NCBI GenBank assembly: GCA_964390375.1
Contig: CAYMIF010000002.1
Coordinates: forward strand, 4,191-68,190
Origin: an uncultured Methanosarcinales archaeon
GTDB lineage: Archaea; Nanobdellota; Nanobdellia; Woesearchaeales; DSVV01
Length of the DNA: 64,000 nt
Direction of reading: 5' to 3'
This document shows positions 1-64,000 of this stretch, piece by piece. The translations under genes and the position numbers were made by a program. The notes beneath the pieces were generated by a model. It saw nothing but the letters and a program-made list of their open reading frames with translations. It did no database searches and had not been told where the DNA came from. Positions within the stretch are counted from its first letter, which is position 1. The number at the start of each line of letters is the position of its first letter.

Positions 1-990
1 GAGATTAAGGAAGGCGGAGGAACATACATGTCCGGAGGATATGAAAAAGCCACAGGACTGTATGAGGAGTACAAGGACATTGATTCAGATGTCTATGAGA
101 ACAGGATAATATTCCTCACTGACGCGATGCCCAACATCGGCGAGACCTCAGAAGGTGGCCTGCTTGACATGACCAAGGACAATGCTGATGACGGCATCCA
201 CACGACATTCATAGGGATAGGTGTTGACTTCAATACTGAGCTGATCGAGTCGATCACGAAGATCCGCGGTGCGAACTACTACTCAGTCCACTCAGCCCCT
301 CAATTCAGGAAAAGGATGGATGATGAGTTCGAATACATGGTCACTCCCTTGGTATTCGACCTCAGGCTAAAGCTCGACGCTGACGGATTTGAGATCGAGA
401 AGGTATACGGCAGCCCAGAAGCAGATGAGGCCACAGGCGAGATCATGAAGGTCAACACCTTATTCCCTTCTTCCACAGAGGGTGGCCAGACAAAAGGAGG
501 CATTGTGCTTCTGAAACTAAGTAAGCTTGAGGAAGACGCAAGCCTTGTTCTGAAGACCACTTTTGAGGACAGGAACGGAAAAGAGGACTCAGATCAAAAA
601 GAGATTGTCTTTGACGATGTCAGCTCAGGCTACTACCAGAATACCGGAATCAGGAAAGGCATCCTCCTCTCGCGATATGCCAACCTCATGAAGAACTGGA
701 TAATAGATGAGCGCAGGAGCATAATCGACGAAGTCCCGATCGAGCCGGTCATCTACAGGTGCCCACCAGATGGCCGGGAAGATATTCCTCCAAGATGCGG
801 AATAATCGAGCCGCCGATGCCTGTCCTGAACAGGTGGGAGAGAAAGTCAGTCGACCTTGAGGTCTCTGGGCATTACAAGGATCTGTTCGACGAGTTCGCT
901 GATTATTTCGAGGAAGAGACAAAAGCCATCGGCGACGACACTCTTGATCAGGAGCTGGACATACTCAGGGATTTGGCAGGCTTCGACTGA
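1..990 (+). CDS. von Willebrand factor A (VWA) domain protein, 5'-partial (reading frame is open back to the window edge)
   Basis: The 28..990 ORF is in the same frame as an open frame from nt 1. VWA/MIDAS-like segments (IIFLTDAMPNIGETSEGG...TFIGIGVDFNTELIESIT) are followed by a long acidic C-terminal region. Confidence 0.5.
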   Translation, partial: EIKEGGGTYMSGGYEKATGLYEEYKDIDSDVYENRIIFLTDAMPNIGETSEGGLLDMTKDNADDGIHTTFIGIGVDFNTELIESITKIRGANYYSVHSAPQFRKRMDDEFEYMVTPLVFDLRLKLDADGFEIEKVYGSPEADEATGEIMKVNTLFPSSTEGGQTKGGIVLLKLSKLEEDASLVLKTTFEDRNGKEDSDQKEIVFDDVSSGYYQNTGIRKGILLSRYANLMKNWIIDERRSIIDEVPIEPVIYRCPPDGREDIPPRCGIIEPPMPVLNRWERKSVDLEVSGHYKDLFDEFADYFEEETKAIGDDTLDQELDILRDLAGFD

Positions 991-1040
991 TGTCTGCTTT
1001 TTTTGTTATTTTTTTTTTTATAAACAATTATATTTTTAAA
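991..1040 (+). terminator. oligo-T run (tttttttgttattttttttttt) immediately after the VWA gene stop; archaeal-type intrinsic terminator candidate
   Basis: A T-rich tract lies directly 3' of the stop codon at 990. Confidence 0.4.
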
Positions 1041-1062
1041 TCAACTCTGTTTTTGTCGGCAC

Positions 1063-2238
1063 ATGGACTTCAGGAAGCGAATCAGGGATAATCCTTCATT
1101 CCTGGCAACAAGCGAATATTTCGATTATGTATTGGATAATCAGAAGATTGATCGTCTGAATCTTCAGACCGGTCCGAACTGCAACCGAACCTGTAAGCAT
1201 TGTTATGGTGGGTTCGGAGAGCATAGAGAAGGTCTTCCGGATGCAGGAAGGCATGGTTCAGCTATTGAGCAGGCAGTTGACCTGGGATTCAGGTATTGTA
1301 TACTGACTGACGGGGAACCCATTCGTGAAGAGAACAGGGCACTTTTAAAAAAAGCATCAGAGTATTCTGACAGGCTTCCGGTAAGTATCCACACAAACGG
1401 ATTCTTTGCATCTTCTGAAGCTGAAGCGGTTTCCTGGATAGGTTTTCTCAAGGATTCAGGATATGATCTCAGGAGACCAGGAAACTGTATTCATATCAGT
1501 TACGGTACGACATATCAAGTTCCGATAGAATTCAGCGCAAATATGATCTCTGCATTAAGGCAGGTCTACGGTCATTTCAATATAGGCATGCATCTGGTCT
1601 TAAGAGGAATAACTGTAGGTGACCGAAAGGAACAGAAAATGACAGATTTTCTTGCAAGTTCGCTTGAGCAGGCTTTCGGCAAATGCTCTGAATCTATAAG
1701 AAAAGAGCACAAAACCGAATTGAGCTATACAGATGCGATTGTTTTTCCGCAAGGGTCATTCCCTGTTTATGTAAGATGGATACCTCCAAAACCCTGGGGT
1801 TCAGCTCTTTCTATGCCTCTTGTTCAGGATATGTATCCAAAAAAGGAGATCAGGCAGGAAGAAATTCCATTCCTCCCGAATGTCAAAGGAAAACCGATGT
1901 TTGTTGATCATAAGGAAAATGTATATTGGGGATCAACAAAAGAGCTTGTGAGAAAGGGAAGACTCGCAGGCAATCTGAGGTTAGAATCACTGGGACGCAT
2001 CAGGGACAGGGTACTTTCAGATCCGCTATATCTTGCATATCAGCTAGGTGGAAACAAGTTCATGCATTTTCTTGCGGAAGGTTTGAGGCCTGGCTACACG
2101 GTGGTCGGAAGGACACCTGGCCATGCCTCTACTCAATTCTTTGAGGACACTTGTCTGGTATCAGATTCAAGAGTGAAATTGGATAGAGATGGTCTCAAAA
2201 AGACTTATTTTGAATTCGCAGAAAAAGTTCTGATATAA
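1063..2238 (+). CDS. radical SAM domain protein, function unknown
   Basis: CxxxCxxC motif near the N-terminus (GPNCNRTCKHCYGG) and a 391 aa ORF with no competing frame. Confidence 0.55.
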   Translation: MDFRKRIRDNPSFLATSEYFDYVLDNQKIDRLNLQTGPNCNRTCKHCYGGFGEHREGLPDAGRHGSAIEQAVDLGFRYCILTDGEPIREENRALLKKASEYSDRLPVSIHTNGFFASSEAEAVSWIGFLKDSGYDLRRPGNCIHISYGTTYQVPIEFSANMISALRQVYGHFNIGMHLVLRGITVGDRKEQKMTDFLASSLEQAFGKCSESIRKEHKTELSYTDAIVFPQGSFPVYVRWIPPKPWGSALSMPLVQDMYPKKEIRQEEIPFLPNVKGKPMFVDHKENVYWGSTKELVRKGRLAGNLRLESLGRIRDRVLSDPLYLAYQLGGNKFMHFLAEGLRPGYTVVGRTPGHASTQFFEDTCLVSDSRVKLDRDGLKKTYFEFAEKVLI

Positions 2239-2257
2239 GAAATAGCAGGGAACTAGG

Positions 2258-4039
2258 TCATATCCCCCAGAGGCTGTTCTCCTTTCTCATGATTTCAGCG
2301 ATCTCCTTGAGTATCTCGATCTCTTCGTTTGTCAGGAACTTCTTAAGTTCCCGAAGCTTGCGGAATTCGCTCTCGATGGTCCAGTTATAGAGAACGTCTC
2401 CTTCATGGATCTGTCTTCCGATTGTCGGCCCTTCGATCGACATCGCGACCTGCGCGCCGGCCTCTGCCGTACCGATCTCTTCCTTGTCCTTTTGTATAGA
2501 CTTCACCCTTCCGACATTCACACCTCCTCGCATGACCTCTGTTCCTGTAGAGATCTTGCCAGCGATTATCTCAACACCACATATTGCAGGATTGCTCTGT
2601 CGAAACACATAGTTCGGCATGATCTGAAACTTGCACGGCCTCCTCAGCGTCTCAAGTTCCTTTGCCTCAAGCTCCTTGCTCTTATCTTCTTTCCACTTCT
2701 CAAAATCCTCTAAAAGCTTGTAGATCACATCATTATGGATTGCCTTTGCCTCAGACTTCTCAAGAGCTTCTGCTGCATCAGATGAAGGCTTGACATTGAA
2801 TCCGAGTATGACTGCCATGAGGGGGTCTGTCTCCAGATTTGACTCGCAGTCTATGACATCCTTCTTCATGATATTTCCGATGCTCGCTTTCCTGATTGGG
2901 ATTTCCTTCTCAGACAGGAGTGTGATAAGCGCCTCAAGCGACCCCAGGCTGTCAGCTTTGATTATTATCCCTTCTTTCTCAGTCTCGATAAGCACCTCTT
3001 CGATCTCCTGTTTTATTTCCTCTTTCACATGCTCCTGGTTAGTTGGGTCTACCACGCTCAGCGGCATTCCTGCGACAACATCCTCCATTCCCGGAGCAGA
3101 GATCTTAACGCCTGTGGCGGCAGTTGCTTGTTTGATGCTGCAGAATTTCGACTTCTTGTCTCTCATCTCAGCCATCTCCTGCGGCTCGAACATCGCCTTG
3201 ACTTTTGTCACCACAGGCTCACCCAATGTTCCGATGACAATCGTGTCTCCTGTCCTCACCTTTCCATTGTATATTATGACATCTATTGTCTTTCCAAGTC
3301 CCTTCTCCTCCTTGACTTCCAGGATAGTTCCTTTCCCCTTCCCTTCTGTGTCGCATTCAAGGCATTTGTTCAGAAATCTTTGCGCAAGCCCTGTGATTGT
3401 CATGAGCACCTCAGGGATTCCTTCAGAGGTCTTTGCTGAAATAGGGATTATGCTGATCTGTTTGGTAAAATCGCTTACCCTGTCGAATCGTTCTGATCCG
3501 AATCCCATATCATGCAGCTTTCCGACAAGTTCATATATTTTTGTGTCAACAAGTTGCTTTACGTCATCGCTTTGTGAGTTTATGTTCTGGACAAGTCCCA
3601 GCTCTTTTCTTGAATTCCATCCAGGAAGAAGGTCTATTTTGTTTGCGCATAAGATGAAAGGGGTCTTGTATTTCTTGAGTATCTCTATTGCCTCTGCTGT
3701 CTGCGGCTTTATTCCTTCATTGACATCCACGACCACGATTGCGATGTCAGCAAGGTTCCCTCCCCTTCGTCTGAGATTCGAAAAAGCAGCGTGTCCTGGC
3801 GTGTCGATGAACAGGAGGCCAGGAAATGTGATCTCGAGCCTCAGTTTTGCCAAAAGCTCCCCGCATATCCTGTTTATGGTCTTGATGGGAACGATCGAGG
3901 CTCCGATTGCCTGAGTGATAGCTCCAGCTTCGCGTTCCAGGACAGAGCTATGCCTGATTGTATCCAGAAGCTGTGTCTTTCCATGATCAACATGACCCAT
4001 TATCGTGACGATAGGCTTTCGAAGCACCATTTGCATCAA
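2258..4039 (-). CDS. infB: translation initiation factor aIF5B (IF2-type GTPase)
   Basis: G1 motif VTIMGHVDHGKTQLLD, a DTPGH G3 motif, NKIDL G4, and a ~590 aa length typical of archaeal aIF5B; no intein. Confidence 0.9.
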   Translation of the reverse strand: MMQMVLRKPIVTIMGHVDHGKTQLLDTIRHSSVLEREAGAITQAIGASIVPIKTINRICGELLAKLRLEITFPGLLFIDTPGHAAFSNLRRRGGNLADIAIVVVDVNEGIKPQTAEAIEILKKYKTPFILCANKIDLLPGWNSRKELGLVQNINSQSDDVKQLVDTKIYELVGKLHDMGFGSERFDRVSDFTKQISIIPISAKTSEGIPEVLMTITGLAQRFLNKCLECDTEGKGKGTILEVKEEKGLGKTIDVIIYNGKVRTGDTIVIGTLGEPVVTKVKAMFEPQEMAEMRDKKSKFCSIKQATAATGVKISAPGMEDVVAGMPLSVVDPTNQEHVKEEIKQEIEEVLIETEKEGIIIKADSLGSLEALITLLSEKEIPIRKASIGNIMKKDVIDCESNLETDPLMAVILGFNVKPSSDAAEALEKSEAKAIHNDVIYKLLEDFEKWKEDKSKELEAKELETLRRPCKFQIMPNYVFRQSNPAICGVEIIAGKISTGTEVMRGGVNVGRVKSIQKDKEEIGTAEAGAQVAMSIEGPTIGRQIHEGDVLYNWTIESEFRKLRELKKFLTNEEIEILKEIAEIMRKENSLWGI

Positions 4040-4112
4040 AAACTAAGCCTTTCTTTAAAAAGCTTTTCCTGTGGCGCAATAATCCCTTTTTGATTTTGAA
4101 TTAAGAAACGAA

Positions 4113-4751
4113 ATGATTATTAATTATCATTCTATTCTTCAGAATATGATAAAAGCAGTGATTTTCGATTTCGGCGGAGTAGTGATAAGAGACACGCATC
4201 AGGAAGTCAAGGACTATATTGCAGATAATCTAGGACTAAAAAGATCAGTTGTCGAAGAGATAATAGAAATGACACTTCCATTATATCGCACAGGAAGGTT
4301 AAGCACTGAACAATACTGGAAAATATTCTCACAGCTTGCAGGAATATCTTTTCCCAGAGACTACAAACACCTATGGAGAGGCGGATATGAATCAGAAGAC
4401 AAACAGAATCTTCCGCTACTGGATCTGGTCCAAAGACTGAGAAACAATGGCTATATCACGCCTGTTCTTTCAAACACAATCCTTCCCCATGCAGACTTCA
4501 ATCGGTCTTCACATAATTATGATCTCTTCGAACCAGTTATCCTCTCATTCGAGGTCGGGATGGCAAAGCCCGACAAGAGAATATATGAGTTAATGTTAGA
4601 CAGGATTAATATGAGTGCAGATGAATGTGTCTTCATAGACAACACAAAGGAGAATGTTGATGCAGCGATAGATTCTGGATATCATGGGATAATATACAGA
4701 GGAATTGACCTTTTGCTCCAGAAATTGCAACGGCTTGGTGTTAAATTATAA
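4113..4751 (+). CDS. HAD-superfamily hydrolase (subfamily IA-like phosphatase)
   Basis: Motif I at AVIFDFGGVV (DxG), which may be the true start at 4146, and a C-terminal FIDN/D motif-IV-like region. Confidence 0.7.
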   Translation: MIINYHSILQNMIKAVIFDFGGVVIRDTHQEVKDYIADNLGLKRSVVEEIIEMTLPLYRTGRLSTEQYWKIFSQLAGISFPRDYKHLWRGGYESEDKQNLPLLDLVQRLRNNGYITPVLSNTILPHADFNRSSHNYDLFEPVILSFEVGMAKPDKRIYELMLDRINMSADECVFIDNTKENVDAAIDSGYHGIIYRGIDLLLQKLQRLGVKL

Positions 4752-4807
4752 AAGAAAAGTCAAAAAAGATCTCCCTTCAGCCTGATAAATAATTACTGGA
4801 AAAAAAA

Positions 4808-5302
4808 TCAGTTCACGCAGGATCTAAGTCCACTCATCTCGATTGCTTTATCCTTGCATTCCTTCTCTTCTTCTCCGACCATGATTATCGGGGTGAATTT
4901 CATCTTCTGAGGCTCGCCGTATTCTTCTACATCATAATCTATAGAAACAAGTTCTTCAGATTCCGGATCAATTGTGTCGTCCAGCTCCAAGTTCTTGAGG
5001 TTTGCCGAACCAGTGATCTCTGCTCGAAGGCCTAAAATCTCTGCCTTGCCTGAATTATTGAAATTCAGGAATATCTTGTCTTGGTTGTAGCATGTCGGCA
5101 TCTCATCGATTATTCTCAGGCTCACTGCCTCGCATTCCTCTGGTTGTCCGAAGAAACCGATCTCGAAGATATACATAAACAGCAGCAGTCCGACAATTAG
5201 TGTGATCAGAAGCTTAGCAAGCTTCAGCCCGAATTTCGCGAGCTTAAAGAACACTGCCAGCCCGATTATAACGATAGCCGCGATGATTATCTTGTCCATC
5301 AT
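4808..5302 (-). CDS. small membrane protein, hypothetical (two predicted N-terminal TM helices, extracytoplasmic C-terminal domain)
   Basis: Hydrophobic N-terminus (IIIAAIVIIGLAVFFKLAKFGL...LLITLIVGLLLFMYIF) and no recognisable family. Confidence 0.4.
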   Translation of the reverse strand: MMDKIIIAAIVIIGLAVFFKLAKFGLKLAKLLITLIVGLLLFMYIFEIGFFGQPEECEAVSLRIIDEMPTCYNQDKIFLNFNNSGKAEILGLRAEITGSANLKNLELDDTIDPESEELVSIDYDVEEYGEPQKMKFTPIIMVGEEEKECKDKAIEMSGLRSCVN

Positions 5303-5339
5303 TCTGGATAAGGGTTTGCACGGTTGGATATATAAAGTT

Positions 5340-5480
5340 TTGCATTGTTTTGGCTAATATGAAATCCTATGCGTCTGTGCCACGAGAGAGAATATTTATG
5401 AAATAAATATTCTCGGGGCCAGGCGAAGTTTTTACGCAGTAAAAACGTAGTAGTATAGGATTTCATATTAGCCCATTGTT
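5340..5480. repeat. structured palindromic intergenic element, copy A (long outer stem GGCTAATATGAAATCCTAT/ATAGGATTTCATATTAGCC enclosing two internal hairpins); possible small ncRNA or MITE-like repeat
   Basis: Nested inverted repeats are readable directly. A second copy with the same outer stem and first hairpin sits at 36413..36538. Confidence 0.55.
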
Positions 5481-5522
5481 TTTGGTTTTCCGAAAACCTT
5501 TTTTTAGAAAAAAGGAGCTTTC

Positions 5523-6887
5523 TTACTGTTCCCGCAGGTATCCCCAGGTATGCAGCTTGTCGCTGTCGCTGTACCATCTCTCTCCTATGTCATCGCGGTA
5601 GTACATGTGCGGTATGGATATCTGCCCTATCCTGTGGTATGCCTGCTTTCGGGCCTCCTGCATCGTGTGCCCGCATCCGCAGACGACCAAAACGACCCCG
5701 GATGAACCTGTAACCAGCCATTCGTTGTTGACCATCTTGACATCCTCAATATGCACGCCGTCTACAGGCTTTTTGAAGAATATTATAGAGTCCTTTGATT
5801 TAACATCAAAGGTCTCAGGATCATTGAAAGGGAACGGCGGGACCACGATTCTCACGCCTACCTGAAATCCAGACCTGGCCTTTAGGTTCGGCTTCTTGCC
5901 TTGCGCAAGCTCATACAAAAAATCGCCTATAGGCACAAGCATCCCCTCCTCCTGGATGAACAGGCAGGGATATCCGAACCTGCTGGTAAATTCCAGAGGG
6001 TATATCCCTTTATGGTTTACGATGCAGTTCAGGTCTATGTATCCGATATAGCCTTCCGAAGCAAGCTTCTGCTCCATCTTCTTGAGTGTCGCGTTGAATA
6101 TCCTGTTCGGCCCTGACCAAAACATCGATGTCCCCATCTCGCCGGTGGATGGTCCAAGGTTCCCGGGAAATAGTTTCTTGTGCTCGAAATTGACGTTTAT
6201 AGGATAAAGGAACTCATGGCCGTTGAAGAATGCTCCGACAGCGATCTCGACGCCAAATATCCTCTTCTGCAGCTGGAATGCAGGGATCTTCTTTGACCAG
6301 GCTTTTTTGTAATCTGCGAGCACCTGCATAACGTCCCGCCCGTCGTTCTCCTCGCCGATGAACAGCAGTCCTTTGAGGTTTGCTGCCTCGCCGCACGGTT
6401 TTAGCACGTACTTGCCAGGATTCTCCTTGACAAATGCGATAGCCTCGTCAAAATCATGGAATGTCCTGGAAGGAAGTATGTTGATTCCGGATTTTCGAAG
6501 CTCTTCCTGCCCAAAATCCCGATCATCCTCAAGGAGGTCTGTATATGGTGTCCCTCCGACGACTAGTTTACCTCTATTTCGAAGATCCTGCGCAAGCTTT
6601 CCTTGGCCGAGGACATCATCAAATACGATAACATCTGCCCATTCTTCCCATTTCTTCCACTCATCGACGATCTCAAAGAAACCTGAGCCAGTCTCTTTCA
6701 GTTTTTCATTTTTCACATAATACCTGACATCATGCCCTTCTTTTTTTATTCTCCATGCTATGTCTGCGATAAGGCTGTCGATAGTGATGAAAAGAAAGTT
6801 CTTCGGATTCTCAGTTTTCCGTGTCTTTTGGCTGTCACGGCCGTTGCTGCTTTTGGTTTCAGCACCGTTTCTGTTCGGATTTTCCAC
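5523..6887 (-). CDS. ATP-grasp protein, phosphoribosylamine-glycine ligase (PurD)-like; start codon uncertain (likely GTG at 6887, since the ATG-defined ORF to 7013 overlaps the upstream methyltransferase by ~110 nt)
   Basis: PurD-like motifs (GPSTGEMGTS, N-terminal Rossmann-like FLFITIDSLIADIAWRIKKEGHDV). The K-rich 5' extension has no internal ATG. Confidence 0.55.
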   Translation of the reverse strand: MENPNRNGAETKSSNGRDSQKTRKTENPKNFLFITIDSLIADIAWRIKKEGHDVRYYVKNEKLKETGSGFFEIVDEWKKWEEWADVIVFDDVLGQGKLAQDLRNRGKLVVGGTPYTDLLEDDRDFGQEELRKSGINILPSRTFHDFDEAIAFVKENPGKYVLKPCGEAANLKGLLFIGEENDGRDVMQVLADYKKAWSKKIPAFQLQKRIFGVEIAVGAFFNGHEFLYPINVNFEHKKLFPGNLGPSTGEMGTSMFWSGPNRIFNATLKKMEQKLASEGYIGYIDLNCIVNHKGIYPLEFTSRFGYPCLFIQEEGMLVPIGDFLYELAQGKKPNLKARSGFQVGVRIVVPPFPFNDPETFDVKSKDSIIFFKKPVDGVHIEDVKMVNNEWLVTGSSGVVLVVCGCGHTMQEARKQAYHRIGQISIPHMYYRDDIGERWYSDSDKLHTWGYLREQ

Positions 6888-6903
6888 AGCAGCAATTAAA
6901 GAT

Positions 6904-7710
6904 TCATCTTTTGTTTTTAATTCTTTTGTTTTTACGAGCTTCTTTGTCCTGTTTATTCTTTTTTGCCCGGATATACCAGTCCCACATCTCCGGATTGCCT
7001 TCAAAATCCTCAAAATCTCCGGTCTCCTCTCCCCAGGGATACCTGACCTTGTCTATTTTAATATCACAGAATCCTGCGCGCGAAAGCTCCTGGATGATTT
7101 CGAACCTGTAGAAGAATTTTTGCCTTTCTGAGCAGTCATCATAAACACCGGTCACATAATTGTATTTTCTCTCTTCCACCCTCCGCCTCATGTTCCTCAA
7201 TGCGGTTTTTTTCTTTTCTGACTGCTTCAGCTCCTGTTCCAGGACAAGCTTGTGGTTGTAGATAACAGATTCCATCGAGGGGAATATTCCGATGAGCTGC
7301 CCGCAGGGATTTATAGTCTTGTATATCTCACCAAGAGCTTTCCTCACGTCAGCTGTCTTAGAATGCAGGACTGAATTTATCGCAAAGACCATATCAAACC
7401 TCATCCCTGTGCTGCTCAGCGTTCTCATGTCAGCTCTCTTAAAGATTATATTCCCAGGATCAGCATTATTTTTCTTAGCCAGAGATATCATTTTGTCAGA
7501 GAAATCAAAAGCATGCACTTTTTTGAAATTTGATGACAGGACAGGCAATAGATCGCCCGGACCGCATCCGACATCAGCGCAGACCATTTTTTTCCTGCCT
7601 TTTATTTTTTTGATATCATCAAAAATTGGATTCTGCACATTCTTCTGCAGCGGGCTTATGATGTAACTGTGATAGTCATCAGAATACCAGTCCCATTCAG
7701 CCTTTTCCAT
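6904..7710 (-). CDS. class I SAM-dependent methyltransferase with lysine-rich C-terminal tail
   Basis: Motif I VCADVGCGPGDL, a post-I acidic residue (FDFSD) and a motif-II-like FDMVFAIN. Confidence 0.7.
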   Translation of the reverse strand: MEKAEWDWYSDDYHSYIISPLQKNVQNPIFDDIKKIKGRKKMVCADVGCGPGDLLPVLSSNFKKVHAFDFSDKMISLAKKNNADPGNIIFKRADMRTLSSTGMRFDMVFAINSVLHSKTADVRKALGEIYKTINPCGQLIGIFPSMESVIYNHKLVLEQELKQSEKKKTALRNMRRRVEERKYNYVTGVYDDCSERQKFFYRFEIIQELSRAGFCDIKIDKVRYPWGEETGDFEDFEGNPEMWDWYIRAKKNKQDKEARKNKRIKNKR

Positions 7711-7897
7711 GCTGTGTTCTTTTTTTTTGGACTATTTATATTTTTGGGACAGCGCCCGAAAATCACAAATTATAAAAACCCTGGCAGAATCTAAAAATCT
7801 ACTGGCTTTGGATTTTAGGTTTCTCAGAGTATAGACACAGGATCTAATTTGGATTCTGTGAAAAAGACACAAAAAACACAGATGAAGTGAAAAAAGG

Positions 7898-8587
7898 ATG
7901 GCAGAGACCATATACATAAAAAAGAAGGAGAAATACGAGATATACCAGACCGCAGCAGACATAATCGAAAAAGAGTTGGTTGACCTTGCAGTGGAAAAAG
8001 ATGATATTGTCCTTGCGCTTCCAGGCGGAAGGAGCATGCCTGGGATATACGAGGAGCTGATAAAACGGGACATCCCATGGGAAAAGGTCCACATCTTCAT
8101 GGTGGACGACCGGATGGTCCCGATAGACCACGAGCATTCTAATTTCAGGCTTGCAAACGAGTCTTTGATAAAGAAGATAGGGATTCCAAAAACAAATGTG
8201 CATCCATTTGTAGTAGGAGATGACGAAGAAGACTCTTTGGCATTATACGAAAAAGAGCTCAAGAGCCTTGGTGGAGCATTCGATCTGGTGGTGCTAAGCT
8301 CAGGTGAGGACGGCCATATAGCAGCGCTCTATCCGAACCATCATTCCATAAGCGACGAGGAAGGCCTCTTCATCGGCATGCATGATTCCCCGAAGATGCC
8401 GAAGGACAGGATGAGTTCATCAACATCTCTTCTGACTAAATCAGGCATATGTCTTCTTCTGTTTTCCGGACAACAAAAGAAGGAAGCATTCGAAAGGTTC
8501 ATGGATCCTGACATAGAGTTTTCAGACTGCCCAGCAAAACTGGCCAAGATAATAGAGAAGTCATACGTGCTGACTGATATAGAATAA
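7898..8587 (+). CDS. 6-phosphogluconolactonase / glucosamine-6-P deaminase family protein (Pgl-like)
   Basis: LALPGGRSM, FMVDDRMVP...HEHSNF and LSSGEDGHIAALYP match the Pgl/NagB fold signatures. Confidence 0.55.
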   Translation: MAETIYIKKKEKYEIYQTAADIIEKELVDLAVEKDDIVLALPGGRSMPGIYEELIKRDIPWEKVHIFMVDDRMVPIDHEHSNFRLANESLIKKIGIPKTNVHPFVVGDDEEDSLALYEKELKSLGGAFDLVVLSSGEDGHIAALYPNHHSISDEEGLFIGMHDSPKMPKDRMSSSTSLLTKSGICLLLFSGQQKKEAFERFMDPDIEFSDCPAKLAKIIEKSYVLTDIE

Positions 8588-8589
8588 TT

Positions 8590-11442
8590 CTATTGTTGTT
8601 CTATCTTTCTGACAACACCCTGGTTTCCGTCTATCTCTATCAGTTCTCCGTCCTTGATGTTTTTGGTTCCTGACTTGACTCCGACCACACAAGGTATCCC
8701 TGCCTCTCTGGCAAGTATTGCCGGATGCGCGGTGATTCCAGTCCCACCATCGCATACCACTCCTGCTGCATTCTCAAGAGCCGGTGCAAAAGACGGAACG
8801 ATCTGGGTGGTCACGATGATCTCTCCTTTTTTGACCCGTAATGATTCATCAGGATTCATGATGACTCTTGCCTTCCCTCTTGCTTTTCCTGATGATACTC
8901 CGAAGCCTTTCAGTTCTTTTTTCTCTTCCTTCTGCTCGACCAGCCGGTCATAGAGGAGTTCAGCCTCTTCGCCTGAGATGACTTCTGTCTCTTCGTCTCT
9001 GACAATATATGCGGATAATCTCATCCGTTCAGCAAGTTCGTTTTTGAGTTCATTGTTTCCTTTTGCATCAAGTATTCTCCCGATCTCCTCGGTTTTCAGG
9101 AACCTTACGTGGTTCACAGAGACCTTGGCTCTCCTTGCTGTCTCTTCCAGTACAGAATCGAAATAGAACAGGCTGATGGAAACATACTTTTTCCTCAGCT
9201 CTTTTAGGTATATGCCGTCCCTGAGTGCAGCAAATTCTCTTGAGATCTCCTTCCCAAGTGTTTTTCCGATATCCTCAAAATCTTTCTTGATCCTCTCATT
9301 CTCGTCCAGTCTGCTCTTCAGCTCTTTTTCAAATCCCACAGTCAGGATATCTCTTGTCCGTTGCACAAAATCATGATAACCAAGCACCGGGTCTTCATAG
9401 TCTCTTGTGATCCAGAAATATCTCTTGCAATGGTTAATGAACATAGCATCAAGCTCCTGGTCGCTCTTGATTTTCTTTACGGTTGTCTTCAGGTCATCCT
9501 CATCAAAAAATCTCTTCCATTTCTTCTTCTCAGATATCTTCTTTGCAAGCTTCAGCGCATCCAGCCTCTCGGTTCCATTGACCTTGGCCCTCGGTTCGTT
9601 GATCAGGGCAGAGAAAAGTTCTTCAGGATCTCTTTTGCTGAGCTCATCTGGCTTGGCATATTCTATTTTCTTTTCCAGCGCATTTTTCAGGTGTCCTACC
9701 AGTTTATGCTCGCAGCTTAGTATGGCAAAATAGTGCGAATAGATCTCCTTGTATCTTTGCTTGTACTCAGAAAAGACCTCTTTTAGCTCGCGAGAATCAA
9801 GCTTTCTGGCGCGCTTGCTGACATCCTCTATCCATGAGATGAACTCATCCCCCCTCTTCTTCACCTCTTTGCTCATCCTCGCAAAAAGTCCAGGATCATC
9901 GATGACTAAAGAGAAGACATGCTCTGCCACTTCCTCCTGGTCTTCTGAGTCGAAGAACCAGTTCGCGATCCTGTCGCGGAATATGATCATGGCAAAACTA
10001 TAGCCTTTTTTGACTACCTTTTCCATCTCTTTCATGATGCTTTCCATCGAGAAATAGTTCGGGAAAGGCGTCACCCTCTGCCTGGTTGACTTGTGTTCAA
10101 GGATTCTTTTCCTCACAGTCCCTTCCTTTGTCTCGATCCAGTCTCCTGTTTTGATGATTCTCGTTCCTTTGTCTGTTCCGACTATGCATGGCTTCTTCAT
10201 CTCCCTCGCGACAATCGCGGCATGGCAGAGGAGCCCGCCGTCATCAGTGATGAACGCTTTTGCCTTGTTCATGGCCGGCAGGAACTCAGGATTCGTCATC
10301 GGCGTGACAAGGATCTCTCCCTTTGAAAAGTTCTCGAAGTCTCGGGGATTGTTGACCACTCTTGCTATCCCGAAAAAATCCTGCTTCACTGAAGCTTGTT
10401 TCCCGCTCAGTTCCTTTTCATCTTCCTCGTCTGCTCTTTCCTTCTTCAGCTCTTCAGAATATATGTCTTCAGTGTCAAGAATTATCACGCCTGAATTATA
10501 CCAGAGCAGATGGTCCTTTCTTCTTCTTTCCAGCTCTTTTCCGGAGACTGTGCATCTGCCAATCTTTAGGGATTCCAGTAATTCGCAGTACCTCATGTTG
10601 CAGACATCTTCGTATTCTACTTTGAGTCTTTTCCCTATCCCCTGCCACATAGGCTGCAGGGTCTCGATCGCAAGGTTCACGGTCTCGTCTGCCTTGTTCG
10701 GAAAATCGCCGAATTCCCTGCAGGCATCGATCATCTTCTCATATTGTTCTGGTACTTTCAGCTTCAGCACTTTATCGGGTCTGCCTGCTTTCTCTTCAGC
10801 CTTCAGGTTCTTCTTCATCTCCTTTAGGTCTTCAGGGGTCAGCCCTTTTCCCCAGAAATAGTATCTGCCGAGGTGGCTGAACTTCTCGCTGAGTTTCTTT
10901 AGGTCATGTCCAGAATATAGATCGTCCACAAGCTCTGCCATCTCTGTCTTATGTTTCGGGCTTATGTACCTCAGAAGGTCATCTTTCTGATATCCTATAT
11001 CTTCCAGCTCTTCGACGATCTTAGGGATTATGTGCTCATCGATTATCACATAGCTGTATATGATGGGCCCTGCCCAGAACTTAGCTGCAAGTGAGCGAAA
11101 ATCCGTTATCAGTCCAGGCCAGTTGCTCTCCTTCTTCCATGGTCTTTTCGATTGCCATTCAAGGACAGTCTTTCGGAATTCTTTGATGAATCCTATTGCA
11201 GTGTTTGCTAGGTCATGGGCTTTCTGCGGGTCATTATGCATCCATTCATCGAGTGTTCCTTTGAGCATTTCATAGTCTTTAGCAGACAGCTCCCTTTTAT
11301 TTGCGAACTGGCGGTAATGCTTAAATGTCATGTCGATGCCATAATGCTTCTTGACTATTCTTTCCTTCATCGCCCACATAGGTATCTCTATTATCAGTAC
11401 CGCATGGTTGCGTCCTCTCCTGGTCAGGTTTCTCCATTCCAT
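8590..11442 (-). CDS. PEP-utilizing-enzyme family protein with two phosphohistidine 'mobile/swivel' domains (PpsA-like C-terminal modules), each preceded by a helical domain
   Basis: Two swivel-domain signatures are present: GGLLCHAAIVAREMKKPCIVG (aa ~410) and GGTGITAHPAILAREAGIPCVVG (C-terminus). No ATP-grasp signature was recognised. Confidence 0.6.
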   Translation of the reverse strand: MEWRNLTRRGRNHAVLIIEIPMWAMKERIVKKHYGIDMTFKHYRQFANKRELSAKDYEMLKGTLDEWMHNDPQKAHDLANTAIGFIKEFRKTVLEWQSKRPWKKESNWPGLITDFRSLAAKFWAGPIIYSYVIIDEHIIPKIVEELEDIGYQKDDLLRYISPKHKTEMAELVDDLYSGHDLKKLSEKFSHLGRYYFWGKGLTPEDLKEMKKNLKAEEKAGRPDKVLKLKVPEQYEKMIDACREFGDFPNKADETVNLAIETLQPMWQGIGKRLKVEYEDVCNMRYCELLESLKIGRCTVSGKELERRRKDHLLWYNSGVIILDTEDIYSEELKKERADEEDEKELSGKQASVKQDFFGIARVVNNPRDFENFSKGEILVTPMTNPEFLPAMNKAKAFITDDGGLLCHAAIVAREMKKPCIVGTDKGTRIIKTGDWIETKEGTVRKRILEHKSTRQRVTPFPNYFSMESIMKEMEKVVKKGYSFAMIIFRDRIANWFFDSEDQEEVAEHVFSLVIDDPGLFARMSKEVKKRGDEFISWIEDVSKRARKLDSRELKEVFSEYKQRYKEIYSHYFAILSCEHKLVGHLKNALEKKIEYAKPDELSKRDPEELFSALINEPRAKVNGTERLDALKLAKKISEKKKWKRFFDEDDLKTTVKKIKSDQELDAMFINHCKRYFWITRDYEDPVLGYHDFVQRTRDILTVGFEKELKSRLDENERIKKDFEDIGKTLGKEISREFAALRDGIYLKELRKKYVSISLFYFDSVLEETARRAKVSVNHVRFLKTEEIGRILDAKGNNELKNELAERMRLSAYIVRDEETEVISGEEAELLYDRLVEQKEEKKELKGFGVSSGKARGKARVIMNPDESLRVKKGEIIVTTQIVPSFAPALENAAGVVCDGGTGITAHPAILAREAGIPCVVGVKSGTKNIKDGELIEIDGNQGVVRKIEQQ

Positions 11443-11443
11443 C

Positions 11444-12913
11444 TTATTTCACTCTCCTGACTTTTCCTGCCTTTGTGTCTACTTCCACAATGTCGCCGTC
11501 TGAGAAGACCTGGGTTGCGTTCTTTGTTCCGACGATGCAGGGTATGCCCAGTTCTCTGGAGACGATAGCTGCGTGGCATGTTATCCCGCCTTCGTCAGTC
11601 ACGATTGCAGCGGCTTTCCTGATTGCGGGCATTAGGTCCGGGTTGGTTGCAGATGAGACAAGCACGTCGCCCTTCTCCATCTTTGCCATGTCTTGCGGAT
11701 AATTTACTATCTTCACTCTTCCTTTCGCATGGCCCATGCTGCTTGCATTTCCAGAGAGTTCATCATCGCTCTCGCGCGGCGGGTCTCCTATCTGTCTCTC
11801 ATACTCTTCTGCTTTCTCACCGCAGAATATGGTGATATTGCCTGAGTCGATGAGTACAGCCTGGAATCTTTCGCGATCCACTATGTCGTCTGTATTTTTG
11901 TCCCCTGCAAGCGCAGCCTGGATCTCTCGTTCGGTCATGGACTTCGCCTGCAGAGGACTTATATTGAGCCTGATTGCGATCTCAGAAAAAAGCGGGTAAG
12001 TGAGTCTTGCCACGCGAAAGACAATGTCTTTTCTGTATGCTTTCAGGAACATGAATTTCCTGGCTACCGAAAACCAGTATGACTCGTCCTTTGTAAGGCT
12101 CAGTTCCTTTCCCAACGCCTTTTGCTTTTTTTCTGTCTGCTTGTCTTTCTTCTGCATCTCCTGCAGCCGCATTTTATGGTCTATTCCTTCTTTTTTCTCT
12201 GAGATTATCTGGTTCCTGAAATATTCGAGGTCAGCGATTGCCGGCCCGTCGTATCTGAATTGTATCCAGTCATACTTCTGCTTATGTTCATACATCATTC
12301 TCGAAGTCTTCTCAGCAGGAGATTTCTCATACTCTGATGCGATCTCAAGGAAATCTAGTTCCTGTCTCTTGAATGGGTTCATCTCAGTATGTGTAGTCAG
12401 GATTGAGAATGCGTCGTTAGGATCGATGCTCTTGTCTTTGGTCTTCCACTTCAGTATTGACATGAGCCTCTTTGTGAGCATGAAATGGTCAAAATCCGCA
12501 GCATTGATCAGATGCCCCCATATGCTCATCTCAAGATATTTCTCATTCAGCTCTTTGACATGAGCCAGGAGCTGTTCATCTGAGCGCTGCTGCATGTTGG
12601 TCGCAAAGATTTTCAATGCTTCTGATTCTGTAATATCGATGGTCTTTAGGCTTTTTCTGACAACCATGCGGAAAAACTTCTCATCCTCAAGCTTCGAGAG
12701 GACCTTTTTTGCTTCAGCAACCCAGCTCTCCATCTGAAAGCCGATCTCGATTCTCCTGTCCCTGCTCATGATCAGCGCAGGTTTTGGCTGAAAATCTATA
12801 AGTTCAGAATACCTCCTGGATGTCGCAGCAGCGATATAATTTCCAAAATGAGGGAACAGCGAGCATTCGTCCCTTGCGACAATGGTCCATTTCTTCTGCT
12901 CCATGTATATCAC
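11444..12913 (-). CDS. PEP-utilizing-enzyme family protein, single C-terminal phosphohistidine swivel domain; paralogous to each half of the downstream 950-aa gene
   Basis: C-terminal GGITCHAAIVSRELGIPCIVG. Its N-terminal helical domain resembles the middle region of the 8590..11442 product. Confidence 0.6.
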   Translation of the reverse strand: MIYMEQKKWTIVARDECSLFPHFGNYIAAATSRRYSELIDFQPKPALIMSRDRRIEIGFQMESWVAEAKKVLSKLEDEKFFRMVVRKSLKTIDITESEALKIFATNMQQRSDEQLLAHVKELNEKYLEMSIWGHLINAADFDHFMLTKRLMSILKWKTKDKSIDPNDAFSILTTHTEMNPFKRQELDFLEIASEYEKSPAEKTSRMMYEHKQKYDWIQFRYDGPAIADLEYFRNQIISEKKEGIDHKMRLQEMQKKDKQTEKKQKALGKELSLTKDESYWFSVARKFMFLKAYRKDIVFRVARLTYPLFSEIAIRLNISPLQAKSMTEREIQAALAGDKNTDDIVDRERFQAVLIDSGNITIFCGEKAEEYERQIGDPPRESDDELSGNASSMGHAKGRVKIVNYPQDMAKMEKGDVLVSSATNPDLMPAIRKAAAIVTDEGGITCHAAIVSRELGIPCIVGTKNATQVFSDGDIVEVDTKAGKVRRVK

Positions 12914-12920
12914 TCTGCCC

Positions 12921-13622
12921 TCATCTTAGGTTTACGCACTCTCCTCGAAAATAGAGCTTGCTTTGAGGCCCAGAGTATTCCAGCCTGAATGCCTCGCCCT
13001 CGCGGAATCCTCCATGAAGTAGTTTTATGTCCTTTAAGCCAGGTTCCACAAGTTGCACAAGCGCAGCCTCGATTACAGGTCCGTGTGTCACGTTCTCTAT
13101 ATGCACTGCCTGTCCTGAAGATCTGTATCCTTCAAACATCCCCTCGCATTGCCTGATCCATTGTATGATTCTCTGGCCGCACTCTTCCATTGTCTCGGTC
13201 TGTCCTTTTGGGTCTGGGTTCTGAAGAAGGAAATTCATCATGGCGTCATATTCGCCGCATGCCCTCATCGCTTTCTCATAGTCAGGGTTTTTTGAAAAAT
13301 CATATGGATTGAGAGCTTCTGCGAGTCCGACTTTGTATGATCTGTCGAAAAGGACCTCATCTTGCACACCTGTCCAGTCATTGAATCCTGCTGCTATCGA
13401 TTCAGCAGTCTCTTTTGCTCTTGTCTCCTTGGAATGATATGCGAGGAGATTGAGAACAGGGCTATCCTTTGTGCAGTAGCCTCTTGGGATTTGCTCACCA
13501 TAATGGCGGGCTCTCGCAAAGCCTTCTTCTGTCAGATGCTCAAGTTTATTCCCTTCACTGTCTCTTTGCCTTTTCTCATGCCGCCTGACAGTGATCACGA
13601 ATTTTCCTGTTTCATGTTCCAT
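12921..13622 (-). CDS. histidine phosphatase superfamily (phosphoglycerate-mutase-like) protein, tentative
   Basis: RHG-like TVRRHEKR, LTEEGFARARHYG (an LTxxGxxQA-like motif) and a second-His region THGPVIEAAL. Confidence 0.4.
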   Translation of the reverse strand: MEHETGKFVITVRRHEKRQRDSEGNKLEHLTEEGFARARHYGEQIPRGYCTKDSPVLNLLAYHSKETRAKETAESIAAGFNDWTGVQDEVLFDRSYKVGLAEALNPYDFSKNPDYEKAMRACGEYDAMMNFLLQNPDPKGQTETMEECGQRIIQWIRQCEGMFEGYRSSGQAVHIENVTHGPVIEAALVQLVEPGLKDIKLLHGGFREGEAFRLEYSGPQSKLYFRGECVNLR

Positions 13623-13751
13623 AGATTGTCACCTCGATGAAAAATACTTTATGAATGATATTATCAATAAGTAGTAAAAGATAGCTATTAATATCTAACT
13701 GATATTATTAATATTAATAATATTAAAAACAGAAATACGGACTCGCCCAGT

Positions 13752-16457
13752 CTAGCAACCGTTCTTCCATTGAAGGATTACGGTGACCAACGAAGTAATG
13801 GTTCTCGAGCCGCTCTTCCATTCAGATATCGCGAAAAGCATATCCTGTTCATTGATGCAGTCTATATCAGATTCATACGGTCCGATGTCATGCAGCCCGA
13901 TTCTGGGATTGTTCTCGATATCAGAATAATATCCACTGTCCATGCCATTGTTTATGGCTGGACTTTCTGGCTCTAATGAGAAATCCCCGCCTGCTGGATC
14001 TGTTAGCATAGGGTCTGTGCCCAGCATGCTGTTGTCACCTTCCCCGCTCCACGCAGAATCTTCATCATGATTGTCATAATAGATGTTGTGATCAGTCACA
14101 GGATTGGTGTTCATTCCGAAACCTATAGATGAATAGCAGCATGATCCGTCATAGTCATTTCCATAGCCGTTGTGAAGGAAGATGCTGTTGTAGATCTCTA
14201 TGTTGTTGTCGATGCCTGAATTGAAGTCACGCGCAACTACACCATGCTCACCGTTGTCATAGAACAGCGAATTGTAGATCCTGATATTATATGAGCCAGA
14301 ATCAAGGGATTCTGGTGACGATATCTTGATCCCTGCCTCTTCATTATCATATGATATCACATTGACCAGGATATATTCGTTGCTAACTCCGTTTTCTCTT
14401 TTCCAGAGCTTTATCCCGCAGGCGTTATGTCCGCTGGACCGAAAATTGATAATAGAGCCGCTTGATGCCGTGAAATCAAGTCCGTCTTCGTCATTGTCTG
14501 TCGCAGTGCAGTCTATGATGTTGATGTTGTCGCCTGAGCTGACTGAAAATCCGTCAGCATCCCCTGATGCCCCGCAGCCGTCGTAGTTGTCATGGCTGGC
14601 AGTTTCCCTGATTGTGATATCTGATGAGGTCCTGACAGCGACCCCAGCATGGCCGTCATTATCGTCTCCGCAACCTGACGCAGAATCGCTTACAGCATAG
14701 GCTTCGCAGGATTCCACAGTAATATCAGATGAATCCCTGATATCGATTCCGCTCTTGCAGTCATGCACGACAAGGTCCCGGAGCACGATCTCATTCGATC
14801 CTGAACTGACAGGCACGCAGTCATAGAAATTCGAGATCTCGATTCCCTCGAGGATCACATGCTCTGTGCCAGAAAAAGAAAAGCCTCTGTCCCTGTTAGA
14901 GCTTCCAGGGCTCCAGCTGCTCCTGACATGCACTGCCTCATCCTGATAATTGCTGATCCAAATCCTGCTCCCTTCCACTCCGCTCGGAACAGCGATCGTT
15001 CCTGTATTGTAAATGCCTTCCCTGATATACAGTGTATCACCTGAATCAAGGTTTTCGACCGCGCTCTTTAGGCTGCAGAACGGGTTGTTCAGGCTTCCTG
15101 GGCCTGAATCGTCGCAGTTTATCTGACCCACATAAAAGACCTGCTGTTCATCCTCTGCATCGTGCTTGGTGCAGTCATCGCTCTCTATGAGGTCCAGGAT
15201 CTCCTGCTCTCTTGCGTTCTTATACCGCATGCCTGCAGTCTGGCTCAGCTGGCTGCAAAGAGAGGTCGCAGAAACCCGGTCGAGTTGTGCCCAGCTCGGC
15301 CTCGGCCGCTCGCTTGAGACTGTTGAATATACGTCACAGCTCTCCTGGGGTATGATGTTTCCGCTGATCCAGATTCTCCCCATATTGCTGTCAGTCACAA
15401 GCTCTCCCTGTGAAACGCATTGAGCCGGACCTCCATCATCCTCGTTTCCGTGGGTATCGCCATAGATAACTGCCCTGAGTTGTTCATTGTTGCTGCTGTG
15501 CATCGAGTAATAGTAGTTGTTTATGATGTTGACATCCTGCACAAGGTTTTCTGCATCACTGTACTTGATTCTGGTAACTGTATCTGTTGACCAAACGAAA
15601 TAGAAGTTGTACATAAGGTTGTTGATAACATCGACGTTCTTGGTGTTTGCCCGAAGGATCGGCTGTCTGTGGCTGACATTGTACCAGATATTGTTGTAGA
15701 TGCTGACCCCGTTGATATCTTCCGGACTCATCGCGGCCTGGTTCGTGCTGAGCTGCAGCCCTTTGTAGACATCATAGTAAAGGATGTTTGATACTGTTGC
15801 ATTGTCTGTATTCCACCAGAGGACCATCTTAGGGTTCTCTATCGACCTGGAAGTGGACGTGATTGTCATAGAATCAAAGACATAATTGTATAGGTCGCCA
15901 TGCTCTCCGTCGAGAGATAGGTCTATTGTTGTTCCGGTATATACGATTTTCAGGTTGTTGATGATTATATCATGCACCGCAGATGTAGGCTGGTTCCTTC
16001 CGACAAACACGATCTGGTGGTTCCCTATTATTGTGACCCCGGGAGATGGTGCAGAAAATCCGTCGAATGTAAGATAAGAATGCTCATCCCTGAGCCAGAG
16101 CTTCTCAGAAAGTTGTATCGTTCCGCCGGTCTTCACTTTCACGACCCGCGGCCCTGATGTCAAAAAAGCCTTTCGAAGCGAGCACGGATCACTATAGCTG
16201 CAGTCGTGATTATCTGTTGTCGGATCTCCAAGAGTAGCATCGATCCAGAGCAACTGCCCGTCCTCGCCTCCTTTTGTTCTGCTTCCATATCCATCGTAGT
16301 GGCACCCGCATTCTGTGTCTTCGCAGTCTGTCAGGCTGTCAGAATCATCATCAATGCCGTTGCCGCAGTCCTCTGTTTCAGTCTGGCTTTGTCCAAACGC
16401 AGAGCCAGACAGGATTATTAGGACCGCCAATGCCAGTATGCTATGCAATAATCTCAT
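13752..16457 (-). CDS. secreted right-handed parallel beta-helix (pectin-lyase-fold) repeat protein with N-terminal signal peptide
   Basis: Signal peptide MRLLHSILALAVLIILSGSAFGQSQ and many beta-helix repeat signatures (NxxIxNNxxxxN, GGDFSLEPESPAINNG). The product is 901 aa and Asp/Asn/Ser-rich. Confidence 0.6.
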   Translation of the reverse strand: MRLLHSILALAVLIILSGSAFGQSQTETEDCGNGIDDDSDSLTDCEDTECGCHYDGYGSRTKGGEDGQLLWIDATLGDPTTDNHDCSYSDPCSLRKAFLTSGPRVVKVKTGGTIQLSEKLWLRDEHSYLTFDGFSAPSPGVTIIGNHQIVFVGRNQPTSAVHDIIINNLKIVYTGTTIDLSLDGEHGDLYNYVFDSMTITSTSRSIENPKMVLWWNTDNATVSNILYYDVYKGLQLSTNQAAMSPEDINGVSIYNNIWYNVSHRQPILRANTKNVDVINNLMYNFYFVWSTDTVTRIKYSDAENLVQDVNIINNYYYSMHSSNNEQLRAVIYGDTHGNEDDGGPAQCVSQGELVTDSNMGRIWISGNIIPQESCDVYSTVSSERPRPSWAQLDRVSATSLCSQLSQTAGMRYKNAREQEILDLIESDDCTKHDAEDEQQVFYVGQINCDDSGPGSLNNPFCSLKSAVENLDSGDTLYIREGIYNTGTIAVPSGVEGSRIWISNYQDEAVHVRSSWSPGSSNRDRGFSFSGTEHVILEGIEISNFYDCVPVSSGSNEIVLRDLVVHDCKSGIDIRDSSDITVESCEAYAVSDSASGCGDDNDGHAGVAVRTSSDITIRETASHDNYDGCGASGDADGFSVSSGDNINIIDCTATDNDEDGLDFTASSGSIINFRSSGHNACGIKLWKRENGVSNEYILVNVISYDNEEAGIKISSPESLDSGSYNIRIYNSLFYDNGEHGVVARDFNSGIDNNIEIYNSIFLHNGYGNDYDGSCCYSSIGFGMNTNPVTDHNIYYDNHDEDSAWSGEGDNSMLGTDPMLTDPAGGDFSLEPESPAINNGMDSGYYSDIENNPRIGLHDIGPYESDIDCINEQDMLFAISEWKSGSRTITSLVTVILQWKNGC

Positions 16458-16540
16458 GTATCTGATACTTGATTGTTTTATTTATAAAATTTCTCCAACC
16501 AAAACCTTAATAAACCCACTAACCCAGCAAGATCCTTGTC

Positions 16541-17587
16541 ATGATATCATTCATAAGCATCGCTCTCATGGTACTGATCATGCTGCTTCTCCTTTGGCTG
16601 GCAGCATGGTTCTCTGGGACAGAGACTGCATTGACAAACCTGCAGGCCCACGAGATCGCGCTCATGAGGCGCAACAAGGCGAAGAATATCGACTACATAG
16701 TCAAGCTCAGAGGCGACATGGACCGCACTTTGATCACGATCCTGATAGGAAACGACCTTGTAAACATCCTGCTCTCATCCATAGCAGCATTGTTTGCTGA
16801 AGCGCTCTTCGGAAGCTTCGGAATCTCTCTGACAATAGGTATTGTCACGTTCATCTTCATAATTCTCGGAGATATTGTCCCGAAATCCAACGCGATCCTC
16901 CACAACAGGAAGGTCTCAAGCAACAACGCAAAAGCAATATACTACATAACAAGGATATTCTATCCGATAATAGTCATATTCGTATTCCTCTCGAAGCTTG
17001 TGCTGAGGATTGGCGGGGTGAAGCAGGAGCCGCCCAAGATGGTGATATCTGACGAGCACATAAAGAGCCTGATTACGATCCAGGAAGAAAGCGGTCTTAT
17101 AAAAAAGATTGAAAAGGACATAATCTATAAGGTGTTTTCCTTCGGCGACCGTAAGATAGAGGGTATAATGGTGCCAATGAAGAAGGTCTTTGCCTTAAAG
17201 AAGAACTACTCTGTTGCAAAGGCCAGGAAGATGATAGCAGAGCACGGGTTCACGCGTGTTCCAGTCATGCTGAAGGCAAGGGTGGTTGGCCTTGTATATT
17301 CTAAGGATCTTCTGAAGAGCCATCCAAGAAAAAAGATTACAGACATAATGAGGGTGACATTCGTCGTGCCTAAATATTATGATATAACAGTCCTCTTCAA
17401 GCTCATGAAGAAGGTCCGGATACACATGGCGATTGTAAAAGACAGAAAAGACAACCATATCGGAATCGCCACAATGGAAGATATCTTAGAAGAACTCGTA
17501 GGTGAGATCTACGATGAATTCGAGGACAACAAATACGTAGAGGTCGAAAAGCTAGGGGATGCGCCTGCAGATCTTCCTAAGGATTGA
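16541..17587 (+). CDS. CNNM/CorC-family transporter (DUF21 transmembrane domain plus a CBS pair), putative Mg2+/Co2+ efflux
   Basis: The N-terminal DUF21 TM region (WFSGTETALT) is followed by CBS-like segments. Confidence 0.75.
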   Translation: MISFISIALMVLIMLLLLWLAAWFSGTETALTNLQAHEIALMRRNKAKNIDYIVKLRGDMDRTLITILIGNDLVNILLSSIAALFAEALFGSFGISLTIGIVTFIFIILGDIVPKSNAILHNRKVSSNNAKAIYYITRIFYPIIVIFVFLSKLVLRIGGVKQEPPKMVISDEHIKSLITIQEESGLIKKIEKDIIYKVFSFGDRKIEGIMVPMKKVFALKKNYSVAKARKMIAEHGFTRVPVMLKARVVGLVYSKDLLKSHPRKKITDIMRVTFVVPKYYDITVLFKLMKKVRIHMAIVKDRKDNHIGIATMEDILEELVGEIYDEFEDNKYVEVEKLGDAPADLPKD

Positions 17588-17607
17588 TCTCACCATATGC
17601 TGTTTGC

Positions 17608-19302
17608 TCAATTATGCCCATACCAGAATTTATAACCCTGCCCATCTGCAGAGTCCAGCCTGCAGAACCCGAATCTCTCGAACTGTATCACGTCCCCTTC
17701 TTTGAGCATATTGACGTTCTTTTCGCATATGCCCAAGATCCTTCTGCAGTCAGGCATCATGACCTCGCATGGCTCACTCTCGTTGTACGGCAGCCAGTGG
17801 ATGATTCTCTTGCCCCGTTTTCGAAACTCATCCACCTCAAGGGAATCAAACAAGAACCCATCGCCTTTCTTTACTGCATTGCAGCAGTCCATGAGCCTGA
17901 AAAGTTCGCCTTCTTTTATTTCTGACATGTCTGACTTGGATACATAGAATCTCTCATCCAAAGAGAATTTTCTTCCTCCTTTGTGCAGGTGCGGATGCAG
18001 GTTTAGCTCCACCTCTCGCTGAGGTGCGCCTTCAACCTTTATCTCTTCGGGTTCGCCTATAAAAAAGAACCTCAATGCCTTTGCGTCCAGAAGCTTCCTG
18101 TTTATGGCAGCGATCACTGAGAAATCAAGATTGGATGTGGTCTTGGACATGCCCACGACCTTAGCGAGCTCATAGAATGCCTCCTTGACTATCCCTCTTC
18201 GTTTCAGCGCGCGCAGTGTCACAAGTCTCGGGTCATCCCAGCCGATATACTTTCCTGACTCGATAAGTTCCCTGATCTCTCTGCCTTTAGTTACTGCGCC
18301 TGTGATGTTGAATCTCGCATACTGCCGGACATGAGGATTAGGTAGTCCAAAAAGCCCTCTTATATGGTCCTGAAGCTCGATTCTGGTCTGGAACTCATTG
18401 CTGCGGAGTACGTGGGTGATGCCCAGAAGGCCTTCTTCAATAGCGTTCTCAAAATCATACATCGGCCAGACATTGTATTTCTCGCCTTGCCTGTAATGCG
18501 GGGAATAGCAGAGCCGAAATATTACAGGGTCCCGCATGACTGCGTTCTTATGCTGCATTGATATCTTAAGTCTCAGTGTGATTGACCCTGTCTCGGGCTC
18601 TCCTTTTTTCATCCTTTCCCATTCAGAGAGGACAACGTCTGATGATTTTTTCCTGCAAGAGCATTCTTTCATCTCCCTTCTTTTTTTCGAGATATCAGAG
18701 CTGTCACACGTGCAGGTGTATGCCCGGCCCTCGCTGATAAGCTTGTTTGCATATTCATAATATTTCTCCATGTGATCAGACACAAAGACTATATCTGATG
18801 GTTTTATGTCAAGATATTTCAGCACGTCCTCCCCCATCGCATCTACGTATTCCTGTGCAGACTTCTCAGGATTAGTATCCTCGAACCGAAGTATGCATCT
18901 GCCATCGTATTTGTTTGCATACATATAATTCAGAAGAAAGCTCATAGCATGCCCAAGGTGATTATATTTGGACGGCTCCGGAGCGATTCTTGTCACGACC
19001 TTGCCCTGCTCTGCGTCCTTTAGTGGGGGGAGCTCCTGCCTCTCTTCCTTTCTCTTCTCCGCAAGTTCCTTCTGCTGGTCAAAGTAATCCGGCTCAAGCT
19101 CAAGCAGCTTCTGTTTTTGCTCATCAGGGCTCATGGAATTGACCTTCTTTATGGTATCCATGACCTTGCTGCGCACTTCTGCCATCTCTTTCTTTGCCTC
19201 CGGAAACTCAGATAATATCTTTCCTATAACTGCCCCTGGATTTGCCTTTCCAGAGAACTTAAAGGCGTTTGCTAAAGCGTATTTTTCTATCTTCTCTTCC
19301 AT
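17608..19302 (-). CDS. gltX: glutamyl-tRNA synthetase (archaeal type, class I)
   Basis: HIGH motif as HLGHAMSF and a KMSKS-like VVGMSKT. The N-terminal GatB/YqeY-like extension and ~560 aa length fit archaeal GluRS. Confidence 0.85.
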   Translation of the reverse strand: MEEKIEKYALANAFKFSGKANPGAVIGKILSEFPEAKKEMAEVRSKVMDTIKKVNSMSPDEQKQKLLELEPDYFDQQKELAEKRKEERQELPPLKDAEQGKVVTRIAPEPSKYNHLGHAMSFLLNYMYANKYDGRCILRFEDTNPEKSAQEYVDAMGEDVLKYLDIKPSDIVFVSDHMEKYYEYANKLISEGRAYTCTCDSSDISKKRREMKECSCRKKSSDVVLSEWERMKKGEPETGSITLRLKISMQHKNAVMRDPVIFRLCYSPHYRQGEKYNVWPMYDFENAIEEGLLGITHVLRSNEFQTRIELQDHIRGLFGLPNPHVRQYARFNITGAVTKGREIRELIESGKYIGWDDPRLVTLRALKRRGIVKEAFYELAKVVGMSKTTSNLDFSVIAAINRKLLDAKALRFFFIGEPEEIKVEGAPQREVELNLHPHLHKGGRKFSLDERFYVSKSDMSEIKEGELFRLMDCCNAVKKGDGFLFDSLEVDEFRKRGKRIIHWLPYNESEPCEVMMPDCRRILGICEKNVNMLKEGDVIQFERFGFCRLDSADGQGYKFWYGHN

Positions 19303-22300
19303 CAGAAAAACCTTTCCATCTCTTGTTCTACCTTGTTTTCTTTCTTTTTCTTCTTGATTATCGTAAACACCGGAACTATCAGGACGATGATGAGGATCAT
19401 GAGCACAAATACAAGTATGGTCTTGACTGCAGACCCGCCTTTCTCTTTATCGATTTCCTCTGCGACTGCAGACGCTGCCTGTCCAGAGAGATCAGATGCT
19501 GGCTCCTCCTCCCTGGTTATGGTCCTTGTCCTTTCTGCTGAAGAGGAAAGCTCAGACTCTTCAGCCACGATGACAAAATTCCCTAGCTTTTCAGAATCGA
19601 TCTTATATGTAGCGTGTCTTGAATCTTCGCTTATCAGTGAAATCCCTACCTCTTTCCACTCCTCGTCATCCAGCATATAAGCCCTGATGCTGTCTAGGTC
19701 TGAATGGCTGTTCTCGATCCATCTTTTGTTGACATTCAAAGAGAACTCTACATCTAGGACCAAATCGTCGCTGATCTCATCTGCGCTCAGCTCGATATAA
19801 TTATATACTGATGAGCCGGGCTTCATGTAGAATACATCACCATCTGGTTCTTCAGACACAGAGATTTCCACATAAGGGTTTTTCATTGTCTCAGACAGCT
19901 TTATATCGACACTGTCTATTGAATATTCGTCTGGCCTGACAGTGATTTTGTCTGTGTACTCAGGCATGACCATCTTGTCATCGTAGCTTTTCGTGTCTAC
20001 CTTGACATCCCTCCTTGGAGCGAAGTTTGATGGGCCGCCTGAACTTGAACCGGAGCTTCTGCTCGAGCCTGAGTTATCATCCTCATCTTCTTCCTCTTCA
20101 TCGACCGGAGCGGTGATTTGGCACGCGCCGCAGTCTTCCTCGCATGTGTTGCAGTCTTCAGAAGAATCGCAGTTGCCGTCTCCGCAGAAAGGCAGTTCTG
20201 CGCCTGTGTCTACGACAAAACTATGTTCATCAGACACTGTCTCTGCCCCGGACATGTCTTCAGAGATGACCTTCCAGTGATACCTTGTGTTGTCAGCTAG
20301 GCTAAGTGTTTTTGAACTCGCTGCAATCTCCTGCTCGTACACGGTTGAGCTTTCATTTCTGACGATCAGTCTGGTGGTCACAGAATCACCTGCATCAATG
20401 TCTGAGCCAGGCATCCACGAGAAATACACTGTTGTGCTGTTTCTCACCGAATTGTCTGATGGCTGTGAAAGTGATGGTTTGGTCGGTGGATCGTTCACAT
20501 TCGTGACAGTCAGCCTGAACGTGTCTGTCGCTGTATTCATTCCATCGCTGATGGTTATTGTTATGTCATGTGAGCCGACCTTGTTGTTGCTCGGGACAAA
20601 TGAGATCATCCCAGAATCCCTGTTTATGTTGAACAGGTTCGTGTTGTCGCTGAACACGACATTATCTCCGTCATCATCAACTGCATTGATGTCATATGTG
20701 AACTGGCTATCTTCTGCCGCTGTCTTGTCTGTCAGCGGTGGTGAGAAATAAGGCGCAGATCCTGCATCAATCTCTCCTGCTATTCTGATTTTCGCGTCTC
20801 CAGATATTCCGCTGATTAAGACGAGTTTGTTTGAGTAGCCGAAGCTCTTGCTGGCTCCGTTTACATATACTTTTGAGGGTTCTGTCTCAGAATATATCTG
20901 GACATTCGTGGAGGAACCTGCACTGATCTTTGCTTCTTTGTAGCCTTCTCTTTGCCTGAGTATTCCTGACGCTTCCTTATTGAACAACATCAGGTTTTGT
21001 CCATTGTAGCTCATTTCTGTTCCGTATGAGACACCGAACATATCATATCTTCCAGTATGTAGATTGGTGCGGAGCATGCACTGCATTCCATTGCACGTAA
21101 CCCCTTCTCCTGCAAAGCTTCCGCTCTCTGTGGTCCTGATGATCACGATGTCCTGATATTCATCTGTCTGGATTCTTGCGCCGTTGTGATTTGCGCCAGA
21201 TATTTTTGTGACTTCCTTGGCATTTTCAAACCCTCCGGTATTTGGGATGTCCAGTTCATCATCTCCATAGTTTGCGACAGATAATATAACTATCTTACCC
21301 TCGACATCAGAGCCGATGATAATCTCTTTATTTTCATCGTCATCCAGATATCCTGTTGCGATACCTGAGAATGAATCTCCGAATTCTCTGTTCTCCAATT
21401 CCTTTCTGTAGTTACTATAGCCAAGGTCATAGATCTCGACCATTGACCACACTGACTGTGACCCTGTCTTGATTATATCCAGCCTTCCTGAACCATCGAC
21501 ATCAGCAAGTTCGATATTAGTAAGAGCATAGGAGCTTATCTCCCCTTCCTTTGATATCGAGCTGCCGTCATATTGATAGATCTCCTCATCGCAGGTTATC
21601 TCAAGATAATCGTCGAAATCAAGATTGCCGGTCTTAATATTATTGCATGCAACGCTTGCCTGCCTCTCTATTCCCAGATCAGTATTGATCACCCTTATCC
21701 TTGAGTCAGATGCAAGCACGATCTCCACAGCGCCGTCCTGGTCAACATCTCCTACATCAAGGTCATTTATCCCTTCTCCCAGGTCAGATGATTTTATAAC
21801 ATTATATCCTCCCTGCGAGAAGTCGATTATCTTTACATATCCTGAATTATCTCCTATCACGATTTCAGGAACTGTATCGTGATCAATGTCTTCCACAGCG
21901 ATGCCTTTGACTATCATCCTTCCAGGATTGAGAGTCGCCTCATGTATATACTGCGATCCGGAATAACCTACGATATTGATCTGGTTATTATCATTTACTG
22001 GGCAAATGATTTCATTGTATCCGTCGTTGTCTATATCGCCTGCAGCGATTTTCGGACCAGTACAGATATCTCCCTGTGTGATTGTTGTGTAATCCCCTCC
22101 GCTGTAGTCGATTATCCGAAGGCCGTTCCTGTTCACAGCGATCTCATCTCTTCCGTCGGAATCAAAGTCCCCTGTTGTGATTGTCTTTGAGCCGCTCATA
22201 CTTTTCTCGACTGTCAGTCCTGATGCCCTGCCGGACGTTTGGATGTCCAGCACTGACAGGAATCTGGCAGAGGTCTTGGCGCCGTTCTGAAATATCTCCA

Positions 22301-25190
22301 TATATGGGCCCGTGACTGGGTCGGATAGCAGGTCATGGCCGTTCCAGCTTGTCTTCACATTGTAGTTGAAATCAGCCGGCTCCAGCACGTTGTATATGAC
22401 TTCGCCTCTGTATCCTGAAGATTGAAGCTTGATCTTGTTTTCTTGTTTTTCGAACCTCTCGGATACTGGTTCGCTTCCCCCCCTCAGATGGTGAAGAATC
22501 TTAAGATCTCTTGCGTTTCCGTCAGTCTTGATGTCATCGAAGACCACCAGATAATCCGGCTTGACAAATACAAGGTGCCTGTCGAACCTTTCGAGCTCAG
22601 GGTCTCCGTTTTCATGATATGGTTCTTTTGCATCCCCTACGATATAATCAAAAAAGTCGGATCCAAAATATGCTTCATTATAGCAGTGGGGACTTCCTGA
22701 ATAAAGCTTTTGGCTGTCTTCGTCATTGTCTACTATAAGAGTGTTATGTCCGATAGTGCTTGCCTTATAAGATGCAGTGCTTCCGAGATGCTTTCCCTGG
22801 TCTGATGCCAGCCAGTCGCCTCCAACATTCAGGATGTAGTGGTTGCAGTCATTTTGGCTTCCGTGGTTGACATCGTCGTGGTCATCTTTCATGCCTAGTA
22901 GTATATCATAGCTCCTCCAGCCAGATCTTGAAAACTGCCATGATACATCTCTAAAATTCCTGGAATATGGTAGGGTGCTGAAATCTTCATGGTCGCTGTC
23001 TTTTTCATACCAAACAAAATCAAGAACATTTGTTCCGACATTGTTCTCTTTCAGCACGTTTCCGGATATTGTATTTTCGTTCTGGCTTGAGAGATAGTTG
23101 GCAAGATGTGAGAAGGAATGTTTTGTGCTGTATAGCGTCTCTCCGAAATTGGCATTCCCGCCTCCGTCTGGAGTTGTCTGGTACACAGAAAAAAGTTGAA
23201 GGTTGTTCAGTCTTTCGTGGTCTGAATAATCGAAGTTCATGACATTCTTCAGCCCATATACTGGCGGCAGGAGCCAGTTTATTGAGCTGGTGCCGTATTG
23301 GAGTCCTTCACGCCATCCTCCATTCTCTCCTATATTGTCTAAAATGTCTTCTACAAGAAGCCTTCCTGTCTCTCCCCATTCCGAAGAATGTTCGTCCTCG
23401 TTATAGACTGCAAGGGCAGGAATCAGGAATCCTCCTACATAATTCACATGGAAATTATTGTTTCTCTTAGCACTCGAGACAGAGAAATATCCCTCTCTGT
23501 CCTTTGCATCGCTATATAGCGGGATTATGCACTTGTCAATCAACGCCTGCCTGATTTCGCCTTGCTTCTGTTCAGAGAATTCCAAAAAAAGCATGTCATA
23601 TGCATAAGCCATTCCCCTGCATATAGATTTGTGGCCAAAATAATAGGTTCCTTCCCAGTTTTCCCACGAGAGGATTGTGTTCACGGAGCTTTTTGCAGGA
23701 GTAAGATATTTGTCGTCTTCTGTCATGACATAAGCGAATGAGAGAGTAAGTAACCTCTCTTCCTCATCCCTCATGCTGTATTCATCATATGAAGGATTTC
23801 CCTGATTAGCATATGAATCTGCTTTGTTTTTTATATCATTCCATATTTCGTTTGGAGATGTACCTAGGTTCCCCTGATCTGTGTCTGTTGTCTTCTGCTT
23901 GAGAGTATTGATTTGCCCTGCACTGAAGAAAAGCTTTGGATGGATATAGAACATAGGAGAATAATCCCTTGTCATGATTGTCGCATGGTTCTTATGTGAT
24001 TTGGTGAAATCGTCCATGGTATTTGCAGCATAAGAACTGGTTTTTCCTGCAATATTCCTGAAGAAAAAATAATAGTCTGCTCCATTGACATTGGACTGCC
24101 ACATATAGATTAGGTCTTCTCCATTATAGTTGTTGTATGTATGGAAATCAGTTTCAGGAATGCCATGGTCCAGTATGCATCCGCCGAAGAAATCTTTCGA
24201 GCCAGTGTCAATGACAGAGAACCATCCATGAGATACATGACCGGAGTTGCTTGCTCCGGAACCAAAAGACCAGGATTGGCTGTCTGTATCTGTCCAGAAA
24301 CTGTCTCCGTCCAGAGAGTCCCCGCCGACATTGACAAGCAGGTATTTGTAATCGTTCATGTTATGTATATCATTTATCTGCAGGAAATTCTCATGGTAGA
24401 TTGTATTTGTGACGCTTTTTGAACCTGATGAAAAATCAATCACTATTCGCACAGGACCTGCAGCCCTGACTGTTGGGCTCAGGCTTCCTCCATCATCAAA
24501 TATTCTGAATTCCTCGATCTGTTCCCTGCCCGAGACCTTTACAGATGTAGGCTGACCGTCCTTGAGCTTTATTATTGTGCTGTCGCCTGCATCGATAGTG
24601 AATTCTTCTGTTGCCTGATTGAATGAATAGCTGAGTCCCTGATAATTAGGTGGTTGATGAGGATTGTCGATAGTGTCAAAATATATATAGAAGTATCTGA
24701 TAGAATTTTGGCTGGTTTCCCCGTCCATTATCCAGACCACCTTGCCTTTTGCATTTGTGTCTGGATCGAAGTCCTCATCAGGCTCAAATTGGGAAGGCAG
24801 TCCAAGATTTGCATCTCCTGCATCGAAAACATATCCTACAGGGTCGTGCTCAATGACCCTGACGGAGTTTAAATCAAACCCCTGGTTTGAGCCAAGCCTT
24901 TGCAGTTCTTCAGTGAAATCGACATCTAGCTCAATAGGATAATCATTCCTGTCAACGCCTCCTGATGACACATTGACAGATATCCTGTACCTGTAATCGT
25001 CATTCCACCATGTCTCATTATAGGGATAATATGCCATATAGCCGGTTATTCCTACAGCATTCTCTTTTCCGAGCATACCTATGATGAAAGATAGCCCGAA
25101 GATTGCGCAGATCAAGGTCATGGCAAGGTAGACTATTACTAGGTTTTTCTTGGTCTCTTGCATTTTCCAAAGACTGATTCTGTATATCAT
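19302..25190 (-). CDS. giant (1962 aa) cell-surface protein: N-terminal signal-anchor, heparinase II/III-like (polysaccharide lyase-like) region, FG-GAP/VCBS beta-propeller repeats, cadherin-like and FN3-like domains, Cys-rich module, acidic linker, C-terminal TM anchor with poly-Lys tail
   Basis: FG-GAP repeats such as DFDSDGRDEIAV, GDIDNDGYNEIICP and GDVDQDGAVEIVLAS. Cadherin-like DDDGDNVVFSDNTNLFNINRDSGMISFVP...ITITISDG. Heparinase_II_III-like block ...GGDWLASDQGKH...GHNTLIVDNDED...LVVFDDIKTDG. C-terminus KTILVFVLMILIIVLIVPVFTIIKKKKKENK. Confidence 0.7.
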   Translation of the reverse strand: MIYRISLWKMQETKKNLVIVYLAMTLICAIFGLSFIIGMLGKENAVGITGYMAYYPYNETWWNDDYRYRISVNVSSGGVDRNDYPIELDVDFTEELQRLGSNQGFDLNSVRVIEHDPVGYVFDAGDANLGLPSQFEPDEDFDPDTNAKGKVVWIMDGETSQNSIRYFYIYFDTIDNPHQPPNYQGLSYSFNQATEEFTIDAGDSTIIKLKDGQPTSVKVSGREQIEEFRIFDDGGSLSPTVRAAGPVRIVIDFSSGSKSVTNTIYHENFLQINDIHNMNDYKYLLVNVGGDSLDGDSFWTDTDSQSWSFGSGASNSGHVSHGWFSVIDTGSKDFFGGCILDHGIPETDFHTYNNYNGEDLIYMWQSNVNGADYYFFFRNIAGKTSSYAANTMDDFTKSHKNHATIMTRDYSPMFYIHPKLFFSAGQINTLKQKTTDTDQGNLGTSPNEIWNDIKNKADSYANQGNPSYDEYSMRDEEERLLTLSFAYVMTEDDKYLTPAKSSVNTILSWENWEGTYYFGHKSICRGMAYAYDMLFLEFSEQKQGEIRQALIDKCIIPLYSDAKDREGYFSVSSAKRNNNFHVNYVGGFLIPALAVYNEDEHSSEWGETGRLLVEDILDNIGENGGWREGLQYGTSSINWLLPPVYGLKNVMNFDYSDHERLNNLQLFSVYQTTPDGGGNANFGETLYSTKHSFSHLANYLSSQNENTISGNVLKENNVGTNVLDFVWYEKDSDHEDFSTLPYSRNFRDVSWQFSRSGWRSYDILLGMKDDHDDVNHGSQNDCNHYILNVGGDWLASDQGKHLGSTASYKASTIGHNTLIVDNDEDSQKLYSGSPHCYNEAYFGSDFFDYIVGDAKEPYHENGDPELERFDRHLVFVKPDYLVVFDDIKTDGNARDLKILHHLRGGSEPVSERFEKQENKIKLQSSGYRGEVIYNVLEPADFNYNVKTSWNGHDLLSDPVTGPYMEIFQNGAKTSARFLSVLDIQTSGRASGLTVEKSMSGSKTITTGDFDSDGRDEIAVNRNGLRIIDYSGGDYTTITQGDICTGPKIAAGDIDNDGYNEIICPVNDNNQINIVGYSGSQYIHEATLNPGRMIVKGIAVEDIDHDTVPEIVIGDNSGYVKIIDFSQGGYNVIKSSDLGEGINDLDVGDVDQDGAVEIVLASDSRIRVINTDLGIERQASVACNNIKTGNLDFDDYLEITCDEEIYQYDGSSISKEGEISSYALTNIELADVDGSGRLDIIKTGSQSVWSMVEIYDLGYSNYRKELENREFGDSFSGIATGYLDDDENKEIIIGSDVEGKIVILSVANYGDDELDIPNTGGFENAKEVTKISGANHNGARIQTDEYQDIVIIRTTESGSFAGEGVTCNGMQCMLRTNLHTGRYDMFGVSYGTEMSYNGQNLMLFNKEASGILRQREGYKEAKISAGSSTNVQIYSETEPSKVYVNGASKSFGYSNKLVLISGISGDAKIRIAGEIDAGSAPYFSPPLTDKTAAEDSQFTYDINAVDDDGDNVVFSDNTNLFNINRDSGMISFVPSNNKVGSHDITITISDGMNTATDTFRLTVTNVNDPPTKPSLSQPSDNSVRNSTTVYFSWMPGSDIDAGDSVTTRLIVRNESSTVYEQEIAASSKTLSLADNTRYHWKVISEDMSGAETVSDEHSFVVDTGAELPFCGDGNCDSSEDCNTCEEDCGACQITAPVDEEEEDEDDNSGSSRSSGSSSGGPSNFAPRRDVKVDTKSYDDKMVMPEYTDKITVRPDEYSIDSVDIKLSETMKNPYVEISVSEEPDGDVFYMKPGSSVYNYIELSADEISDDLVLDVEFSLNVNKRWIENSHSDLDSIRAYMLDDEEWKEVGISLISEDSRHATYKIDSEKLGNFVIVAEESELSSSAERTRTITREEEPASDLSGQAASAVAEEIDKEKGGSAVKTILVFVLMILIIVLIVPVFTIIKKKKKENKVEQEMERFF

Positions 25191-25442
25191 TCTTAATATA
25201 AAAAACCATTTATAAATGCTTTGCTGAAAAAGTCTACAAATCCTGTTGAAAGAAACATTTTATTGTAGTCTGGCATTATAATACGATTTAAGTTCTCTTC
25301 CTACCCCTTTTTTGAGCAAGTCTTAGCTCCATTAAAATATATTACCATTCATAAATTTTTTGATTTTTGAAATTCTGGCATTTCAAGGCTTCTGGGTCAT
25401 TTTGGTAACTTTTTTAAACATTCAAGATATTTTCACAATCAC

Positions 25443-27530
25443 ATGGCAGAAAAGCAGGTAATTAGGAACCTTGTATCCAGGAAGAGAAGCCTTCAGAGGA
25501 TAATTGACCGAAAGAAGCTTTCCAGGAAGGAAAAGGGATTGATATTAGGAGAATTCTTAGAGATTTCTGCTTTTCTTGATAAATACAGGGAGGAAATAGA
25601 GGGATTATCTAAAAAAAAGATACAAGATTATCTGAGAGCCAGGAAAAGATCATTGCATGGCTCAAAAAATCATAAAGACATAGGCGCTCTGAATGCCCTG
25701 GATTATATCAGGAACCAGATTCAGTTGGAGAAATCAGGAAATGATGAAGAGGTAGTAAAAATAATGAGTCAGGAGGAGACAAAGGATCGTTTTTTCAGGC
25801 TTAAGTCTATGTTTGCACGGTTTCACAGGAAAGAATTCGGTGAGAAAAGTCCGGTTTTCAAGAAAAGACTGACTGTTTCAAAAAAACAGATAATCTTTCT
25901 TTTCCTGATACTAATCTCCTTGAACATCCTCATCCGGCTGCCAAATTTTCCGCATGAATACGGTGTCGACAGCTTCTTCATCCATTATCATTCTCAGGAT
26001 ATCATCGAAAAAGGATACGCAGAATGGGTCCAGCATCCTGCATCATTGATAGGTGTTTATCCGATAAACATATCATATCCTGCATTTGTGCCGTACCTTC
26101 TTGCTTATCTGTCTCAGATGACTGGTATTGGTCTTGAGTTCATAATACTTATTCAGTCCATACTGATTGGTATATTGGGAAGCATCACTTCATTTATGTT
26201 TGCAAAGGAGTTCTCTAAGAGTGATTTGGTGGGTTTCTTCTGCGCTTTCTCATTCTCATTATCTCCGATATTTTTGAAGTTCACTATGTGGACTACATCA
26301 TCTCGTGCTCTTTTTGTGGCCTTAATGCCGTTGGTTCTTTATTTTCTAATACGTTTTGAAAACACAAGGCAGTGGAGATATCTTATGTTTTTCTTCATAT
26401 TCGCAGCAGTCGAGGCGATGACTCACCGTCTGTTCCTGTTCATAGTGGTATTTCTTATCCCTTCATATGTTCTGGCCAAGCTTTTTATTGCGATAAGGAA
26501 CAGGATATCTCATTTTTTTGTGCGCCAGCTCTACATCTATCTATTCCTGATTATGATCTTCCTGTTCTTCATTCAGTTCTCCAACATAAGTTTCTTCGCA
26601 GACCAGCAGTATGATTATGCTTCAGGATATTTTTTCGATCAGGCAGAGGACGGGACATTCGAGCGAAGCTCGGCAAATCCTTTCCTTTTGTTCCTGAACC
26701 TTGTGATAGATTATGCATCAAGGCTTGGTATAATGTCGATATTCATGCTTATTGGTTTGTTCATACTGATCTCCAAGATGAAGAACCTTAATTTCACTTT
26801 CAACGACCTATTCCTCTTGTTCTTCATAACCATAGGAATTACCCTTTTCATCAAGGGCAAGTATATCAACATGTTCTATCTGATAATATTCTCTCTTCTG
26901 TCCGGGATAGGTTTTGAGAAGCTCATCATATATCTCTATCACAAGAAAAGTTTTTATGCAAAAGCCGTGCCATTATTGATAGTGGTAGTCCTGACATCTT
27001 CATTGATTTTCACGATCTTCATGTTTCAGCACTGGCTCGGTGTAAGTATCGATGAAGGCGAAGGCATGAGCTATCCCTGGAAGCAGGAGCGGACAGTAAG
27101 GGGATATAACTATCTTGATACAATCAATCAGCAGGACCTTTTGATACAAATATCCGAGAATCCGTTGAGTTATCATTTCTTCTCGATGTCAACATTGAAT
27201 GAATTTCTTCCAAAGGAAATTGATTATGAAAATTTGGATGCGGAAATTGAATTTGACCTTTCATCTAAGCTTCCATTCTACTACACCATTTCAAATCCAG
27301 AAGAGTCTATAAGAGTAAAGGAAGGAGTTCATCAAAGATGGGGTTTGATACAGGCAGACCCCCGGGATTACAGGTTGGATAGCAGAATCAATTCCCTGGG
27401 TCTTGGTTATATCTATATGAATCCTGAAAACAACAGGTATTATAAGGGCTGGTCTTTTTACAATGAGCTCCCAAACTTCTATGACAAGATATATGACAAT
27501 TCGCACGAGCAGGCGTGGCAGATATATTAA
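25443..27530 (+). CDS. polytopic integral membrane protein (~12 TM) with soluble N- and C-terminal domains; possible GT-C-type glycosyltransferase / glycan polymerase, family not assignable
   Basis: Hydropathy pattern is readable from the sequence. It is divergently transcribed from the giant surface protein and adjacent to the flippase. No WWDYG (AglB) motif was found. Confidence 0.4.
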   Translation: MAEKQVIRNLVSRKRSLQRIIDRKKLSRKEKGLILGEFLEISAFLDKYREEIEGLSKKKIQDYLRARKRSLHGSKNHKDIGALNALDYIRNQIQLEKSGNDEEVVKIMSQEETKDRFFRLKSMFARFHRKEFGEKSPVFKKRLTVSKKQIIFLFLILISLNILIRLPNFPHEYGVDSFFIHYHSQDIIEKGYAEWVQHPASLIGVYPINISYPAFVPYLLAYLSQMTGIGLEFIILIQSILIGILGSITSFMFAKEFSKSDLVGFFCAFSFSLSPIFLKFTMWTTSSRALFVALMPLVLYFLIRFENTRQWRYLMFFFIFAAVEAMTHRLFLFIVVFLIPSYVLAKLFIAIRNRISHFFVRQLYIYLFLIMIFLFFIQFSNISFFADQQYDYASGYFFDQAEDGTFERSSANPFLLFLNLVIDYASRLGIMSIFMLIGLFILISKMKNLNFTFNDLFLLFFITIGITLFIKGKYINMFYLIIFSLLSGIGFEKLIIYLYHKKSFYAKAVPLLIVVVLTSSLIFTIFMFQHWLGVSIDEGEGMSYPWKQERTVRGYNYLDTINQQDLLIQISENPLSYHFFSMSTLNEFLPKEIDYENLDAEIEFDLSSKLPFYYTISNPEESIRVKEGVHQRWGLIQADPRDYRLDSRINSLGLGYIYMNPENNRYYKGWSFYNELPNFYDKIYDNSHEQAWQIY

Positions 27531-29029
27531 ACAAATTTTATTCTTCTCCTCATTTTTTGAAATATATTATGAATGAGTTCCTTTTCTTCAGTATTCAAAA
27601 TTATATACTCAAGACCAATTAGGCTAATGCACATCCCTATCCCGAGAAGAAAAGAAGTGATCATTTCTGTTTGTATTATAAGATATCCTGCTGCTGAAAA
27701 TATAATCGATAGTATGAATACCTTTGAGAAATTTGATATTGATACATCATACCATTTCTTAAGGAAGCTGAGTTTGAGTGCGAAGATGACGATAGAGCTG
27801 AGAAGGTAGGTGTAACCAAGCCCCAAAAGTCCGAAGTATCCGATGAAAAAGAATCCGAAAAGGACGAATAGCAATGCCCAGATGACATCCAGGGTTAGAA
27901 TAGTCCATGTTCTGCCTGTTGCGACAAAATAGGTGGATGTGATGGGTGAAAGGGAATCTACATAAGCCGCCAGGAGAAAAAAATAGGTTATCTGTGCAGC
28001 ACCAAGATAGGCTCCGCCAAAAAGCAGCCATATAAGGAATTTTGAGGAAACACCGATACCTAGTGCAACAGGTAATACAAGTATCATTATCACTCTGAGT
28101 ATTTTTGTTACTGTCCGTGATGCTTTTGATTTATCTTTCCCCTGTATCTCAGAGATCATTGGCAGGAGGGGAACAGCAAGTATCTGAGGTATCGAAAGGA
28201 ACAGGTTATATAGATTTCTTCCTATTTTGCTCAGCCCAAGCTGTGCAAAACCTATTGATATTGCAAGAAAAGTGTTCATGGCCCAATAGGCAGGAAGTAG
28301 AACAAAGCCAGAAATAAATATGGGAGTTGAGAACTTGATTACCTTGAAAAGATACTTCCTTTCGAACCTGAATGGTCGTATTTTTACCTTTTCTTCTTTA
28401 AACTTGCTCCATACCACTTGCAGCGACATTATTGTGACAACAGCTCCGGTAATGGCAAGCGACAGGAAAACTCCTAAAGCCTGGTATTTCAGTATAAGAA
28501 AATAAGCAATGGGAAGACCAACTAGGCTGTTCAAAACACCAAGTATGGAATGCATCTTTATGTCCTGGAATCCCCTTATGATTGCTCTTAGCATATCGAA
28601 TATCGAGATTATTAGGATTGAAAGGGCGTTGACTTTGATGAGCAGGCTGATTGTAGGATCATCATATAGCCTGTTCGATATGAAATCAGAAAATAGGGCG
28701 TAAAGTGATGTTGACAGAATTGTAAGAAAGAACAGGAGGTTCACTATGGTGGTAATGTACTTGTCCCTCTCCTTCTTGTCGCCTTTGTGTTCAGATATGA
28801 ATTTGGTGGCTGCGATTGGTAGTGCAAATATTGCGATTGTGCCGACAATGCCTCCCAGGTTTTGAACGATTGCAATCTTTCCAAGTGGCTCAGGATCGTT
28901 TAGAATCCTGGCAACTATCATAGATCGGATTATGCTGAATATTGTGACCAGCACGACCGCTAAGAAAGAATAGCTTACGTTTTTTAGGAATCTTCTTCTG
29001 AAATCGGACATCTTTGCCTCCAAGATCAC
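27527..29029 (-). CDS. Wzx-like oligosaccharide flippase / polysaccharide biosynthesis protein (MOP superfamily)
   Basis: 500 aa with ~12-14 TM segments and N-terminal RRRFLKNVSYSFLAVVLVTIFSIIRSMIVARIL, typical of Wzx/RfbX. Confidence 0.65.
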   Translation of the reverse strand: MILEAKMSDFRRRFLKNVSYSFLAVVLVTIFSIIRSMIVARILNDPEPLGKIAIVQNLGGIVGTIAIFALPIAATKFISEHKGDKKERDKYITTIVNLLFFLTILSTSLYALFSDFISNRLYDDPTISLLIKVNALSILIISIFDMLRAIIRGFQDIKMHSILGVLNSLVGLPIAYFLILKYQALGVFLSLAITGAVVTIMSLQVVWSKFKEEKVKIRPFRFERKYLFKVIKFSTPIFISGFVLLPAYWAMNTFLAISIGFAQLGLSKIGRNLYNLFLSIPQILAVPLLPMISEIQGKDKSKASRTVTKILRVIMILVLPVALGIGVSSKFLIWLLFGGAYLGAAQITYFFLLAAYVDSLSPITSTYFVATGRTWTILTLDVIWALLFVLFGFFFIGYFGLLGLGYTYLLSSIVIFALKLSFLKKWYDVSISNFSKVFILSIIFSAAGYLIIQTEMITSFLLGIGMCISLIGLEYIILNTEEKELIHNIFQKMRRRIKFV

Positions 29030-29988
29030 ATCCTGAATATTTTTTTTATTAATGGTATCCTTTTACGGTTATCCTTAGTGCATATGAAGTATTGATTAAG
29101 TTCAGGATTGAATCCGGATTTGTATCTTGCGATTGCCTCTACATTGCAGCCCATCAGGTCCATGGTCTTCACTTGTCTTTTATGGAGTTCTTTGGCAACA
29201 TACCAGATAAGGCTTTGCGGAACCTTGTAATGCCAGTACCTTTCATCAGACGCGGCCTGCCAATAGTATGCCGCTTCCTTGGATTTTAGGACTACTGCAT
29301 ATGCAGCAGGATTTTTTTCATGGTCTGCCCTAAATATCATGAAATCTTTTCCTAATTCTCGTGAGATTTTCAAGAGACAATCATCTATGCGTGGAACACC
29401 TATACCTGATCTTTCATGGGTATGCCTCCACATCTCAAAGAAATGTTCTATCTCTTTCGAAGAGCTATTCACTTCGCTAATCTTCACCTGCTTGTAGCTT
29501 TCTCCCTTTCTGAGGATGTTTCTTGTCTTTTTCTCAAAACTTTCAAACATCTTTTCGGGTTTCTTGATTCTTAAGAGATACGTATATGAAGGATTAGCTG
29601 AAAAACCAAGCCATTTCAGTGGTCTTGCATCAGTCTCTCCTGGATTTGTAGCGATCTGTATAGACCTGCAGCCAGAGAAGAAATCGCTTATACATTGATA
29701 GATATCTGATTTGAAAGAGTAACCTTTACTTAGAAAATCTTCCTTGATTATGATGCCTGAGTAGGTTGACAAAGGTGACAGGCCGGGGTTTTTCTTGCTA
29801 TAGTTGAAAATGGGTTGTATCGCGATTAATTGGGAATTCTGATATATTCCCAAAGGAACAAATTCGCATGAATTATTTGAATTCGCAGCAATCCTGGCAA
29901 CATTGAACTTATGAAAAACACTTCCTCCATTAGACTCAACAAATTCATCCCATTCTTTCTTTTCTACTTCCCTGCAGTCGAGTTTCAT
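29026..29988 (-). CDS. FemAB/CelD-like GNAT-fold acyltransferase (Acetyltransf_6-like), paralog 1 (likely start at the second Met, 29988)
   Basis: ~320 aa with an N-terminal EWDEFVESNGGSVFH block and C-terminal YWQAAS...LIWYVAKELHKRQVKTMDLMG typical of the FemAB/BioF2-like family. Confidence 0.5.
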   Translation of the reverse strand: MKLDCREVEKKEWDEFVESNGGSVFHKFNVARIAANSNNSCEFVPLGIYQNSQLIAIQPIFNYSKKNPGLSPLSTYSGIIIKEDFLSKGYSFKSDIYQCISDFFSGCRSIQIATNPGETDARPLKWLGFSANPSYTYLLRIKKPEKMFESFEKKTRNILRKGESYKQVKISEVNSSSKEIEHFFEMWRHTHERSGIGVPRIDDCLLKISRELGKDFMIFRADHEKNPAAYAVVLKSKEAAYYWQAASDERYWHYKVPQSLIWYVAKELHKRQVKTMDLMGCNVEAIARYKSGFNPELNQYFICTKDNRKRIPLIKKIFRM

Positions 29989-31040
29989 CTTTCCCTCTTG
30001 AATGTCTTCTTGATCTTCCTTTTGTATACCCGCCACGGGTGCTTTATAGCAAGCCTGTACCAGGGCGCCTCAAACTTCTCAGGGCACCATCCCATCTTGA
30101 ACCGATATACGCCGGAATCATCGTCCTTGGGAATCCCTCCGAGGTCCAGTAGCCTGTATCCTTTCTCATGGAATTCTCTGATTATATGCCATTTGAAAAG
30201 GTTGTTTTGCCTGTATTTCAGCATACTTCTTGGAGAAGCGTTGTGTTCTGCGCATACTATCCCGTTGTAGCATGTGACAAGTTGAAATCCAATTTTTTTT
30301 CCTTTCAGCTCTGCATAATACACCTTTCCGTTGCCCTTGTCCACGACAATATCCCAAAAGGCGTGGTAATAATCTCTCGGATTGAGTGCAAAACCTTTCC
30401 TGTGTGTGATCTCAGACTCGAATTCGTCATAGAAAAGGTCGATGTCTTTTGATGATTTTGCTTCTTTTATCTCCACACCATGTTTTTCAGCCTGCCGTAT
30501 CGCCTTTCTGTGCTCTTTCTTCATGTCTTTTAATAGCACTTCAGGTTCTTTTCGTAGGTCAAGATAGCCTGAATATCTGTCAACCTTAGTCCATCGATTC
30601 TTGAATTTTTCTTCGAGTATTTTCCTGATTATCCCGGACATCTCATCTTTAAGACAACTTATCCTGAGGTCCACGAGCTTATGCTCCGATGAAAGCCTGT
30701 TCTTCACAAAATCTATGAACTTGATGCAGATCTCTTCGGTTATTTTTTTATCATTTGCTTCAGGAGAAACCAATGGACCGCCATACCCCCAAACACCAGG
30801 ATGCGGAGACCATGCGATATTGCCCTGGATTAGCTTACCGGGCCTTTTGATTATGAAAACCGGCATGATTCCAAGCATTTTCCCATTCTCCACAAAGAGG
30901 AGTTTCACTGCCTTGTCACCAAAACCTCTCTCGATCATCCTGCACCATTCCCAAGTCCAATATATCATGCCACCGGATTTCTTGATCAGGTTATTCCACT
31001 CCCCCCGGTCCCCTTCATGCGCCAGTCTCACTTGTCCCAT
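29985..31040 (-). CDS. FemAB/CelD-like GNAT-fold acyltransferase, paralog 2
   Basis: N-terminal GEWNNLIKKSGGMIYWTWEW and a C-terminal FRFKMGW block; same length class as its neighbour. Confidence 0.5.
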   Translation of the reverse strand: MGQVRLAHEGDRGEWNNLIKKSGGMIYWTWEWCRMIERGFGDKAVKLLFVENGKMLGIMPVFIIKRPGKLIQGNIAWSPHPGVWGYGGPLVSPEANDKKITEEICIKFIDFVKNRLSSEHKLVDLRISCLKDEMSGIIRKILEEKFKNRWTKVDRYSGYLDLRKEPEVLLKDMKKEHRKAIRQAEKHGVEIKEAKSSKDIDLFYDEFESEITHRKGFALNPRDYYHAFWDIVVDKGNGKVYYAELKGKKIGFQLVTCYNGIVCAEHNASPRSMLKYRQNNLFKWHIIREFHEKGYRLLDLGGIPKDDDSGVYRFKMGWCPEKFEAPWYRLAIKHPWRVYKRKIKKTFKRER

Positions 31041-32320
31041 TTTATCAGAAACCTTCCCTTGTTCAGCTGTGCTTTGTGTCTTTTTACGCCTATGTCTATC
31101 ACCACAGGCATCCAGTCGCTGGATTCACCTCTGATGTTTCCCCTAGAGGTGAACTCGATGTCTATCCTGCATCTCTCCCTTTTTGACCACCATCGGTATA
31201 GCTCTGTTCCGGTAGCTTTCCAGTATTTGTGCTTATTTACATAATCCACCAGGAAATCCAGGCTTTTCATTATCTGTCGAAATCCGCTTTTGTTGAAATA
31301 TTCATTATGGAAATTGACAACATAGCAGCCATAGAACCTCTCCACGTATTTGATGGTCTCGTACATCTTATTGCGGATATCATTATAGCTCATGTTTTTA
31401 TTGATAGCTGTCCAGTCCATGAAAAGCGTAGGTATCTCAAAAAGCTTTGAGAACCTCCCCTCGACCATCGGATGGAATGGATAGCACAGTCCTGCCCTGT
31501 ATCCGAACCTCTCGTTCTTGTAGAATGACATGTCATATTTCAGATTCTTCTCCATCTCTGACCAGCTTTGCGGGACCTTGAATTTCAGAAGGTGCATCCT
31601 CACGCCTTTTATGTCGCAGTCTGTCTTCTCACGAAGCTTGCGGATCTCCGCGACCAGCTCTCTTTCGCAGTTGGATATGGAGTGCAGCCCTATCTCGTGC
31701 TTAAGATCAGCCAGCACATCGATCATCTTTGAAAAATAGTTCTTGTCCTGATAATCAGAGAAGAAGAAGAAAGTGGACCTAATCTTGTGCTTGTCCAGGT
31801 ATTTCAGCATTGAATGGAAATAGCCTTTGTCGAATCTCGGCAGGATGTTCTTCATCTTCAGATATGCCTTGCTTCTGAGGCTTGCGTTCTTGTGCCACGA
31901 ATGCTTCTCGAAAATGGAGTCTATGTCATGTGTGCAGACGAATGCAGCTTTCTTGAACTTAGGCCAGTACCATTTTCTCACTATCGGAAGGTCCTGGTTA
32001 TGGAAGATCTCTGTTATATTCTTTACAAGCACCTCTTCATAGAAATTCAGCACAGGTATAGTGACATTGTCCTTGCAGTATCCGGACAGGTAGTTGATTG
32101 CGTTTATCTGCAGGAAATTCGTAAGGATGTAAAGCTTGTTCTTCTTGCGTTTAAGTCCGGTGAAGCTGTCCACGATCTCTATCTCGCAGGCATAATCCCT
32201 ATTGGCTTTTTTTTTCTCGAATATTATCCCCTGGTGGTTCAGCATCTCTGACAGTACTGCGATGTGCGGATTCCCTCCTTTGATGGATACCATCAGGCTC
32301 TTATTTTGATTTTTTCCCAT
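31028..32320 (-). CDS. divergent polysaccharide deacetylase-like protein (CE4/NodB-related?), tentative
   Basis: FVCTHDIDS (a TFDDG-like motif), STFFFF and EIGLHS segments. It is adjacent to the FemAB-like gene, as in bacterial EPS loci. Confidence 0.35.
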   Translation of the reverse strand: MGKNQNKSLMVSIKGGNPHIAVLSEMLNHQGIIFEKKKANRDYACEIEIVDSFTGLKRKKNKLYILTNFLQINAINYLSGYCKDNVTIPVLNFYEEVLVKNITEIFHNQDLPIVRKWYWPKFKKAAFVCTHDIDSIFEKHSWHKNASLRSKAYLKMKNILPRFDKGYFHSMLKYLDKHKIRSTFFFFSDYQDKNYFSKMIDVLADLKHEIGLHSISNCERELVAEIRKLREKTDCDIKGVRMHLLKFKVPQSWSEMEKNLKYDMSFYKNERFGYRAGLCYPFHPMVEGRFSKLFEIPTLFMDWTAINKNMSYNDIRNKMYETIKYVERFYGCYVVNFHNEYFNKSGFRQIMKSLDFLVDYVNKHKYWKATGTELYRWWSKRERCRIDIEFTSRGNIRGESSDWMPVVIDIGVKRHKAQLNKGRFLIKWDK

Positions 32321-33458
32321 CTTTTCTTTGATCTTTCTTTTTTCTCCTGATCAGCTTCTTTATGCTTCCATATGTTTTTGGAAATCTTTTCTTCATCCTC
32401 CTTTTCGGCTGAACAAGTTCCCTGAAGTTCTTCAGCACGTGCACCCTGTTTCTGAGATTCTTTCTCATGATTACTATACGGTAGTTCTTGTTCTCTGAAG
32501 CACCCCATTGGCTTTTGTATCCATGCGCGCCTCTAAGAAAATCAAATATGTCGTCTTTTTTTGATATTGCATCCTGAATCGAGAACCTGAAACTGAGATT
32601 GCCGACTGAATACTCATAGTATTCTGGGTCAAGTCCTGTAAGATAGCAGTATACCCTGTTTTCATACTCAAAGCAGTAGTTGCATGCAGCAGGCTTTTTG
32701 TTTATGATCAGGAACTCAAGCTTGAGAAACCCATGTTCAAAAAGGATGTTTGCAATCCTTTTATGGAACTCTTTATATTTCTCATCCTCTGCAGGAGTGT
32801 CCATGTCGCAGTCTTTTATCCGCCTCAGGTGCAGCCTCAGGAAATCGTTCATGTCATGCTCTATCTTTTCTGGATCTTGGGTCCTGTAGTAAGACATCTC
32901 AAGTCTGTCCTCTTCCAGCTTCCTCAGGCTTCTTCTTATGCTGCGTCTAAGTCTTCTGTTCATATTGTTCTTTTCCATCTCCTCAAAGCTTCCTGCAAGC
33001 CTGGCAGGGTATGTCGTGTTCTGATGGTTCTTGATGCAAATGAATCTCTTGTCTTTCTTGATTATCCTGTAGTTTCTGGCTAGGATTGAGTTTTCAGGAA
33101 GTTCCTCCAGGTCCATAATGCAGTCTGGATATCTCTCATGGATGTGGTCGATAAAGCTCAGTATCACCGGCTCTTCCATCCCCTGCCTGATGATGAAAGA
33201 GAGATAGTCGCAGTGCGGGACCCCGATAAAGCTCAGGACATTATTCTCAAGCTTCAGGGGAATTATCCCGACAAGCTCTTCTTCAGAATATATTGTGAAT
33301 ATCCGAAAGTCATGTGTCTGAAAGACTATTGTCCAGTTGTAGGCCCACTCATGCCTCATGAAGATATAATTGTCCCGGCATTCTGAGAGGAGCTGGTTCC
33401 ATTCCTCTTTAATCTCCCTGAATCTGTCCAGTGTCTTGATCTCTTTTATCTGAATCAT
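32301..33458 (-). CDS. CelD/FemAB-like GNAT-fold acyltransferase, paralog 3, with basic C-terminal tail
   Basis: N-terminal EEWNQLLSECRDNYIFMRHEWAYNW and C-terminal FDFLRGAHGYKSQWG, the CelD/BcsL-like signature. Confidence 0.5.
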   Translation of the reverse strand: MIQIKEIKTLDRFREIKEEWNQLLSECRDNYIFMRHEWAYNWTIVFQTHDFRIFTIYSEEELVGIIPLKLENNVLSFIGVPHCDYLSFIIRQGMEEPVILSFIDHIHERYPDCIMDLEELPENSILARNYRIIKKDKRFICIKNHQNTTYPARLAGSFEEMEKNNMNRRLRRSIRRSLRKLEEDRLEMSYYRTQDPEKIEHDMNDFLRLHLRRIKDCDMDTPAEDEKYKEFHKRIANILFEHGFLKLEFLIINKKPAACNYCFEYENRVYCYLTGLDPEYYEYSVGNLSFRFSIQDAISKKDDIFDFLRGAHGYKSQWGASENKNYRIVIMRKNLRNRVHVLKNFRELVQPKRRMKKRFPKTYGSIKKLIRRKKKDQRKDGKKSK

Positions 33459-34258
33459 ATTACTGCCTTTTCAAATATCTCTCTGTTCTTTCCGCTTATA
33501 TTTAAATAAAATGAATCTTCAGAACCTTTTTTGCTTCTGATCCTATGGATTGTGAATCTCGAAGCAGGCTTTCCATAATCATATTTCGGAAGACTCCTGA
33601 ACCTCTCATCAAAAAGAAATGTCTTTACCAGTATGTCTTCCTTGTTCTGGGAATGATAGCATCTGAGCATCTTTTTTTTGAGCTCTTTTTCATCTTGGCT
33701 GAGTTTTGCGGTGATTACCTTGTTTTTCGAGTTCTTCAGGAACCTGGGCGCTCGAAATCCAGGCTTCTTTCCGGTCACTTTCTTCTTGACATGCTTAAGG
33801 GCAAGCTCAACCGCACTAATCTCATTGTTATACATGGGATATTCAAAAATCTTTGCATTTCCGGTGATTGCTCTTGCGACTGCAGCATTGCAGATGTCAT
33901 GGTCAAGGTGTCCGCCTTCATAAGCAGGTACATAGATCTCTTCAGGCATTATTTTTGCGAACAAAAGCTCAAGCTCTTCGACCAGAGAATCGAACTTTTC
34001 TTTTGTGTCTATCCCAAGCTCACGATGTCCGAGAAACACAAGTTCCTTTGCCCCTCCGATTTCCATGGCTTTCCTGGCCTCTGCTCTTCGAACCTCTGCT
34101 TTGGCATAATAGGCGCTCAGCTTGTTCTCGCCGGAAAAAACATAGATAACATGCATGTCTTTTCTGCCCTTTGCCCGAAGAAGCACACTGGAGCATCCGC
34201 AGGCCTCGTCATCAGGATGAGGCGCGATGATGACTTTTCTATTTTTCCTTGAATTCAT
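33455..34258 (-). CDS. PIG-L/LmbE-family N-acetylglucosaminyl deacetylase (start probably at the internal Met, 34258)
   Basis: The VIIAPHPDDEACGC zinc-binding motif and a ...HxDH segment (GGHLDHD). Confidence 0.7.
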   Translation of the reverse strand: MNSRKNRKVIIAPHPDDEACGCSSVLLRAKGRKDMHVIYVFSGENKLSAYYAKAEVRRAEARKAMEIGGAKELVFLGHRELGIDTKEKFDSLVEELELLFAKIMPEEIYVPAYEGGHLDHDICNAAVARAITGNAKIFEYPMYNNEISAVELALKHVKKKVTGKKPGFRAPRFLKNSKNKVITAKLSQDEKELKKKMLRCYHSQNKEDILVKTFLFDERFRSLPKYDYGKPASRFTIHRIRSKKGSEDSFYLNISGKNREIFEKAVI

Positions 34259-35135
34259 TGGCAATATCTCCCACCTTTTTGAAGTTGAATTCTTTTTTGA
34301 TCTTCTGGAAAAACGATTCCAGCTGTCCAAAATCATCCCTGCAAAGCTCCTTTACCCATCCTTTTAGTCCTGGATGATGTTTGCCCAGCTCCACAAGCTC
34401 CCATGGATGCATAAGAAACATGACATACCCAGGGCCAGTATCCTTTCCAGCCATCCTGCATAGATTGATCATCTTGTCCTTTCCGAACTTGTTCAGCCCG
34501 CCTGCGCCGATCGGATGCCCTTTCACAGGAGACTTTGTCAGCGGGATCTCAAGCACGTCAGAATCTCCTTTTTTCTTCACGTCTTTTTTCGAGGGATAAT
34601 ATGGCCGGCTCGGCGCACCTGCAAGCGAATGCACCTTGTACATCTTCTTGAATATCCTTGTCTCGACATCCGGCATGACAGATGAGTCCACAGTATATCC
34701 CAGCTCTTCCAGGACAGTTATGGTCTTGCCTGACACCCCGAATTTAGGCGTGCGGAACATTTTGCACCTGATTCCTGTTACCTTTTCGATAACATTTGTC
34801 GCGTCAGCGATCTCTTTTCTTTGGGCTCTTTTTGATTTGAACCAGAACATCTTATGGTCAAGTCCGTGGCATCCAAGCTCATGCCCTTCTTCTGCTATCC
34901 TTCTGGCAGTATCCGGATATCTTAGGCATACATCTGCGGTCACAAAGAAAGTTGCCGGAAGTTTCAATCTTCCAAGAAGATCCAGGAATTTCGGCAGAGC
35001 TTTCTCGACTCCAAGATAGCTTCCTTTAAGTTTCGAGCTTATGTCCTGCTCTACGTCCATTGTGATGATAAAATCCGGCTTCATTTTGTAACTTCTCTCG
35101 GGATTGGATAATAAGACTATGCATATACCCCTCAC
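34239..35135 (-). CDS. polysaccharide deacetylase (NodB homology domain, CE4)
   Basis: FIITMDVEQD, ATFFVTADV and the HELGCHGLDH His-His motif. Confidence 0.75.
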   Translation of the reverse strand: MRGICIVLLSNPERSYKMKPDFIITMDVEQDISSKLKGSYLGVEKALPKFLDLLGRLKLPATFFVTADVCLRYPDTARRIAEEGHELGCHGLDHKMFWFKSKRAQRKEIADATNVIEKVTGIRCKMFRTPKFGVSGKTITVLEELGYTVDSSVMPDVETRIFKKMYKVHSLAGAPSRPYYPSKKDVKKKGDSDVLEIPLTKSPVKGHPIGAGGLNKFGKDKMINLCRMAGKDTGPGYVMFLMHPWELVELGKHHPGLKGWVKELCRDDFGQLESFFQKIKKEFNFKKVGDIANEFKEK

Positions 35136-35247
35136 ATCCAGGATGAATGGCGCTTTGTTTATATATATTTTTATGTTTTTTCTGATTTAGATTAAGAAAA
35201 AACAGGTCCATGGCATTGGTTTTGTCTGATATGATTAGATGCCTGTT

Positions 35248-35781
35248 TCAATCCAGGATTAATCTTATTTTTTGAATAAATTTTCTTGCATTATCGAATA
35301 TCTCTTCGACCTGCCTTTCAGTGTATCTTTTTATTGCAGAGTATCTTGCAGCATGGCTCTCGACTCTTGCGTCTTCGAAATATTTGACATATTCATCTTC
35401 GAATATCTTATAAGACTGATTGAGCAGTTCTAGGTCTTCCTTTTCCATCTCATTTGGGACCAGAAGATGTCCTAGTGCAATTTGAGCAGCCATATGGTCT
35501 TTTACCTCATAGCCTTTTGAAAGGATTGCAGCTTTTGCACTATAGAGCATTGAATAATATGATATTGTGATAGCCCAATAATTCCAATGAAGTTTTGTCG
35601 GTTCATCGATTCTTGGCTCGATTTCTTTATGGTGGTTGGCTATCATCAGGCTGTTTTCTGCTTTATCAATAAAAAGCTTGATTTTGAAACTGTTCGAAGA
35701 TCGGACAATCCTTTTTTCATCTAGATATTCTTCAAATCTTTTTTGATATTCCTCTTTGTTATATTGCATCGAGTACCACAT
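35248..35781 (-). CDS. HEPN-domain protein (toxin-like partner of adjacent nucleotidyltransferase)
   Basis: ~177 aa helical protein that overlaps the upstream MNT-like gene by 23 nt. The HEPN assignment rests on the pairing and an R..H-like segment (RVESHAARY). Confidence 0.45.
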   Translation of the reverse strand: MWYSMQYNKEEYQKRFEEYLDEKRIVRSSNSFKIKLFIDKAENSLMIANHHKEIEPRIDEPTKLHWNYWAITISYYSMLYSAKAAILSKGYEVKDHMAAQIALGHLLVPNEMEKEDLELLNQSYKIFEDEYVKYFEDARVESHAARYSAIKRYTERQVEEIFDNARKFIQKIRLILD

Positions 35782-36331
35782 TCCAGAAATGGTTTGGATT
35801 ATTTAAGACTATATGGTTCCTCAATGCCTGTTTTCCGACATTCTCTTCATTATCTTTTATCATCTCTTGAAACTCAGGGATCTTTAAGAAAACAGGATTG
35901 ATCTGCTTGTCAAAGATTAACTCGTATTTTGAGAAGGATATCGTCTTATTGCCGGATTTATTGATTATCATAAGATCAATATCGCTTTTTTTTCCTTCTT
36001 CTCCTTTTGCGTAGCTTCCAAATAAGAGTACAATATCTTCTACCCTTAAATCCTTTGATATCTCTCTTATCATTGGATTTCTTTCTAAAAAAGATCTCTT
36101 TTCTTCTTCTGATGAAATTGCAAGGTATGACTGGATTACTGGATTTTGTAGATTAAGTTTTAGTGTCTTGGCTTTTCCTATTTCCTTGATTGCCAGAAGC
36201 TCTTTCATCTTATTTATTGTCCTGTAAAATGAAGCATAAGGAATATGGAGTTTCTTTGAAAGCTCGTGCATAGTAAATTCTTTGTCAAACTCTTTTCCAA
36301 GATGGTTTATGATCATCAATCTATTATCCAT
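35759..36331 (-). CDS. nucleotidyltransferase-domain protein (MNT-like, with N-terminal wHTH)
   Basis: Minimal NTase motif LLFGSYAKGEEGKKSDIDLMII and an N-terminal HTH-like segment. Confidence 0.7.
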   Translation of the reverse strand: MDNRLMIINHLGKEFDKEFTMHELSKKLHIPYASFYRTINKMKELLAIKEIGKAKTLKLNLQNPVIQSYLAISSEEEKRSFLERNPMIREISKDLRVEDIVLLFGSYAKGEEGKKSDIDLMIINKSGNKTISFSKYELIFDKQINPVFLKIPEFQEMIKDNEENVGKQALRNHIVLNNPNHFWNVVLDAI

Positions 36332-36392
36332 ATTTGGATAATGTTATTCATAATTGATATATAAATGTTATGGTCTTCACCTGTTTTTAGAT

Positions 36393-36600
36393 TCTGGACG
36401 TCTGTGCCAGGAGGGCTATTATGAAATCCTAGCCGTCTGTGCCATGAGAGAGAATATTTACAATAGTAAATATTCTCGTGGCCAGGCGGAACCGATGTGA
36501 AACATCGGTGAAGTAGGATAGGATTTCATAATAGCCCATGGCCAGGCAAAACCTATATGTACCAGGGCTGGACTATTATAGGATTTAATAATGGCAGGAA
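36393..36600. repeat. structured palindromic intergenic element, copy B, with flanking partial duplications of its arms
   Basis: 36413..36538 aligns to 5352..5474 (TATGAAATCCTA..GTCTGTGCCA.GAGAGAGAATATTTA..TAAATATTCTC.GGCCAGGCG..[hairpin]..ATAGGATTTCATA.TAGCCC). The second internal hairpin differs in sequence but still pairs (CCGATGtgaaaCATCGG versus GTTTTTAcgcagTAAAAAC). Confidence 0.55.
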
Positions 36601-36689
36601 TCATTTTTCATTTTAAGGGACTTGGAGTTGAAGAAAGGATCTGTCAGGTTATGTCGATTATCAGAAGAGATACAAGTTGTTCATTGCCC

Positions 36690-37355
36690 TCAATCGCGCT
36701 TTTTCCGCGTCTTAATAAACTTCGCAGGAACTCCGCCCCAGACCTCGCCTTTGGGAATGTTCTTGGTCACTACAGAATTAGCTCCGACTATCGCCTGGTC
36801 TCCGATCGACACTCCTCTGGTCACAGTCACCTTTGCGCAAAGCCATGTATCCTTTCCGATGGATACAGGAGCAGCCACTAGTGGTGCATCATGCAAGAGC
36901 TTTCCTGACGAATAGTCCTTGTCATTGTCCCTGATGCTCACCATCTCTCCGACAGAGGAGAAATCGTCTATCGTGATCTTCTTGTGAGCATGAAGCATGC
37001 TGTACCTGTTCAGTATGATGTTCTTGCCGATCATAAGCTCCGCACCTGAGCTGACCTCGAAAGACACGCCCTCGTATATCACAGACAGCTCGCCGATCCT
37101 GGCCTTTCCTCCGCCTTCCACAAGGAACTCGCATCCCAGTCCGATGACACAGTTTCTTTTGAGGACAAGCTCAGAACCTTTATGGAGCCCGAACCTCACG
37201 TCTTTCCCGATCTCGACGCCTTTTTCTATCTTGAGTCTTATCCCTGCGCCCAGCATGTTTCTGATGCCTATCTTAAGCAGAAGCCTGTTCTTTGCCCAGA
37301 TTGACTTAATCTTTCTTGTAGCTTTCATGATATCTGTAGCTTCCTCCTGATCCAC
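36690..37355 (-). CDS. hexapeptide-repeat (left-handed beta-helix) sugar O/N-acetyltransferase
   Basis: Repeated [LIV]G..xx[LIV] hexapeptide pattern through the C-terminal half (IGDQAIVGANSVVTKNIPKGEVWGGVPAK). Confidence 0.7.
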   Translation of the reverse strand: MDQEEATDIMKATRKIKSIWAKNRLLLKIGIRNMLGAGIRLKIEKGVEIGKDVRFGLHKGSELVLKRNCVIGLGCEFLVEGGGKARIGELSVIYEGVSFEVSSGAELMIGKNIILNRYSMLHAHKKITIDDFSSVGEMVSIRDNDKDYSSGKLLHDAPLVAAPVSIGKDTWLCAKVTVTRGVSIGDQAIVGANSVVTKNIPKGEVWGGVPAKFIKTRKKRD

Positions 37356-38686
37356 GCTCTCCTGAACTTTTTGTCAGTGAATATCTTGTAGGATTTAAAG
37401 CTTCTCTCGATCCGTCTCTTTGCCTGCAGTAGTTTTCTCGGGCTCAGCTTCCTGGTCCGGACAACCGGAAGGAAAGAAGTATACTTGGTCCAGTCTTGCT
37501 CGACGATCAGCTTCTTCTCTTTGAGTATGTCATTGATTTTCGTTCCGACATAAGGCGTCAGTATATTGACATCTATGTCATCTGGTCTTGTCTCCCTGAT
37601 GAACTTGATAGTATCAGCGATGCTCGACTCATCTTCTCCAACAAGCCCGACGATCAGGTGGAGGTTCACGATTATTCCATGTTTCTTGGTAAGGGCTATT
37701 GCATCCTTGAGCTTCTGTATGGTCATCCCGGGCTTTCCTATGCTTTTTAGTATCCTCTCAGAACCAGACTCAAGACCGTAGTCGATCTTTACGCAACCGG
37801 CCTTCTTTGCAAGCTGCAGGAATTCATCATCGACAATGTCTGCCCTGGTCTCAAAGAAGATCTTAGCTCCAAGCTTTTCCTGGATGATCTTGTTCAGCAG
37901 TTCTTTCGACAGCTTCTTGTTCATCCCAAACACTACATCTCTCAGCAGGAATCCCTCGAATCCGTACTTCTCTTTGAGAAGCTTCATCTCCTTTATTGTC
38001 TTTGGCACTGTCTTATAGAAGACCTTGTTGCCGTAGGCCAGGGGATACGGGCAGTATGGACAGGAGAATGGGCAGCCCACAGCATTCTGCAGCGGAAAAT
38101 AGACACATCCTTCATCCTTTATTCTGTATCTGTCCATCCTGAAGCTTTCATATACAGAGAAGTCAAGGCGGTCAAGCGGATTGATATCATTCCCGCAGCA
38201 GATTTCCTTTTTTTTCGGCTGCTTGATGATCTCGATGGTCTCATTGAAATAAGGATAATATCCCTTGACAAATGTGTCTGCTTTGACCTCTGATTTCACT
38301 TGTTTGTATATAGCATTCACTAATCCTCCAAGGACAGCTATCCTGGTGTTCGGCAGATTCTTCTTAAGCTCCAGTATCAGCTCCCTGTCGCCTTCATAGG
38401 ATGGCTGTGAGATCAGGGTGATGATGGTCTTAGGGTTAATCTCAGACACTCTTTTTATCAGTTGTCGCTTTGTCAGGTCCTCTGCCTGTCCGTCGACAAC
38501 ACCGAAACTCCTGTTCAGGAACCTGGCTGCTGATGCTGCATATGCCATCCAGTTCTGGAATATCTCCTGTCCGTTATGGCCGAATGAATCCCTATTGTTA
38601 GGGTATCCTACTCCGAAGGTCCCTGCCCATTCCCTGGACACGTTCAGTCTCGGCGGGCTCGGCAGGTTCAGTATCAGGTAGTCCAT
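37325..38686 (-). CDS. B12-binding domain / radical SAM protein (class B radical SAM)
   Basis: N-terminal cobalamin-binding-like region followed by CPFSCPYCPY (CxxxCxxC). Confidence 0.7.
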   Translation of the reverse strand: MDYLILNLPSPPRLNVSREWAGTFGVGYPNNRDSFGHNGQEIFQNWMAYAASAARFLNRSFGVVDGQAEDLTKRQLIKRVSEINPKTIITLISQPSYEGDRELILELKKNLPNTRIAVLGGLVNAIYKQVKSEVKADTFVKGYYPYFNETIEIIKQPKKKEICCGNDINPLDRLDFSVYESFRMDRYRIKDEGCVYFPLQNAVGCPFSCPYCPYPLAYGNKVFYKTVPKTIKEMKLLKEKYGFEGFLLRDVVFGMNKKLSKELLNKIIQEKLGAKIFFETRADIVDDEFLQLAKKAGCVKIDYGLESGSERILKSIGKPGMTIQKLKDAIALTKKHGIIVNLHLIVGLVGEDESSIADTIKFIRETRPDDIDVNILTPYVGTKINDILKEKKLIVEQDWTKYTSFLPVVRTRKLSPRKLLQAKRRIERSFKSYKIFTDKKFRRAWIRRKLQIS

Positions 38687-39816
38687 TTTAAAAATCTCAT
38701 CATCTCCCTTTGGTACTTTTCCTCATCAAACCTCTTGACATTTTTCTGCAGCTTTTTGCGGTATTCGTCGCAGAGTTTCTTGTCATGGCTAAGTCTTTTT
38801 ATGATGTCTTTTGCCTCGCTGTCCTTTCTGTATCTCAGTTCAGCTATCGGCACGATCTCCTTTTGCCCTCCTGAATCATGCGTCACTGGTATAAGACCGC
38901 ACGCGATCGCCTCTGCTGTCGTGATCCCGAAAGGCTCGTTGTGCATGCCGTGGATATATATCAGGCTCTTCTCCATGATCTTCCTGAATCTCTCGACAGA
39001 TATATCTGGGTATAGCCTGACATTCTTTAGTTTTTTGTTTTTTACATAGTTTTCAATCTTTTTATAATAATCCAAAAAGCTTTCGGTACCGCCGCCGATA
39101 TGAAATATTATCTTCTCGCCTTCCTGCTCCAGCTTTTCAGAGATCTTTACGATCTCAAGCTGTCTTTTATAGTCAGCGAACCTGCCGAACGACACGGCGC
39201 CTGATCTTTTGCCCTTGTAGCTGCTCGAAAAAAAAGAGGTATTGACCCCTGGATAGACCACCGGGATCTCGATATTGAACATCTTCATGGTCTTGTCTTT
39301 TGAATATTTGGAATTTATGACCTTGTGGAACCGGTCGCTCAGAAAATTTCTTCGGTATATTCCGCTCATGATTGCTTTTGGAACAAAGAACAAGATATTC
39401 TTCAGTGCGCTTTTGCTCTTTTTCACGCGCAGCACGTCATAGGAGAATGCATTGCAGTATTTCAGGTACCTGCCCTTGTTGAAGAAATATATAGGCCCTT
39501 CCTGGAAATCATATATGAAGTCATACCTTTTTTTGAAGGCAAGCTCCAGCGCGATGAATATGCCTATGTTCTTTTTGAAGGCAGCAGGCAAAATCCTTGA
39601 TCTGTCGATTGCAAACGTCTTCTTGTTGATCCGGATTTTTTTATGGAACCTCGAATACACCTCTTTTTCCATCGACTCCTCTTCTCCAGGATAGTTGACC
39701 CTGGTATATACATCCGGGATGATGCCTGTCTTGTTCAGAGCCTCGATAAGTGAGTATGCAAGCATCTCATTGCCTCCATGTATCCTGAAATGCTGCATGA
39801 TTATTGCTATTCTCAT
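38674..39816 (-). CDS. glycosyltransferase family 4 (GT-B, Glycos_transf_1)
   Basis: EPFGITTAEAIACGLIPVTHDSGG (E-x7-E region). Confidence 0.75.
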   Translation of the reverse strand: MRIAIIMQHFRIHGGNEMLAYSLIEALNKTGIIPDVYTRVNYPGEEESMEKEVYSRFHKKIRINKKTFAIDRSRILPAAFKKNIGIFIALELAFKKRYDFIYDFQEGPIYFFNKGRYLKYCNAFSYDVLRVKKSKSALKNILFFVPKAIMSGIYRRNFLSDRFHKVINSKYSKDKTMKMFNIEIPVVYPGVNTSFFSSSYKGKRSGAVSFGRFADYKRQLEIVKISEKLEQEGEKIIFHIGGGTESFLDYYKKIENYVKNKKLKNVRLYPDISVERFRKIMEKSLIYIHGMHNEPFGITTAEAIACGLIPVTHDSGGQKEIVPIAELRYRKDSEAKDIIKRLSHDKKLCDEYRKKLQKNVKRFDEEKYQREMMRFLKWTT

Positions 39817-39824
39817 TTTTTGTC

Positions 39825-41156
39825 TTATACCATTGATTGGAAAAGTACTCTTTTCTTGTTCTTTAGCCTCAGTGTCCCTTTTGAATATTTGACAGATACC
39901 TCGACGTTTTTCCCGAACACCTTCTTGATTTTTTTCAGTGCGGTATTGAATCTCTTCTCAGAAAAATCTTTATCCTTGATAAGGGTTATCTCTATCTTTT
40001 TTTGGCTGGGCTGCACTATCTTGAACTCTTTTATTCCAGTTACCTTGGATATATGCCTCTTTAGAAGCAATGGAGATACCATGGTTTTATCAGGTCTAAA
40101 AAATAATGTGTTCTTCCGTCCGACAAATGATGCCATGACAGGAAGGTTCAGTCCGCAATCGCATCCTTTTTTTGTATATGTTCCAAAATCGCCCAGCTGA
40201 TATCTGATAATAGGAAAACCATAGTTCTCAAGGTCAGTGATCAGGATTTCTCCTATATTTCCAGGCCCAACATCCTTGCCGTCTTTTGTGAATTCTATCA
40301 CCTGATTTCCAGTCATCATGTGCAGGTTTTTATGTGTGCATTCCCCTGCCACTAGATAGATTTCCATGCATCCATATTCTGAGTAGACCGGGCATCTGAA
40401 GACCTTTTCTACAAATTCACGTTCATTATCAGTCATCGCCTCTCCTGTGAAGCATACGAACTTGGGTTTGATGCAGATTCCGTATTCATACATCTTTCTT
40501 GCTATATGATAGATAGATAGTCCGAATCCGAATACTGCTTCAGGGCGAAATGAACTGATTCTTCTGCATAATGTCTCTGACTCTTTTTCAGATATGGTGT
40601 AACCGTCTATTACCATAACGTTCTTGAGCCAGTATTTGAAACTTTTGTACCTGCTTTTCTCGGCAGGCTTGATTATTGAATCATTCCATATCATGAGACA
40701 TCTGTCGCAGTCAGAGAATCCATACTGTCTGTATAGCCAGGTCTTCTTTGCCTTATGTATCATTTCTGCCTCTGGGGTCTTATAGAAATAGAGTTTTCTT
40801 GTGGTAGAGCCGCTGGTGTTCCTTTTCATAAGGTCATGTCTTTTTGGGGCCTTGAAGCTTTTCCTGTTCTTGTTTATGATCTCTTTGCTCAGCAGCGGGA
40901 TCTTCTCTAGGTCTTTTATAGAACGGATGTCTCCTGGCTTGATACCAAGGCTTTTGAACAATTTTTTATAGTATGGAATATTCTCATAAGAATAGGATAT
41001 CAGTTTCCTGAGTTTTTCATTTTGTATCTCCTTTATTTTCCGAAGAGGAAGATGCGCGATCCTGTCAACCTCTTTCACATGAGTGTCAATTTTCTCGTTT
41101 TTCTTTTTTCTGAGCTGTCCTACCCTGTAGGCTGCTCTCTTGAGTATCTTCACCAT
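39825..41156 (-). CDS. adenylate-forming enzyme, phenylacetate-CoA ligase / CapK-like (coenzyme F390 synthetase family)
   Basis: P-loop-like NTSGSTTRK (TSGTTG-like) and a ~440 aa length typical of PaaK/CapK. Confidence 0.55.
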   Translation of the reverse strand: MVKILKRAAYRVGQLRKKKNEKIDTHVKEVDRIAHLPLRKIKEIQNEKLRKLISYSYENIPYYKKLFKSLGIKPGDIRSIKDLEKIPLLSKEIINKNRKSFKAPKRHDLMKRNTSGSTTRKLYFYKTPEAEMIHKAKKTWLYRQYGFSDCDRCLMIWNDSIIKPAEKSRYKSFKYWLKNVMVIDGYTISEKESETLCRRISSFRPEAVFGFGLSIYHIARKMYEYGICIKPKFVCFTGEAMTDNEREFVEKVFRCPVYSEYGCMEIYLVAGECTHKNLHMMTGNQVIEFTKDGKDVGPGNIGEILITDLENYGFPIIRYQLGDFGTYTKKGCDCGLNLPVMASFVGRKNTLFFRPDKTMVSPLLLKRHISKVTGIKEFKIVQPSQKKIEITLIKDKDFSEKRFNTALKKIKKVFGKNVEVSVKYSKGTLRLKNKKRVLFQSMV

Positions 41157-42229
41157 CTGACTATCTCTTCATACATATTGTCATAAAGATATGCGATGTG
41201 CTTCCAGTCATATTTCTCCTTTGCCTCGTTGTATGCCACGAATCCGAGCTCTGGACGATCCCATGCCTGATGAGCCTTCTCAAGAAGGTCAGCGAAGTCG
41301 TCAATGTCAAACAGTATCCCTGTCCTGTTATGGTCGATGAGCTCAGCAGGCCCCATGTGGTTTGTGGCGACGACAGTCTTCTTGCATGCCATGGCTTCTA
41401 TGATGACTGTTCCGAATGTCTCTCTTGAGCTGGTCAGCACAAAAACCCTGCATGCGGCAATAGCATCTGCGACAGTATCATGCAGCTGCACCCCTAGGCA
41501 GGTCAGGTTCGGCGGAAGCTTGCCGTATCTTTTCGTGAGTATCTTATGCGTTATATCATGTCCGATCATGACAAACCTTCTTCTGGGCATGTTCCGTGCA
41601 AGCTCGATGAAAAGGTTAGGCCGTTTTACTTCTGACGGATAGCCGATATAAAGATAGAAATCCTCATCTATGTTGAATTTCTTCTTGAAATGGTCCCCTT
41701 TGGCTTTTTCGAATTTATCAAAATCTATCCCGCATGGTATATAGACAGAATCTATATTATATCGCATCTTCAGGAATTTCTGGTACATCCTGGTCTTTGA
41801 GACAACAACATCCACGTTCCTGCAGTGCTCTATCAGCAGCTTGTTCTGGTTCTGTTGATATGCCCAGTTCTTCTTGTTTGATGAATCCTCCTCAAAATAG
41901 ATCTGCGTGACAGAATGCACGTATTTTGTTTTGCTTTTTCTGGGTGTCTTATAGACATCCCTCCAGTAAGGGTGCCCAAGGGTGTGCACGATGTCATATT
42001 TCTTGTACTTGAAATTTGTGATGGCAAAGCCATAGGGGTCGACCAGAGGCAGATTCTTCCTGACCAGGAATCCAGAACCCAGATATCTGGGATAGAACAA
42101 TGAAAGTGGTGAGTATTTTAGTATCTTGAGATTGTGTTTTGAGAATTTGACTAGGTCAAGAGTCTGCCTTTTGACTCCTCCGACCCATGGTATCGGGCCT
42201 ATCAGCACGTTTATCTTGTTTTCAGCCAT
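41150..42229 (-). CDS. glycosyltransferase family 4
   Basis: FVLTSSRETFGTVIIEAMACKKTVVATNHMGPAELI. The N-terminal region is paralogous to the 43368..44414 gene. Confidence 0.7.
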   Translation of the reverse strand: MAENKINVLIGPIPWVGGVKRQTLDLVKFSKHNLKILKYSPLSLFYPRYLGSGFLVRKNLPLVDPYGFAITNFKYKKYDIVHTLGHPYWRDVYKTPRKSKTKYVHSVTQIYFEEDSSNKKNWAYQQNQNKLLIEHCRNVDVVVSKTRMYQKFLKMRYNIDSVYIPCGIDFDKFEKAKGDHFKKKFNIDEDFYLYIGYPSEVKRPNLFIELARNMPRRRFVMIGHDITHKILTKRYGKLPPNLTCLGVQLHDTVADAIAACRVFVLTSSRETFGTVIIEAMACKKTVVATNHMGPAELIDHNRTGILFDIDDFADLLEKAHQAWDRPELGFVAYNEAKEKYDWKHIAYLYDNMYEEIVRW

Positions 42230-43371
42230 TTGTCATAGATCCTTTCATATTTAGGTATGATTATGCTGTTGTCGAACTCAGCGAGCACTTTTTCTCTTGC
42301 TTTCTTCGAGACCATCTTCAGCCACTTCTTGTCCTTTCGGATTTCTTTGATAAGTTCAAGAAGCCTGTTGATATCATCTTTGATTAAAAATCCGGTTGTC
42401 CTGTCTATAACAGGATACCTGTTTCCGATATCAAGCATGATGACTGGATTCCCTGAAGCCATCGCCTCAAGGGTGACTCTTGATATCCCCTCAGCCATCA
42501 CAGGATTGAAAAGAATATCGAATTGTTTATAAAATTTAGGCATCATGTCATAAGAGAAGTTCTTGAACAGTATTATGTCATCCAGGTCCACCTGCGACTC
42601 GAATCTCGAGAAGTCGAGGTGGTTGCCGGCGCCGAGCACCATTATCTCGCAGTCCTTCGGCCTGTTCAGGATAAGCTCTATCAGAAGATGTATCCCTCTT
42701 GATTTCTCGAGCCTGCCGATGAATCCGATAATGAGCTTCTTCTTGATCTTCGGCTGGTTGTATGAGAAATCCCTGCAGTTGATAGAGTTTGGGATGAAAT
42801 GGATCTTCCTTGATGTCAGTTTATCTCCCATTAGTTCTTCCCGCAGGTATTCATGCAGTCTCTTGTCGATGCATATGATCTCGTCGAACTGCCTGATGAA
42901 ATGCATCTCGAATTCCTTGATAAGTGGGTTGTCGACAAGAAGGTGCGAAAGCCCGTGCACAGTCAATATCTTGTTTGGAAGAAATGAGAAATCCGAGTAT
43001 TTCTTCATGAGGCTCATGTCTTTACGGATAAGGCAGTACTTGTACAACGCCCCGCCTATTCCAGCAGAGTGGAAATGCACGACATCATAATCCTTCTTCT
43101 GCAGAAGTTTTCGTTTTTTCTTTATCCTTTTGATATCATTTTTCAGCCTGAGAAGGAAGCTTGCCTTTGACCTGAAGCTGGAAATCTTCTTGCTGATCGG
43201 GCTGTTCTTCGGCCCCACCCTGATGACATTCTCTTCGTCTTTTGGAAATTCCGGGAATGCATCAGTTATGATCTCGAACTGATATGGAAGAGTCTTCACA
43301 AGTTCTTTGATATGGGTCTGTATCCCTCCCGAGCCGGGATAATACCCTCCATAGAAGATTCCGATGGTCAT
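42211..43371 (-). CDS. glycosyltransferase family 4
   Basis: FNPVMAEGISRVTLEAMASGNPVIMLDIG. Confidence 0.7.
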   Translation of the reverse strand: MTIGIFYGGYYPGSGGIQTHIKELVKTLPYQFEIITDAFPEFPKDEENVIRVGPKNSPISKKISSFRSKASFLLRLKNDIKRIKKKRKLLQKKDYDVVHFHSAGIGGALYKYCLIRKDMSLMKKYSDFSFLPNKILTVHGLSHLLVDNPLIKEFEMHFIRQFDEIICIDKRLHEYLREELMGDKLTSRKIHFIPNSINCRDFSYNQPKIKKKLIIGFIGRLEKSRGIHLLIELILNRPKDCEIMVLGAGNHLDFSRFESQVDLDDIILFKNFSYDMMPKFYKQFDILFNPVMAEGISRVTLEAMASGNPVIMLDIGNRYPVIDRTTGFLIKDDINRLLELIKEIRKDKKWLKMVSKKAREKVLAEFDNSIIIPKYERIYDKWLKTR

Positions 43372-44414
43372 TTGCAGATTTCCTCATATTCTGAATCGAT
43401 CTTTTTCACGATATCCTTCCAGTCATAGTTCTCTTTTACTGTCTTATGGCCATTTTCCCCGATATCTGGGTTGTTCCAGGCCATGTCTGCTTTCCTTATC
43501 ATATCTTTTATATCGTCATGTTTAAAAAGATATCCATTTTCACCGTCAGACACTAGTTCTTTCATGCCGGTGCTGTTTGTTGCGCATACTGGCTTTTTGC
43601 ATGCCATCGCCTCCAGAAGCACCGAACCGAAAGCCTCTTTTGAGCTGGGCAGGACAAACGCCCTGCAGGCTTTCATCGCGCTCAGTGTCTCTTTGTATGG
43701 CAGCTGGCCTAGTTTCAACACGTTTTTGGGCGCGCTTAGTTTTTCTGTGCCTGTACCGCACATGACAAAAAGCCTTTTTGGGAATTCCTCTGCCAGTCTT
43801 ATAAAATAATCTGGTCGCTTGAGCCTGGAGGCATTTCCTGCAAATAAGAAAAAGTCTGGGTTGACAGAATACTTTTTTCGAAACATCATCGGGTCGGTTC
43901 TATTGCACATCTCAAGATCAACGCCATTGGGTATGTATTTGCATTTTATTCCTTTCTTCTCCATTATGAAGCAAAGCCATTTCGAGACTCCTACGACGAG
44001 GTCCATCTTTCGGCAGACAGAAAAAAGCCTTTTGTTCAGTGCATTTTCAGTCTTCCACCTTTTCAGGTTCGCAGAATCTTCCTTGAAATATATCTGGTGT
44101 ACTGTATGTATCCTTTTAGGCAGCCTGTTCCTTCTTGTCTTCAGGTATAAGTTCCACCAGTAAGGATGTCCATGTGTATGGACTACATCATGTTCTCTGA
44201 AAAGGATTGATCTGGCGTACCAGGCATAAGGGTCCGGAAGAGTGATGCTTTTTCTTATAAGATATCCTCTACCTGCATAGATCATGGAATAGGGAGAGAA
44301 TTTCGAGTAATGTAACAATCTTACTTCATTTTCCGAATGTTTCTTGATATTCAGTATATGGGTCTTTGTTCCTGAGACTTGGGGCAAAGGCCCGACAAGC
44401 GCTTTTAGTTTCAT
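43368..44414 (-). CDS. glycosyltransferase family 4 (paralog of 41150..42229)
   Basis: FVLPSSKEAFGSVLLEAMACKKPVCATNSTGMKELV. Confidence 0.7.
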   Translation of the reverse strand: MKLKALVGPLPQVSGTKTHILNIKKHSENEVRLLHYSKFSPYSMIYAGRGYLIRKSITLPDPYAWYARSILFREHDVVHTHGHPYWWNLYLKTRRNRLPKRIHTVHQIYFKEDSANLKRWKTENALNKRLFSVCRKMDLVVGVSKWLCFIMEKKGIKCKYIPNGVDLEMCNRTDPMMFRKKYSVNPDFFLFAGNASRLKRPDYFIRLAEEFPKRLFVMCGTGTEKLSAPKNVLKLGQLPYKETLSAMKACRAFVLPSSKEAFGSVLLEAMACKKPVCATNSTGMKELVSDGENGYLFKHDDIKDMIRKADMAWNNPDIGENGHKTVKENYDWKDIVKKIDSEYEEICK

Positions 44415-44433
44415 TTTGATATGCCTTGATGCT

Positions 44434-45534
44434 CTAGAATGATTGCTTGTACAGTTCTGTGGTCTTCTCTGCGCAGATGCTCCATCTGAAATTCATTGCC
44501 TTGAGTTTTCCGAACTGCACAGTATTTTCCCTGAATTTTTTGTCTTTTAAGAACTTTCTGATAGCTTTTGCGATTTGTTCTGGAGAATAAGGATTGCACA
44601 ATATTCCCTCTTTTTCGATTATTGAGGGAATACCGCCGACTCTTGATGCGATTATCGGTTTTCCGACAGCCATTGCCTCATAAAGCACTATTGGATTTGA
44701 TTCATAGGTGCTGACAAGAGCAACAGCAGTGCAGTTGCGGTAATATTTAAGCAGTGTCTTGTCAGCGACTGCCTTTTCAGAGAAGAAAACCTTGCTGTAT
44801 TTGTTTTTTATAGCTGTTGCTTTGAGTTCGTCAAGATAAGCCTGATCATTGCAGGGACCTATTATCTTCAGGTCTATCCTGGCCAGCTCGCATGCACGGA
44901 TCATTGTTCTTAGGTTCTTGACACGCACGACTCTTCCGACGAAAAGTACGTATCTATCATCCTTAAGCTTCCCTTTGAAATACTCATCATCAATCCCGTT
45001 TGGGATGACTGTGATATCCTTTGCACCTCTTTTCTTCAGTTGAGGCACCAGATTCTCAGATACTGATATTATCCTCTTGATTCTCTTTAGCTGGATATCC
45101 TCGAGATAGGCCCATATTGTATCATGGATCTTTGCAGAGATACTGGTCTCTGCATCCTTTCGATGGGATATCAGTGAATGTACTGTCAGGATGACTGGGT
45201 AGCTGTTTGCAAGTTTTTGTGCAGCATGTCCGTATGGTGCGCCGATCATATGTGCATGCACCACATCCGGTTTGATCGATTTGACTTTCTTGATAATCCT
45301 GCTGGAATCTGTCGTGATTCCGGATATGGTTCTCGGAAGCATTGATTCCTTAAGCATGTGGACCCTCAGGTTCTTTTTTCTTTTCCTGGCATCTGACTTA
45401 TGGTTGAATATAGAGATTAAATGCACCTCCCATTTCGGATTTCGTTCAGAGATAGATTTAGCAAGATGATGCACATGTCTCTCCACTCCGCCGGTGAATA
45501 CATCTGTCCATGGTCCGAGTATCGCGACTTTCAT
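44434..45534 (-). CDS. glycosyltransferase family 4
   Basis: ALVSTYESNPIVLYEAMAVGKPIIASRVGGIPSII. Confidence 0.75.
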   Translation of the reverse strand: MKVAILGPWTDVFTGGVERHVHHLAKSISERNPKWEVHLISIFNHKSDARKRKKNLRVHMLKESMLPRTISGITTDSSRIIKKVKSIKPDVVHAHMIGAPYGHAAQKLANSYPVILTVHSLISHRKDAETSISAKIHDTIWAYLEDIQLKRIKRIISVSENLVPQLKKRGAKDITVIPNGIDDEYFKGKLKDDRYVLFVGRVVRVKNLRTMIRACELARIDLKIIGPCNDQAYLDELKATAIKNKYSKVFFSEKAVADKTLLKYYRNCTAVALVSTYESNPIVLYEAMAVGKPIIASRVGGIPSIIEKEGILCNPYSPEQIAKAIRKFLKDKKFRENTVQFGKLKAMNFRWSICAEKTTELYKQSF

Positions 45535-47549
45535 ATGATCTCCTCATATATCTTTTTGGTCTCTTCAGAAGTCTGATCAAACGAGAATCCGTAAGCAGCT
45601 GACCTACATTCCCTTTCTGCCTGGTCTTTAGGAATTTGAAGTACCTCCAGGATTGCAGATGAAAATGCTGCAACATCAGGTTTGACGATCCTGCCGCAGT
45701 ACTTGTTCCTGACAAACTCTCGAACCCTGCCGACAGGTACAGTCACAACAGGCGTTCCGCAGGCCATGGCCTCCTGCACAACAAGAGGTCCTGACTCATA
45801 CTCGCTGAAAAGCACGACTGCATCTGCCATGTTATACAGATCGACCAGATTTTCCCTGCTCTGTGAACCTAGATAATAAATTCCCTCACTATGCGCAAGA
45901 TTATCCTTCTCAGCCCCTTCGCCAGCGATTAGCAGTTTCAGTCCTTTCTCTTTTTCTTTTGCAAGCTGGAAAGCTTCGATGATCCTGTCTACGTTCTTGT
46001 CTTTCCTGAGTCTTCCGCAATACAGCAGGATCTTGTCCTTTTTGCTTATTTTTATTTTGTGCTTATCAGTTATCGTCTTGTGATCGATGTTCTTTGGTTT
46101 GAACGTCTCAGTATCTACGCCTATATGTATCACTCTTGCCTTGTCTTTTAATGCCGGATACCTCTTGAGGTATCTCTTCTTGATATCATCAGACACGAAT
46201 ATCACGCGCCTGGCTCTGGAAAGTACCATTCGCTCGATGATTGAATACACCCATCCCACGACCTTTCCCTTCTTGCGCTTGATTGCTGTTCTATCATCGC
46301 CGTGTATTGTCACGACTAGTTTTTTTGAGAATATGAACCTAAGCGCGTAGAGTACGTTTTGGGCAGCTATTATGCCTTCTGGCTTTGAAGAAAACAGGCT
46401 CAGAAAATATCTCATACTTGAGCGGCAGTCTCCTGGCACTATGTTTATTTTCATATGTTTTTTCAGATCAAGTATATAGCTTGACGTGCCTCCGAGATTA
46501 TTCTTGCCCTCTTTTGTATGATAGACGATATTTATCCGCTCTTCTTTCCTGGTCGCAAGCTCGATCATGAAACTTGTCAGATCGATTTTGTCCTCGAAAA
46601 GCTTTTTCCTGCGCTTTTCCCATGTAGCCTGGGCATCCTTGTCGGTCACAAGCGCCAGAGCCTTCGCAAGCGCTTTTTTAGGGTCTTTTATAGAGAACAT
46701 AAGCTTGTATTTTCTTTCAAGCTCATCGAAGTTGCTCATCTGTCCGACAAACTCATTGCACCTGACAACAGGCACTCCCAGGCACGCACCCTCCGTTGCC
46801 ATGGTCTGCGAGTCGCCGACATAAAGCTTTGCTCCTTTCATGACAGAGTGCATTTTCTCAGGAGCAAGCTTCAGCCTGAATCTCTCAAGTTCCTTTGGCA
46901 TCTCTGCCTCAGAGGTGATATAGACATGAGCGTGTTTTGCCAGTTCCTTTGCGAACTTGATTTTCCACTCCAGGCTGAATCCTCCTTTGCCAGCATCATG
47001 CTGTGCAGCAAAGTTCACGAACCTCATGACAACATATGGCTTTTTAAGTCCTTTGATCTTATCTTCGTAGAACCATTTCGGATGCAGGTATGAAAGTTCC
47101 TTGAATCCGTTATACCGCACATGTTTCTTTCCGAGGTCGATAGAGAATCCTTTAGGTGTGACTATTTGGTTTGCGAATGGTTTCATGAGCCTAAACTGCC
47201 AGATCATAAGATCAGTGTCTTCGAATATTATTGACTTGACACCCAAAAGCCATGCTACCTGTGCGATATAGCAGTTGCCTGACGCCCCAATCATCAAATC
47301 CGGTTTGAATCGCTTCGCGATCTTGATGATTTTCCAGTCGATTGCGAACATTCCGATGGCTTTCTTTATCCCAGAGTACCCTTTTCCTCTTTTCTCATAG
47401 GGCAGGCTGTAAGCATCCAGAAGCTTTATCGCGACATCTTTGTCCCGCGCAGAGAAAAGCACAGCATGCCCGTTCTTCATCATCTCTTTTGCGAAATTCT
47501 TGAATAAGTGCACGTGCGCAGGATGCCCTATATCTATTAGTATTCTCAT
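45531..47549 (-). CDS. fusion protein: N-terminal DUF354 (epimerase/GT28-like Rossmann domain) + C-terminal GT4 glycosyltransferase
   Basis: The N-terminus MRILIDIGHPAHVHLFKN is characteristic of DUF354. The C-terminal half carries LFSEYESGPLVVQEAMACGTPVVTVPVG. Confidence 0.6.
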   Translation of the reverse strand: MRILIDIGHPAHVHLFKNFAKEMMKNGHAVLFSARDKDVAIKLLDAYSLPYEKRGKGYSGIKKAIGMFAIDWKIIKIAKRFKPDLMIGASGNCYIAQVAWLLGVKSIIFEDTDLMIWQFRLMKPFANQIVTPKGFSIDLGKKHVRYNGFKELSYLHPKWFYEDKIKGLKKPYVVMRFVNFAAQHDAGKGGFSLEWKIKFAKELAKHAHVYITSEAEMPKELERFRLKLAPEKMHSVMKGAKLYVGDSQTMATEGACLGVPVVRCNEFVGQMSNFDELERKYKLMFSIKDPKKALAKALALVTDKDAQATWEKRRKKLFEDKIDLTSFMIELATRKEERINIVYHTKEGKNNLGGTSSYILDLKKHMKINIVPGDCRSSMRYFLSLFSSKPEGIIAAQNVLYALRFIFSKKLVVTIHGDDRTAIKRKKGKVVGWVYSIIERMVLSRARRVIFVSDDIKKRYLKRYPALKDKARVIHIGVDTETFKPKNIDHKTITDKHKIKISKKDKILLYCGRLRKDKNVDRIIEAFQLAKEKEKGLKLLIAGEGAEKDNLAHSEGIYYLGSQSRENLVDLYNMADAVVLFSEYESGPLVVQEAMACGTPVVTVPVGRVREFVRNKYCGRIVKPDVAAFSSAILEVLQIPKDQAERECRSAAYGFSFDQTSEETKKIYEEII

Positions 47550-47793
47550 TCTAATATTTACCTTTTTTTAGTGGGACTAAGTGAACGAAGTGAACGCATG
47601 TCGCACATCGCTTACAATTGGCGAAAGAATTGTGCACGTGCGCAGGATGCCCTATATCTATTAGTATTCTCATTCTAAGATTTACCCTTTTTTAGTGGGA
47701 CTAAGTGAACGCATGTCGCACATCGCTTACAATTGGCGAAAGAATTGTGCACGTGCGCAGGATGCCCTATGTCTATTAGTATTCTCATCCTAA
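47508..47793. repeat. tandem direct repeat, ~2.4 copies of a 115-124 bp unit, each containing the start codon and first 14 codons (MRILIDIGHPAHVH) of the DUF354-GT4 gene plus ~75 bp of its upstream region
   Basis: Copy boundaries are 47508, 47632 and 47747. Copy 1 carries an internal 9-bp duplication (aagtgaacg). Copy 3 is truncated and has a single mismatch (tatgtct vs tatatct). Confidence 0.85.
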
Positions 47794-47839
47794 AATTCCA
47801 CCTTCTATGAGTCTCCTCATTCTCAGATCTCACCTTGAT

Positions 47840-48886
47840 TCATTTCAGATATCTGATAATGATATCTGCGATACGCTCTGCAGTCTTTCCGTTGCCGTAT
47901 ATCTTCTTTGAAAAGTCGATCTTCTTGTTTTCCATCTTCTTGACTTTCCTCACGATATCGTCCGGATCTGCCTTGCACAGAACGTTCCACTTTCCCAGCG
48001 ATTCCACCCATTCTGTATGTTCCCTGACTGTCACGCAGGCTTTTTTTGAGAAATACGCCTCTTTTTGGACTCCTCCTGAATCAGTGAGCACAAGCCTGCA
48101 CGAATTTAGGAGCTTTTGGAATTCCGCTCTTCCGACAGGGATTATGAGCTTGACGTTCTTTGGCTTGATATTGTATTCTGCGACTTTTGTCTTTGTCCTT
48201 GGATGTATAGGGAAGACAACTGGTCTGCAAAGCCTGGCAAAGCCTTCAAATATGTTCTGAAGCTTCTTCTTATCGTCAGTATTAGCTGCCCTGTGGATTG
48301 TCGCGAGATAGAAATCCCCATGATCAAGCAAAATAGGCACTCTGATCAGTGAATTGATATATCTATAAGAGTCATACATGATGTCTCCTGTCTTATATAC
48401 TCCTTTTTTGATGCCTTCATTTGCGAGATTCTCTATCGCTGAATTAGTCGAACAGAAATGAAGCGATGAAAGATGGTCTGTCACGACCCTGTTCACCTCT
48501 TCGGGCATCCTTCTGTCGAATGATCTCATCCCTGCCTCGACATGTGCTATAGGGATATTCAGTTTTGCTGCAGCAAGCGCTCCGGCTGCAGTCGAGTTCG
48601 TGTCTCCATAGACTATAACCAGGTCTGGTTTGGTCCGAATCATCAGCTCTTCAAGTTTGTCGAGCATAAGCCCAGTCATCTTCCCATGCGAAAGAGAGGA
48701 TATCCCCAGATTGTGGTTTGGGCTTTTGAGTTTCAGCTCAGAAAAGAACAACTCAGACATGTTCTTGTCGAAATGCTGTCCTGTATGCACGAGCACCTCT
48801 TTTATTTTCCGTTTGCGCAATGCTTTTGATACCATCGCAGCCTTGACGAATTGCGGTCTTGCTCCGACAATGTTCATGATCTTCAT
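47840..48886 (-). CDS. wecB: UDP-N-acetylglucosamine 2-epimerase (non-hydrolysing)
   Basis: MKIMNIVGARPQFVKAAMVSKAL..., HTGQHFD, DSGGVQKEA and a ~350 aa length. Confidence 0.85.
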   Translation of the reverse strand: MKIMNIVGARPQFVKAAMVSKALRKRKIKEVLVHTGQHFDKNMSELFFSELKLKSPNHNLGISSLSHGKMTGLMLDKLEELMIRTKPDLVIVYGDTNSTAAGALAAAKLNIPIAHVEAGMRSFDRRMPEEVNRVVTDHLSSLHFCSTNSAIENLANEGIKKGVYKTGDIMYDSYRYINSLIRVPILLDHGDFYLATIHRAANTDDKKKLQNIFEGFARLCRPVVFPIHPRTKTKVAEYNIKPKNVKLIIPVGRAEFQKLLNSCRLVLTDSGGVQKEAYFSKKACVTVREHTEWVESLGKWNVLCKADPDDIVRKVKKMENKKIDFSKKIYGNGKTAERIADIIIRYLK

Positions 48887-49896
48887 GATAGATACACCAC
48901 TTTCTCAAATATCAGCGCCAGCGTCCCGAAGAGGATTACAAGAGCATAATTGATGATGACTGTCTGTTTTTCAGTGAGCCTCCAGTAATATGGGAAAAGG
49001 AATTTCATCTTAAGAGGATTTGGAGCGATTATTGTTCCATCCTTTCTGATTCCTCCGAACTTGACAAACTCTTTTTTGGTTACGAGGATATAGACATACA
49101 TCAGGAAATCGACGATATGAGGTATGAATATGATTACACCGAACCAATAGGCTTTTGTCATTATGATAAATGCCCCTATCGCGCTTCCGACCATGAGACA
49201 CCCAACATTGCCCCAGATCATCTTCGATGGGAACCTGTCATACAAAAAATATGCGACAGTAGCGCCGAATATTGGTATCAGCAGAAGAAGATGCATGTAT
49301 TCTCCGTACATGATCGATCGAATGCCCAGGAATGTCATGATGATTATGCTCATGCCAGAGGCAAGGCCGTTGAAACCCGAATGCATGTTGACAAGATTGG
49401 CGATTACCATGACATACATCGGAGCGAGTATAAAAGACATCACCCATCCGAAATCATATTGGAAAAAAAAGAAATCCACGACGCGGTCCTGCAGGAGGAA
49501 CATGACCGGAACCGCCATGAACATAGTGGCAAGGATCTTCGCAAGATGATTTATTTGTATCATGTCGTCTAGGAATCCGAATGTGCCGAAAGTGAGCACG
49601 ATAAAATAGAACACATAGAGCATTAGCATGAATCTTTCAAAGTCCAGCATCTCCATTGAGGATGAGAAGAAAAAAAGTACCTGTGTCAGAACGATCGAGA
49701 CCATAAGCCCGACAAATATCGCAAGTCCGCCCATGTTCGCGATCTTCGGTTTTTTCTTCTTGTACATGTCTGTACATGTAAGGCCTTTTTCATGGAACTT
49801 GTTTATCAGCCACTGTGCGATCCAGTAGCAGGTGAAGAAGCTGTAGCAGAATATGACCACGAGCTTGTAAAACACTCTCAGTTCTATCGGTTCCAT
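48883..49896 (-). CDS. GT4-family polyprenyl-phosphate N-acetylhexosamine-1-phosphate transferase (MraY/WecA/AglH-like)
   Basis: 10-11 TM protein with MraY/WecA-type loops (NMGGLAIFVG, NLVNMHSGFNGLASG). Confidence 0.7.
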   Translation of the reverse strand: MEPIELRVFYKLVVIFCYSFFTCYWIAQWLINKFHEKGLTCTDMYKKKKPKIANMGGLAIFVGLMVSIVLTQVLFFFSSSMEMLDFERFMLMLYVFYFIVLTFGTFGFLDDMIQINHLAKILATMFMAVPVMFLLQDRVVDFFFFQYDFGWVMSFILAPMYVMVIANLVNMHSGFNGLASGMSIIIMTFLGIRSIMYGEYMHLLLLIPIFGATVAYFLYDRFPSKMIWGNVGCLMVGSAIGAFIIMTKAYWFGVIIFIPHIVDFLMYVYILVTKKEFVKFGGIRKDGTIIAPNPLKMKFLFPYYWRLTEKQTVIINYALVILFGTLALIFEKVVYLS

Positions 49897-50642
49897 TTTC
49901 CTTCCCTGATGAGCTCCTCCTTCTTTTTCTCATTGGAATGCTCAACAGCATCAATATACTCGCTTTTGAAATTATCTTTCAGGATCTTTATATTAGGCAT
50001 TAGGCAGTGCCCCCCGATATATCCCGGGAACATGGCCGGCCTTGGGATCTTCTGGTCGATATCGATTGTGCAGGTCTCTGAGAACCTGGTCGCTGCTTCT
50101 TCAAAATCAGCCCCTGCCTCTCGGCACAGCCTCTCCATCTCCTGGTGCCATCCGATCATGACTGCGTAGTAAGAGGTTGACAGGAGTTTTCCTATCTCGC
50201 TGTTCACTGCCTTGGACAATACCTCAGTATTCACTCCGAGCTTTTCAAAATGCTGTTTTGCAAGCTCTGCTGCCTCTGGTGTTGCGCCTCCGATGAACTT
50301 CACGTACTTCTTGAGTCCCTCCACAAGATTGGGGTGCCTGCCGCGCACAGGAGAATGTGCGACCTGTTTTTTGGTATTCTCGTATATCCTCATCGTAGTA
50401 CCTGGCGCAACAGTCGAGTTTATTATGGTTATCCCAGGGTCATATTGTTTTATATAATCAGTGACTATTGTCTCGAATTTGTCTGAATAAGGGATGCAGA
50501 CATGGCAGACATCGATCGAATCATTGACCTCTATGTCCTCTATGTCTTTCTTGAAAAGTTTCGCATCAGGCATCTTCTCTTCAATGATCTTGATGATTGA
50601 GCTTCCGATTTCTCCTGTACCGATCACGATTATGTTTGTCAT
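49884..50642 (-). CDS. NAD-binding dehydrogenase resembling the N-terminal and central domains of UDP-sugar 6-dehydrogenases (WbpA-like?), unusually short (252 aa)
   Basis: N-terminal GxGxxG (IIVIGTGEIGSSI) and a catalytic-Cys-like GYIGGHCLMPNIKIL (compare GGSCFPKD). No C-terminal UDP-binding domain is present. Confidence 0.35.
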   Translation of the reverse strand: MTNIIVIGTGEIGSSIIKIIEEKMPDAKLFKKDIEDIEVNDSIDVCHVCIPYSDKFETIVTDYIKQYDPGITIINSTVAPGTTMRIYENTKKQVAHSPVRGRHPNLVEGLKKYVKFIGGATPEAAELAKQHFEKLGVNTEVLSKAVNSEIGKLLSTSYYAVMIGWHQEMERLCREAGADFEEAATRFSETCTIDIDQKIPRPAMFPGYIGGHCLMPNIKILKDNFKSEYIDAVEHSNEKKKEELIREGKWNR

Positions 50643-51634
50643 ATGTTCACCGCCTTATGCTCTTTTTCAGATTCTATCAGCTTGTTTGCAAGAAGTATTG
50701 CCATCCTGCCGTCGAAAGGAGACACGATGTCAGCTTCGCCGGTCGATATGAATCTGGCAAACTCTGCAAGTTCCTCGCGCAGAGGCTCCTTTGAGTTGAT
50801 CAGGATCTTTGTCATGTTGCCTTCCAGGACGTTTTGTACGATGTCTGAATAGCTGTAGTCTTTCTCTGAGAGCGCCCTGTTCTCATAGAAATAAAGTGCC
50901 TGTGTGATATAGTCCGCAACAAACATCCCTTTCTCGCCAAGAACAGTCAGTTTCCTGATCTTCTTTGGTGTCAGCCAGTTCACGTTGAGGCTTCCGATGC
51001 AGCCTGATTCGAATTTCAGTGTTCCGCAAAGAAGGTCTTCATTGGAGGTGTGTATGTTCTGCTCGCATTCTGCATAGACCCTGACAACTTCGGATTCTGC
51101 GATGAATCTCATGATATCCAGGTCATGAACAGACAGGTCCCTGATCACTCCGACATCCCTGATCCTCGGAGGGAAAGGTCCTGCCCTGTCAGCGTGTATC
51201 TTGAATATCTTTCCGAGTTCGCCGTTCTTGACCCTTCTCTTCAGTTCCCGGATAGCAGGATTGAATCTCTCTATGTGTCCTATAGATATCCTGACTCCCT
51301 TTTCTTCGGATAGACTGATGATCTCGTCTGCTTCCTCGACAGTTGCAGAGATAGGTTTCTCTATAAGCGCAGATATTCCAGCATTGATGACGTCCTTTGC
51401 GGCCTGCAGGTGGAATGATGTCGGAACAACTATCGATACTGCATCCAGATCGACTGTTGATAGCATCTCATGATGGTTTGTGAATCCTTTTGTGTTGTAT
51501 CGCTTCGATATCAGATCGACCCTTTCCTGGTCAGTGTCACAAACTGCAGCAAGCTCAAAGTCTGAAAGGTCATTGTATATTCTTGCATGGTTCTTTCCCA
51601 TGTTTCCCAGCCCGATCACTGCTACCTTTATCAT
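50639..51634 (-). CDS. Gfo/Idh/MocA-family NAD-dependent oxidoreductase (WbpB-like UDP-GlcNAcA 3-dehydrogenase candidate)
   Basis: MIKVAVIGLGNMGKNHARIY Rossmann N-terminus and a Gfo/Idh/MocA C-terminal domain. Confidence 0.75.
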   Translation of the reverse strand: MIKVAVIGLGNMGKNHARIYNDLSDFELAAVCDTDQERVDLISKRYNTKGFTNHHEMLSTVDLDAVSIVVPTSFHLQAAKDVINAGISALIEKPISATVEEADEIISLSEEKGVRISIGHIERFNPAIRELKRRVKNGELGKIFKIHADRAGPFPPRIRDVGVIRDLSVHDLDIMRFIAESEVVRVYAECEQNIHTSNEDLLCGTLKFESGCIGSLNVNWLTPKKIRKLTVLGEKGMFVADYITQALYFYENRALSEKDYSYSDIVQNVLEGNMTKILINSKEPLREELAEFARFISTGEADIVSPFDGRMAILLANKLIESEKEHKAVNI

Positions 51635-52725
51635 TTGACCGCCTCTTTTACTGTCTCGATTATCTTGCTTATGTCCTCCTCAGACAGCCTCGGATGAACA
51701 GGAAGTGATATGCATCTTTTTGCGGTCTCCTCAGATACAGGAAAATCTCCTTCAGAATATCCCATATTTCCGAAATGTGGATGCAGATGCAGAGGCTTTG
51801 GGTAGAACACTGCGCAGCCGCATCCCTGCTCTTTGATCTTGTTCATGATCTCATCCCGCTTTTCTGGGTCGACAAGTATGGTATATTGATGGAAGACATG
51901 CTTTGCTTCTGGTGATGCAGCCGGCACAACCACTTCAGGTATATCTGCCAGCCCTTTGCTGAGTGCTTCTGCGTTCTTCTGTCTCTTTTCATTGTATTCA
52001 TCGATTTTTCCGAGCTGTACAAGCCCGATTGCAGCAGCGATGTTGGTCATCCTGTAGTTGTATCCTATATCATAGTATTGGTATCTTGTCTTCTCTGACT
52101 GGCCATGATGCCTAAATCTTCTGCAAAGCTCAGCATATTCATCATTGTTTGTCGTCACGACTCCTCCTTCTCCGCACATCAGGTTCTTTGTGGCATAGAG
52201 GGAGAATCCTGCGATATCAGCGACATTACCGGCTCGGCTGCCGGATATTTCTGCTCCGACTGCCTGAGCAGCATCCTCGACTACTTTCAGTCCGTGCTTC
52301 TGCGCGATGTTTAGGATAGCATCATAATCTGCCATCTGTCCGAACAGGTCCACCGCGACTATGGCTTTTGTCTTATCTGTTATCTTCTTCTCGATCTCTT
52401 TTGGGTCTATGTTGAAGCTATCTTTTTTTATGTCAGCGAACACGACCTTTGCATTCTGCATAAGGATTGCGTTTGCGCTGGCGACAAAAGTGAAAGGCGA
52501 GGTGATAACCTCATCCCCTTCTCTTATGCCTATTGCATAAAGAGCAGTATGAAGTGCGGCAGTGCCTGAGTTTACAGCAACAGCATTTCTGCACCCGCAA
52601 TACTCAGCGAATCTCTTCTCGAATTCTGCAACTTCCTTGCCCTGTGCTAGCATCCCTGAATCCAGGACCTCAAGCACAGCTTTCTTGTCTTCTTCAGTGA
52701 TTGTTGGTTTTACGACAGGAATCAT
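51631..52725 (-). CDS. DegT/DnrJ/EryC1/StrS-family PLP-dependent sugar aminotransferase (WbpE-like)
   Basis: Typical family layout, with a PLP-lysine region (FSLYATKNL) and N-terminal MIPVVKPTITEEDKKAV. Confidence 0.8.
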   Translation of the reverse strand: MIPVVKPTITEEDKKAVLEVLDSGMLAQGKEVAEFEKRFAEYCGCRNAVAVNSGTAALHTALYAIGIREGDEVITSPFTFVASANAILMQNAKVVFADIKKDSFNIDPKEIEKKITDKTKAIVAVDLFGQMADYDAILNIAQKHGLKVVEDAAQAVGAEISGSRAGNVADIAGFSLYATKNLMCGEGGVVTTNNDEYAELCRRFRHHGQSEKTRYQYYDIGYNYRMTNIAAAIGLVQLGKIDEYNEKRQKNAEALSKGLADIPEVVVPAASPEAKHVFHQYTILVDPEKRDEIMNKIKEQGCGCAVFYPKPLHLHPHFGNMGYSEGDFPVSEETAKRCISLPVHPRLSEEDISKIIETVKEAVK

Positions 52726-52732
52726 TTTATCA

Positions 52733-53326
52733 TCATTGTCTCATATTCAGTATATAGTCTTGTTTTGGGATTATCGCTTCCTCATGGCACTTGCTGCAGA
52801 CCATTACTGCATGATCAGCCCCTTCCTCTTTGAGTTCCAGCTTCTCCCCGCATTTGCATACAAATCCCTTGAGTCTTGCTGGATTACCCATCACAAGGCC
52901 GTGGTCAGGCACGTTTCGTGTCACGACAGAGCCGGCAGCGACCATTGCATATTCACCGATCACCCGATCACCGCAGATGATGGTCGAGTTTGCGCCGATT
53001 GACGCACCTCGTTTCACAAGTGTTGTTGCAACCCATGATTCGTCCCATGAGAATGCCCTTGGCCGAAGGTCGTTTGTGAACACGACAGAAGGACCGACAA
53101 AGACATCGTCCTCGATTGTCACGCCATGGTATACCGATACATTGTTTTGTATCTTTACCCCCGAGCCGACAGAAACCTCAAGATCTATGTATACGTTCTT
53201 TCCTATATTGCATCTGTCTCCGATCTTTGCATTCTCCCGCACCTGTGCCTGGTGCCAGATATTCGTATCTTTACCGATATCTGCATCTTTTGAGACCTCT
53301 GCTGAAGGATGTATCATTTTAGACAA
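52733..53326 (-). CDS. hexapeptide-repeat N-acetyltransferase (WbpD-like) with C-terminal Cys4 zinc-ribbon
   Basis: LbH repeats throughout, and a C-terminus CKCGEKLELKEEGADHAVMVCSKCHEE. Confidence 0.7.
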   Translation of the reverse strand: MSKMIHPSAEVSKDADIGKDTNIWHQAQVRENAKIGDRCNIGKNVYIDLEVSVGSGVKIQNNVSVYHGVTIEDDVFVGPSVVFTNDLRPRAFSWDESWVATTLVKRGASIGANSTIICGDRVIGEYAMVAAGSVVTRNVPDHGLVMGNPARLKGFVCKCGEKLELKEEGADHAVMVCSKCHEEAIIPKQDYILNMRQ

Positions 53327-53488
53327 TAGAATCGCGGTGTTTTTATATGATTTGTGGTTTTCAGGTCAGATCCTCAGGTGGCTTTGGCAGAATTCTTTCA
53401 TAAAAAGAGGATTTAAAAGAGCTAAAATGCGAAAAAACACGGAATAAGACCAATAACATTTAAAAACACTTATTTTTTCTCGCGTTTT

Positions 53489-54067
53489 ATGATAAGATCG
53501 AATAGATCTGATATTGCAGTCTACCATTTCACTACAGGTAGAAATGAGGAGCAGATAAAGGATGACGGCCTGCAGCCAAGATCAAATATGGTATGCGCAA
53601 CTTTAGCCGACTATCTGACAGATGGTTCATCCCGGATGCTTCCAGAAGAGGCTTATCAGGGAGTATGGTACGGCATTCTTCCAGATGATCTGGAGTTATG
53701 GAAAAACAGTCCACAACAATCCAGTGTTTGGGATTCTATGATGGAGCATATCCTTTCCAAGGAACGCTTGCGCTCAGGAAATGTATTTAAGATGCAGGCA
53801 ATGGCAGATCCTGACACTCTGGCTGTATTTGATTTCATTCATCTGGCAAGAGCCATGAGCAATAATGGTTATGAAAGAAAGGCTCGGGTGATTGATGAGG
53901 CTATAAAGGCATATTGGGATTCAGGAACTCCTTTGAAAAGATATGCAGGGGGATATTCGTTGCCAGAAACAGTGAGCTGGTCGCCGGTAGGCAGGGAGAA
54001 TCTCTTTACGAAAAGCAAGGTTACCTACACTTCTGGTCCAAGGCAGTTCCAGCCTCTGCAGAACTAG
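53489..54067 (+). CDS. hypothetical protein
   Basis: 192 aa ORF with no recognisable motif. Confidence 0.3.
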   Translation: MIRSNRSDIAVYHFTTGRNEEQIKDDGLQPRSNMVCATLADYLTDGSSRMLPEEAYQGVWYGILPDDLELWKNSPQQSSVWDSMMEHILSKERLRSGNVFKMQAMADPDTLAVFDFIHLARAMSNNGYERKARVIDEAIKAYWDSGTPLKRYAGGYSLPETVSWSPVGRENLFTKSKVTYTSGPRQFQPLQN

Positions 54068-54070
54068 TAT

Positions 54071-54736
54071 TCAGCTAACTATATTCATTATCTTGTTCTC
54101 AATTTTTCGAAGATGTTCGATCAATGTCGGTTTCGAAATACCTATTACTTCTGCAAGTTTTTTTCCGTCGATCTTTCTTGGGTATTGATAATAGCCCATC
54201 TCTTTTGCCATCCTGAAGACTTCCTTTTGCTTGGAAGTAAGTCCGGATAGGATATTATGTCCTTTATAATCAGCAGGGTTAAAACTGACGCTCAAGACTT
54301 TTCCGATCAGCCCTGAAAGCTTTACAAACTTTTCTAGGTCCTGGTCCTTTCCGATGCAGCTGAAGACAATTTCTCCTTTCTCAAGATAGGCTGGCTTTGT
54401 CCATATCAGGTCCATGTCAAACTTGGATGTCAGGCTACGCAAAGCTTTAGGAACACGTGATTTCATGATGATTGTGTAGGTATTTCCTTCCTGTCCCAGG
54501 ATGTCTATCATGACTGCATTATTCGGCCATTTCAGGTCTTCTATGTTGTATCCTTCTTTCATTGTAACTTTGGCTACGCCGACCTTTATGCCTCTTTTAT
54601 AGTCAAGCTTCAGCAGCTCTTCCAGTTCAACCATCTCGATCTTCTTTAGGACTTGTCCAAGGCCCATCTTCGCCAGGATATTTGGTTTGAGCCTGATTGT
54701 GGTCTTTCTCATGAGAATGAAGTATGCATCAATCAA
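54071..54736 (-). CDS. transcriptional regulator with C-terminal HTH_10 (Bat-type) DNA-binding domain
   Basis: The C-terminal LTSKQKEVFRMAKEMGYYQYPRKIDGKKLAEVIGISKPTLIEHLRKIENKI matches the HTH_10 pattern. Confidence 0.5.
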   Translation of the reverse strand: MIDAYFILMRKTTIRLKPNILAKMGLGQVLKKIEMVELEELLKLDYKRGIKVGVAKVTMKEGYNIEDLKWPNNAVMIDILGQEGNTYTIIMKSRVPKALRSLTSKFDMDLIWTKPAYLEKGEIVFSCIGKDQDLEKFVKLSGLIGKVLSVSFNPADYKGHNILSGLTSKQKEVFRMAKEMGYYQYPRKIDGKKLAEVIGISKPTLIEHLRKIENKIMNIVS

Positions 54737-54940
54737 TATTTATTTTTTCCCATTCATGAATGGGATAAATTACAAATAATCCAAATTCAGCTATGATATT
54801 CATGTTGTTTTTGATGCCCTGCTCACCATTATATTGTATATCATTATCAGTTAGGCTTAATTCTATGAAAAATAAAAGGAATAAAGAAGTAAAAGCAGCT
54901 AAAGTAGCTAAAAAACATGTTTGATCAGGACAAACTTTTC

Positions 54941-55849
54941 TTACCCATGCACATGCCCTGGCCCGTACATCTCCACAAGAACGATTATCGCGATGCCGAG
55001 GATTATCGCAAAGAGATGAAGCATTGTATCTTTCCATCTGCAGTGCCGGTGAAGCTGCGGTGTCAGGTTTGAAGCAGCGATATAGATGAAATTGCCTGCA
55101 GCAAAAGGTATGATGAATCTTGTGAATCCAGAGAATCTGCCGATCAGCAGTATCCCGACAATCGTTCCGATTATGGCTGTGATTGCAGAGAGCAGGTTGA
55201 ATATCAGCGCCTTTTTCTTGGATAGTCCTGAATATAGCAGCACTCCGAAGTCTGCGATCTCCTGAGGTATCTCATGGAATATTATGGATATCGTGGCGGT
55301 TATGCCGACAGTTATATTGACTGCAAACGCACCAGCAATGACGAGCCCGTCGATGAAATTATGCACTCCGTCTCCGATAAGGTTGATTGGCGCGAGGTTG
55401 TAGGCATGTCCATGCCCGCACTCCCTGCCTTCGCATTTTGCAGTATGATGGCAGTGCACGAATTTTTCTAGTATGAACATCACGATGAATCCCAGCAGTA
55501 TAAGAAGCGCAGGAGTGTATGCATCCTGATGCGCCTCATGCTCTTCTGCTTCTTCATGCTCTGGATGATGCTCTTCCTCGTGCTCGCCCATTTCCTCATC
55601 AGCATGTTCTGCCTCATGTCCATGCCCCAGGGATTCTGGTATGAGTTCGATAAAAGCAGTAGACAGGAGTACGCCTACAGAAAGGCTGAGAAGGAACAGC
55701 AGGCTCCTGTTCGAAAGCCGTTTCTTGATAAGGAAAGGTATGGCAACGATGACTGAGAGAAGCGAGATTATGATGACTGCGATTATTGCCCATATCGGAT
55801 TCATTTTCAATGAAATTGGATAAGCAGGGGGTTTATATATCTTTTTCAT
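54941..55849 (-). CDS. ZIP-family divalent metal (Zn/Fe) transporter with His/Glu-rich cytoplasmic loop
   Basis: 8 TM segments, the His-rich loop HGHEAEHADEEMGEHEEEHHPEHEEAEEHEAHQD, and conserved HEIPQEIADF in TM5. Confidence 0.8.
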   Translation of the reverse strand: MKKIYKPPAYPISLKMNPIWAIIAVIIISLLSVIVAIPFLIKKRLSNRSLLFLLSLSVGVLLSTAFIELIPESLGHGHEAEHADEEMGEHEEEHHPEHEEAEEHEAHQDAYTPALLILLGFIVMFILEKFVHCHHTAKCEGRECGHGHAYNLAPINLIGDGVHNFIDGLVIAGAFAVNITVGITATISIIFHEIPQEIADFGVLLYSGLSKKKALIFNLLSAITAIIGTIVGILLIGRFSGFTRFIIPFAAGNFIYIAASNLTPQLHRHCRWKDTMLHLFAIILGIAIIVLVEMYGPGHVHG

Positions 55850-55907
55850 TTAAAACCATAACAGATAACTACTAAATAGTAATAAAAAAACAAAACATTT
55901 AAATACC

Positions 55908-55926
55908 AGTGGCAATTATTGCCACT
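55908..55926. promoter_or_regulatory. perfect 9-1-9 palindrome AGTGGCAAT-t-ATTGCCACT ~60 bp upstream of the ZIP transporter start; candidate operator for a metal-responsive repressor
   Basis: Read directly from the sequence. It lies between the divergent ZIP and kinase genes. Confidence 0.3.
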
Positions 55927-56077
55927 ATACAATGATAAAAAAACACAAAATCAGCATATCTGTAGGAGAGGGCACCCTGGTTGCGATAAGGGAAGCTGTC
56001 CGCTCAGGCATGTTCCGCAGCAGGTCTCATGCTTTTGAATTCTCGCTGAATCATTTCCTGAATAGAGGTGATTCCCG

Positions 56078-57667
56078 ATGATTCCCCAGGCAGCATTGGA
56101 TATTTCAAAAGAAGAAACAGGACAAGAATACAGGCTCAGGGGCAATCGTTACAGGGTGCTCTCTGAGATCGGAAGAGGCTGCTGGGGAGTTGTCAGCAAG
56201 GCCCACGACACGCTCACAGGAGAGACTGTCGCACTAAAAGAGCATTCTCCTACAGAGTTGGCTTCTGAGCAGATGGTCAGGAGGAACCTCGATGAGCTGG
56301 CAGTCATGGTGCGTGAGGCAGGAAAGTTCACGGCCTGCTCCAACGTCGTGCCCAGATGGTTTGAACAGGACGGACAGGGGCCTTTCATAGTCATGCCAAT
56401 ATACAGGAGAAATCTTGAGGAGGTCATAACACAGGGCTCAACCGACCTTCATCTCGATTCAGGCCTGACAGCAAAACAGGTCATGTCATTTACAGCAGAT
56501 ATCGCAAACAGCATCATGGAGGCCCACGAAAGATACAGCAGGGCCCACGGAGACATTAAGCCGAACAACTATATGGTCTCAGATGACGGAAGGGTCCATC
56601 TGACTGATCTTGGTACATCGACAATAATATCCACAACACCCAGTCTGCATAATGGTGACCAGCACGGATTCATATACACAAGAGCGCCAGAGAGTTTCAG
56701 GACAGATTCAAAACCCACAAAAAGAGGTGACATATGGTCTTTCGGCTCATTGTTCTACAGGTTCATCACAGGAAGATACGTGCTCGGGGATTTCCCTGAT
56801 CCACAGCGCTTCATCGAATCAAAATCATCTGAAGAGTTCGACAGGCATGTAAGCAGGAAGGTGGACAAGAACATCCCGAAAGCCTGGAGGCCATTCCTGA
56901 AAAAATGTCTCAGATGGAGTCCGCTTGACCGCTTTTCAGACGGCCAGGAGCTCTATTCAGAATTTAAGGCAGCAAGAGACAAGAGCGATTATCTGACAAG
57001 GTTCAAGAAGAGCTTCTGGAACTGGACCTTGAAATTGTCCATACCTGCAGCATCTCTGGCATCTGTTTTCTTACTCAATAGCATCTATACCCCTCCTGAA
57101 GCAAACATCCCTGTGAGGGACTATAAGGCAACTGCTTCATATGTCAACGGCATACCTTTTGATTCAGATCCTGTCTTTGTAAGAGAGGACCTCGAACTGC
57201 CAGAAACAGATTATGATGTCACTATCGATAGGTCGAGGGCTTTCAAGCGTTTTACCCGCAGCAGGATAGTTGTTGCGCTGGCAAATAAGTATTTCACTGC
57301 TGTCGATCAGCTTGGCGGGCCGAGGAGGGTTTATACAACAGAAGGCCAGTCAAGGATATACGGAAGCTATGTAGGTCCTGATGAGAAGCAATTTATGTCT
57401 CAACCCAATATGTTTGCGGTCATAAGATCCATTGAGGTAGGCATCTCAAAGAGCAGGAATATCGACGGGAACTATGACCTCGAGGACACCTGTACCATAG
57501 GAAGGGTGGGCTTAGAGCTTTGGGAAGAGGCAAAAAGATATGCGAACAACGGCCAGGGAAGCTTTGAGTTCAGGGAATATATAAGATCTAAAAGAGCAGA
57601 CGGAAGTTATGTGATCCCAGAAAAAGAGCAGAGGTTCATCAGGACCTGGCTTTCCCATATCCGCTAA
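56078..57667 (+). CDS. Hanks-type Ser/Thr protein kinase with single TM helix and C-terminal extracytoplasmic domain
   Basis: GxGxxG-like IGRGCWGVV, VALKE lysine, catalytic HGDIKPNN, DLG activation-loop anchor, and a TM segment near aa 320. Confidence 0.8.
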   Translation: MIPQAALDISKEETGQEYRLRGNRYRVLSEIGRGCWGVVSKAHDTLTGETVALKEHSPTELASEQMVRRNLDELAVMVREAGKFTACSNVVPRWFEQDGQGPFIVMPIYRRNLEEVITQGSTDLHLDSGLTAKQVMSFTADIANSIMEAHERYSRAHGDIKPNNYMVSDDGRVHLTDLGTSTIISTTPSLHNGDQHGFIYTRAPESFRTDSKPTKRGDIWSFGSLFYRFITGRYVLGDFPDPQRFIESKSSEEFDRHVSRKVDKNIPKAWRPFLKKCLRWSPLDRFSDGQELYSEFKAARDKSDYLTRFKKSFWNWTLKLSIPAASLASVFLLNSIYTPPEANIPVRDYKATASYVNGIPFDSDPVFVREDLELPETDYDVTIDRSRAFKRFTRSRIVVALANKYFTAVDQLGGPRRVYTTEGQSRIYGSYVGPDEKQFMSQPNMFAVIRSIEVGISKSRNIDGNYDLEDTCTIGRVGLELWEEAKRYANNGQGSFEFREYIRSKRADGSYVIPEKEQRFIRTWLSHIR

Positions 57668-58578
57668 ACCTTCATCAAGAGAAGTTCAGACAGTACAGGG
57701 CTGCTTGCGATCTGCACCAGCCGAAAGATTTCCCTGATGTATGAATTGACCACCGAGTCCTTGCTGCCTGACCTGCTGATGGCGTTGATGCAGCTTCCGA
57801 ACTGATATCTTTTCTTGAGCACATTCAGCTTGTGTATATTATCGATCCTTTTCTTGTAGTAGCTGTCGTAGAGCAGCCCGAAATATTCATCAAGGTTTTT
57901 CATAAGTTCAAGGGTCCTGGGCTTGGCAGAATATTTGTTTGCCTTCATGTATTCATGCATGTATCTGTACGCATGCTCGATATGCATGAGAAAGCTCAGA
58001 AGCTCCCAGGAAGTGGCCTTGTCTGCATCCACCCTCTCCTTAGAAAGCATCCTTCTGCAGAACAGTACGTATCTGTCATGATTGACCATAAGATCATTGA
58101 TCTCTGCAGAGTTCTTATACCCTTCTTTCATGTCCGAGACGATCAGTTCATGCGTCTCCCTGATGATGAGAAACACCCTGCGCATCATAGAATCATACTT
58201 GTCCATATCTGGCTCAGAGATATTCTCGATTACGCAAGAGTCCCTGTTTTTTTCCACGATCTCAAAACCCAGCAGCATATCATTCACGACATCCTTTAGT
58301 TCCTTATGCAGCTTATTGTCCAGGCCATGTAAAGACAATATGTCAAATCCTTTCCTGTAGCAGTGCGTCAGGATATTCTTGAGGTCATGCCTGTTCTGTT
58401 CGGTTATCCTGATATCCTTTCTCCTCTTGCCATGCACCCTGGAAGAGATCACAAGCGACTCGTTCTCCTCTTCCACCCTGACACTGTCGCCTGCACCAAG
58501 CTTCTTTTGGTCCAGCCACTTCTTCGGAAGATACACTGTGCATCCCCCTATGCCCTGCTTGATGAGCTTTCTTTCCAT
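57664..58578 (-). CDS. PhoU-like regulator with N-terminal AbrB/SpoVT (swapped-hairpin) DNA-binding domain
   Basis: N-terminal KLIKQGIGGCTVYLPKKWLDQKKLGAGDSV resembles AbrB/SpoVT; the rest is helical and PhoU-like. Confidence 0.5.
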   Translation of the reverse strand: MERKLIKQGIGGCTVYLPKKWLDQKKLGAGDSVRVEEENESLVISSRVHGKRRKDIRITEQNRHDLKNILTHCYRKGFDILSLHGLDNKLHKELKDVVNDMLLGFEIVEKNRDSCVIENISEPDMDKYDSMMRRVFLIIRETHELIVSDMKEGYKNSAEINDLMVNHDRYVLFCRRMLSKERVDADKATSWELLSFLMHIEHAYRYMHEYMKANKYSAKPRTLELMKNLDEYFGLLYDSYYKKRIDNIHKLNVLKKRYQFGSCINAISRSGSKDSVVNSYIREIFRLVQIASSPVLSELLLMKV

Positions 58579-58666
58579 GCCCCGAGCATTGATTCACAGC
58601 TATTTAAATCTTTCGTTTTAATATGATTAATATTAATGATATCAGTTAAATATTAATTAAGGTATT

Positions 58667-59467
58667 TTGTCACTGCCAGATAATAAAATGACTCTCACTA
58701 TGGATATAATCGGGACCTGCAATGAGAGCTGTGAGTTCTGCTATCAGGACAATGACGGAACAACGCTCTCCGAAGAAGAGGTGATAGGGATAGCTGATGC
58801 CAACCCAGATCTTGATGTTGTTGAGATTGGAGGAGGCGAGCCATTTCTTCATGATGGCCTGGCCAGAATAGTATCGGTTCTATTAGGAACGGGAAGAAAG
58901 GTTCATCTATCTACAAACTGCACAATGATATCTGAAGAATTGGTTGATTCAGTCTCAGGACTTAATGATGGTCTTGAGCTGCAGGTGAGTCTCCATGCTG
59001 CTGATCCGAAAACCTATCAGGATATTACTGGAAAGGATTATTTCGATCTTGTCATGCATAACCTGGCAAAACTAAGTTCAGCTTTCAGGACATCTATCTC
59101 TACTACTGTCTACCAGAGAAATTATTGCTCAGTAGAAGGTGTGATAGACATAGCAAGTGGACTTGGACTCCCGGTGAGGGTCCTGCCTGTGCTGCCGATC
59201 GGAAAAGGGGCCGCGGTAAGGCTGCTTGAGCCTGCACAGTTGGACAAGTTGAGGGGGATGCTTCTCGCAGAGTCCCTTCAGAGGGGTATTGTTGTTGATT
59301 CCCCTTTGATTCACAGGAACAACTGCCAGGCATTGGAGGACGCATATGGAATACCCAAGCAAGCCCGGTGTCCTTTGGATTTAGGACAAAAAGTTTACTA
59401 TTCGCCCAGAGGCGAGCGATACTCATGCGAATTCTGCAGATACGATGTTTTAGGTGAAAGAAGATGA
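58667..59467 (+). CDS. small radical SAM enzyme with C-terminal Cys-rich auxiliary (SPASM/twitch-like) segment
   Basis: GTCNESCEFC (CxxxCxxC), a GGGEP SAM-binding motif, and C-terminal CQALED...ARCPLD...YSCEFCRY. Confidence 0.7.
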   Translation: MSLPDNKMTLTMDIIGTCNESCEFCYQDNDGTTLSEEEVIGIADANPDLDVVEIGGGEPFLHDGLARIVSVLLGTGRKVHLSTNCTMISEELVDSVSGLNDGLELQVSLHAADPKTYQDITGKDYFDLVMHNLAKLSSAFRTSISTTVYQRNYCSVEGVIDIASGLGLPVRVLPVLPIGKGAAVRLLEPAQLDKLRGMLLAESLQRGIVVDSPLIHRNNCQALEDAYGIPKQARCPLDLGQKVYYSPRGERYSCEFCRYDVLGERR

Positions 59468-61047
59468 ACCATCCTACAGCGATGAAGATAAAAGATAATC
59501 TAGGAAAAGGCAATAAGATAGCGCCTGTCAAGTCTGCTCTTGGTGAAGAGAGTTACTATATCAATCCAAAGCTCAAAGAGGGCCTTGATGGTGTGATTGC
59601 TACAATCGAGCATATCGATCGTTTCGGGACTGAGATGGGCCACAGGAACTATCTGTTCTACGGCCCTCCAGGAACAGGAAAGACGCTTGGTGTACAGTAT
59701 ATTGCCTCAAGGCTGGGAATAGACATATACGACGGCAAGTCGATCTCCAACCCCCAGCAGGTGGCAGAGACTTTCGGGCAGATGAGGCAGATAACAAAAG
59801 GTGGTGAGAATAAGGCCATTCTCATGCTGGATGAGGTTGACAGGTTCTCATCAAGGGACGATGTTGTCGATCCAGGTCAGAGGCAGACACTCAACCAGCT
59901 TCTGGTAGAGATGCAGGGTATGGAATCCAACCACGGTATATTCATATTCGGCATGTCCAACAAGGAGAACAGCATCGATTCTGCCTTAAGAAGGCCTGGA
60001 AGATTCTCAAAGGAGATAGAGTTCATGCCGCCTGACAAGGAAGGCCGTCTGAGGATACTTAAGATACATGCAGACCGGAAAGGCGGACACATGTTCAAAG
60101 TTGACGAAGATGACCTTGAATACGCGTCAACTAAGACTTTCGGCTATACTGGAGCAGACTTAAGAGGTCTCTTGGACGAGGCATTCACCTACAGTGTGCT
60201 CCGCGATGACAGATGCACTGTCACGACTGCTGACATAGAGAAGGCAATCAAGAATACCAAGCCGTCAGCCCTTCGTGATATGCCTTTCCGTGAGCCCCAG
60301 AAGACTTTTGCAGATGTCGGTGGATACGAATACCATGTGATGCTTGCAAGACGGATCTTCGCAAAACCGGATGGAAGCATGTCTTTGTTCTATGGGCCTC
60401 CTGGCACAGGCAAGACTGATTTTGCAGAAATTGTTGCAGGTAGCTTCGGATATAACCAGATAGTCGTCTCTGGTTCAGAACCTGAGGACAAGTTTGTCGG
60501 AGAGACTGGAAAGAAGATCGACAGGTATCTCAACCGCGCAAAGCAGCTGGCTCCATGTGTTCTGCTCTTCGATGAGATGGATGCACTTTTGGAGAAGAAG
60601 AACGTATCATCCCACAAGTCAAGCTGGACTGGCCTTCTTCAGAGCAGGCTGAGCAAGCCATTGGAAGGTGTCCATGTCATAGGTACGATGAACAGGCCGG
60701 ACCTGCTGAACCCAACATTCATCCAGAGATTTCCGCACAAGTTATATTTCGGGATGCCGGCAGCAGATGAGCTCTACAAAATCTGGCAGATATATCTTCC
60801 TGAGGGGATGGATGCGCAGGCTCTGGCAGAAGCGCATCCTGGGATCACAGGACGGACAATATCAGAGACTGTACTTAAGCTGAATGATTTCGGCATGGCA
60901 GATGATCCTGCTTTGTATCACAGGCTTTTGGACCAGTACAAAGCATTTGACCCAAAACCCTATGACAGCATGGTCGCAACAATCGGCGATTCAGTCAGGG
61001 ACTATAGGATGGTCGAGGCATACAGGAAGGAGATGGATGCAAGATGA
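59464..61047 (+). CDS. tandem-AAA+ ATPase (two classical AAA domains, Cdc48-like D1-D2 without N-domain)
   Basis: Two Walker A motifs (LFYGPPGTGKTL and LFYGPPGTGKTD), two Walker B motifs (ILMLDEVD and LLFDEMD), and an SRH ALRRPGRF. Its ATG overlaps the upstream stop (ATGA). Confidence 0.85.
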   Translation: MNHPTAMKIKDNLGKGNKIAPVKSALGEESYYINPKLKEGLDGVIATIEHIDRFGTEMGHRNYLFYGPPGTGKTLGVQYIASRLGIDIYDGKSISNPQQVAETFGQMRQITKGGENKAILMLDEVDRFSSRDDVVDPGQRQTLNQLLVEMQGMESNHGIFIFGMSNKENSIDSALRRPGRFSKEIEFMPPDKEGRLRILKIHADRKGGHMFKVDEDDLEYASTKTFGYTGADLRGLLDEAFTYSVLRDDRCTVTTADIEKAIKNTKPSALRDMPFREPQKTFADVGGYEYHVMLARRIFAKPDGSMSLFYGPPGTGKTDFAEIVAGSFGYNQIVVSGSEPEDKFVGETGKKIDRYLNRAKQLAPCVLLFDEMDALLEKKNVSSHKSSWTGLLQSRLSKPLEGVHVIGTMNRPDLLNPTFIQRFPHKLYFGMPAADELYKIWQIYLPEGMDAQALAEAHPGITGRTISETVLKLNDFGMADDPALYHRLLDQYKAFDPKPYDSMVATIGDSVRDYRMVEAYRKEMDAR

Positions 61048-62000
61048 ACCTTGAACAGAAGCTTAAGACAAGAAGGGTATTGAGAAGATTTCCCTCGCAG
61101 GAAGCCCTGCAGATGGTTGAGCAGGGAAGAAAGTTCGTGCCTGTTGAAGAGGATTTTGATACTGCTTACGTACCTCAGGGATACAGTCTGATTCGGATGA
61201 CCCATAGGGGAGATACATTCAGGACACTGATTCCCCAGTCGCTTCTTTTCTTCATGGCAAACCCTGGAGAAGGGGATCCTGACCAGGCCCTGGAAGAGAT
61301 AGCAGACTTCTATGGTGATGCAAAGGACTTTGAGGATGACATGATGGATGAGGCTGGCACGTCTGTTCAGGAGGCAAACTGGGCAGTCCTTGCGAAGAAC
61401 AGCTATACCACTTACCTGATCAACCGGTTGGTCAGCCACAAGATTGGTGCCAAGGATGAGATGGGCGAACCAGTCCCTGATTTCAGCTATGAAGGTACAA
61501 GACAGCTTGGACTGGGAGACAGGTATATAGAACAGTGTGTTCGTGCCATGGCCGCAGTGGCGCTTGGAAAGACAGTGAATGACATCCAGGCCCATGAGGT
61601 CTCTGATGTCCTCAAGCACGTCACATTCAAAAAGCAGGAAACCAGGCAGATGACAAGGCAGGAGTTCGACCAGGTGACCTGCTGGGCAGGTAGCCATTAC
61701 GAGCTGAAAAGTCAGTATAGAAATGACCCTGACAAAAAATATGATATTGTGATGAGACATGACAGGGAACTCAAGGAGGGCACAGTGACGATCAAGGCAC
61801 AAAAGGTAGCTTATCTTGATTCTGATATCTCAAAGTATGAGGATAGGATAGCTGAGCGCAGGAAAAGGCTTTCAGAGCAGGAATACACAAGACATGATCG
61901 TGCTCTGATACGCATGTATGCCAACCTGAAATACATTGCACCCGAGAATCCAAGAGCGCAGCTTTCGATTGAGCCTCCAAAAAAAGAGGTGAAAAAATGA
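61044..62000 (+). CDS. hypothetical protein (318 aa), translationally coupled to the AAA ATPase
   Basis: 4-bp ATGA overlap at both ends and no recognisable domain. Confidence 0.4.
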   Translation: MNLEQKLKTRRVLRRFPSQEALQMVEQGRKFVPVEEDFDTAYVPQGYSLIRMTHRGDTFRTLIPQSLLFFMANPGEGDPDQALEEIADFYGDAKDFEDDMMDEAGTSVQEANWAVLAKNSYTTYLINRLVSHKIGAKDEMGEPVPDFSYEGTRQLGLGDRYIEQCVRAMAAVALGKTVNDIQAHEVSDVLKHVTFKKQETRQMTRQEFDQVTCWAGSHYELKSQYRNDPDKKYDIVMRHDRELKEGTVTIKAQKVAYLDSDISKYEDRIAERRKRLSEQEYTRHDRALIRMYANLKYIAPENPRAQLSIEPPKKEVKK

Positions 62001-63610
62001 CAGGCCAGCCGCCTGCAGTGATAGACCTGGAACTATCAGACAGCGATGTCCAGCAGGATCTGGGAGCGATAGTCAGGGATATGTCTGCGCTTCGTGTTGA
62101 GACAATGACACAGAGGAAATTCTCAGACGAGCAGAAAGATGATTATCTTCATCTTGCATATAGGCTTGCATCAGGCTTAAAGGCACTGGCAGACGACTCG
62201 ACTGTCAGCAAGATGCAGTATGTTGCAGAGACTCTTAACTCTGTTCCGCAGTTGATGGAATATGATCCTCTTCAGGATGGTTTATGGAGAAGAAAGCAAA
62301 GAAGGTTCGTGGAGAACCTTGAGGATCTGCTCGTAGGTGTTGTGAGAGATGACTTCCGCACGGCAGATTCAAAGCATCACATATTGCAGGCAGTGAAATA
62401 TCTTGCTTCCGAGGACCTTGATCCTGAGGAACGGGAAGAGGTATATGATTCTATCGAGCCGTTCAAGGGTGCTCTGCCTCTCGAGAAGAGCCAGGGATTC
62501 TTCAACAGGCTTTTTGGCAGGCTTCTTGGCTGCAGCTACCAGGTCTGGGACGAAAACAGGCTTGTCATGGGTGTTGACATTTTAGGCAAGGGACATAATC
62601 CAAAGTTTAGAAAGATTGCTGAAGAAAGGGGTTATACAACATTGAAGATTGTCCTTGACGCTTTTGAATACAAGTATGAAAAAGATGCTATTGGTCCTCA
62701 TCAGGCAGTTGATGTCAGTGATATACCTTTTGAGATGAGTAAAATGACAAGAGTATTGGACAAAATTATAAGATATACAAAACCGATCACCTATCCTGTT
62801 TTAGGCATGCTGCCCCGCAAGGTCCAGGAGCATCTGGAATTAAACACAGATTCCTTCGATGCTGAATCTGCATTCAAGGCTTCCTGGTGGACCCATCTAG
62901 CAGCTGGTGCAGCATTGATTTACTTTTCACCTTTCTATGGGATACCTGTATTAATCGATGTTGCAGCAAGAGGTTACAATACATATTTTCCTCAACATAC
63001 TGGAAATAAGTGGCATTATCAGGATCCGACCGGCTCCCTCATGCTCAAGCCTTTCTTCTGGCCAATAGGATCCGGGCTTGATACAAAAAAGACAGAATGG
63101 AGAGGTGCAGAGATAAGGGTAAGGCAGCCCGAGGAAGCAATAGACATCCCCAATGCAGCCGAATATCTCGATAAGCTGGCAAGGATCGAGCTTGCGCAGA
63201 ACGCAGAAGGTAACCTGAAATGGACTTCAAGGAACAATTTTCGATATGGAAAATATTTTCGCCAATGCCTGAATGCAAATGCGCCTAAGCACTCTCCTAA
63301 TATGAGTCTTAGTAAAGGGGCATACCGGGCCCAGCAGGCAGTTTCTTATGACCATGAGCATGAGAGCGGAGGCATAGTCAAGAACACCTCCCTGATATGC
63401 AGGTGTGGGGATAGGTATCTATTGACTGTGATAAGAAGAAAGGACAGCTCAGGAGAGGACCTGCCGAATTTCGCAAGATCAGTCCTGAAAGATACTGCCT
63501 CTCCAGACCAGGCAATACAGTCGATATCCGAACAGTTCAATCCGATATACTTGCGGCTGAGGAAATATTCAGGCGGAAAGTTGCAAAATGACCTCGAAGG
63601 GGTGGCCTAG
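61997..63610 (+). CDS. hypothetical protein (537 aa) with one hydrophobic segment, translationally coupled
   Basis: 4-bp start overlap. Hydrophobic stretch WWTHLAAGAALIYFSPFYGIPVLIDVAA and no recognisable domain. Confidence 0.4.
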   Translation: MTGQPPAVIDLELSDSDVQQDLGAIVRDMSALRVETMTQRKFSDEQKDDYLHLAYRLASGLKALADDSTVSKMQYVAETLNSVPQLMEYDPLQDGLWRRKQRRFVENLEDLLVGVVRDDFRTADSKHHILQAVKYLASEDLDPEEREEVYDSIEPFKGALPLEKSQGFFNRLFGRLLGCSYQVWDENRLVMGVDILGKGHNPKFRKIAEERGYTTLKIVLDAFEYKYEKDAIGPHQAVDVSDIPFEMSKMTRVLDKIIRYTKPITYPVLGMLPRKVQEHLELNTDSFDAESAFKASWWTHLAAGAALIYFSPFYGIPVLIDVAARGYNTYFPQHTGNKWHYQDPTGSLMLKPFFWPIGSGLDTKKTEWRGAEIRVRQPEEAIDIPNAAEYLDKLARIELAQNAEGNLKWTSRNNFRYGKYFRQCLNANAPKHSPNMSLSKGAYRAQQAVSYDHEHESGGIVKNTSLICRCGDRYLLTVIRRKDSSGEDLPNFARSVLKDTASPDQAIQSISEQFNPIYLRLRKYSGGKLQNDLEGVA

Positions 63611-63611
63611 T

Positions 63612-64000
63612 ATGTCCAGGATGCTAGTATATGACTGGAAGGCGATACTGAAGAGGAGTGCGCTCAATATAAGCCTTGGAGCTGCCTTGATACTGGGATA
63701 TTCAGGTATCAGGCTTGCCGGTTCCCTGAGCGATCGTTATGCTGGCTGGCGCGAAAACAGCAGGAGCATAGGCGAGATTGAGACGCTTATCGAGGAGAAA
63801 GATTATGGCCCTGCACAGGAACTGCTTGTGCGATACGACAAGGGTGATAATATAACAGACGCAGATGCTGTCATCCTGCAGGAGAGGTTGACAAGCGAAA
63901 AGGAAGATTACGAGAGAATAGAGAGGAAGATAGATTTTGAGACCACGCTCCACGAGCTTAGAAGACAAGACCCAAACCAGGCATATGCATTTCTATCTGA
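63612..64000 (+). CDS. hypothetical membrane protein, 3'-partial (runs off window end); not in the supplied ORF track because no stop is reached
   Basis: The ATG at 63612 lies 1 nt after the stop of the previous gene. The open frame runs to nt 64000 (MSRMLVYDWKAILKRSALNISLGAALILGYSGIRLAG...). Confidence 0.35.
   Translation, partial: MSRMLVYDWKAILKRSALNISLGAALILGYSGIRLAGSLSDRYAGWRENSRSIGEIETLIEEKDYGPAQELLVRYDKGDNITDADAVILQERLTSEKEDYERIERKIDFETTLHELRRQDPNQAYAFLS

What the first reader, a model, noticed from the sequence alone, without database searches (positions are those of the whole stretch)
58667..64000. Translationally coupled operon: radical SAM (SPASM-like) + tandem-AAA+ ATPase + two unknown proteins + membrane protein
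Five co-oriented genes are linked by ATGA (4-bp) or 1-bp start/stop junctions, which indicates co-translation as one unit. The first product is a compact radical SAM enzyme (CxxxCxxC, GGGEP, extra C-terminal Cys cluster). The second is a Cdc48-like double AAA+ ATPase that lacks the usual N-domain. The next three products (318 aa, 537 aa, a partial membrane protein) have no motif I can recognise. I know of no described system with this gene combination. Radical SAM plus AAA+ unfoldase plus unknown partners could be a protein or peptide modification machine, or a defence-type module. The operon is flanked by regulators on the opposite strand (an AbrB-PhoU-like protein and a membrane Ser/Thr kinase).
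Basis: partly seen in the sequence, partly recalled or inferred. Interest (0 to 1): 0.8.

Follow-up and report, generated by a model that had tools for sequence, protein, structure and literature searches.

The report
Undescribed radical-SAM/AAA+ operon of DPANN archaea
The five genes are the start of a longer operon built on four strictly co-occurring proteins (a radical SAM enzyme, a p97-like double-ring ATPase and two families with no known relatives) that turns up only in a few tiny DPANN archaea, matches no described system, and has an unknown function.

Summary
Window 58667-64000 carries a tightly coupled, co-oriented gene string: three ATGA overlaps and one 1-nt spacer. It encodes a compact radical SAM enzyme, an N-domain-less Cdc48/VAT-like double AAA+ ATPase, and three proteins with no family hits.

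An identical contig (L015) shows the operon continues past the window end, giving at least 7 genes.

The set rSAM + AAA + P318 + P537 is conserved:
- Among 32 non-redundant related loci, rSAM and AAA were present in 17 of 17 with enough upstream sequence.
- P537 was present in 28 of 28 assessable loci.
- Named loci are Woesearchaeota or Pacearchaeota. Two bins labelled as CPR bacteria are probably misbinned.

There is no consistent precursor peptide, no defence-database hit and no viral or plasmid relative. No description turned up in six full-text searches.

My best guess, at low confidence, is a membrane-associated protein maturation or assembly machine. A defence or conflict system is the main rival. 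I rate it genuinely novel, with mechanism unresolved.

The parts
58579..58687 (.). Divergent intergenic region between the AbrB-like regulator gene and the rSAM gene. It is 73% A+T with TTTAAAT-type boxes and is the presumed archaeal promoter region.
   Evidence: Read directly. No Rfam family in 53000-64000. Promoter function was not tested.
58688..59467 (+). Compact radical SAM enzyme: 259 aa from ATG 58688, or 266 aa from TTG 58667. It has CxxxCxxC, GGGEP and a C-terminal three-Cys (twitch-like) motif.
   Evidence: Pfam PF04055 E 5e-17. All NCBIfam equivalogs score far below their cut-offs; the best are MftC and archaeal MoaA. Nearest PDB chains are 8wm2 and SkfB, E about 1e-5. Family alignment with conserved Cys is; homologues begin at the position of the ATG.
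59464..61047 (+). Double-ring classic-clade AAA+ ATPase (527 aa) with no N-domain and no C-terminal HbYX motif. D1 has Walker A/B and RPGRF arginine fingers but no pore-loop 1. D2 has Walker A/B and the pore loop KFVGE.
   Evidence: Two PF00004 domains. TIGR01243 CDC48 scores 204 bits, aligned to model positions 202-662. VAT and p97 are the best PDB hits, E 1e-66. Motif conservation in 26 orthologues.
61044..62000 (+). P318, a new family. It is about as conserved as the ATPase. Near-invariant residues are Y121, C213, S217, H218 and N294 (motif CWAGSHY on a predicted beta-hairpin), plus an ANPGEG motif.
61997..63610 (+). P537, a new modular family. It has a conserved polar helical N-module (YLHxxYRLASG, YDPxQD, DDF, KHHxLQ), a weakly hydrophobic helical hairpin (about residues 289-330), and a C-terminal T-fold-like module that also occurs on its own in about 325-aa proteins.
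63612..64000 (+). 5' part of the TMh gene (338 aa in full, L015 2965-3981). It has a conserved N-terminal tail, a roughly 17-residue weakly hydrophobic anchor, TPR/PPR-like helical repeats and a variable C-terminal domain. The operon continues beyond the window with 442-aa, 181-aa and possibly 102-aa genes.
   Evidence: L015 is identical to the window over 3353 nt, gene list. Family alignment of N-termini. Flank charges +3.2 at the N side against +0.8 at the C side, mean hydropathy 1.6. The profile hits designed PPR proteins, E 5e-9, at profile positions 52-150. No consistent Pfam hits.
57664..58578 (-). Divergently transcribed 304-aa protein with an AbrB/MazE-like N-terminus; a candidate regulator of the operon. 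Homologues lie near the cluster in L020 and L034. In other loci a 50-66 aa co-oriented ORF sits directly upstream of the rSAM gene instead.
   Evidence: Pfam MazE_antitoxin E 0.0013 and HTH_58 E 0.0015, both below cut-off. Homologues in L034 (1.7e-40) and L020 (2.9e-19). Small ORF family; its AbrB likeness is not significant.
56078..57667 (+). Membrane Ser/Thr protein kinase (529 aa) upstream, on the same strand as the operon. Any link to the operon is uncertain.
   Evidence: Pfam Pkinase E 3e-23. It is present next to the AbrB-like gene only in contigs that share its 90%-identity protein clusters. An FHA-domain gene sits inside the operon extension of L001, which hints at phospho-regulation.

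Best explanation
The genes form the 5' part of an operon of at least 7 genes. It encodes a previously undescribed, DPANN-restricted module with a four-protein core:
- a twitch-type radical SAM enzyme;
- a p97/VAT-like double-ring AAA+ unfoldase without an N-domain;
- P318;
- the modular P537.

Around the core sits a variable, fast-evolving set of N-terminally anchored TPR/PPR-like proteins (TMh).

Most likely it is a membrane-associated protein maturation and assembly machine. In this reading:
- The radical SAM enzyme makes a radical-mediated modification on a co-encoded protein. The near-invariant Cys213-x3-Ser-His hairpin of P318 is my prime candidate target.
- The ATPase uses its D2 pore loop (KFVGE) to unfold, thread or extract client subunits, so that they can be modified and assembled or disassembled at the membrane.
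- P318 may serve as the ATPase's adaptor, because it is about as conserved as the ATPase and the ATPase has no N-domain of its own.
- TMh paralogues and the P537 hairpin tether the complex to the membrane.
- An AbrB-type regulator controls transcription.

Shown: gene content, coupling, strict co-occurrence, motif integrity, and absence of known relatives.
Inferred: every activity, the identity of the substrate, the membrane topology and the biological role.
For: - Strict co-occurrence. rSAM and AAA were found in 17/17 non-redundant loci with at least 4.5 kb upstream of P318, and P537 in 28/28 assessable loci. Gene order is partly shuffled but the set is constant. ATGA coupling is seen in the window, and gene ends overlap by 4 nt at the same junctions in L001.
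- The rSAM's nearest characterised relatives are SPASM/twitch maturases that act on peptides or proteins (MftC, SkfB, ScmE/F, GeoRSP). It keeps a three-Cys auxiliary motif.
- The ATPase keeps catalytic motifs in both rings and a translocating pore loop only in D2, as in p97. It lacks any substrate-binding N-domain, so partners must supply specificity.
- Median identity to the window: AAA 56%, P318 52%, rSAM 45%, P537 34%. The single TMh comparison gave 22%. This fits a conserved cytoplasmic engine with diverging peripheral parts.
- TMh and P537 are multiplied within operons, up to 5 and 3 copies in L018 and L020. That is typical of multi-subunit assemblies.
- Anchors and the hairpin are hydrophobic, though weakly. 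TMh carries a protein-interaction solenoid.
- Flanks are mostly housekeeping genes.
Against: - No substrate has been identified and no modification is known.
- Hydrophobic segments are borderline (mean hydropathy about 1.6), so membrane association is unproven.
- P318 and the P537 N-module both have enzyme-like invariant polar residues. This could equally mean a multi-enzyme pathway rather than a structural complex.
- The T-fold-like module suggests small-molecule (purine or pterin) binding.
- The cluster is rare: 61 P318 clusters among 1.84e9 representatives and 9 of about 185,000 species genomes by a strict pattern scan. That fits an accessory or conflict function better than a basic cell-biology role.
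- No complex prediction or experiment was available.
Confidence: 0.33

Rival explanations
1. An anti-virus or inter-cellular conflict system. The AAA+ ATPase would control assembly or release of effectors: the rSAM product and/or the membrane-active TMh and P537 proteins. This is comparable in logic to the 'FtsH ternary' conflict systems, which combine a double FtsH-type AAA+ protein, system-specific alpha-helical proteins and, in one subset, a radical SAM effector.
For: - The distribution is rare and patchy.
- The operon-flanking genes differ between most loci, although a few share upstream neighbours.
- Peripheral components diverge fast and are multiplied.
- L001 lies beside a restriction-modification pair, a TGT-family gene and a nucleoside deoxyribosyltransferase, and has an FHA gene in the operon extension. 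A ParE toxin gene lies upstream in L003.
- There is generic similarity to pVip and IetA models.
- A published precedent pairs a double AAA+ protein with an rSAM effector (PMC7159879).
Against: - No complete or specific PADLOC match; the rSAM scores 32.7 bits against the 180-bit viperin cut-off.
- No MoxR or vWA partner is present, and D1 is catalytically intact, unlike in FtsH ternary systems.
- No recognisable toxin domain (nuclease, protease, NADase).
- Most flanks are housekeeping genes: ribosomal proteins, SRP54, aIF2-alpha, GatB.
- Absent from IMG/VR, phage and plasmid collections.
Confidence: 0.25
2. A biosynthetic or modification pathway for a small molecule or lipid, for example a purine-, pterin- or deazapurine-derived compound, or remodelling of scavenged membrane lipids. 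The rSAM, P318, the P537 N-module and the T-fold module would be enzymes working at the membrane.
For: - The rSAM has MoaA-like N-terminal similarity and a three-Cys auxiliary motif like MoaA's.
- P318 and the P537 N-module have invariant Cys/Ser/His and His/Asp residues.
- A TGT-family gene is a neighbour in L001.
- From general knowledge, not tested here: DPANN archaea generally lack lipid synthesis.
Against: - A classic-clade protein unfoldase with a pore loop has no obvious role in small-molecule synthesis.
- The T-fold match covers only about 77 residues, and no substrate-anchoring residues could be checked.
- Multiplied TPR/PPR-like anchored proteins are not expected in a metabolic pathway.
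- The TGT neighbourhood occurs in one locus only.
Confidence: 0.12
3. Part of an integrated virus, plasmid or other mobile element, with structural or morphogenesis genes served by an ATPase.
For: - The gene families are novel and fast-evolving, with different genomic positions between lineages.
- Cdc48-family ATPases are listed as virus- or plasmid-associated in archaeal dark-matter islands (PMC4158269).
Against: - No relatives in IMG/VR, GenBank phages or PLSDB plasmids, PHROGs or BFVD.
- No integrase, transposase, capsid or terminase gene appears among the Pfam-annotated flanking genes of the loci looked up.
- G+C is 0.46-0.49 against 0.39-0.48 across the window, so there is no clear compositional break.
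Confidence: 0.04
4. A chance juxtaposition of unrelated genes.
For: ATGA overlaps are common in this genome, so coupling alone proves little.
Against: The same four families co-occur in every assessable one of 32 non-redundant loci, even though the loci have diverged to 34-56% median identity to the window's proteins.
Confidence: 0.01

Closest known systems
Cdc48/p97/VAT type II AAA+ unfoldases
   Same: - Two classic-clade AAA domains in tandem.
- Walker A/B in both domains.
- RPGRF arginine fingers in D1.
- The aromatic pore loop (KFVGE) is only in D2, as in p97.
- Best PDB and NCBIfam matches are to this family.
   Different: - No double-psi-barrel N-domain; only about 55 residues precede D1.
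- No HbYX proteasome-docking tail.
- Pore-loop 1 is deleted in D1.
- 204 bits against the 802-bit CDC48 cut-off.
- Always encoded directly after a radical SAM gene.
SPASM/twitch radical SAM maturases (MftC, SkfB, anSME, QhpD, ScmE/F)
   Same: - N-terminal CxxxCxxC and GGGEP motifs.
- Extra C-terminal Cys motif.
- These are the best-scoring characterised relatives.
- Encoded in an operon with candidate protein substrates.
   Different: - Only about 260 aa, with three conserved C-terminal Cys rather than the 7-Cys SPASM signature.
- No RRE/PqqD-like leader-binding domain.
- No consistent precursor peptide.
- All equivalog cut-offs are missed by a wide margin.
FtsH ternary conflict systems (Kaur, Burroughs, Iyer, Aravind 2020, PMC7159879)
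   Same: A double FtsH/Cdc48-type AAA+ protein is combined with several system-specific alpha-helical proteins and, in one subset, a radical SAM enzyme. The authors proposed controlled assembly and disassembly of a large complex.
   Different: - Those systems are defined by MoxR and vWA partners, and their N-terminal AAA domain is inactive.
- They occur in multicellular bacteria.
- Here there is no MoxR or vWA, D1 is intact, and the hosts are DPANN archaea.
Prokaryotic viperins (pVip) and IetAS defence
   Same: Generic rSAM similarity to pVip models (E 1e-13) and AAA similarity to IetA models (E 2e-36) in PADLOC.
   Different: - The NCBIfam viperin model gives 32.7 bits against a 180-bit cut-off, and IteA 121 against 510.
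- No IetS protease.
- Viperins lack the C-terminal Cys motif.
- The similarity is at superfamily level only.
T-fold (tunnelling-fold) enzymes: FolB, FolE, QueF
   Different: - No sequence similarity.
- The predicted sheet has extra strands.
- The module is fused to a helical N-module and a hydrophobic hairpin.
- Catalytic and anchoring residues are not identifiable.

Membership tests
Radical SAM superfamily (PF04055) | CxxxCxxC cluster motif and a family score above the curated cut-off | tested here: met
   CNESCEFC is present. 62.9 bits against a 29.5 cut-off. The motif is conserved in the 12 full-length orthologues of the alignment.
Radical SAM superfamily (PF04055) | GGE-type SAM-binding motif | tested here: met
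   IGGGEP in the window, conserved as GGEP in the family alignment.
SPASM-domain radical SAM enzymes | Seven-Cys C-terminal signature (CX9-15GX4C ... CX2CX5CX3C ... C) for two auxiliary clusters | tested here: not met
   Only three Cys are conserved, with one more semi-conserved. At most one auxiliary cluster is possible, so the domain is twitch-like. Cluster content is not testable here.
Named rSAM equivalogs (MftC, MoaA, HpnH, AhbD, viperin, HxsC, SkfB...) | Score above NCBIfam's curated cut-off | tested here: not met
   The best is MftC at 61.6 bits against 265. Archaeal MoaA gives 55.8 against 325 and viperin 32.7 against 180.
Cdc48/VAT family | Two tandem classic AAA domains | tested here: met
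   Two PF00004 stretches. The alignment to TIGR01243 spans both rings.
Cdc48/VAT family | N-terminal double-psi-barrel/beta-clam substrate-recruiting domain, and the family cut-off | tested here: not met
   The match starts at model position 202 of 733. Only about 55 residues precede D1. 204.6 bits against 802.65.
Proteasome-activating AAA ATPases | C-terminal HbYX motif | tested here: not met
   The C-terminus is ...RKEMDAR and is not conserved among orthologues.
Known anti-phage defence systems (PADLOC-DB v2) | Specific model hits for the system's components | tested here: not met
   Only superfamily-level hits for the rSAM and AAA. P318 and P537 gave none; the partial fifth protein gave only one weak short hit (HamC, E 1.5e-4, 39 residues).
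FtsH ternary conflict system | MoxR AAA+ and vWA partners; inactive N-terminal AAA domain | tested here: not met
   No MoxR or vWA domain in any operon protein. D1 keeps the P-loop, the Walker B DE and the Arg fingers.
RiPP biosynthetic cluster | A short precursor peptide gene that accompanies the maturase | tested here: not met
   A 50-66 aa ORF lies upstream of the rSAM in at least 7 loci (counted by eye). It is absent in the window and many others. It has no Cys, is conserved along its whole length, and is replaced by an AbrB-like gene elsewhere.
T-fold superfamily (P537 C-terminal module) | beta-beta-alpha-alpha-beta-beta fold with oligomeric substrate sites | tested here: inconclusive
TPR/PPR-like alpha-solenoids (TMh juxtamembrane region) | Tandem helical-hairpin repeats of about 34-35 residues | tested here: inconclusive
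   The profile hits designed PPR proteins at E 5e-9, but no Pfam TPR or PPR model is matched consistently.

The most novel reading that the evidence does not exclude
This is a new kind of cellular machine specific to ultra-small episymbiotic archaea. A radical SAM enzyme and a dedicated p97-like unfoldase would work together on new protein folds (P318, P537) and on a diversifying set of membrane-anchored solenoid proteins. The purpose could be to build or remodel a cell-envelope or host-contact structure, or to install a new radical-dependent protein modification that needs ATP-driven unfolding of its substrate.
Probability: 0.3. Interest if true: 0.85.

Novelty: categorically new. Interest (0 to 1): 0.7.

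Why it matters
- DPANN archaea have tiny genomes and depend on host cells. How they attach to, feed on and defend themselves against other cells is largely unknown.
- A conserved 8-12 kb cluster takes up roughly 1% of such a genome, so it is likely to matter to its carriers.
- A radical SAM enzyme hard-wired to a Cdc48-type unfoldase is a pairing I could not find in the literature held here. If the two act on one protein substrate, it would be a new mode of post-translational maturation.
- P318 and the P537 N-module appear to have no sequence or fold relatives. They are candidates for new enzyme or structural families.
- The core is only four proteins, so the hypothesis can be tested directly by heterologous co-expression and mass spectrometry.

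Tried and rejected
1. Precursor peptide. The recurrent small ORF upstream of the rSAM was considered and rejected as a general substrate, because it is missing in the window and many other loci. Its AbrB likeness is only suggestive: hhalign E 0.28 and no PDB hit.
2. P0141. This 3555-aa protein matched the P318 profile 33 times, which looked like a repeat-domain relative. It is a translated tandem repeat that also hits unrelated Pfam models, so it is an artefact.
3. A relationship between P318 and P537. hhalign probability is 0.1%, so they are unrelated.
4. Viral or mobile origin. No hits in IMG/VR, GenBank phages, PLSDB, PHROGs or BFVD.
5. Presence in CPR bacteria. Two contigs are binned as Staskawiczbacteria and Doudnabacteria. 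The L022 RNase HII passes only TIGR00729 and fails all other (PRK-series) RNase HII models, so the contig is probably archaeal.
6. Foldseek against AFDB50. The library was unavailable.
7. Retrieving the NCBI source contig (73,642 nt) to name the organism. The exact look-ups returned only Logan contigs.
8. Rfam scan of 53000-64000. Nothing found.
9. Literature. Six full-text searches and four papers read gave no description of this cluster.

Full report
**1. What is in the window**

ORF listing and direct reading confirm five co-oriented + strand genes.

| Gene | Coordinates | Size |
|---|---|---|
| rSAM | 58667 (TTG) or 58688 (ATG) to 59467 | 266 or 259 aa |
| AAA | 59464-61047 | 527 aa |
| P318 | 61044-62000 | 318 aa |
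| P537 | 61997-63610 | 537 aa |
| Fifth ORF (TMh) | 63612 onward, runs off the window | partial |

- Three junctions are ATGA overlaps. The fourth is TAG-T-ATG.
- Orthologue alignments start at the position of the ATG, so 58688 is the likelier rSAM start.
- The upstream intergenic region, 58579-58687, is 73% A+T. It separates the operon from a divergent 304-aa gene (57664-58578, minus strand) with a weak AbrB/MazE-like N-terminus.
- No Rfam family lies in 53000-64000 and no tRNA lies in the window.
- G+C across the operon (0.46-0.49) shows no clear break from the rest of the window (0.39-0.48).

**2. The operon is longer than the window shows**

An exact look-up of P537 returned contig L015. 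It is 100% identical to window 60648-64000 and extends 5.4 kb further.

- The fifth gene is 338 aa.
- It is followed by tightly packed genes of 442 and 181 aa. After a 40-nt gap (read) comes a 102-aa gene that overlaps the ribosomal protein S27e gene.
- aIF2-alpha, a PAC2-family protein and a HIT protein follow.
- These genes, together with an archaeal-type GluRS at 17608-19302, show the organism is an archaeon.
- The source is an NCBI contig of 73,642 nt, which I could not retrieve by name.

**3. The two recognisable enzymes**

*The rSAM*
- It passes Pfam PF04055.
- It misses every NCBIfam equivalog cut-off by a wide margin. The best hits are MftC, archaeal MoaA, GeoRSP, HpnH and the W-cofactor maturase.
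- Its nearest solved relatives are 8wm2 and SkfB, at E about 1e-5.
- The 12 full-length orthologues keep CxxxCxxC and GGEP, and all 13 keep three C-terminal Cys (NNC, CP, CEF); a fourth position is Cys in most but Leu in the window.
- This is a truncated, twitch-like auxiliary motif, not a full SPASM domain.

*The ATPase*
- It has two classic AAA domains, and its best matches are VAT and p97.
- In 26 orthologues, D1 keeps the P-loop, the Walker B DE and the RPGRF arginine fingers, but lacks pore-loop 1.
- D2 keeps Walker A/B and the pore loop K-x-VGE, which is KFVGE in the window.
- There is no N-domain and no HbYX tail.

**4. The unknown proteins**

*P318*
- No hit in Pfam, NCBIfam, PADLOC, PHROGs or PDB sequences, whether as a single sequence, as a profile, or member by member.
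- A profile search of 1.84 billion representative proteins finds just 61 clusters. One odd hit is a tandem-repeat artefact.
- Over 110 members the most invariant residues are Y121, C213, S217, H218 and N294. The CWAGSHY motif sits on a predicted beta-hairpin.

*P537*
- It is rarer by sequence search: 15 clusters.
- It is modular:
  - a strongly conserved polar helical N-module (YLHxxYRLASG, YDPxQD, DDF, KHHxLQ);
  - a poorly conserved, weakly hydrophobic helical hairpin;
- P318 and P537 are unrelated to each other.

*The fifth protein, TMh*
- It belongs to a very divergent family, with about 21% mean column identity.
- Members share a conserved N-terminal tail (MxxKIxIINxxT...), a roughly 17-residue weakly hydrophobic segment, a TPR/PPR-like repeat region and variable C-terminal domains. 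The repeat region's profile hits designed PPR proteins at E 5e-9.
- Flanking charges weakly favour an N-in orientation.
- The 442-aa protein is a distant member of the same family.

**5. Conservation elsewhere**

Related loci came from three sources:
- a genome scan, which gave 9 loci;
- a metagenome scan, which gave 31 loci;
- exact look-ups.

Together they make 56 loci, which collapse to 32 non-redundant groups.

- rSAM and AAA lie on the same strand within 9 kb in all 17 groups with at least 4.5 kb of upstream sequence.
- P537 is present in all 28 assessable groups.
- Gene order varies. P537-type genes may precede the rSAM, or sit between the AAA and P318. TMh and P537 are often multiplied. 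The four-family set stays constant.
- Named genomes are Woesearchaeota and Pacearchaeota.
- Two contigs binned as CPR bacteria are doubtful. L022 carries an RNase HII that passes only TIGR00729.
- Related loci have 24-42% G+C, against about 46% in the window lineage.
- Median identity to the window proteins is AAA 56%, P318 52%, rSAM 45% and P537 34%. The single TMh comparison gave 22%.
- Flanks differ between most lineages and are mostly housekeeping genes: S3Ae, SRP54, FtsY, GatB, CoA biosynthesis.
- L001 is the exception. It lies beside a restriction-modification pair, a TGT-family gene and a deoxyribosyltransferase, and it has an FHA gene in the operon extension.
- A 50-66 aa ORF lies directly upstream of the rSAM in at least 7 loci (my count). 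Homologues of the 304-aa AbrB-like gene occur in L020 and L034. The two look like alternative regulators, but the AbrB similarity of the small ORF is not significant.

**6. Interpretation**

The strict four-way co-occurrence shows a functional unit. The components point to protein-directed chemistry:
- a maturase-type rSAM;
- an unfoldase that must borrow its specificity from partners;
- a partner, P318, that is about as conserved as the ATPase and carries a near-invariant Cys/Ser/His hairpin;
- weakly hydrophobic anchors and solenoid scaffolds that multiply and diverge.

I therefore favour a membrane-associated protein maturation and assembly machine, at about one-third confidence.

The main rival is a defence or conflict system.
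- For it: rarity, diversification, the L001 context, and the published precedent of double-AAA systems with an rSAM effector (PMC7159879).
- Against it: the absence of MoxR and vWA partners, of any toxin domain, of PADLOC hits and of defence-island context in most loci.

A small-molecule or lipid pathway is suggested by the T-fold-like module and the enzyme-like invariant residues. It leaves the unfoldase unexplained.

A mobile-element origin and a chance juxtaposition are effectively excluded.

**7. Novelty**

No curated family, defence catalogue or solved structure covers P318, the P537 N-module or the cluster as a whole. Six full-text searches and four papers read gave no description either. 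The literature library is incomplete, so a prior description in a subscription journal cannot be excluded.

I rate the cluster as lying outside known kinds of system, with its function unresolved.

Noticed in passing
window 29000-53300 (minus strand): A long run of about 20 co-oriented, often overlapping genes. It includes a DUF354/GT4/GT1 glycosyltransferase fusion (45531-47549) and a 453-aa radical SAM protein (37325-38686). It looks like a surface-glycan biosynthesis cluster.
   Followed up: partly
window 19302-25190 and 13752-16457 (minus strand): Two very large proteins: 1962 aa with FG-GAP and DUF4962 (heparinase-like) domains, and 901 aa with a right-handed beta-helix. They are probably surface or adhesion proteins.
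   Followed up: partly
window 8590-11442 and 11444-12913 (minus strand): Two adjacent proteins (950 and 489 aa) whose only Pfam hit at E<=1e-5 is the PEP-utilizers mobile domain, present twice in the larger one. This is an unusual architecture without recognisable PPDK/PEPS catalytic domains.
   Followed up: no
window 57664-57667: The kinase gene (+) and the AbrB-like gene (-) converge, and their 3' ends overlap by 4 nt.
   Followed up: yes
L001 11645-13182 and 1-3623: The operon extension carries an FHA-domain gene and a second, weakly FHA-like gene. Upstream lie an N6/N4 methyltransferase, an R.HinP1I-like endonuclease, a TGT-family gene and a nucleoside 2-deoxyribosyltransferase, which resembles a defence island. 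A 331-aa protein upstream of the rSAM in L020 also reads FHA-like, but Pfam does not support it.
   Followed up: partly
L022 (GCA_001821945.1, 'Staskawiczbacteria') and L006 ('Doudnabacteria'): Contigs carrying the cluster are binned as CPR bacteria. L022's RNase HII passes TIGR00729 (132 bits against 123.3), while all other RNase HII models (NCBI PRK series) fail. The contig is probably a misbinned DPANN contig rather than evidence of inter-domain transfer.
   Followed up: partly
P0141 (hit of the P318 profile): A 3555-aa 'protein' made of about 60-residue tandem repeats. It matches profile positions 172-240 of P318 33 times and also 'hits' unrelated Pfam models with huge scores. It is a translated satellite repeat and a search artefact.
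   Followed up: yes
L036 4273-5250, L040 4515-5507, L044 183-1151: Proteins of about 325 aa that contain only the C-terminal T-fold-like module of P537, possibly in two copies. They sit before the rSAM or between the AAA and P318, which shows the module is an independent unit of the system.
   Followed up: partly
L015 6173-8153 (about 2.2-4.2 kb beyond the window end): The conserved archaeal string S27e, aIF2-alpha and a PAC2-family proteasome-assembly chaperone follows the operon directly. The 102-aa anchored protein gene overlaps the S27e gene by 20 nt, so the 3' boundary of the operon is uncertain.
   Followed up: partly
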